A stretch of DNA of 22,463 nt. Source: Candidatus Omnitrophota bacterium. Lineage in GTDB: Bacteria > Omnitrophota > Omnitrophia > Omnitrophales > Aquincolibacteriaceae. How positions within the stretch are numbered: the stretch's first letter is position 1; every line of letters begins with the position of its first letter. The notes below the pieces were generated by a model. The model searched no databases. It saw nothing but the letters and a program-made list of their open reading frames with translations, and had not been told where the DNA came from. Location of the stretch: assembly GCA_043803685.1 (NCBI GenBank), contig JAZDJU010000012.1:1-22463 (forward strand), read 5' to 3'. A program made the translations under genes and the position numbers. This document shows, in pieces, positions 1 through 22,463 of the stretch.

Positions 1-1700
1 GAATGGGGTCTTGACCTTTAACGCGGCCTATATCAACGGAGTGGTGTACGCCTGGGGCGCGGACAAAGGCGAGAACGGCCTGACGGATCCCAATAGCAAA
101 GCCTATTGGCATTCGAGCGCGGAGACCGGTAAGAATTCGATAGCGAATTCCTCGATGAGTGACAGCAACATGAAAAATCTTGATGTGGTCAAGAGCGGCA
201 CGGCGGCAGACGCGCAAAAGATTGGATACGATTTTAGCGGGACTGCTTTTGCGAGCATGAACACGACGGATCAGAATGCGTTGGGCCAATTCCTTGCGAC
301 GTATGGGATCGGCGGGATGAGGCTGGCGGGGACGTATGTGTACGATGTCAATGGCACGCAGATCGGATTCGGGAATGCGGAAATGGTGAATGGGGTCTTG
401 ACCTTTACTCATGCTTATATCAACGGGGTAGTGTATGCCTATGCGAATTTTAATACGGATGTGGCTGGGGCTTCGGAACGGTGGATTCAGATTGGAAATG
501 GCGACGTGAAGAGCGTTGAGGCGTATAGCGCGAGCGTTGATTTGCCGGGGGGGGGTACGGCCTTGGGAGTTTACATGAATGTATTCACGGGGGCGGCGGC
601 CATGCTGAGCGTTGCTGATCAAGCCGCTCTCGGAGCTTTCATGGGTATGTACGGGATCAACGGCGTGAAACAGGCCGGAGTTGGTTTTGTGTTTGACGCG
701 GCTGGGACCCAGATAGGTATGATCGAGATAAAGGGGTGGAGCAACGGTGTCCCTGTCATTGGTGAGGCTGCCTACATCAACGGAGTGGTGTATGGATGGA
801 GTAGCAAGAAAGGTGTTTTCCAGATTGCGGATTCTTCGCAGTGGCACAACACTACTGGAAAAGAGGGTGAGGCAGTTGTTCTGGATCAAGATACCCGCAA
901 GAAGGTGGCTAATTATGCGATGGATATCATAGGCTTTAGACATGACGATGGGACGAGTTTTAATGCTGCCGAGACATTAGCCGTCGGTAATTTTATGGCG
1001 GCAATGGGGTTAAACGGTCTCATTCAGGCGGGGAAGACCGCTCTGTATTTGGACGGGAAGTTCGTGGGGACCGGGGTGGTGCAATGGGCTAACGGTAGTG
1101 CGTGGATCAAAGTCGCTTCCATTAATGGCGTGATATATGCGTGGAGCGCTGAGTTGTATAAGGGCCGAGGGACGGGCGAATCGTCTTTTCATCAGAAAGT
1201 CAATCCGTCTGACGTGACGATGATCTTTGGCGAAAAAGGTGCAATTAACATTGTCGATTCGAACAACAAACAAATAGCAGATTATGCGAAAGAAGTGACG
1301 GGATTTAATATCGGGGATGGATTTAAATGGAGCACTTCTGAAACAACGACGATCGGGAACTTCATGGCCGGATTGGGATTGAACGGTCTGGTCCAGACCG
1401 GAATGGCTGCGCTTTATTTGGGCGGGGAGACTGGGAAGCTCGTCGGAGTTGGGATGATGACGACGAGCTATTTTTCATCCTTACAGATCGATGTTGCCAA
1501 CGTTGGTGGAGTGGTGTATGGCTGGAGCAGTGAGGCGAAAACTTTTCAGATCGCCAATCCATCCCTCTGGACAAGCGTGAAGACCGCCGAGGGATTTGTG
1601 GCCAAAGATGGAACGACCTTTACATCTTCCGAGACGTTAACGGTCGGTAATTTCATGGCAGGTCTCGGATTGGGGGGATTGACTCAGGCCGCCGGAACAT
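1..1700 (+). repeat. About five degenerate ~115-130 aa tandem repeats in the giant protein
   Basis: Recurring motifs YINGVVYAW / YINGVVYAY / YINGVVYGW / SINGVIYAW / NVGGVVYGW alternate with LGQFLATYGIGG / LGAFMGMYGING / VGNFMAAMGLNG / IGNFMAGLGLNG / VGNFMAGLGLGG. Exact 20-nt DNA repeat gaatggggtcttgaccttta at 1-20 and 388-407. Confidence 0.9.
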
Positions 1701-4700
1701 ATTATCAGCGCACTGCGGTCGAATTGGGGGCCAAGGCTTTCTTTTTTGTCCAAGACGCTGCTGCGCGGTCATTCAATTACCTGATGGATAAATATGGGGT
1801 GGGCTTCGCTCTTGGGGCTGCGGTCGGAGCGGCGATCATTGTTGCGGGTGCGCTGGTCCTCGCCGGAATTAAATGTATTCTCGTAGGGGGCGTTGTCGCT
1901 TTAGGTGTAAAAATGTCTACCGTAGGCGGTCTTCTGATCGCGAGCGGCGCGTTTCTGGGTTCTTCCGTCGCTATTGGTTGTTACTATGCCGACGTTTATG
2001 CCGCCCAGATTAAGGCCGGTGAAACCTGGTGGAATGCGTGTCGCATAGCAGGTCAGGGGACGTGGCTTCGGGCCATTCAAGATATCGCGTTCAGTTGGGT
2101 GGCTGTCTCTGTGATCAATATGATCTTTGCCATGGGGGTGGCTTCGTTCGCGGCAGGAGCGGCCAATCAAGTGGCAAGTTGGGGTTGGGTCCTTAGGACG
2201 GGCTCGTGGCTGACCGAAAGATTTGGAGCCGGGACCGGAGGTATTCTTTTGAGCCGTGCGGAGGTCACGCTTACGGGACGGGCTGCACAATTATGGGGGA
2301 GCCAAGCGTCGTCTGTCGCCTATTCGGGGCTCCGGTTAACGTCGGTGACGTTATCCGGATGGAATGCGTTTGCGATCCATTTCGCTTCAGGCTTTACGCT
2401 CCGAACTATCATTCCGACGATCCTGAATATCGGCGTCAAAATGGGCTTTACGCTGAGCATTGGGGCGAACGTTTTGGCGCTTCTCGGTATAACTTACGGC
2501 ACTCCCGAGGCTCTTTCGCGTGAGCGTCTTGACGGAGGCTGGAACTCCGGGCGGGGCAACTTTCTTGGGGTTTGGGACAACATCACGCGCGGTTTTGTTC
2601 TCATGGTGGCGAGTATGCAATCCATGACCGGCCTCGAATCCATGATGCAAAACATGGTCACGACCGAGCACTGGATATTCACTGTAGGCTTTGCGGTTTT
2701 TGGGTTTATTCCTACCTATTCGTCAAGTATCCTCAGCGGCATGGCAGGCATGGCAGGCACTTGGGCGGGCAAATGGATCGGTCTCCCCGCCGGATCGGCC
2801 GCGACGGGAGGTATTTTTGAGATGGTCGGCTTGGTTGGGGAAGGGGCAATCATCAGTTTGGCGACCTTTCAATTGATGAGTCTGATCGGGCGGAGCTTCG
2901 TGCAGGCATGGGAAAAATCGGGGCTTGCCGCGCTCTATGAGGAGGCTTTCAAGGAAAATGTTCTTCAAAGTAGCCTTCTCGCCTGGGTTCCGGACCAATA
3001 TTCTGAATCCATGGTCGAACTATTTGATGTCGCGCGAGGAAGAAAGACTCATTTCAGCGCCGAACAGAATCAGTTTAGTCAACAGTTGAGCCAGGCGGTC
3101 ACCGCGTCAGGACTGCTCACGGCAGGTTTCTCTTCCGTTGGCGGAATGTTGACAAAGGCTTTGGGGCAGTTTAATGCCGGCAATATCGCTGCAGCTCAAA
3201 AGATTGTCTCATCTGCGATCCAATCATTGAACGGGCAAGCGACAGGCGTAGCCCAATTCGATGTCGCCCTAAGCTCATTACAATCTATGGCTGAAAATTC
3301 CATGGCAGTGATCGGTCGTTTGGATGTTGCCCTTTCAAACCCGGAAAGTGCCTTAGCGAAGCTCTACGACGTACCGACTTTGAATACCATGTTGGGTCTT
3401 GCTAAGAATAATCCGTTCATGGATTTTGGAAATAGGGTGGATGTCCAGGGCGGTAACCTTCGGGGGCTTGCGGCGGCCGCGGCGATCCAGCTTGTGGCGA
3501 CGGGCGGGTTTGATGCTACCTATAACGGCAAGTCTGCCGGGGAATTCCTTGGGAGCTTTGGCTTGAATAAAGAGCAGGTAAGTCATATTCGGACGATCAA
3601 CGTTGATTTTGCTGCCAAAACGATCAGTTCTGAGGATCTGTCGAATTTTACCCGCGATCTTGCGATGTCCTCAGGAGTTCTTGTCAGGGATGTTCGCGGT
3701 GTCCCGCAAATATCGACGCAGCTCTTCATAAATGTTGTGATGGCGAATTTTATGGGAACACTCAGCGCAGAAGCTTTTAGGTCTTCGGGTGTCGAGAAGA
3801 ACGCGCTCGCGGCTTTTGAGGCTATGACGCCGGAGGCGCGGACGAAGTTCCAGAATGCGCTTCGAGGGCGAAGTGAAATGGCCGACGGCGAAGCGCTCAT
3901 GTTCCTTATGCTCGGAAGCCAACTTGCAACAACTCCCAAAGACACCGCGAAGGTCAAAGCGCTTTTACAGGCTTTTGGACTTACGAGCAGTTCGGCAAGA
4001 GGGATCGCTGGAAGCCTCGGGATCATGTCGAGCTCCGCCCGATCGATCCTCCGGATGGTCGAGGATGGTGAGGAAGGCGCGAACACGCGTGTGGGAGAGT
4101 TCCTGATCGAGAAGGCTGGAGCTTTCCAGATGAAAGATCTCTGGAAATTTGAAGGGGTGCTCTCGGCGTTCGGCCGTGTGGATGCTCAGGACTACGGAAA
4201 GTTCTTCAGTGATCTTGGTTTGCAGGGCGCGATCCCGAGCGTGATTCTTGATATGCTGACTAAAGACTCTGTTTTTGCCGACACCCTCATCTCGGGTATC
4301 CTGGATTCTTTGATGGTCAGCGGGAAACGGCCGACCGAGGCTGGACTGCGGGATGCCGTGTTTTTCTCCGCGTTGCAGTATGCAAAGGATGCTCCCGAGG
4401 CGGCTAGCATCGTCAAGGCCATGCTCGGTGAAAAAGGAGAGAAACTGGGGAAGGGGCTTGAGCGCCTCACGGGGGTTGAGGGTAGAGCAAATTATGAGCT
4501 CAAGGCGGTTCAGGCGATCGCCGCTTCGATCGCTAAAGAATCAGTCGCTTTTGCTTTGCCGCTTCTTGAAGCCGCGGTTCAGGGGGTCGCCGCTTTATCC
4601 TTCAATGTCGAAGCCTTAGTCGCTTCCGGTCTTGTGACCCAGGATGAGATCGATGCTTTCTTGTCTGAACTTAACCGGCCCCAACCCGTGACCCGTTCTG

Positions 4701-7700
4701 AAGTGAGAGACGCTGAGGCGGAGCAAACTCCCGAGGAATTGACAGAGGCAGAATCGGATCGATCGGCGCAGAAAAATTTTGATTCCGTGAGAGAACGATT
4801 GTCGGGTGCTGTTCAAGCCCTGGTGATGATCGGCGGGCGTTATGCGGCTACCCATGGAGATCTCACTTCCGAAGGACTCAGGGCCAACCGGGCGACGGGA
4901 CCTCCAGCTTCAGTCACGGCGGTAGAAAATTCTCTGAGTCTGCTATTGGGTGATATTTTAAGTAAGGCCGAAGGCGAAAATGGAGTTGCCGCGGATCGTA
5001 TTCTTGTCGCAAACCTCGCATGGCTTAATCAATCCTTCTCCAGTCAGATCGCTGCTTTAAATCTTCAGCTTGATAAGGCTAAAGGCCTGCATGCCGCGGA
5101 CCGGATCCTCTACGGGCTTTCCATTTCTCAGTCTTCATTGCGGATCGTTTCAACGCTGTATGCTCAAAAAACAGGCGCACGTCAGAAGACCGATTCCTCT
5201 CAGGATGGCGATACCACGAGCGTTGCCGAGCTTGAAAAAGAATCCGATGAGATCCTGCGGGTCCTCGGGAGTTCCCGCAGTACGGGTTCCCGGCTCAACC
5301 GGGATATGCGCCTCCACGAGCGCGCTTTCCGGGCTAACCAGAATGAAACTCGTGTTCCAGCAGGCCGCTTGAATCAGTTGGTTGCCTCCGTCCAATCCGC
5401 TTTCATCAATTCGCTTCTCGGTAAGTTTATTTTTGAAAAAACGCAATGGGGCGTCGCGCAAGTCCTCCGGGCGGTTGCTGAGGAGGGACGTGAACGCTCC
5501 CAGGAAATGTTGATCACGGCCCTTCAGAAGCATTCCAAGTGGGGGGAGGTTTCTAAGGAACTTCGCGATAGGGTTTCCGCCTGGCAGGAAGACCAAAAAA
5601 CAGGCGCCAAGGCTATCGATCCCGAACTTTTGTTGGCCATCTATAAAGATGTGGCAGGGAAAGCTATATTTACCGAATTAAAATTGGTACCGAAGCTCAA
5701 GGCGAAGTTCTTTGACCTGATGTTGCTTTTTGAGGGTACTGTTCAATCGATCCAGGATCGCGCTACCGAGATCGGAGCCCAATTGGAATTAGCGAAGCGT
5801 CTTGACGGTGTGACCGGCGAGAAAGCTCGTGCAGAAGCCATCCAAGAAGTTTGTAGGGCTTGGCAGGCCGAATTCCAGAAGCGCATCGATAAAGAAGGTC
5901 TTACGAAGCCTCTTCGTAATGAGGCTTTGGCTTTCTACAGTGCGGCGATCGCTGCCACTAAAGGCGATAAAGGCTGGGCAGATTCTCAGGGGAATTTCCG
6001 GTTGCATGACGAGCAGATCATGGCCGCTTTGGTCATGAATTATGGCTGGAATATCGCGGAGCTTGCCACCGGTGAAGGAAAGACCACGATTGGCTTTTTG
6101 TCAGCCGTCGTGAATGGCCTGACAGGAAACGGCTCTTTTATTGTCACGACGCAGGACATGGCGGCGGCGGATGGTTATATCAGCAATACCACCGTGGCGA
6201 ATATGCTGGGTATTTCAGTCGGTCTTGTTCAGAAGAACGACTATGAGCGCGATGCGAACAAAAATGCCGAGGTCTTTAAGGACGAGAAGGGCAAGTCATT
6301 TATCCGGAAGAAGGGCGCTGATATGACCTCGGAACAAAAACGCTCCGAGTATCACAAACAAATTACCTATGTGAGCACCCAAAACTGGGCCTTTGACACC
6401 CAGAACGACATTCTTGAGACCAAGGAGAACGACCCCGGGAAAAAGATCATTGACCGCGATTTCAAGAAGGTCTCCGTGATCATTGACGAGATCGATAGCG
6501 TTCTGATCGATCAGGCGATGACCTCCTTTATCCGTTCGTCAGGACAGGGGGAGGCCAAAGAGGAGGACAAGGATTTGCGTTTGGCGTTTGCCCGGATCGT
6601 GGGGAATGTTGACGTTGCAAACGAAGGAGATGAATTCAAGCTCGCCGTAGGTCAATTTTTGATCGTGGACGGCGAGGCGGTACGGCCGCTTGTGCCTAAT
6701 TTCCAAGCGGATGCCATAAAAGATCCCACAGGCCGCATGGCTCAGGCGAACGAATCCGGCATCGCGAAAGCTGTAAAGCGTCTTGCGGCGATGCTGAGTG
6801 AAGGAAATATCTCGCCGGAACTTTTCGACCGTCTTGTCACCCCCGAAACGAAGAAGGGGAAGATGGGGCTGACCCTGACGAAAGAAGGGAAAGATCTCTT
6901 GAGCGACGCGGTCCAGGCCCAGCATCTTTATGCCGAGGGCCGTCAGTACCGCCGCGAGAACAATGAGATCCTTCTGGTCGCAAAAGACACGGGTGTCACG
7001 CAGGAAGGCCAGCGCCTGAATCGTCTCCATCAGGCGATCGAAGCTAAGGAATATTTGCTGGATCAGGAAAGGATTAAAAATAACTTGGAAGTCGAAAATC
7101 CGGTGACGATCCATGAGATGGTGGTCCGCGGGGAGAGCCGGACGACTTCAAGCGTGACGGCGCGTGACGTGTTGCGGCAATATGGCCGTGTTTCAGGAAT
7201 GACCGGGACGGCTTCATACGGCCAGGCGGAAAAATTGTTTGACAAGATGTATGGCTTAAAAGTCCAGACAGTCCCGACCCACAGCATTAGCCGCCGCGTG
7301 GATCATCCTATGCAGTTCATGAACTCCCGGGAGCGTTTTGAGAGGGTCGCGGAGCTTGTGATCGAGGCTATTGCGGCGGGAAGACCTGTCCTTATCAACG
7401 CTCAGACCATGGAGGAAAGCCGCGCGATCGAAGCAGAGCTCGACATCATCTTAAAACGAGAGGGGATCGTAGCTAAGGACGGGATACGAGTCTTGAATGC
7501 GGCTAATGAGCTGGAGTACGACTGGATGAAAGATAGTGCCGGAAAGCCAGGCGTTATTACTATTGCCACGAACATCGCGGGGCGTGGTACGGACATTGGG
7601 CTGGGTCGAAAAATGACCATAGCTCACTTTGACGAGATGTTGAAGCGAGGAGCAATAGATCAGGCAGCTTATGCGCGTTATGTCGAGGCTAAAGATGGAA

Positions 7701-10700
7701 AACCTACGCTTACCCCAGAGGGTAAGGATTATGATAAAAACAGAATTGACTCCGTAGGCGGGCTGCGTCAGATCAATTATGGAGTGAATGATTCGCTGAG
7801 AATTGATATGCAAGCCAGCGGCCGCGCGGGTCGTATGGGAGCGGCAGGGGAATCGTTCACTCTTGTCGCGACCGACGAGGCTAGCTCCGATTACACCTTT
7901 ATTCAGCGCGGATTGATGTCCGGCAATCGTGTCCAGCAGGCCATTGCCAAGGTTGCGATGGCGCGTCTTAACGATCCCTTCACGGAAGGCGGTCGCTTTT
8001 TTGCCAAGTGGTTCTTGAGCAGTGGATTGAAGGGTGTGGATCTTTCCGAAGTAAAAACGATCGGGGAATGGGCCTATCGCATTGCCCAGCGCAATGTCGA
8101 GATCCAGAACGCCAAGTCCTTGTTCGAAGCGGCGCGGCGCGGGGATCGTTTGTTCACAGGGCAATTGCTTGTGAAGCCCATCTTTGATTACCTCCAGGAA
8201 AAGATCCGGACCGAAGTCCGGTCTCAATATAAAGGGGGAGTGCCCGAAGCCATCTCCACCCGCGTGAATGAGGTTTTCAATAGTTTCAAGGAGCCCTATA
8301 CCGTTGAAGAGCTGAAAGAAGACCTTGATGCCGGTTTTGTTTCAAAAGAAGATTTCTCAAAGTACGCGCTTGAGGTGGAGGATCTGTCGGGGGTAAAGAC
8401 GTTCGTGTTCACAGATGCGGGCGTAGCTTTCGCGGCTACTCAAAAAGACTCTTTAGAACGATTAGGTAATCTTCTGGATAGGAAATTTGGAATCCGGTTG
8501 AATTTTGAGGAGCTGGGCAAGGTCAACATGCAGGCGCTGGAAACGGCGGTGGCTCAGGAACTTATGTATCATTATGCTTCGTCGGCCATGGAAGAGCGGC
8601 TAAGCGAGATCCGTGGAGACTTCTTCAAGGAGATCCAGAAGGAAGGTCCGAAAGCCACGAGCCGTTTTGCGTGGCTCGCCGAGCAACGATATACCAAGAT
8701 GTTCACCAAAGCGTTGATGAGCATGGCCGAGCGCGGGCCGGGCGTGATCCGTAACATGGATCTCAGCGGCGAGAAACTCAATGATTATGTGAATAATGCC
8801 ATCACCTCACGTGAAGACACGAAAGAGAAGGAAGTTGAGAAAGCTGCGCGGGTTAAAGACGCTGAAAAGAGTGAAGAGAAAAATGAAGGATTTCTTGGGG
8901 CCTATCTGACACGGTTAGCCGATGTCGTGGAAGCCGCAAAGAAAGCAGAGGAGCGTGGCGAGTTTCAGTTGGAAGCTGAAGCGAAGGCGAAAGTTGCGTT
9001 GAAGGAGAAAGTTGCGTTGTGGAGGGCTGCCTTGGGGATCGGCGTCACCCTGCAACGGACATTCCGGGATTCGGCCGCAGTGGAACAGTCGCTTACGCGT
9101 CAGGCGGAGCAGCAGCAGATCACGATTGATGCGGCGGTCCTTGCGAGGGCAGCGGCTGCTGCGAAGGATGGTTCAGCTCAAGCCCAAGCGCATGTGCAAG
9201 CGTTGAATGAGCAAATGAACGCGCGACGCGAAGCTGTGATCGCGCGTTTGCGGAAAGGGGAGATCCAGGCCGCGATCATCCAGACCGATAAAGGTTTTGA
9301 AGTCTTTGTCATGCCTGTCAGCGGTGACCCCAAACCAGTAGTGCTTCAGAAGGTTACTCCTGAATATTACAGTGCGATCAAGGCTCTTGAGCGATCCGAC
9401 GGAAAAACAACTTACACGCACAATGGCAAGGAACTGCCCGTCAAGGTGTCCTCAGCCGGTGTGATCGAGATCGGGGAGGTGCATTATCCCGCGGATGCCA
9501 CGATCGGCAAAGGCACGATCCTGATCAATTCAGAACTGGAAGGAACTAAACCCACTATTGGGGTCGGGGCTTACATCGAAGGAAGCGTGCTCAATAATGC
9601 GACGATCGGTGATCACGCGGTCATTAAGGTGACGCGTGCGAATCAATCGATCGATGCCGGCGCCTATGCAAAGCTTGACCATGTGTATGGGGATAAGATT
9701 ACCGTCGGAGATAATGGGACGGTGGTCTATTCAGCCCGTGAAACGATCAAGGTCCCAAGTGGCGCAGCCCGGGTCGGTGATTTTAAAGAAATGGGCATCT
9801 TTGGCTTCAAGGCCAGTGATGCCGAACGGACCGTCATCTCTAGTGACACTTACGTGGCAGACCAGAGAGGGTTGTCGGTTTTCGTTCAGGATGTGGTGGG
9901 TAAGGTGCTTGGGAAGTGGCGTTTTGAGCGCCTCAAGAAATTCTTCGAGCGTCTTTCTGAGGAACTCGCGAAAAGGACCGATACGCAACTCCTCCGTGCG
10001 GATGTCAAGGCGCGTCGTGTCGGCGGTGCCCCCGATGAGCCGGAGGTCGCGGGGCAGGCAAAGCAGCAGTTGAGCGTGGAGGAGGTTCTCGCTCATGCGG
10101 AAGCGATGAAGATCATGGCTTCTAACGCGAATGAAGCCAGGGATATTTTAGGTAAACTCTCGCCGCGCCAGAAGCTTATTGTGATCGCCATCATAGCCTT
10201 CCAAGGAAGGCGTGATGCAAACGGCCAACCGCTTTTGACCGAGGAAAATCTGAAATATTTCGAGGGATCGGAAATTCTTACGGAAAGGGTTAAGGACATG
10301 CCGGGAGTGTGGGGTAAGCTTAAAGACCACAATTTGCCAAATGTTCCTTTCATCTATATCAAGCTTTCCGGCTCGGCCTTGAAGTTATTGCAAGCAAAGA
10401 ACATTCAAAGCGAAACAGCCATTGGCTTTAGGACTTCGCCTTATGACATTGCGATTCTTGGCCAATTTCTCTCGGGGAGTGCAGCGCCGATACTGAAGGA
10501 AGTGTGGAATGATTTACTGCCGTTTATTGCGGCTGGCTCCATTACCGTGAATGGCCCTATGGCGAAGGAAAACAAGGAGAAGGGCTTTGAAATGGTCGCC
10601 CACGAATATGGTCATCATATTGATGCGGGTAAAAACATGACTGAATCGTCCAGTAGGGAAAAACTGGCTGCGCAAGGCTTCCAGGTCGATCACCCAGCTC

Positions 10701-12562
10701 TGACGAAGCTGCTCGCGGATCTTGATGCCATTAAAGCGCCGTATGTCTCTCGCTCCACGGAGGATGTCAACCTTATTGAGGAACCCGCGCAATATCGTTT
10801 GCAGAATCTGGGTCAAAACGGAGAATTCCCTGGCTTTGGGAAAGATCGCGGGACTGTTTTGACCTATGCTTATCAAGACGATGGAAAAACGCCGCATGCG
10901 AAAACTCCGGAACATCTTGAAAAATTAAATGCTGTGATGACGGTGATCGAACGTCTCGACCGCATTTTCCCGGGGCGCGTTGTAACCCATATGATCCGAC
11001 GTGCGCGGAGCGTGGGAGAGATCCTGGGCTGGACCAAGGGAGCGGACGGTTCTACTTTAACGGATGAAGAATTGTTCGATCGTCATTTGCCGCACTTCAC
11101 AAAAGAAGAGATCTCGCGCGCCAAAGCGGCCGGATATGACACTCGGCAGATCGCGCTCATGGAAATGGATGAAGAAGCCCGGGAGCATGGATATATTCGC
11201 CATGATCTTGCTGATCCGACGCCCGAAAATATCCAAAAGTGGGCGAACAATTGGGCCGTTCAGAAAGTGACCTATCTCTGGAACGAAGGCGGCGAGAAGG
11301 AGCAGCAGCTCATCCGCCAGTGGCTGAGCAGTAGCGATGCCGTTCTTCGGACGGCAACGGAAGAAGCGATGAAGGCCTTAAGTATCACGGAAAGCATGTT
11401 GCCTGCGAAGACTGCGCAAACGGAAGCTGTTACAACAGTGGCTCCTGTCGACTCGAAGGCTTCTTTCACAAGCTTGGGGTTTGGGCCGCAGTGGGCGGAG
11501 TGGTTCTCTGATAGTGCGGTCCAATTCAGCAAGGCGGCCGATAGCACCTCAAGGGAATCGGCCGTCCATACGGCCATTAGCGATCTGGCTGGGAAATTGT
11601 TTAATCTTGATACGGCAGGTCTGAATATCAATTTCAGTTCGTCGAATACGGATCCGAATCTTAGAGGGAAAGTGGGTTATTTCTCGAACGGGACCATCAC
11701 CATAAATCGCAGCAGGCTGAGCGAGATCGAAAGCGCCGAGATGACGAATCAGGCTGAGCTTGAAAAATATTGCAATATGGTCATGGATATGACGGCGGTC
11801 CTGGTGCATGAAGCCGAGCATGCTAAGGAGCCCGCGAACATGGAAGGCGTTCGGTCTGAAGTGCGGGCTTATGCGGAGACCGCGGAAGCGATGAGAGCAT
11901 TGGATGGGCTTAATCATGGCTCACGCTATGCGCGGCAGATCGAGTTGATCGATCTGTTGTTGAGCGTGCTTGCGGATGGGCGACGCCTTGATACGAAGGT
12001 TCCAGCTGATGTGTTGCAGCTTGTGGAGCAGATCGTGTCAGGCAGCGCCGACCCCAGGCTTGGTTTGGAATCACTGCTGAATCGTTTGAATGCCCAGATC
12101 TATGCCCTTGGGAATTCAGGGTTGAATGCACAACGCAATGTAAAGATCCTTAAAGATGCAGCGGAGGTGAAGTCGCTGATCGATTCTAAGTTGAAGAAGG
12201 ATGCCGCCAACCTCATTGAGCACCATGTTTTCGTGACTTCTGAGGCAGATGCGAACGTTGCGGAAATGCGTTCCGAGATCGCTCGTTTACAATCGTTGGG
12301 TTTCATGGTCTTCAAGTTCGACGATGCCGTGATCCGCGGTATATTCGGTAATAAAGCGGATCCTTATGATGCCATCTATCGTCTTACGGAACTTGCCGCC
12401 GCGCTGGGACAGACTCAATTCGTGAAATTAATGGCGCAATATGAGGTCCGTCCCCAGGTCGACGGCAAGTTCTATTCGATAGCCGCTTGTTTTAGCAGCC
12501 CCGTCATTAAAGGCTTGATCACGGAGCTCGTCAGCCACCAGCAAGTCGCCTCCGCGGCATAA
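2..12562 (+). CDS. Giant multidomain membrane-associated protein, 5'-partial (repeats, TM block, SecA-like ATPase, hexapeptide beta-helix, two zincin motifs)
   Basis: Uninterrupted frame. The TTG at 11 is not a real start: the frame reads NGVLTFN from base 2 and matches an internal repeat (NGVLTFT at 389). Stop TAA at 12560-12562. Domain motifs are listed separately. Confidence 0.95.
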   Translation, partial: NGVLTFNAAYINGVVYAWGADKGENGLTDPNSKAYWHSSAETGKNSIANSSMSDSNMKNLDVVKSGTAADAQKIGYDFSGTAFASMNTTDQNALGQFLATYGIGGMRLAGTYVYDVNGTQIGFGNAEMVNGVLTFTHAYINGVVYAYANFNTDVAGASERWIQIGNGDVKSVEAYSASVDLPGGGTALGVYMNVFTGAAAMLSVADQAALGAFMGMYGINGVKQAGVGFVFDAAGTQIGMIEIKGWSNGVPVIGEAAYINGVVYGWSSKKGVFQIADSSQWHNTTGKEGEAVVLDQDTRKKVANYAMDIIGFRHDDGTSFNAAETLAVGNFMAAMGLNGLIQAGKTALYLDGKFVGTGVVQWANGSAWIKVASINGVIYAWSAELYKGRGTGESSFHQKVNPSDVTMIFGEKGAINIVDSNNKQIADYAKEVTGFNIGDGFKWSTSETTTIGNFMAGLGLNGLVQTGMAALYLGGETGKLVGVGMMTTSYFSSLQIDVANVGGVVYGWSSEAKTFQIANPSLWTSVKTAEGFVAKDGTTFTSSETLTVGNFMAGLGLGGLTQAAGTYYQRTAVELGAKAFFFVQDAAARSFNYLMDKYGVGFALGAAVGAAIIVAGALVLAGIKCILVGGVVALGVKMSTVGGLLIASGAFLGSSVAIGCYYADVYAAQIKAGETWWNACRIAGQGTWLRAIQDIAFSWVAVSVINMIFAMGVASFAAGAANQVASWGWVLRTGSWLTERFGAGTGGILLSRAEVTLTGRAAQLWGSQASSVAYSGLRLTSVTLSGWNAFAIHFASGFTLRTIIPTILNIGVKMGFTLSIGANVLALLGITYGTPEALSRERLDGGWNSGRGNFLGVWDNITRGFVLMVASMQSMTGLESMMQNMVTTEHWIFTVGFAVFGFIPTYSSSILSGMAGMAGTWAGKWIGLPAGSAATGGIFEMVGLVGEGAIISLATFQLMSLIGRSFVQAWEKSGLAALYEEAFKENVLQSSLLAWVPDQYSESMVELFDVARGRKTHFSAEQNQFSQQLSQAVTASGLLTAGFSSVGGMLTKALGQFNAGNIAAAQKIVSSAIQSLNGQATGVAQFDVALSSLQSMAENSMAVIGRLDVALSNPESALAKLYDVPTLNTMLGLAKNNPFMDFGNRVDVQGGNLRGLAAAAAIQLVATGGFDATYNGKSAGEFLGSFGLNKEQVSHIRTINVDFAAKTISSEDLSNFTRDLAMSSGVLVRDVRGVPQISTQLFINVVMANFMGTLSAEAFRSSGVEKNALAAFEAMTPEARTKFQNALRGRSEMADGEALMFLMLGSQLATTPKDTAKVKALLQAFGLTSSSARGIAGSLGIMSSSARSILRMVEDGEEGANTRVGEFLIEKAGAFQMKDLWKFEGVLSAFGRVDAQDYGKFFSDLGLQGAIPSVILDMLTKDSVFADTLISGILDSLMVSGKRPTEAGLRDAVFFSALQYAKDAPEAASIVKAMLGEKGEKLGKGLERLTGVEGRANYELKAVQAIAASIAKESVAFALPLLEAAVQGVAALSFNVEALVASGLVTQDEIDAFLSELNRPQPVTRSEVRDAEAEQTPEELTEAESDRSAQKNFDSVRERLSGAVQALVMIGGRYAATHGDLTSEGLRANRATGPPASVTAVENSLSLLLGDILSKAEGENGVAADRILVANLAWLNQSFSSQIAALNLQLDKAKGLHAADRILYGLSISQSSLRIVSTLYAQKTGARQKTDSSQDGDTTSVAELEKESDEILRVLGSSRSTGSRLNRDMRLHERAFRANQNETRVPAGRLNQLVASVQSAFINSLLGKFIFEKTQWGVAQVLRAVAEEGRERSQEMLITALQKHSKWGEVSKELRDRVSAWQEDQKTGAKAIDPELLLAIYKDVAGKAIFTELKLVPKLKAKFFDLMLLFEGTVQSIQDRATEIGAQLELAKRLDGVTGEKARAEAIQEVCRAWQAEFQKRIDKEGLTKPLRNEALAFYSAAIAATKGDKGWADSQGNFRLHDEQIMAALVMNYGWNIAELATGEGKTTIGFLSAVVNGLTGNGSFIVTTQDMAAADGYISNTTVANMLGISVGLVQKNDYERDANKNAEVFKDEKGKSFIRKKGADMTSEQKRSEYHKQITYVSTQNWAFDTQNDILETKENDPGKKIIDRDFKKVSVIIDEIDSVLIDQAMTSFIRSSGQGEAKEEDKDLRLAFARIVGNVDVANEGDEFKLAVGQFLIVDGEAVRPLVPNFQADAIKDPTGRMAQANESGIAKAVKRLAAMLSEGNISPELFDRLVTPETKKGKMGLTLTKEGKDLLSDAVQAQHLYAEGRQYRRENNEILLVAKDTGVTQEGQRLNRLHQAIEAKEYLLDQERIKNNLEVENPVTIHEMVVRGESRTTSSVTARDVLRQYGRVSGMTGTASYGQAEKLFDKMYGLKVQTVPTHSISRRVDHPMQFMNSRERFERVAELVIEAIAAGRPVLINAQTMEESRAIEAELDIILKREGIVAKDGIRVLNAANELEYDWMKDSAGKPGVITIATNIAGRGTDIGLGRKMTIAHFDEMLKRGAIDQAAYARYVEAKDGKPTLTPEGKDYDKNRIDSVGGLRQINYGVNDSLRIDMQASGRAGRMGAAGESFTLVATDEASSDYTFIQRGLMSGNRVQQAIAKVAMARLNDPFTEGGRFFAKWFLSSGLKGVDLSEVKTIGEWAYRIAQRNVEIQNAKSLFEAARRGDRLFTGQLLVKPIFDYLQEKIRTEVRSQYKGGVPEAISTRVNEVFNSFKEPYTVEELKEDLDAGFVSKEDFSKYALEVEDLSGVKTFVFTDAGVAFAATQKDSLERLGNLLDRKFGIRLNFEELGKVNMQALETAVAQELMYHYASSAMEERLSEIRGDFFKEIQKEGPKATSRFAWLAEQRYTKMFTKALMSMAERGPGVIRNMDLSGEKLNDYVNNAITSREDTKEKEVEKAARVKDAEKSEEKNEGFLGAYLTRLADVVEAAKKAEERGEFQLEAEAKAKVALKEKVALWRAALGIGVTLQRTFRDSAAVEQSLTRQAEQQQITIDAAVLARAAAAAKDGSAQAQAHVQALNEQMNARREAVIARLRKGEIQAAIIQTDKGFEVFVMPVSGDPKPVVLQKVTPEYYSAIKALERSDGKTTYTHNGKELPVKVSSAGVIEIGEVHYPADATIGKGTILINSELEGTKPTIGVGAYIEGSVLNNATIGDHAVIKVTRANQSIDAGAYAKLDHVYGDKITVGDNGTVVYSARETIKVPSGAARVGDFKEMGIFGFKASDAERTVISSDTYVADQRGLSVFVQDVVGKVLGKWRFERLKKFFERLSEELAKRTDTQLLRADVKARRVGGAPDEPEVAGQAKQQLSVEEVLAHAEAMKIMASNANEARDILGKLSPRQKLIVIAIIAFQGRRDANGQPLLTEENLKYFEGSEILTERVKDMPGVWGKLKDHNLPNVPFIYIKLSGSALKLLQAKNIQSETAIGFRTSPYDIAILGQFLSGSAAPILKEVWNDLLPFIAAGSITVNGPMAKENKEKGFEMVAHEYGHHIDAGKNMTESSSREKLAAQGFQVDHPALTKLLADLDAIKAPYVSRSTEDVNLIEEPAQYRLQNLGQNGEFPGFGKDRGTVLTYAYQDDGKTPHAKTPEHLEKLNAVMTVIERLDRIFPGRVVTHMIRRARSVGEILGWTKGADGSTLTDEELFDRHLPHFTKEEISRAKAAGYDTRQIALMEMDEEAREHGYIRHDLADPTPENIQKWANNWAVQKVTYLWNEGGEKEQQLIRQWLSSSDAVLRTATEEAMKALSITESMLPAKTAQTEAVTTVAPVDSKASFTSLGFGPQWAEWFSDSAVQFSKAADSTSRESAVHTAISDLAGKLFNLDTAGLNINFSSSNTDPNLRGKVGYFSNGTITINRSRLSEIESAEMTNQAELEKYCNMVMDMTAVLVHEAEHAKEPANMEGVRSEVRAYAETAEAMRALDGLNHGSRYARQIELIDLLLSVLADGRRLDTKVPADVLQLVEQIVSGSADPRLGLESLLNRLNAQIYALGNSGLNAQRNVKILKDAAEVKSLIDSKLKKDAANLIEHHVFVTSEADANVAEMRSEIARLQSLGFMVFKFDDAVIRGIFGNKADPYDAIYRLTELAAALGQTQFVKLMAQYEVRPQVDGKFYSIAACFSSPVIKGLITELVSHQQVASAA
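1790..2920 (+). other. Gly/Ala-rich multi-pass hydrophobic (transmembrane) region of the giant protein
   Basis: Long apolar runs such as GVGFALGAAVGAAIIVAGALVLAG, VAVSVINMIFAMGVASFAAG, WIFTVGFAVFGFIP and GAIISLATFQLMSLIG. Boundaries approximate. Confidence 0.8.
5930..8200 (+). other. SecA-like DEAD motor domain (NBD1, preprotein-crosslinking region, NBD2) embedded in the giant protein
   Basis: SecA signature motifs in canonical order: RLHDEQI, IAELATGEGKT (Walker A, ATGEGKT at 6065-6085), VIIDEIDSVLID (Walker B, DEID at 6485), LHQAIEAKE, GMTGTA, VPTH, GRPVLI, VLNA, ITIATNIAGRGTDI, GGL, RIDMQASGRAGRMG (~7800-7840). Boundaries approximate. Confidence 0.95.
9490..9860 (+). other. Hexapeptide-repeat left-handed beta-helix (GlmU/LpxA-type repeats)
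   Basis: ATIGKGTILINS, PTIGVGAYIEGS, ATIGDHAVIK, ITVGDNGTV, ARVGDF, TVISSDTYV fit the [LIV]-G-x4 periodicity. Confidence 0.75.
10601..10800 (+). other. Zincin metallopeptidase motif 1 (HEYGH)
   Basis: MVAHEYGHHID with HEYGH at 10601-10615. Candidate third ligand in LIEEPAQY further downstream. Confidence 0.6.
11660..11900 (+). other. Zincin metallopeptidase motif 2 (HEAEH...E)
   Basis: GKVGYFSNGTITINR strands, then AVLVHEAEH (HEAEH at 11807-11821), then SEVRAY with the downstream Glu typical of gluzincin/ImmA-like peptidases. Confidence 0.75.
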
Positions 12563-12609
12563 TTCCACATCTTTTCTCCCGTGTAACTCTTTGCTTATAT
12601 CCTTTCAGG
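12539..12609 (+). repeat. Junction repeat copy 1 (native 3' end of giant gene QQVASAA* plus 50-nt trailer)
   Basis: cagcaagtcgcctccgcggcataattccacatc..., homologous to 13755-13828 and 15659-15688. Confidence 0.9.
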
Positions 12610-12616
12610 CTCTTTA

Positions 12617-12644
12617 TTGACAAGTTATCAATATATGATAACAT
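12617..12644 (+). promoter_or_regulatory. Sigma70-type promoter with embedded palindromic operator
   Basis: TTGACA (12617-12622), 16 bp, TG-n-TAACAT (12639-12644). Perfect inverted repeat GTTATCA-atata-TGATAAC (12624-12642) between the boxes. RBS AGAGGGG before ATG 12662. Confidence 0.8.
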
Positions 12645-12661
12645 TCTTTTAGAGGGGCTTT

Positions 12662-13534
12662 ATGGGGTTTCGTATCAAACAATACGCTAAAGAGCAGGGA
12701 ATGAAATTGGGAGATGTGGCCCAAAAACTTCGGATGCCGCTTTCCAATCTGTCTGCCGTTGCGTCCGGACGACGGAGCGTTTCACTCAGACTTCTCAACA
12801 AGATCGCCAGCGTCTTGAATTGTTCTGTGCCAGAGCTGTTTGAGGTTGAAAAGGCTAAAGATGCCTTTAAAGATACTGAGCTTAACGACAGGGTTTCACA
12901 GATCGAACTCGAGAATTTTACGGGATGCGACAAAGGATGGATCCATCGCCTTACATTTGACCAACAAAAGCATTTTAAGATGGTCCGCGAGGGTGGCGTG
13001 CCGTATGGCGCCAAAGCGGCAGGGGATAAGGACCCTTGGGAGACCTTATTCGAATGTTTCAACCGAAAAGGCGTTGATTATGTTGTGATCGGGATGTCTG
13101 CGATCAATTATTACGCTCGATCAGCCATGGAGACGTTTGGAACGCAAGATTACGATCTTTTCCTGAGGCCTGCCATAGCAAACGCGGTTAAAGCGTTTGA
13201 GATTTTATGCGATTTGGGGTATGAAATGGTCGCTCACGGTAAGGTGGTTTCAAAAAACGATTTAAAGGGGATTCTCAAGAAAAAACGGACGGTTCTTGCG
13301 GTTAATCCAGAGGGCGTTACTTTCGAGCTCCTTTTTTCGGTTTCAGGATTCGTTTTTGAGCAGATGGCCAGTGATCCTTCGATCTTCAGGTCAGGCGGAA
13401 CGGTTATTCGCGTTGCGAAATTGAACAAGCTCTTGGCGTCCAAGGCGGCTGCCGATCGCCCCAAGGACAGGCTTTTTCTTAAGCGGTATAAAATGATCTT
13501 GGAGAATATTGCGCGGAAGAAATTTAAGGATTAA
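12662..13534 (+). CDS. XRE-family HTH fused to a Pol-beta-superfamily nucleotidyltransferase (TA-like)
   Basis: N-terminal GMKLGDVAQKLRMPLSNLSAVASGRRSVSLRLLNKIASVLNCSVPELF is an XRE HTH. C-terminal GVDYVVIGMSA...TQDYDLF...LLASKAAADRPKDRL is an NTase with DxD motif. Confidence 0.85.
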   Translation: MGFRIKQYAKEQGMKLGDVAQKLRMPLSNLSAVASGRRSVSLRLLNKIASVLNCSVPELFEVEKAKDAFKDTELNDRVSQIELENFTGCDKGWIHRLTFDQQKHFKMVREGGVPYGAKAAGDKDPWETLFECFNRKGVDYVVIGMSAINYYARSAMETFGTQDYDLFLRPAIANAVKAFEILCDLGYEMVAHGKVVSKNDLKGILKKKRTVLAVNPEGVTFELLFSVSGFVFEQMASDPSIFRSGGTVIRVAKLNKLLASKAAADRPKDRLFLKRYKMILENIARKKFKD

Positions 13535-13535
13535 A

Positions 13536-13778
13536 ATTTTCTCAGGAACGGCCGTGGATCGGACGTTTGCGGAAAGTGTCAGAGAGATCTTTGCAGTTAC
13601 TCGTCTCGCTTCATGGCTGGGCGTTAGCCAGTTCGAGGCCTTGATGCAGGAACATTATGATGTCCGTGGTCGCACCGGTCAGGGCTATCTGTCCGTGAAT
13701 GCGTACCTTAGTAACGAGTTCATCAAATCGCTCCTTAGCGAGATCCTTGCCATCCAGCAAGTCGCCTCCGCCGCGTAA
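13536..13778 (+). pseudogene. Orphan paralogous C-terminal fragment of a giant-type protein (junction repeat copy 2)
   Basis: VTRLASWLGVSQFEALMQEHYDVR...FIKSLLSEILAIQQVASAA aligns with the giant C-terminus LTELAAALGQTQFVKLMAQYEVR...VIKGLITELVSHQQVASAA (26/60 identical by hand). An in-frame GTG at 13554 with AGGA upstream could allow a 74-aa product. Confidence 0.85.
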
Positions 13779-13857
13779 TAATTCCACCTCTCTTCTTCCA
13801 CTCAGCTTTCTGCTTATGTCCGTTGAAGTCTATTTCAGCCAAGAGCTTCTTGTTTTT

Positions 13858-13890
13858 TGGGTGACAATCGTGTACATTATGGGTGACGAT
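13858..13890 (+). promoter_or_regulatory. Putative operator of first Phd-PIN operon
   Basis: Direct repeat TGGGTGACAAT (13858-13868) / TGGGTGACGAT (13880-13890) flanking TGTACA (13871-13876). RBS AAGGAGGT at 13903-13910. Confidence 0.55.
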
Positions 13891-13915
13891 AGACCTACTC
13901 AAAAGGAGGTTGGTT

Positions 13916-14203
13916 ATGCGTTTTATTTCAGTAAGGGATCTGAGGGGGAGGCCGGGGCAGATATGGAAGCAATTAGCCCGTCTCAGGGAGATGGTGCTGA
14001 CGCTGAATGGAAAGCCGATCGCTATTATTTCCAGCACTTCCGAAGAATTTCTTGAGGAGAATCTTGCAGAAGTTCGAAAAGCACGGGCCATGGTTGCGGT
14101 GAGGGCGATCCAGGCGGAATCGGTCCGCAAAGGTCTTGATAAAATGACTCTGGAAGAGATCAATGCGGAGATCCTGGCTGTCCGCAGAGCGCATCGCCGA
14201 TGA
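13916..14203 (+). CDS. Phd/YefM-family antitoxin
   Basis: MRFISVRDLR...EMVLTLNGKPIAII Phd motif. Start reassigned to ATG 13916 by the strong RBS. ATGA overlap with the next gene. Confidence 0.9.
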   Translation: MRFISVRDLRGRPGQIWKQLARLREMVLTLNGKPIAIISSTSEEFLEENLAEVRKARAMVAVRAIQAESVRKGLDKMTLEEINAEILAVRRAHRR

Positions 14204-14691
14204 AGGTTGTTGCGGATACCAACGTTCTGATCTCAGGGCTCCTGACGCCACATGGTCCACCTGCGGAAATCGTCCGCATGGTTCTGAACGGAAATCTTCG
14301 GGTTTGTTATGACCTCAGAATACTGGATGAGTATCGAGAGGTTTTTGCGCGTCCGAAATTCGATATTTCTCATGGGTTGAGCGCCAATCTTTTGGAGCAG
14401 ATCCGTGCGAGCGGTGAATCGGCAAATACTCAGCCATTGTCGCAGCCGCTTTTGGATCCGAGTGACGAGGCGTTTCTTGAAACGGCCATTTCCGGGGGCG
14501 CAGATTGTCTTATTACTGGAAATCTGAAACATTTCCCACCGTCCTGTCGGCAGGGAATGCGGGTCTTATCTCCTCGCGAGTTCCTGGAATTTTACAGAGA
14601 CTGGCAAGCGAACGGTTCCGGCAAGATCCAAAGCCCGTCGGTGGAATACAGGCTGAGGAAAGGCGGAAAAAGAAGGCGATCGCGACACTGA
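14200..14691 (+). CDS. PIN-domain (VapC-like) toxin with basic C-terminal tail
   Basis: MKVVADTNVLISGLL, ILDEYREV, DPSDEAFLETA, ADCLITGNLKHF. Coupled to upstream antitoxin. Confidence 0.92.
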   Translation: MKVVADTNVLISGLLTPHGPPAEIVRMVLNGNLRVCYDLRILDEYREVFARPKFDISHGLSANLLEQIRASGESANTQPLSQPLLDPSDEAFLETAISGGADCLITGNLKHFPPSCRQGMRVLSPREFLEFYRDWQANGSGKIQSPSVEYRLRKGGKRRRSRH

Positions 14692-14764
14692 ACCCGCCCA
14701 GTGGAGGGAGAGTCCGCCTAAGAATCATGGCTTTGTTTTCTTATAGAAAAGGCAGGAGGAGCCC

Positions 14765-15037
14765 ATGCAAATGAATGAAATTAGCGCTTTGAGTCTCAGG
14801 AAGCGATTTGGAGAAATGATGGACCGCGTCCGGCGCGAGAAAGAGCCTTTGATAGTTACCAAGAACGGGCGACCGATGATTGTGATGATGGATATTGAGC
14901 TCTACAGAGCTTCGCAGGAAAACATTCAGGATGAGGCGTTCCTTGAGGCTTATACAGAGGAACGAGTGAAAGAGTTTCTTGCCGAAGATGGTCTCGATAA
15001 GGCGACCGTTGCGGCCCTGCGAAAAGATCCTGCCTGA
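14765..15037 (+). CDS. Phd/YefM-family antitoxin
   Basis: ISALSLRKRFGEMMDRVRREKEPLIVTKNGRPMIVMM. RBS AGGAGG at 14754-14759. Confidence 0.9.
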   Translation: MQMNEISALSLRKRFGEMMDRVRREKEPLIVTKNGRPMIVMMDIELYRASQENIQDEAFLEAYTEERVKEFLAEDGLDKATVAALRKDPA

Positions 15038-15123
15038 TCATGCCCAATTCTCCATCAAAAGATTCCACGGTTAATTGGGCTAGCCCTTGCAACCTTCCGT
15101 CAAAAGAAAATAGATGCTAGGGC

Positions 15124-15561
15124 ATGCGCATCTTCCTTAACGCAAACGTCTTTTTTGCGGGATGTATGTCAAAAGAGGGAGCTTCGGCTTTCGTTCTTGA
15201 ACTTGGCAGGCGAAAGCGAATGGAATTGGTCGCGAGTAAATTAGTACTTCGAGAGGCGGACCGGAACTTGCGCCGGAAGGCGCCGCCAGTCGCTCTCAAG
15301 GCTTTTCACCAGTATCTTCAGCAAGTCAAGATTCGCATCGCTTTAACTCCCAATGGAGAAATGATGAAGCCGTACGAAGGAATGATTGACCCCAAAGATC
15401 TTCCCGTGCTTGTCGCCGCGATTGCGTCCGAAGCTGATTTTTTTCTCACGCTAGATCGCAAACATTTTTTGTCAGCCGGATTAGTTGCGAAGATCAAAAA
15501 ACCGCGCATCCTGGGTCCCGCGGATTTTCTTCGGAATTTTTATCTTAAAGGAAAGATATGA
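15124..15561 (+). CDS. PIN-domain toxin, first catalytic Asp replaced by Asn
   Basis: MRIFLNANVFF (canonical LDANV), VLREADRNL, DPKDLPVLVAA, ADFFLTLDRKHF. Confidence 0.88.
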   Translation: MRIFLNANVFFAGCMSKEGASAFVLELGRRKRMELVASKLVLREADRNLRRKAPPVALKAFHQYLQQVKIRIALTPNGEMMKPYEGMIDPKDLPVLVAAIASEADFFLTLDRKHFLSAGLVAKIKKPRILGPADFLRNFYLKGKI

Positions 15562-15571
15562 AGAAAGGTTG

Positions 15572-15688
15572 GCGTTCAGCAATGCGTTCCTGAACGAGAT
15601 CCTGACCATCCAGCACTTGATTTTCATTTGTAAGAAATGATCGAAAATCAGTGCAATCCAAGTCGCCTCCGCCGCCTAATTTCGCCTC
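15572..15688 (+). repeat. Junction repeat copy 3 (eroded giant-gene 3' end split by a palindromic insertion)
   Basis: Reads AFSNAFLNEILTIQ, then a hairpin insert with an in-frame stop, then IQVASAA* (caagtcgcctccgccgcctaa at 15659-15679). Trailer taatttcgcctc matches copy 2 at 10/12. Confidence 0.85.
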
Positions 15689-15730
15689 CGTAAAGTCTCG
15701 ATTTTTCCACGTTCTAAAAAAAAGTTTATC

Positions 15731-15782
15731 TTGCGAGACAGCGCCTTACAAGTTAAAATCAGACCAGAATTCAGACTAGTCT
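15731..15782 (+). promoter_or_regulatory. Sigma70-type promoter and operator of Phd-RelE operon
   Basis: TTGCGA (15731-15736), 17 bp, TAAAAT (15754-15759). TCAGAC repeats at 15759 and 15771 (12-bp period). Palindrome AGACTAGTCT at 15773-15782. Confidence 0.7.
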
Positions 15783-15812
15783 TAATTTTAATCTACAAGA
15801 AAGGGTGTTCCC

Positions 15813-16091
15813 ATGACGAAAACTCTGCCTCTCTCCGAAGTGAAGGTCAAGCTAAGCGCGATCGTGGCAGGCATTGTGCGCCGGTCCGATGAGGTGATCA
15901 TTACGCGGAATGGCAAGCCGGCTGCGGTCTTGATCAGCGCAGATGAATACGATAGCTGGAAAGAGACCCAGGAGATCAAGCGTGACCCTGATCTTATGCG
16001 ACAGATACGCGAGAGTGAGGAGGCGTATCGAAAAGGTGATTTTAAAGAGTACGCATCCCAAGATCTAGACGAGCTTTTTGGAGGCAGATAA
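15813..16091 (+). CDS. Phd/YefM-family antitoxin
   Basis: KTLPLSEVKVKLSAIV...EVIITRNGKPAAVLISADEYDSWKETQEI, a classic YefM-like sequence. Confidence 0.93.
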   Translation: MTKTLPLSEVKVKLSAIVAGIVRRSDEVIITRNGKPAAVLISADEYDSWKETQEIKRDPDLMRQIRESEEAYRKGDFKEYASQDLDELFGGR

Positions 16092-16439
16092 GTGAAGCTA
16101 ATTTGGCGTGTCTCCGGTTCTCTGAAAGAGCAAGTGAGACATCTTCCGCCTGATTTAAAGTGTCAGGTGCGATTGGCGTTCGACGATATTCAAAAAAGAC
16201 CTGAGGCGGGGAAGCTGCTTTCCGACGAGTTAGTGGGATATCGGAGCTACCGTATCGGAAGATACAGGATTATTTATCGCATTATGGAGGATCGCCTTGT
16301 CCTGGAAGCTGTTGGATCCCGGGCGGATATCTATGAAAGGATTGTGCTTGAGATCGGCCGCGCCAAGATCCGGGAGCGCGCTGCCAGGTATGGCGCCAAA
16401 CCACGAAAACCGGGGCCGCGAGTCGCCGTAGCTGCGTAA
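16092..16439 (+). CDS. RelE/ParE-family toxin with C-terminal extension ending RVAVAA
   Basis: PEAGKLLSDELVGYRSYRIGRYRIIYRI...VGSRADIYE. GTG start abuts the antitoxin stop. Confidence 0.9.
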   Translation: MKLIWRVSGSLKEQVRHLPPDLKCQVRLAFDDIQKRPEAGKLLSDELVGYRSYRIGRYRIIYRIMEDRLVLEAVGSRADIYERIVLEIGRAKIRERAARYGAKPRKPGPRVAVAA

Positions 16440-16468
16440 TGGCGCATAACCCTACGATCTGTTGTCGC

Positions 16469-16516
16469 TTGCTAAAAACAAGAAGGTCGGTTAGGATATG
16501 TACGTAACTATGTACG
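16469..16516 (+). promoter_or_regulatory. Sigma70-type promoter and YefM-type operator
   Basis: TTGCTA (16469-16474), 17 bp, TAGGAT (16492-16497). TATGTACG direct repeats at 16497 and 16509 (12-bp period), resembling the TGTACA-core, 12-bp-spaced yefM-yoeB operator. RBS GGAGG before GTG 16544. Confidence 0.78.
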
Positions 16517-16543
16517 CATTCCAATATTGGGAAGGAGGATTTC

Positions 16544-16798
16544 GTGACAACATTGAGCGCGACGAAGCTTCGAGGTAGTTTGTTTCATGTTCTGAAAAAG
16601 GCGAGTAAGGCTCACGTTCCATTCCTGGTCACCTCGCGCGGAGGGGATGTGGTGATCATTTCTAAGGTCGACTACGAAAACCTTTTGGAGAGCCTCGAGC
16701 TTCTCTCGACGCCTGGGGTTCTCAAAGGAGTGCGTGAGGCGAGGGCTGACGTTAAGGCCGGCCGAACCAAGTCCATGGACGAGGTCTTTGGTTCATGA
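16544..16798 (+). CDS. yefM: YefM/Phd-family antitoxin
   Basis: TLSATKLRGSLFHVL...VVIISKVDYENLLESLELLSTPG. ATGA overlap with the toxin. Confidence 0.85.
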   Translation: MTTLSATKLRGSLFHVLKKASKAHVPFLVTSRGGDVVIISKVDYENLLESLELLSTPGVLKGVREARADVKAGRTKSMDEVFGS

Positions 16799-17058
16799 GT
16801 TCTCCGCTGTATGAAGTGCGGATCACCCGTCGGGCAGAGAAAGATATTCAGACGTTGACGCCAAAGCTACGTGAAAAGCTTAAGGATATCCTGATCGAGG
16901 TGATATCGAAAAATCCATTCGAAGGAAAAAAACTCCTCGGAGATCTTGAAGGAAGTTATTCCTATCGATTGAGTTATCAAGACCGGATCGTTTACAGCAT
17001 TGATAAGCTGAATCGGATCGTTTATCTGGAGCGCGCACGGACCCATTACGGGAACTGA
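16795..17058 (+). CDS. yoeB: Txe/YoeB-like (RelE superfamily) mRNA interferase toxin
   Basis: NPFEGKKLLGDLEGSYSYRLSYQDRIVYSI, with the C-terminal THY motif typical of YoeB. Confidence 0.8.
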   Translation: MSSPLYEVRITRRAEKDIQTLTPKLREKLKDILIEVISKNPFEGKKLLGDLEGSYSYRLSYQDRIVYSIDKLNRIVYLERARTHYGN

Positions 17059-17059
17059 T

Positions 17060-17620
17060 ATGAATTATCCAACAGTCTTTGATCTTCTTGATAATGCTGT
17101 CCAAGAATTGGGCGTCCGCTTAATTCTGATCGGCGGCTTTGCGGTCAATGCCTTTGGTGTTGGGCGGAATACCCAGGATGTCGATTTTTTGATATTGGAA
17201 ACGGATTATCTTAAGCTTAAGGACTTTCTTTTAGCTCAAGGCTATGAAGAAGTGGTTCGCACCGATGTCTTTGCGAAACAGACGGCCAAGGATCGCTATG
17301 CGATGCCCGTCGATTTTTTATTTACCGATCCTCACACATTCGAGATGATCTTCCGGGATAGCGTGGGCACGACGATCTCTGGGCATGCGTTCAAAACGCC
17401 ATCGCTCTTGCATCTGGTCGCTTTAAAACTCCACGCGATTAAAAAGGGTTCGAAGGATCGTGTCTGGAAGGATCTTCCGGATATCATTAATATGGTCATT
17501 GCGAACCGGATTGATACCGACTCTTCCGATTTTATGGAGATTTGCCGCAAGTTTGGTCCGGAGGGGATTCATCAGAGAATTCAAGAGGCAAGCCGCAGAG
17601 GTCCTGATGGAAGATCTTAA
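17060..17620 (+). CDS. Pol-beta-superfamily nucleotidyltransferase (TA-associated type)
   Basis: LILIGGFAVNAFGVGRNTQDVDFLI (GG-x-A and DxD), VDFLF, LVALKLHA, KDLPDI. Same family as the C-terminal domain of 12662-13534. Confidence 0.88.
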   Translation: MNYPTVFDLLDNAVQELGVRLILIGGFAVNAFGVGRNTQDVDFLILETDYLKLKDFLLAQGYEEVVRTDVFAKQTAKDRYAMPVDFLFTDPHTFEMIFRDSVGTTISGHAFKTPSLLHLVALKLHAIKKGSKDRVWKDLPDIINMVIANRIDTDSSDFMEICRKFGPEGIHQRIQEASRRGPDGRS

Positions 17621-17804
17621 ATTTCCTGAAGGAAACATCCCGCAGGATAAGCCTCGAGGGCTGTCCATGGATGCATACCTGGAGTTCGTTCTCTTTAACC
17701 GGAAGAACTTTCCATGTCCTAGGGATGGCCGTATGCCCGCGCCTGTTCGTTTTGTGATCTGTGAAGATGATGCTTCCTACGGTTCTTCTCCCAGTAAATC
17801 CTGA
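17607..17804 (+). CDS. Small hypothetical protein (65 aa), probable partner of the nucleotidyltransferase
   Basis: ATG 17607 with AGAGGT upstream, overlapping the NTase end by 14 nt. Sequence MEDLKFPEG...LSMDAYLEFV...RMPAPVRFVICEDDASYG. Confidence 0.65.
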   Translation: MEDLKFPEGNIPQDKPRGLSMDAYLEFVLFNRKNFPCPRDGRMPAPVRFVICEDDASYGSSPSKS

Positions 17805-17935
17805 CAATCTCAATCTGCCTGAATTTTGTCCACTCATCCCAGTGGCCATTGTCTTGGTGGGAAGGAGCCGTCCAAGTATGCAGCTGTGTAATACCATTTC
17901 TTTTTTTGAACATTTTTGAGTAGAATACCACTCTC

Positions 17936-18517
17936 ATGGGAAAAAAGAGTCGCCTCAAAGCTGAAAGAGCCAGTGCCGCTTTATTGTCGCCAGAGCAACC
18001 TCCTCCGCCTGTGTGGGCAGGCCGGGTTATTGTCTTTCTGGGCGTCGGGTTCATTCTTACGTCCTTAATTCAGGTGGGCGCGTTCGCCGATTTCGGATAT
18101 TACCGGCAGCTTTTTCAGGACAATTCCGAGGGGTATATTCGCTTTCGTTATTTCATGTCTTGGATGTCCCGGTTTCTCGGGCTCACGTTCGGCGTCGGAT
18201 TTCTCTTTCGCAAAGAATTTTTCAGGAGAGCCCTGATCGTTCTCGCATCAGGGACTATCGCGGTGGCTTACTGGAAGCACCCTCATGCCGCTTTCATTCA
18301 TGTTTTGCACAGAGTGAGTGAACAAATGACCGCAAAGGGCGTGCCGCTCACACCTGAAATTTTGGTGAATTATCTTCAGGCATGGAATTTGCCATGGGCG
18401 ACGGTCTCATGGCTTGCGCAGGTGACTGTGATCGTCGTGATCAGCTCTGAAGTTTTTGTCGCTCTGGTGGTTCTCTTCTTCCTGACGCGTCCTGCTGTAA
18501 AATCGCTTTGTCGCTAA
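17936..18517 (+). CDS. Hypothetical ~4-TM membrane protein (copy A)
   Basis: Four hydrophobic segments. Clear paralog of 19261-19854 (GFILTS, ADFxYY, LFQD, RKEFFR, KHP, LTRPxVKSL). Confidence 0.85.
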   Translation: MGKKSRLKAERASAALLSPEQPPPPVWAGRVIVFLGVGFILTSLIQVGAFADFGYYRQLFQDNSEGYIRFRYFMSWMSRFLGLTFGVGFLFRKEFFRRALIVLASGTIAVAYWKHPHAAFIHVLHRVSEQMTAKGVPLTPEILVNYLQAWNLPWATVSWLAQVTVIVVISSEVFVALVVLFFLTRPAVKSLCR

Positions 18518-18527
18518 CGATTTTTCT

Positions 18528-19229
18528 GTGACAGGTACCGTTAAACTCAGCATCATTATTCCCGCCTATAACGAGGCTGGCACGCTTCTTCAAGTGGTGG
18601 CAAGGGCGCGGTCCTCGTCCTTACCATCCGGGATAGAGCGTGAAATCTGTGTCGTGGATGACGGTTCTACAGACGGTACGCGTGATCTGCTGCGCCAGTG
18701 GGAGGGAGCTTCTGATGTGCGGATCGTAACGTTAGGGCGCAACTTCGGAAAAATGGCGGCAATGCGAGCTGGCGTTGAAGCTTCAAGTGGAAAGTACGTG
18801 GTCATTCAGGATGCGGATCTGGAATATAGTCCTGTTTACTATGGGACCATGCTCGCGCCGCTGTTGGCTGGGGAGGCCTCGGTGGTCTTGGGATCCCGCT
18901 TCCTTGGAAGTGCCAAGGAGATGCGCTGGGAGGTTCGCTGGGCCAATCATTTCAATAACTGGCTTGTAAATCGGCTCTATGGATGTTCTCTTACCGATGT
19001 GAATAGCGGACTTAAGATCTTTCCGCGGGATCTTTTCAGGAGCCTGCGGATCACATCCGGGCGTTTTGGTGGTGAGGCTGAGGTCACTTGCCGTCTTCTA
19101 CGGATGAAAAAACGAATAAAGGAGATCCCAATCGATTATGTTGCCCGGTCAAGAGCTGAAGGTAAGAAAATGGATCTTTTTCACGCGCTTCATGTCTTGG
19201 GGTGTTTTATCTATCACCGTTTTTCTTAG
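18528..19229 (+). CDS. Family 2 glycosyltransferase (DPM1-like, polyprenol-phosphate type)
   Basis: LSIIIPAYNE, VVDDGSTDGT, NFGKMAA, IQDADLEY, VVLGSRF, TDVNSGLKIF, EIPIDY. Confidence 0.95.
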   Translation: MTGTVKLSIIIPAYNEAGTLLQVVARARSSSLPSGIEREICVVDDGSTDGTRDLLRQWEGASDVRIVTLGRNFGKMAAMRAGVEASSGKYVVIQDADLEYSPVYYGTMLAPLLAGEASVVLGSRFLGSAKEMRWEVRWANHFNNWLVNRLYGCSLTDVNSGLKIFPRDLFRSLRITSGRFGGEAEVTCRLLRMKKRIKEIPIDYVARSRAEGKKMDLFHALHVLGCFIYHRFS

Positions 19230-19260
19230 AATGTTGTTTCCTAGAATTATGTGAGGTCGT

Positions 19261-19854
19261 ATGGGTTCAAGTATGGAGAGAATGAACGATTCAAAAGACG
19301 AAATAATAAATACTGCGCTGAAGGCCTCCTCGCAGAGCGAGCCGCCGACATGGGCTATTAGGGTTGTTTTTTTTGTGGGAGGGGGATTCATTCTTACGTC
19401 TTTCTATCAACTGATGCTTGCAGCGGATTTCAAGTATTACAGTTATCTGTTTCAAGACTATCCCTCAGGCGTTATTCATTTCCGTCATTTTATTTCATGT
19501 AGCGCTCGCTTCATGGGGATCGTGTTTGGCATTGGATTGCTTTATCGTAAGGAATTTTTCCGGAAAGCCTCGATTTTTTTGGCATTTGCGACTATGGCGC
19601 TGGTCTATTTGAAGCATCCGTATGCTGGGGTCGTGCGTCATCTGCAATATTCAAACGAGCTAATGGCTGCTAACGGCTTGCCGTTCAGTCCCGAAAGTGT
19701 CATCCGGTATTTCCAAGCATGGAGCGTGTCGTGGGCGACAGAGTCTGTGTTTGCTTATCTCCTGCTCGTGTTTTTCATCGTCTCTGACATTTGTTTTGCT
19801 ATTTGTGTTATCTTTCTCCTGACCCGTCCCTCCGTAAAATCGCTTTTTAAATAA
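19261..19854 (+). CDS. Hypothetical ~4-TM membrane protein (copy B)
   Basis: Paralog of 17936-18517. Start could be 19261, 19273 or 19282. Confidence 0.85.
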   Translation: MGSSMERMNDSKDEIINTALKASSQSEPPTWAIRVVFFVGGGFILTSFYQLMLAADFKYYSYLFQDYPSGVIHFRHFISCSARFMGIVFGIGLLYRKEFFRKASIFLAFATMALVYLKHPYAGVVRHLQYSNELMAANGLPFSPESVIRYFQAWSVSWATESVFAYLLLVFFIVSDICFAICVIFLLTRPSVKSLFK

Positions 19855-19878
19855 CGTTTTGGCGGAAGAGAAAAATTG

Positions 19879-20211
19879 ATGAAAAAGCAGCGTCATGATT
19901 CCTGCTGTTCGCTTTACCAACCATTTCAACCAGAGGTCTAAGAGCTTTGCGGAGGCGCATGGATCGACATGAATAGCCGCCTTAAAGTTTTTCCGACGGA
20001 CCTCCTTAAGGGGTTGAGGATCAGATCCGGACATTTTGGCGGAGCAGCCGAGATCGCGCGCCGGTTGCTCAGTATGCAGAAAAAGATCGTGGAAGTGTCG
20101 AGCGATTGTGTGTTCCATTTAAAAGCGGAAAGCAAGAAAATGAACTGGCTCCTCGCGTTCCACATATTTGGGTGCTTTCTCATTCACCGGTTCTCGTATG
20201 CTCGAGCCTGA
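19879..20211 (+). pseudogene. GT2 glycosyltransferase pseudogene (paralog of 18528-19229)
   Basis: SVMIPA is fused directly to VRFTNHFN (parent: SIIIPA...VRWANHFN), then a frameshift to MNSRLKVFP...HIFGCFLIHRFS (parent VNSGLKIFP...HVLGCFIYHRFS). Catalytic core missing. Confidence 0.88.
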
Positions 20212-20917
20212 CCCTGTTGGGGTTTTGAGGGCGGTCAGCGTCGCCGGGAACTACCGCAAGTGGATGTTTCGAAAGATCGAGCCAGAACTTGGGAGTCGAG
20301 TTCTCGATATTGGAAGTGGCTTGGGCGATTTCGCGGAGTTGTTCGCTCGGCCTCATTCAGAGCGACGTGTCATTTTGAGCGATGCCTCAAAGGAAATGAC
20401 CGAAGAGATTTTGAGAAGAACGACAGGGATGTCCTGTCTCGAGGTGATGAAGTTGGACGTCTCGGCCGAGAATGCCCCCTCGGATTTCCCGGGTTCCTTT
20501 GTGCCTGATACGGTGACTTGTATCAATGTTCTGGAGCACATCGAGGATGACATCCGGGCGCTTAGCAATATGCGCAAGTGGGTCGTCCCTGGAGGCAGGC
20601 TTGTCCTGCTGGTACCGGCTTTGGACTGTTTGTATGGCTCTTTTGACCGTCTGGCAGGCCATTACAGGCGCTATGACCGCAGGAAGCTATCAGATTGCCT
20701 CAAAGCTTCCGGATGGGCCCTTCGTAGGCTCGAATATTTCAATTTTTGGGGTATGTTTTCCTGGTTTCTTGGGGGGCGTATTCTTCGTCAGAAAGAGTTC
20801 AATCCCGCTATCTGCGGTCATCTTGACAGGCTTGTCCCACTGCTGTCGTTCCTCGAAAAAGTCATTCGCCCTCCGGTAGGTCAGTCTCTGATCGCAGTCG
20901 CAGAAAATCCTCTGTAG
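20198..20917 (+). CDS. Class I SAM-dependent methyltransferase
   Basis: RVLDIGSGLG motif I, DTVTCINVLEHIEDD, PGGRLVLLVPA, DRLAGHYRRY. Start taken at ATG 20198. Confidence 0.92.
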   Translation: MLEPDPVGVLRAVSVAGNYRKWMFRKIEPELGSRVLDIGSGLGDFAELFARPHSERRVILSDASKEMTEEILRRTTGMSCLEVMKLDVSAENAPSDFPGSFVPDTVTCINVLEHIEDDIRALSNMRKWVVPGGRLVLLVPALDCLYGSFDRLAGHYRRYDRRKLSDCLKASGWALRRLEYFNFWGMFSWFLGGRILRQKEFNPAICGHLDRLVPLLSFLEKVIRPPVGQSLIAVAENPL

Positions 20918-20956
20918 TGGTGTTATGTTGTTGGGAGAGCGTGAAAAACGAACTTG

Positions 20957-21799
20957 TTATGACGGGTGCGGCGAAGTTGGTTTTGCGACAAAGATCACAG
21001 CTGCTATCATGTAAAGCAGGCTGGCGAGTAGGCTTATCAGTGTCAGCAATCCCGGTAGTGGATGGGAAAACAGGAGGCCGATCATGATGAGACCTGTGAC
21101 GGTCAGTGAGGTTCCTGTGGAAAAACAGGCTAGATTCAAGATCCCGCTGAAATTCAATTTTTGGCGTCGTGTCTCATTGAGCAAAAGTCCCACGAGCGTG
21201 AAGACCCCATTGATGAATAAGAGGACTATAAGAGCAATCGGGAAAAGCGTGATCGGCGTCGCTGCCAAAAAAGTGAATTTGAATCTCAAATATAAGTTCT
21301 CGATGAGTTCACCGGTGACGCGGACCTTGGAGGGTAAAGGTTGCTGCTGCGTCCGGGGCGTTAATTTTGTAACATCGCGATCCTCGAGTTGTCCCAACAT
21401 TTTCCGAAAGACGATCCTTTTAGAGGTCACGATGAGGAAGAGTTGCCCCATGTCTTTCTTCGTGATGCTCTCGCGATCCATGTCAAAAGTCACAATCGGG
21501 CCATAAGTCGGATGAGTCAGCGTTGCAATCTTTTGGCCGTTCTCCAGAGAAAGCCCCTTGGGCGTCCAGATGACGACAGGGACATTTTCTTTGACCCAAC
21601 GGATGAACTTATCGCTCGTGGAGGCTCGTTCAAGAAAAATAGCCATAACAAGCCCTGTAATGATCAAGGCTCCGTACGCTGTATAAAGGACTCCTTTGCG
21701 CCATGAGGCTCTTGAGGCATCCCGATAAACCTTGGGCAGAAAAAAACCTGTAATAGGCGCTAGAAAAAAAGAAAGTAGGATATCTTTGATTTTGTTCAT
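20957..21799 (-). CDS. Membrane protein, possibly DUF1189-like
   Basis: 280-aa ORF with an N-terminal TM, a soluble domain and three C-terminal TMs. Family assignment from overall resemblance only. Confidence 0.6.
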   Translation of the reverse strand: MNKIKDILLSFFLAPITGFFLPKVYRDASRASWRKGVLYTAYGALIITGLVMAIFLERASTSDKFIRWVKENVPVVIWTPKGLSLENGQKIATLTHPTYGPIVTFDMDRESITKKDMGQLFLIVTSKRIVFRKMLGQLEDRDVTKLTPRTQQQPLPSKVRVTGELIENLYLRFKFTFLAATPITLFPIALIVLLFINGVFTLVGLLLNETRRQKLNFSGILNLACFSTGTSLTVTGLIMIGLLFSHPLPGLLTLISLLASLLYMIAAVIFVAKPTSPHPS

Positions 21800-22167
21800 G
21801 ACCGTGTTTGTTTGAGTTTTGGGATGTTCAGCTGCGGAGCTTTCACCTTGGGAATGTTCTGTGTAGATAATTTCGGCTCTGGCAGGCGAAATTTGGGTAA
21901 GTTCACCGGTATTTGAATGGGCGCATAATGTGTTTCGGAGGGGGCGAATGGAAGTGAAAGGATCATTACGTAAACAAGCCAGCGAAGGCTAATGTAGTAG
22001 TTGGAATCGTCTGCAATCGCCGGTTCTTCGGGCGTGTTGACGGCATAGCTGGATGATGCGTTGGAAAGGGGCTGAGCGCTAACGGTGGAGGGTGCTGCGT
22101 AAATAGGATGCACGGAGTATGCTAAGAATATTATGAGAGTCGTTGACGCGAGAGCGAATCGTTTCAT
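21796..22167 (-). CDS. Small exported/membrane hypothetical protein
   Basis: Signal-peptide-like MKRFALASTTLIIFLAYSVHPIYA, a second hydrophobic segment and a Pro/Lys-rich tail. 4-nt overlap with the downstream gene. Confidence 0.6.
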   Translation of the reverse strand: MKRFALASTTLIIFLAYSVHPIYAAPSTVSAQPLSNASSSYAVNTPEEPAIADDSNYYISLRWLVYVMILSLPFAPSETHYAPIQIPVNLPKFRLPEPKLSTQNIPKVKAPQLNIPKLKQTRS

Positions 22168-22362
22168 GCGCGAAAGAATATCATTGGTGGAGATGTTTTG
22201 CAATACCGTTATGGAGCCCAACGGGTAATGTTCGGTGAGTCTTGTTTTAGCATCTTCAGTGTCGGGCGAGAGTTCAGCGTGAGTCCTATAATGTATCTTA
22301 TGTAAAGTAGCGCTATAGGGCGAGCGTGCGAAGCGGGACCCTCTAGGGATAACCTCAACAAG

Positions 22363-22463
22363 CTACCTAAGAAGGCCTTTAATGGCCTCTTGGACACGCC
22401 TGCCGTCTGCTTTTCCCTGAATGGTAGGCATCAGCACCTTCATAAGTTTCCCCATATCTGCAG
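22363..22463 (-). CDS. yqeY: GatB/YqeY domain protein, 3' end only (not in the ORF track)
   Basis: Minus strand reads ADMGKLMKVLMPTIQGKADGRRVQEAIKGLLR*, matching the YqeY C-terminal DMGK-x-M...GKADG pattern. Confidence 0.85.
   Translation of the reverse strand, partial: ADMGKLMKVLMPTIQGKADGRRVQEAIKGLLR

Follow-up and report, generated by a model that had tools for sequence, protein, structure and literature searches.

Orphan copies of a giant gene's 3′ end delimit an array of toxin-antitoxin cassettes in an Omnitrophota bacterium

Sedentary chromosomal integrons consist of co-oriented one- or two-gene cassettes with a repeated site between them; many are toxin-antitoxin (TA) cassettes with their own promoters, and cassette order varies among relatives. 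In polymorphic-toxin loci (Rhs, CdiA), a very large gene is trailed by partial copies of its 3′ part, with small protective genes in between; each orphan has a conserved joint and then a variable toxin tip, and its immunity gene comes next. In the PeSL (promoter-early stem-loop) cassettes of T4-type phages, said to have been described by Arbiol et al. in 2010, short repeats reportedly flank small genes and serve as mobile stretches of homology through which these can be gained, lost or shuffled with no dedicated recombinase.

For Dehalococcoides, McMurdie et al. (2011; PMC3146451) describe tandem islands downstream of the 3′ end of single-copy ssrA, each bounded by its direct repeat and with strain-dependent content. 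Sixteen carry a serine-recombinase module, and the repeat is fixed at 20 bp; the islands measure several kb upwards (~7 kbp for an amplicon of part of the module plus cargo), and those without an integration module are read there as accreted cis-mobilizable elements. In Escherichia coli K-12, according to PMC13626634, which recounts Hill et al. (1989), prophage e14 is integrated inside the icd 3′ end and supplies a replacement end; the displaced C-terminal fragment persists at its far side as the pseudogene icdC, and excision recombines both ends.

Here we analysed a window of 22,463 nt—a whole contig of a metagenome bin (2.89 Mb, 133 contigs, 6.6% contamination)—that opens with the 3′ part of an Omnitrophota-type giant gene (2..12562, + strand, as are all features below; 4186 codons, open at the contig start). 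Its product contains a SecA_DEAD/SecA P-loop region at about residues 1948-2623. The live tail (copy 1, 12362..12562; last 66 codons plus stop) encodes the last helix of a C-terminal domain (130 residues, modelled with confidence). The terminal core of 21-34 nt is nearly the sole patch conserved at the nucleotide level, the rest of the gene being hypervariable. Behind the stop lies a pyrimidine-rich flank, D1 (12563..12616).

As predicted from inspection of the sequence, the giant gene's end recurs downstream. The last 21 nt (QVASAA and the stop; pattern CAAGTCGCCTCCGCSGCVTAA) occur with 0 mismatches at 12542-12562, 13758-13778 and 15659-15679, against a chance expectation of 0 (matches in 0/100 dinucleotide-preserving shuffles). 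In the whole assembly, these three sites were the only ones found at ≤2 mismatches, and a reversed-pattern control gave 0. A repeat search likewise recovered the predicted spacings (1216, 1901 and 760) and the degenerate fourth copy expected to end at 16439 (16419-16448, 67% identity).

Orphan copy 2 (13560..13778; 72 codons plus stop, lacking a plausible start codon) is, over 13560-13775, a protein-level homologue of the giant protein's last 68-72 residues (41% identity, E 7e-8; tail HMM, E 1e-20). Its tail type differs from that of the live tail: it shares 46% identity with the giant tail of G036, a genome from another genus, and 41% with its own. Copies 1 and 2 share 41% amino acid identity upstream, 22/24 nt in the core and ~54 nt 3′ of the stop (local score 20 vs 8.8 ± 1.6 in shuffled sequence, with 0/500 reaching 20), the flank D2 (13779..13835) being homologous to D1; their longest identical run is 18 nt. 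Copy 2 is unlike the resident giant gene and looks like a relic of a lost one.

Orphan copy 3 (15574..15679) has ~63 nt of tail in all, a 42-nt stretch that matches copy 2 at 81% identity and the core at 15659-15679, the two being separated by a 45-nt hairpin-forming insertion (~15614-15660; arms 15613-15625 and 15642-15654). Copy 4 (16413..16439) is fused in frame with the end of a ParE gene (...GPRVAVAA-stop). Judged by itself it would be a weak candidate; it is better supported because the orthologous Phd-ParE cassette of G036 is followed, in the same place, by a clear 51-nt tail copy. The sequence GAGTCCGCCTAA (14710..14721), at the junction of cassettes A and B (below), where G036 has a clear core, may be a wholly decayed core, although this assignment is weak. 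Preservation falls off with distance, in the order copy 2 > 3 > 4. The window repeats are thus pieces of giant-gene 3′ ends that are no longer functional and measure 21 to 216 nt.

The giant gene is followed by an island of 5 kb that holds six self-contained cassettes of toxin-antitoxin type, and the units between tail copies are self-contained type II TA cassettes. Cassette 1 (12617..13534) combines a promoter-like site (12617-12644) containing the palindrome TTATCAATATATGATAA (12625-12641) with a fused HTH_3 and DUF2204 nucleotidyltransferase gene (12662-13534). Cassette A (13859..14691) has a direct-repeat operator, GGGTGACAATCG / GGGTGACGATAG (13859-13892), a Phd-like antitoxin whose ATG is preceded by a Shine-Dalgarno sequence (13916-14203), and a PIN_3 toxin (14200-14691). 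Cassette B (14765..15561) pairs a Phd antitoxin (14765-15037) with a PIN_3 toxin (15124-15561), and cassette ParE (15731..16439) a promoter-like site (15731-15759) and Phd antitoxin (15813-16091) with a ParE/RelE-family toxin (16092-16439). Cassette YoeB (16544..17058; Phd antitoxin 16544-16798, YoeB/ParE-like toxin 16795-17058) has no tail copy 3′ of it; an AbiEii/DUF2204-like nucleotidyltransferase (17060..17620) forms a conserved island end, and in G009, G010, G002 and G017 its homologues come immediately after a giant-gene tail or an array. The prediction that each copy is followed by a promoter or operator and a TA module on the same strand therefore stands for the cassettes; consensus promoters do lie at 12617-12644 and 15731-15759, but promoter-like sites in the region are no more numerous than in shuffles.

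Searches with the core and a tail HMM revealed the same layout in relatives: of 30 giant-gene ends examined, six, in six genomes, are followed by TA or defence cassettes with orphan tails as their boundaries; no orphan was found behind the other 24, four of which have <900 nt of downstream sequence. G036 holds eight copies of a 27-nt core at ≤3 mismatches (control 0), and a 120-nt overlap at 100% identity joins its contigs C61 and C11 into a single ~10-kb array with ten tail copies. Cassettes are co-oriented with the giant gene throughout, as expected if units enter via a directional repeat. The order is HTH-NTase / A / B / ParE / YoeB in the window, A / PIN_2 / AAA_14 / ParE in G009, VapBC / YoeB / ParE in G017 and A1 ... 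AAA_14 / A2 / B / AAA_14 / ParE / AAA_14 in G036. Content and order thus differ among related genomes rather than being identical: compared with G009, the window has one more cassette and one more tail copy ahead of cassette A, and compared with G036 it lacks an AAA_14 cassette between two tail copies. Copy 2 and cassette A are collinear (987 nt, 75%) with the tail-D-cassette A1 segment at the end of the intact G036 giant gene. Repeat boundaries vary across arrays: on the 5′ side of the stop the copies extend for 21 to 240 nt, on the 3′ side for 0 to ~65 nt.

The orphan fragments derive solely from the extreme 3′ end of giant genes. When five giant-protein pieces (4,186-6,655 aa) were compared with eight arrays by tblastn, 12 of 14 matches fell within the last 78 residues, and the remaining two marked where the following giant gene of a tandem begins. 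When 11 informative orphan fragments were compared with 30 giant tails, nine matched the tail from their own genome best; one orphan of G036 shares 86% identity with its own giant tail vs 52% with a congener's. This tail-only origin and likeness to the resident giant gene argue for a tail-specific process, with exchange still ongoing. Window copies 1/2 and G009 orphan f2 are mosaics with a breakpoint at the core; f2 is nearest to giant gene 2 upstream, yet in core and flank it shares 29/30 nt with giant gene 1. Within G036, 34-nt cores have a mean pairwise identity of 91%, whereas the cassettes preceding them are 75% alike or without a blastn match (6/6 AAA_14 pairs).

An AAA_14 cassette is 85.7% identical over 1260 nt between G009 and G036, yet the tails 3′ of it are unrelated at the nucleotide level and each resembles the resident genome's giant gene; these tails therefore look target-derived or locally converted, and the proposed travelling unit of gene tail plus TA module is probably not the unit that moves. 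Seven of eight further loci with a cassette-A homologue had no tail copy in the sequence examined, which makes the cassettes independent of tails. Between genomes with rpoB identities of 80-86%, the majority of shared cassettes reach 65-77%, which gives the arrays the look of old, mostly inherited structures; above rpoB are only the AAA_14 cassette (against 81.4% for rpoB) and a 237-nt segment of cassette A, at 86%.

Neither an integrase nor an attC had been visible to the original prediction, and we found no recombinase gene in any array examined (the window, G009, G036 C61/C11/C8, G017, G010 and G002) and no attC-like sites in the arrays. Transposase genes there were ordinary IS fragments at array edges, and IntI scored above the model cut-off in 0/5 genomes. 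Elsewhere in the window's genome, 13 stretches, several per gene, match tyrosine recombinases.

We favour a reading, to which sequence comparison lends about an even chance, in which cassettes are gained, lost and shuffled by recombination, most likely homologous, at the conserved giant-gene end. The last ~250 nt of the gene, ending in the 21-34-nt core, would be a recombination hot spot: when DNA is placed behind the giant gene, the crossover would fall within the tail, so that the gene keeps an intact end and part of the old end stays downstream of the newcomer. Stacked copies could then serve as direct repeats for loss, movement and swapping of cassettes while still exchanging sequence with the live tail through gene conversion. 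The array would thus be built and reshuffled at the core by host homologous recombination, with no dedicated recombinase, and its TA cassettes would persist since they are addictive. Recurrence in relatives, differing content and order, tail-only origin, host-like tails, mosaics breaking at the core and the shared orientation of the cassettes count for this reading, as does the position of the newest-looking cassette, HTH-NTase (with the cassette 1 query used, found in 1/65 other family genomes), next to the live tail. Against it count cassettes that are mostly less alike than rpoB, the 24 ends without an orphan, the tail-independent cassettes, copy 2 with its unlikeness to the resident giant gene, and the fully conserved core, which at 18-34 nt is short for RecA-type exchange; moreover, the proposal does not account for an array's first orphan. 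The original prediction of a recombination or integration site is thus supported in part, by the recurrent junction; cassettes mostly no closer than rpoB speak against integration that is still active.

Site-specific accretion would instead treat the giant-gene end as attB for a recombinase whose gene lies in another part of the genome or was on an element since lost; small non-autonomous cis-mobilizable cassettes would integrate serially, in the manner of islands at tRNA, ssrA or icd, with an att repeat left by every one. The architecture resembles tandem ssrA islands with their 20-bp repeat, some without an integration module (PMC3146451), and icd/icdC around e14 (PMC13626634). The direct, co-oriented repeats, the intact target gene, a tail copy identical at 48/48 nt in G036, the tyrosine-recombinase stretches and the hairpins inserted, on two independent occasions, just a few bases 5′ of GTCGCC (window copy 3; G009 f2 / G003:C201) all suit it. 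Set against these are the recombinase-free arrays, the differing host-like tails behind one AAA_14 cassette and the lack of a significant fold in tail or flank (z −0.5 and −0.8); both repeat boundaries are variable, so homologous exchange fits better than a precise att site, and we regard accretion as unlikely. A shade more doubtful is that the repeats are passive relics of tandem giant genes, each with its own cassettes, deleted except for their last bases and without any role in recombination. G009 does have tandem giant genes, the next giant gene starts after the G010:C19 and G002:C78 arrays, and both the foreign type of copy 2, collinear with a G036 giant gene and cassette A1, and the decay with distance would follow. 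Random deletion end-points, however, would not be expected to leave all 12 fragments within the last 78 residues or fewer; one 10-kb array would require the loss of at least ten giant genes; and cores 37 nt apart in G036 and a 134-nt tandem tail duplication in G010, neither with a cassette between, do not fit. Orphans at junctions common to two genera also match the resident live tail, which needs exchange or a recent origin.

By analogy with pilE/pilS, the orphans might be silent gene-conversion donors that change the giant protein's C-terminal helix; exchange with the live tail is implied, and copy 2 would supply a different 68-residue end. We hold this to be improbable, as most orphans span 7-25 codons within the best-conserved stretch and would alter nothing, several are frameshifted or split by hairpins, and all sit flush behind cassette genes. 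Joining of different giant-gene loci or strains at the repeat during assembly is scarcely credible: the bin is fragmented and partly contaminated, but copies 1 and 2 are identical over 18 nt at most, orphans are truncated and flush with cassette genes, and six independently assembled genomes share the layout.

Unlike integrons, the locus lacks IntI, its junctions are not hairpins and carry no R″/R′ boxes, and its repeat is a coding-sequence fragment. PeSL repeats are phage regulatory modules, whereas the repeat here is the end of a cellular giant gene. Rhs/CdiA orphans differ in that ours are the conserved extreme end without a toxin domain; the small genes here, moreover, form type II TA pairs that stand on their own. 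With ssrA islands the locus shares a gene 3′ end as anchor, tandem units, gene-end direct repeats and variable content; it departs from them in its giant protein-coding anchor, units of 0.8-1.9 kb, recombinase-free arrays and a repeat of 21 to 240 nt. As with e14 in icd, the junction is the 3′ end of a protein-coding gene and a displaced C-terminal fragment remains, but in place of a single 15-kb prophage with its own integrase there are several displaced ends in an array whose small TA cassettes have no integrase. The original prediction knew of no described counterpart to the layout; the Dehalococcoides ssrA islands in tandem (PMC3146451) and the e14 prophage within icd (PMC13626634) are comparable and the closest known systems, and the locus is best read as a variant with precedent.

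The contig, whose entire 22,463 nt form the window, belongs to a 2.89-Mb metagenome bin with an rpoB protein 90–96% identical to records titled Candidatus Omnitrophota. Its plus strand carries the last 4,186 codons of a giant gene (2–12562) that runs off the contig at its start and harbors both a SecA DEAD-like domain (SecA_DEAD, E 1.7e-42) and a SecA P-loop region (P-loop_SecA, E 1e-24). This DEAD-like/P-loop region is a hallmark of the Omnitrophota giant proteins reported in two preprints (West-Roberts et al. 2023; 10.64898/2026.06.07.730766), and the very long open reading frame, the SecA DEAD-like domain near its C-terminal part, and the Omnitrophota genome place the gene in this group. 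In translation, the first ~560 residues of the fragment (window 2–1700) form ~110-residue repeats (...NGV..F..AYINGVVY.W...), followed by a long hydrophobic stretch that is probably membrane-spanning; a 733-aa piece of the protein, used as query, retrieved no relative.

The protein ends in a C-terminal domain of ~130 residues that is common to the giant proteins of relatives. Its last 130 residues (window 12170–12562) were modelled with a pLDDT of 85.4 as a small alpha/beta domain with a long terminal helix, for which there was neither a Foldseek match at E ≤ 0.001 nor a convincing fold (best VIA Z 3.9). In relatives, the same terminal domain closes open frames of 5,000 to 39,033 codons; it lies at the end of, or within, frames of 39,033 (G019:C47) and 21,902 codons (G010:C2), with a weak match (E 0.045) in a 55,671-codon frame (G089:C7), and one relative carries tandem giant genes of 9,521 and 18,673 codons, 6 kb apart (G009:C59). 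Giant genes are hypervariable, with 25–41% protein identity between genomes whose rpoB DNA is 80–82% identical. All 30 compared giant proteins terminate in ...AA or ...SA, most commonly as Q-(Q/S)-V-A-x-A-A, an ending that presumably resembles ssrA-type C-terminal degrons. At position –5 of the tail, the Val codon GTC is used in 18 of 21 cases, compared with 35% in gene bodies; because related genomes are not independent, this excess is only a hint that the last codons are conserved even at synonymous sites.

Downstream of the giant gene, its terminal sequence recurs at precisely the positions and spacings (1216, 1901, and 760 bp) of the original prediction. The 21-nt gene end lies at 12542–62 (the live tail, copy 1), 13758–78 (copy 2), and 15659–79 (copy 3), with no occurrence expected by chance; the rest of the genome has no further copy. 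Copy 2, homologous to the giant protein end over 72 codons, lacks a usable start codon and shares ~54 nt with copy 1 beyond the stop, although the two are only 41% identical and their longest identical run is 18 nt. Copy 3 comprises ~63 nt of tail, interrupted by a ~45-nt hairpin-forming insertion just upstream of the conserved core (hairpin at 15613–15654; 42 nt, 13-nt arms, short repeat ATCCA at its borders). As this hairpin is single in the genome, it is not a repeated miniature element; an unrelated hairpin insertion occupies almost the same position of the core in two relatives (G009 orphan f2 and G003:C201). Of copy 4 only a decayed remnant is left, joined in frame to a ParE gene; it is credible because the orthologous ParE cassette in G036, a member of another genus, precedes a clear 51-nt tail copy. 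The window's ParE/RelE-family toxin gene (16092–16439) reads through into the decayed tail to end in ...GPRVAVAA-stop; in G036 the orthologue's stop lies 40 nt ahead of the tail copy. A fifth, wholly decayed tail remnant may lie at 14710–14721.

Six cassettes, all on the plus strand, make up the window island: a fused HTH-nucleotidyltransferase, two Phd-PIN_3 pairs, Phd-ParE, Phd-YoeB, and an AbiEii-like nucleotidyltransferase. The last of these forms the end of the island, and in relatives it is what usually adjoins giant-gene ends. The adjacent small antitoxin and toxin genes fall into known families (PhdYeFM with PIN_3, twice; ParE/RelE; YoeB) and are predicted type II toxin-antitoxin (TA) systems; most family matches score above the Pfam or NCBIfam cut-offs, an exception being the first Phd-like protein (20.5 of 29.8 bits). 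The first cassette (12662–13534) fuses an XRE-type HTH to a DUF2204 nucleotidyltransferase, with a palindromic operator in front. With this query, a homologue was found in only one of the 65 other family genomes (G083), seemingly in two pieces and with no tail copy nearby. In front of the first Phd-PIN_3 pair (cassette A, 13859–14691), a direct repeat, GGGTGACAATCG / GGGTGACGATAG (13859–13892), is conserved in G009 and G036 and is probably the antitoxin's operator. Homologues of cassette A lie away from tails at seven of eight further loci.

Beyond the window, the tail domain was detected in 35/66 genomes of the family (E ≤ 0.1) and in 32/96 genomes of the order (E ≤ 0.01), the latter including 2/5 in one further family and 0/25 in the other eight. 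We inspected the downstream DNA of 30 giant-gene ends, four of which have <900 nt downstream, after dropping one extra match that fell short of the protein end. Orphan tails—3′-end fragments of giant genes—stand behind six of the 30, in six genomes (the window's own, G000, and the relatives G002, G009, G010, G017, and G036; that of G017 is weak, E 0.047), and further tail copies occur on contigs that have no giant gene (G036 C11 and C8; G003 C201). Giant-gene ends without cassettes, which have YqeY and a VWA/TPR gene on the opposite strand behind them, had no orphan; orphan-less ends are the majority of those examined.

In G036, a 27-nt core occurs in eight copies (control, 0). An overlap of 120 nt (100% identity) joins two of its contigs into an array of ~10 kb, which reads: giant gene, A1 (a version of cassette A), two cores 37 nt apart, core, AAA_14, tail, A2 (another version of A), core, B (a Phd-PIN_3 cassette), core, AAA_14, tail, ParE, core, AAA_14, tail. 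The order A-B-ParE with tails at the junctions is common to G036 and the window's genus. Cassette content and order differ between genomes: an AAA_14 unit between two tails in G036 is absent from the window, cassette A is preceded in the window by one unit more than in G009 (HTH-nucleotidyltransferase with copy 2), and the ParE/YoeB order is reversed in G017. These differences sit at tail copies, which lends partial support to the proposal that the gene end is a recurrent recombination or integration site. Between genomes, rpoB is better conserved than most of the cassettes they share; the arrays therefore look old.

The companion proposal, that tail and TA module travel as a joint unit, probably does not hold. 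Two genera share an AAA_14/DUF4143 ATPase cassette at 85.7% identity (G009, locus L027, 3138–4395; G036, locus L036, reverse complement, 2350–3605; rpoB 81.4%), which hints that it moved horizontally; G036 has four AAA_14/DUF4143 genes without mutual nucleotide likeness. Likeness between the G009 and G036 cassettes begins 87 nt ahead of the start codon and breaks off ~20 nt short of the stop codon. Since homology ends there and the tail that follows resembles that of its own genome in each case, the tails are probably not cargo of the cassettes. The 6-kb G009 array also contains a perfect palindrome, ACCATTTCACACCCCGGGTGTGTGAAATGGT, at 873–910, 2008–2045, 2915–2952, and 6405–6442, one copy lying inside orphan f1. 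The 26-nt palindrome is not array-specific, with nine genome matches (some overlapping or both strands of one place), of which four are on the array contig, at three places; the places inspected elsewhere are ordinary intergenic ones, two of them carrying it. It resembles a REP-like element or a terminator and seems enriched in the array.

When five giant-protein pieces of 4,186–6,655 residues were searched against eight arrays, 12 of the 14 matches fell within the last 78 residues, and the remaining two belong to the beginning of the giant gene next in tandem. These matches speak for a process specific to the tail. Nine of eleven informative orphan fragments are nearest, among 30 tails, to a giant tail of the same genome, one of them sharing 86% identity with its own genome's tail and 52% with a congener's. 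The 34-nt cores of G036 average 91% identity, whereas the cassettes preceding them are 75% alike or unalignable. Mosaics with a breakpoint at the core were also seen: window copies 1 and 2 differ in upstream tail type and share core and flank, and G009 orphan f2 is nearest to giant gene 2 upstream and carries the core and flank of giant gene 1. The comparisons of orphans and cores imply that live tails and orphans are still exchanging sequence.

Our leading reading, which we hold with about even confidence, is that the array was built and is reshuffled by recombination at the conserved giant-gene end. The conserved patch of last codons would offer a foothold for recombination with incoming or neighboring DNA; at each event the gene would keep a whole end, and a partial old end would be displaced downstream. 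The resulting direct repeats could then mediate cassette loss, transfer, and reordering, gene conversion by the live tail would keep renewing them, and TA cassettes would build up because they are hard to lose. Against this reading stand the apparent age of the arrays, the majority of giant-gene ends without orphans, and the cassette-A homologues that lie away from tails. If the array were instead the relic of deleted giant genes, random decay should have left more than ends, which makes this account unlikely; it also leaves unexplained the two cores 37 nt apart in G036 and, in G010, a tandem tail duplication of 134 nt that holds no cargo. Relic decay is nonetheless partly true, as the tail type of copy 2 is absent from the live giant genes of the window genome, so that replacement or loss of giant genes also feeds the array. 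Silent-cassette conversion of the pilE/pilS kind would have promoterless partial copies carry variant segments that replace the expressed copy; here, exchange between live tail and orphans is implied, but most orphans hold only the invariant last 7–25 codons of the giant gene.

A serious, if unlikely, rival to recombination at the conserved end invokes a site-specific recombinase acting on the tail in trans. As in islands that target gene 3′ ends, a direct repeat of the target gene's end marks the distal boundary and the target gene is intact, and the hairpin insertions lying a few bases ahead of GTCGCC, independent of each other in window copy 3 and in G009 f2/G003 C201, hint at a preferred break point. 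Such islands, however, call for an integrase in some units or one demonstrably acting in trans, and none was found in the arrays scanned; nor do the tail copies share a fixed crossover core of constant length, as they reach 21–240 nt back from the stop and between 0 and about 65 nt beyond it. Pfam searches of chosen array ORFs (19 in the window, 51 and 41 in relatives) returned no recombinase domain, and genes or fragments of IS21, IS200-like, and Mu-type transposases were confined to G036 contig edges. As originally noted, no integrase or attC was found in the window. None of five genomes (G000, G009, G010, G017, and G036) encodes an IntI above the 265-bit cut-off of TIGR02249 (best 95.6 bits), and a rough test for attC-like boxes at the junctions (12563–17700) gave a sole R″ (RYYYAAC)...R′ (GTTRRRY) pair, inside the nucleotidyltransferase gene at 17067 (shuffle mean 0.8). 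An integron is further counted out by the cassettes' own promoter-like sites. Tails with their flanks folded no better than shuffles, Rfam gave no match in 12000–22463 (E ≤ 1), and no tRNA or tmRNA was found.

Other known arrangements fared no better. A template/variable repeat of a diversity-generating retroelement disagrees with the 41% identity of copies 1 and 2 and with the lack of a reverse transcriptase in the window. For Xer/dif, judged from sequence alone, the core lacks a dif-like dyad and tails occur at two loci in some genomes. Polymorphic-toxin orphan modules do not fit because the orphans represent the conserved end, without a variable toxin domain and cognate immunity gene; the 89-aa ORF holding copy 2 matched no Pfam family. 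An assembly artefact is rejected, given that the identical run of copies 1 and 2 is at most 18 nt and the layout recurs in six independent assemblies. A metagenome scan with a degenerate 24-nt core returned three loci, all unrelated chance matches without a tail HMM match or likeness to the window.

Omnitrophota giant genes rank with the longest genes known and evolve very rapidly, and their neighborhoods have so far been described by secretion and sugar-handling genes rather than mobile cassettes. Should the gene end serve as a landing or shuffling site for TA and defence cassettes, this would be a new way to build accessory-gene arrays in integron-less genomes, and would provide a handle on the replacement and stabilisation of giant genes. 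More speculatively, and in our view doubtfully, Omnitrophota might possess an integron-like cassette system without an integron, with the conserved final codons of genes for giant surface proteins as attachment site. There, TA/defence cassettes would be taken up, piled in rows, and rearranged, be it through an unrecognised recombinase or through homology alone, and addictive cassettes would protect a deletion-prone giant gene.

The original prediction knew of no described system with this layout. Comparable arrays do exist; for the giant-gene version, we found no description of tail repeats or TA arrays in what was accessible of the Omnitrophota giant-gene preprints or of the Omnitrophota/TA/integron literature, and one such preprint mentions a single flanking antitoxin. 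The closest precedents are the tandem ssrA islands of Dehalococcoides (PMC3146451), with a 20-bp repeat of the gene end and some members without an integrase, and e14 in icd with its icdC fragment (PMC13626634). Compared with both, the anchor here is a giant protein gene, the units are about 1–2 kb of TA/defence genes, the arrays scanned yielded no recombinase, the repeat boundaries are variable, and the repeats evolve in concert with the live gene end.

Follow-up and report, generated by a model that had tools for sequence, protein, structure and literature searches.

A stretch of 69 codons that lies 1.2 kb downstream of a giant gene, and that we call the orphan tail, is, with a probability that we put at roughly 0.6, a 5'-truncated relic of a 3' end that the giant gene once used and that was stranded when recombination inserted a new 3' end upstream of it. 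We favor this reading because the homology between the orphan and the giant's end is solid, the orphan sits at the position of a giant gene's stop, further relics form a series at the locus, the similarity between the two tails is mosaic and the arrangement recurs in relatives. The direction of the event, i.e., which of the two tails was the resident one, is what we infer from the locus, as is the view that the relic is now probably inactive. The window, that is, the whole stretch of DNA analyzed here, is an entire contig of 22463 nt. Its features, all on the forward strand, are as follows.

2..12562, +, giant gene, 4186 codons, 5'-truncated by the contig end, ending in ...QQVASAA
11570..12559, +, conserved C-terminal module of about 330 residues with an HExxH...E part, a Rossmann-like alpha/beta part and a VAxAA end (alignment and model)
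12356..12559, +, active tail, the giant gene's last 68 codons as aligned to the orphan (BLASTP)
12563..12616, +, post-stop trailer copy 1, 54 nt, pyrimidine-rich, 70% identical to copy 2
12662..13534, +, accessory gene between active tail and orphan, XRE-type HTH fused to a DUF2204-like nucleotidyltransferase (domain match)
13544..13556, +, AGGA and GTG, possible weak ribosome site and start of a 74-residue product (sequence)
13569..13778, +, orphan tail, 69 codons and stop (BLASTP and profile); frame open from 13497
13782..13835, +, post-stop trailer copy 2, 70% identical to copy 1 (54 nt)
13855..14691, +, Phd/PIN_3 operon 1 with repeated GGGTGAC operator-like motif, collinear with the DNA after the giant stops in G003:C35 and G009 giant1
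14765..15561, +, Phd/PIN_3 operon 2 (domain match)
15574..15681, +, tail remnant 2, in two pieces (nucleotide self-comparison)
15813..16439, +, Phd/ParE operon, collinear with the DNA after a tail in G003:C179
16419..16439, +, apparent tail micro-remnant 3, the ParE end RVAVAA and stop, unlike the orthologues
16544..17620, +, Phd/ParE-YoeB-like pair followed by an AbiEii/DUF2204-like nucleotidyltransferase, the latter directly after the giant stop in three relatives

The orphan tail and the giant gene's C-terminal module

The frame of the orphan is open from 13497 to 13775, ends with a TAA at 13776-13778 that is directly followed by a second TAA, and closes with the same QQVASAA as the giant protein. 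BLASTP of the orphan against the giant's last 200 residues aligned 13569-13775 with 12356-12559 (28/69 identical, 44/69 positive, one gap, E 3e-13). An earlier, sequence-only reading of this DNA had proposed the homology from a hand count of 26/60 identical residues and had noted the lack of internal stops, and both observations stand. After removal of QQVASAA, the Smith-Waterman score was 84 as compared to 21.8 +/- 4.1 for shuffled sequences (maximum 48; 0/5000 reached 84). A tail profile from which both window sequences had been excluded gave 83.6 bits for the whole orphan, 68.9 bits for the orphan cut before QQVASAA and 79.8 bits for the giant's tail. BLASTP of the orphan without QQVASAA against the giant's tail returned no alignment, which we consider a seeding miss because the profile gives 68.9 bits on the same cut sequence. 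The shuffle test and the profile scores therefore show that the homology is real and that, on a point to which the sequence-only reading had tied its case, it is not confined to the last seven residues. Chance similarity is ruled out by the E value and by the profile scores with and without QQVASAA.

Over the 68 aligned codons, the active tail and the orphan share 52% of their nucleotides and 43% of their third positions, with a pS of 0.64 and a pN of 0.42, so that a recent local duplication can be dismissed as far as the coding part is concerned, and the earlier statement that the copies are too diverged for it is borne out there. Identity rises to 83% in the last 8 codons and is 70% between the 54-nt trailers that follow both stops, the latter with a score that was not matched in 2000 shuffles (0/2000). 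Since the last 80 nt at the 3' side are more alike than the rest, they have a more recent common history with at least one crossover or conversion, and we place the breakpoint near codon -8 because the identities of the last 8 codons and the trailer exceed that of the third positions upstream. The two ends of the insert have 76 nt in common that are 78% alike and include a 17-nt identical core, CAGCAAGTCGCCTCCGC, most of which is also present in remnant 2; this stretch could be an old att core or just the conserved last codons. The post-stop spacers of relatives have no similarity to either trailer copy and therefore cannot polarize the event. An assembly artefact is ruled out by the low identity of the copies (52%) and by the presence of like structures in five further assemblies.

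The giant fragment carries SecA_DEAD and P-loop_SecA domains at residues 1948-2623, and in a hydropathy scan its transmembrane-like hydrophobic segments were confined to residues 610-713, upstream of the ATPase. Passages of West-Roberts et al. (2023; bioRxiv 10.1101/2023.11.21.568195) describe Omnitrophota giant genes in which transmembrane segments precede divergent SecA DEAD and preprotein-binding domains. The window giant resembles the SecA_DEAD giants of these passages in that transmembrane segments are followed by a divergent SecA_DEAD, and its relatives reach up to 39033 codons. The same passages mention neither the C-terminal module nor relic tails, those on conservation being concerned with flanking loci, SecA and TSP3 repeats only, and the terms toxin-antitoxin and pseudogene do not occur in the paper's main text. 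A second paper on Omnitrophota giant genes likewise has no occurrence of C-terminus or HExxH in its main text, and passages of it are silent on the module and on relic tails.

Compared with other giants of the genus, the window giant matches only over the last 260-340 residues, whereas the bodies are unmatched. The C-terminal module is thus the only part common to otherwise unrelated giants of one family in an uncultured phylum. In an alignment of 23 giant ends, the H, E, H and E of an HExxH...E motif, one more H, a G and the last A were invariant. Strict conservation of the module's C-terminal Ala-Ala may recall C-terminal recognition tags. AlphaFold2 modeled the last 330 residues with a mean pLDDT of 79.5, reaching 88-96 across most of residues 181-290. 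VIA-align, with Z scores of 5.3-6.6 only, which are inside its stated noise range, delimited residues 173-330 as one Rossmann-like alpha/beta unit and matched residues 3-158 to HExxH-type folds. Foldseek of the module model against the PDB gave no match at E 0.001 or better, a PDB sequence profile search with the module gave nothing below E 0.06, Pfam and NCBIfam matched no family on the tail or the module, and a protein atlas search with the module returned unnamed clusters only. Judged by its HExxH...E motif, the module would be an uncatalogued, metallopeptidase-like one, and it is this module, rather than the orphan, that represents the better target for work on the handling of giant proteins.

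The orphan corresponds to residues 262-330 of the module model, with three to four helices and one short strand; the four other strands of its parent domain, at model residues 176-250, are missing from it. In the model, the tail is therefore not a domain by itself but the last third of an alpha/beta domain of about 155 residues within the module of about 330 residues. The sequence-only reading had postulated a conserved C-terminal domain of about 60 residues, of which the position at extreme C-termini holds (see below) but the status as a domain does not. It had further taken the tail for a candidate secretion or targeting signal. Because the sole hydrophobic segments precede the SecA-like ATPase, the tail is probably on the cytoplasmic side, which speaks against a secretion signal, and no known sorting-signal family was matched.

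To chart the family, we searched 1.84 billion representative proteins with a profile built from 18 tails. The family is rare, with only 49 clusters reaching E 0.001 or better, 45 of which match up to the very last residue; 18 of them are at least 1000 residues long, 11 have 200-999 and 20 fewer than 200 residues. The tail occurs in 16 of the 41 nearest genomes, the window's own included, and among 20 tail loci checked in these genomes, 16 stop right after the match, two stop within two codons and two are weak non-tails. Where contig ends do not cut them, tail-bearing open frames measure between 1462 and 39033 codons. Of 401 genomes sampled evenly across the phylum, 31 carry the tail, including 28/65 in the window's family and 2/5 in one sister family; no tail was found in the other families of this sample. 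More than half of the genomic tail matches in the sample (28/44) lie inside open frames of at least 1000 codons, and for the relic count 10 of the 16 short frames were judged to be contig-end cuts and left out.

The closest relative of the orphan is the end of P0008, a contig-cut fragment of 719 residues whose tail is 70.6% identical to the orphan and which shares the whole C-terminal module with the window giant at 32% identity. P0008 is thus the kind of long protein ending in the orphan's variant that should exist if, as the sequence-only reading suggested, the orphan is the tail of another giant-gene allele or paralogue. That suggestion is supported by P0008, by the location of the orphan at a giant-stop site and by the relics in five other genomes, both described below. 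The active tail type is common in the genus (G003, G005, and G009), whereas no tail of the orphan's type turned up in those genomes of the genus that were searched. Metagenome contigs searched with a single protein yielded 595 pattern hits and no confirmed relative. One metagenomic protein of 113 residues, P0021, has an orphan-type tail that fits the family profile to position 64, beyond which the sequence is unrelated; an insertion may have interrupted this tail.

The locus downstream of the giant gene and its relics

A 99-nt intergenic region, including the 54-nt trailer, separates the stop of the active tail from the HTH-nucleotidyltransferase gene. Upstream of this gene (12617-12650), a promoter-like TTGACA, 16 nt, TAACAT is accompanied by a palindromic sequence. 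The encoded protein is an unusual fusion whose nucleotidyltransferase half shares 25% identity with the nucleotidyltransferase encoded at 17060-17620. Homologues of the gene were found in one of the 65 other genomes of the family and in 0/19 of the genus; in the one family genome (G045), no tail adjoins the homologue.

Downstream of the orphan's stop follow a 62-nt spacer, two GGGTGAC repeats, a ribosome site and the Phd/PIN_3 operon. In G003:C35 and G009 giant1, intact giant stops are followed by this operator together with the ribosome site and the start of Phd, with 70-73% identity over 474-791 nt. This collinearity shows that the orphan occupies the place of a giant gene's end, and compared with these relatives the window has an extra block that consists of the present tail, the 54-nt trailer and the HTH-nucleotidyltransferase gene. 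The two direct GGGTGAC(A/G)AT repeats (13855-13890) precede the operon also in G003 and G009 (L020, L019) and are probably the antitoxin's operator.

Further downstream, an AbiEii/DUF2204-like nucleotidyltransferase gene (17060-17620 in the window) is located directly after giant stops in G010:C19, G009 giant2 and G002:C78 (L021 7298-7816, L032 1147-1707). In G009, nucleotidyltransferase genes are present on both sides of giant2, and in the window the gene comes directly after ParE/YoeB; recombination between nucleotidyltransferase paralogues could delete or insert a whole giant gene. We detected no integrase or recombinase in the block 12563-13568, which contains the HTH-nucleotidyltransferase gene only, or among the 18 ORFs scanned from 12662 to 22221. 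Scans of the window for tRNAs and Rfam families found none, promoter and terminator counts were no higher than in shuffles, and base composition showed no foreign-looking block. In two DNA runs with small shares (0.05-0.06), contig pieces matched parts of 11933-13216, 15039-15117 and 16299-16376, and none of them reached the orphan. At the contig end, 22283-22461 resembles, at 69-73% identity, sequences close to the 3' side of giant genes in G004, G005, G019 and G010:C2, and has no clear ORF, tRNA or Rfam match.

The orphan is accompanied by two smaller pieces of tail. Remnant 2 lies just behind the second PIN gene and before the Phd/ParE operon; its first piece (15574-15615) is 81% identical in nucleotides over 42 nt to orphan positions 13718-13759, its second (15656-15681) encodes IQVASAA and a stop, and some 40 nt of unrelated sequence with a stop in it lie in between. 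The product of the ParE gene (16092-16439) terminates in ...PGPRVAVAA, unlike the G009 and G003 orthologues, which have other ends after ...KPRK or its equivalent. ParE thus appears, from this comparison of gene ends, to have taken up the final 6-7 codons of a tail relic in its own frame. Genome-wide, only the giant, the orphan and ParE end in VA.AA, i.e., 3/20511 six-frame open frames of at least 60 codons. The three relics have the same orientation and stand behind three cassette blocks; the farther they are from the giant gene, the shorter and more damaged they are.

Eight more internal relics were found in five other genomes (two in G009, one in G010, three in G072, one in G002, and one in G017), where they are interleaved with PIN, ParE, DUF4143-ATPase and nucleotidyltransferase genes. 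The two relics of G009 are located among PIN_2, DUF4143 ATPase and Phd/ParE genes in an island between two tandem giants, and the three of G072 among PIN_3, two DUF4143 ATPases and Phd. G010 carries an 82-nt copy, 87% identical to its own tail, that has a 1-nt deletion and lies 52 nt past the stop, and G002 and G017 have one short remnant each. Nucleotide identity to the active tail of the same genome is 79-92% for the relics of G072, G010 and G002, and 76-81% over the 40 codons compared for those of G009. The contig with the three G072 relics (L035, G072:C11, 6671 nt) has no giant gene; two of its relics match the active tail, which is located on another contig, at 92% identity, each is behind a different DUF4143 ATPase, and one has no stop codon and reads on for 24 codons. 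Overall, nine of the 11 relics lie within about 80 nt behind the preceding gene, which in a compact genome is weak evidence.

The relics differ in the selection that they have experienced. The G072 orphans have dN/dS values of 0.57, 1.16 and 0.83 (small counts), as would be expected for unconstrained copies. G009 orphan B has a dN/dS of 0.05 against an active tail at a dS above 1 and was therefore a working tail for most of its history; the window orphan resembles this case. The window orphan appears to have been under selection until lately, because its profile score equals those of active tails, its pN is below its pS, and G009 provides a parallel. Conversely, relics decay once stranded, as indicated by the G072 values, the 1-nt deletion in G010 and the interrupted remnant 2.

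Origin of the orphan tail

According to the reading that we favor, recombination would place a new 3' end, comprising the present tail, the 54-nt trailer and the accessory HTH-nucleotidyltransferase gene, upstream of the old one. The locus would have seen three or more such events, the orphan being the product of the newest, and each would leave a relic that is pushed downstream between toxin-antitoxin and nucleotidyltransferase cassettes and becomes shorter and more decayed. The joining might proceed via a circular intermediate, or by one-sided homologous plus illegitimate joining. Two further observations argue for this origin, namely that the block between the tails carries a gene absent from the other 19 genus genomes, and that the orphan comprises only the last part of its parent domain and none of the other four strands. 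It accommodates less easily that the trailer is more alike than the synonymous sites, which is explained only by assuming a further crossover or gene conversion. A strain-level "empty site" was not seen.

We regard it as unlikely that the orphan is instead the remnant of a second, tandem giant gene that was deleted except for its last 69 codons. There is no piece of a giant gene's 5' part upstream of the orphan, with only 35 nt between the HTH-nucleotidyltransferase stop and the start of homology; the gene between the two tails is a lineage-specific accessory gene; and a series of three relics would take three deletions that all end immediately after a cassette. Tandem giants do exist in G009, where genes of 9521 and 18673 codons surround a very similar island with Phd/PIN, DUF4143, Phd/ParE and nucleotidyltransferase genes and two relics. 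The position of the window's nucleotidyltransferase gene, which follows ParE directly whereas the G009 paralogues flank giant2, would fit the loss of a giant, and the strong divergence between orphan and active tail is what a paralogue would show. However, in both G003:C35 and G009 the same Phd/PIN operon is behind the first giant and not the second.

The present tail type is common in the genus and the orphan's type was not found there, and the orphan could therefore have come with a cassette. In such a scenario, which we consider improbable, a tail fragment and the HTH-nucleotidyltransferase gene would have been carried on a circle that entered by one crossover within the conserved final codons of the resident tail. 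Circles of this kind are invoked by the rhs model in passages of PMC2935791. The 17-nt core that is identical in both copies and mostly kept in remnant 2 would suit this crossover, as would the genus-typical active tail next to an orphan type and an accessory gene that are foreign to the genus genomes searched, the orphan type of remnant 2 and the location of relics at the 3' side of cassettes. Yet no circle junction was seen, and the relics of G072, G010, G002 and G009 resemble the active tail of their own genome rather than a common "arm" lineage. Moreover, their truncation points vary from profile position 7 to 60, and the DUF4143 cassettes adjoining relics are only 24-25% identical to each other.

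The frame of the orphan could also, with low probability, encode a working 74-residue protein that starts at GTG 13554 and, for example, competes for a binder of the giant's C-terminus. As the sequence-only reading had pointed out, this GTG (13554-13556) has an AGGA upstream (13544-13547); the two are 6 nt apart, and the GGAGG that precedes the Phd gene at 13916 is a stronger site than this AGGA. This start, the weak ribosome site and the prediction of the orphan as a gene by the gene caller count against a stranded relic, and the intact frame, with a profile fit equal to that of active tails, would also be compatible with ongoing selection. AlphaFold2 gave a moderately confident, helical model of the orphan alone (mean pLDDT 77.7), which leaves independent folding undecided, and 20 of the 49 family clusters are short. 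The gene caller's product is, however, on record as a singleton cluster with no free-standing orthologue, the short family members have varying 5' limits and are in several cases decayed or contig-cut, four of the five domain strands are missing, and the G072 orphans evolve at dN/dS values of 0.57-1.16.

Taken alone, the orphan is a recombination by-product, and its value is that of a marker. From it we see that recombination turns over the 3' ends of giant genes and that toxin-antitoxin and nucleotidyltransferase cassettes accumulate in the DNA immediately downstream. A bolder extension, to which we give little credence, is that the conserved last codons of the giants serve as an integrase-free landing pad. 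Toxin-antitoxin or defense cassettes with a tail-derived arm would loop out as circles by recombination between tail and relic and re-insert at the end of any giant gene with the frame kept. If this were true, the relic tails would additionally form a store from which the C-termini of giants are swapped.

Comparison with known stranded gene ends

Passages of Jackson et al. (2009; PMC2935791) describe "dissociated tips" of rhs genes that arise by C-terminal displacement, and propose that the sequential insertion of new ends shunts old ends downstream. As in these passages, a long gene is followed in the window by a string of 5'-truncated copies of its 3' end in the same orientation, each with its own downstream genes, and at least one relic stems from a different allele. 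In contrast to the rhs loci described there, the parent is a giant membrane protein with a SecA domain and not an Rhs/YD-repeat protein, the displaced piece is a conserved protein end instead of a polymorphic toxin tip, and the neighbors are generic type II toxin-antitoxin and nucleotidyltransferase genes instead of cognate immunity genes.

Similarly, orphan cdiA-CT/cdiI modules downstream of CDI loci are reported by Poole et al. (2011; PMC3150448). These resemble the situation in the window in that start-less 3' fragments lie downstream of a very large full gene. The CDI orphans differ in that they carry distinct toxin domains together with matching immunity genes, whereas neither a toxin tip nor a pairing with immunity genes was seen here.

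A third parallel is icd/e14/icdC in E. coli K-12, where the gene has received a new 3' end from an integrated element, with the old one left stranded. In both cases, the frame of the target is kept by an incoming substitute 3' end and the old end is left beyond the insert. Unlike e14, the insert in the window measures 1.2 kb and has no integrase, and in place of identical att cores its ends have 76 nt that are 78% alike and could represent an old core.

Stranded gene ends are thus already known from rhs, cdiA and icd/e14, and the orphan is most likely not a new kind of gene. New are the gene family concerned, the displacement of a conserved end rather than a variable toxin tip, the link to a pile-up of toxin-antitoxin genes and an uncatalogued C-terminal module.
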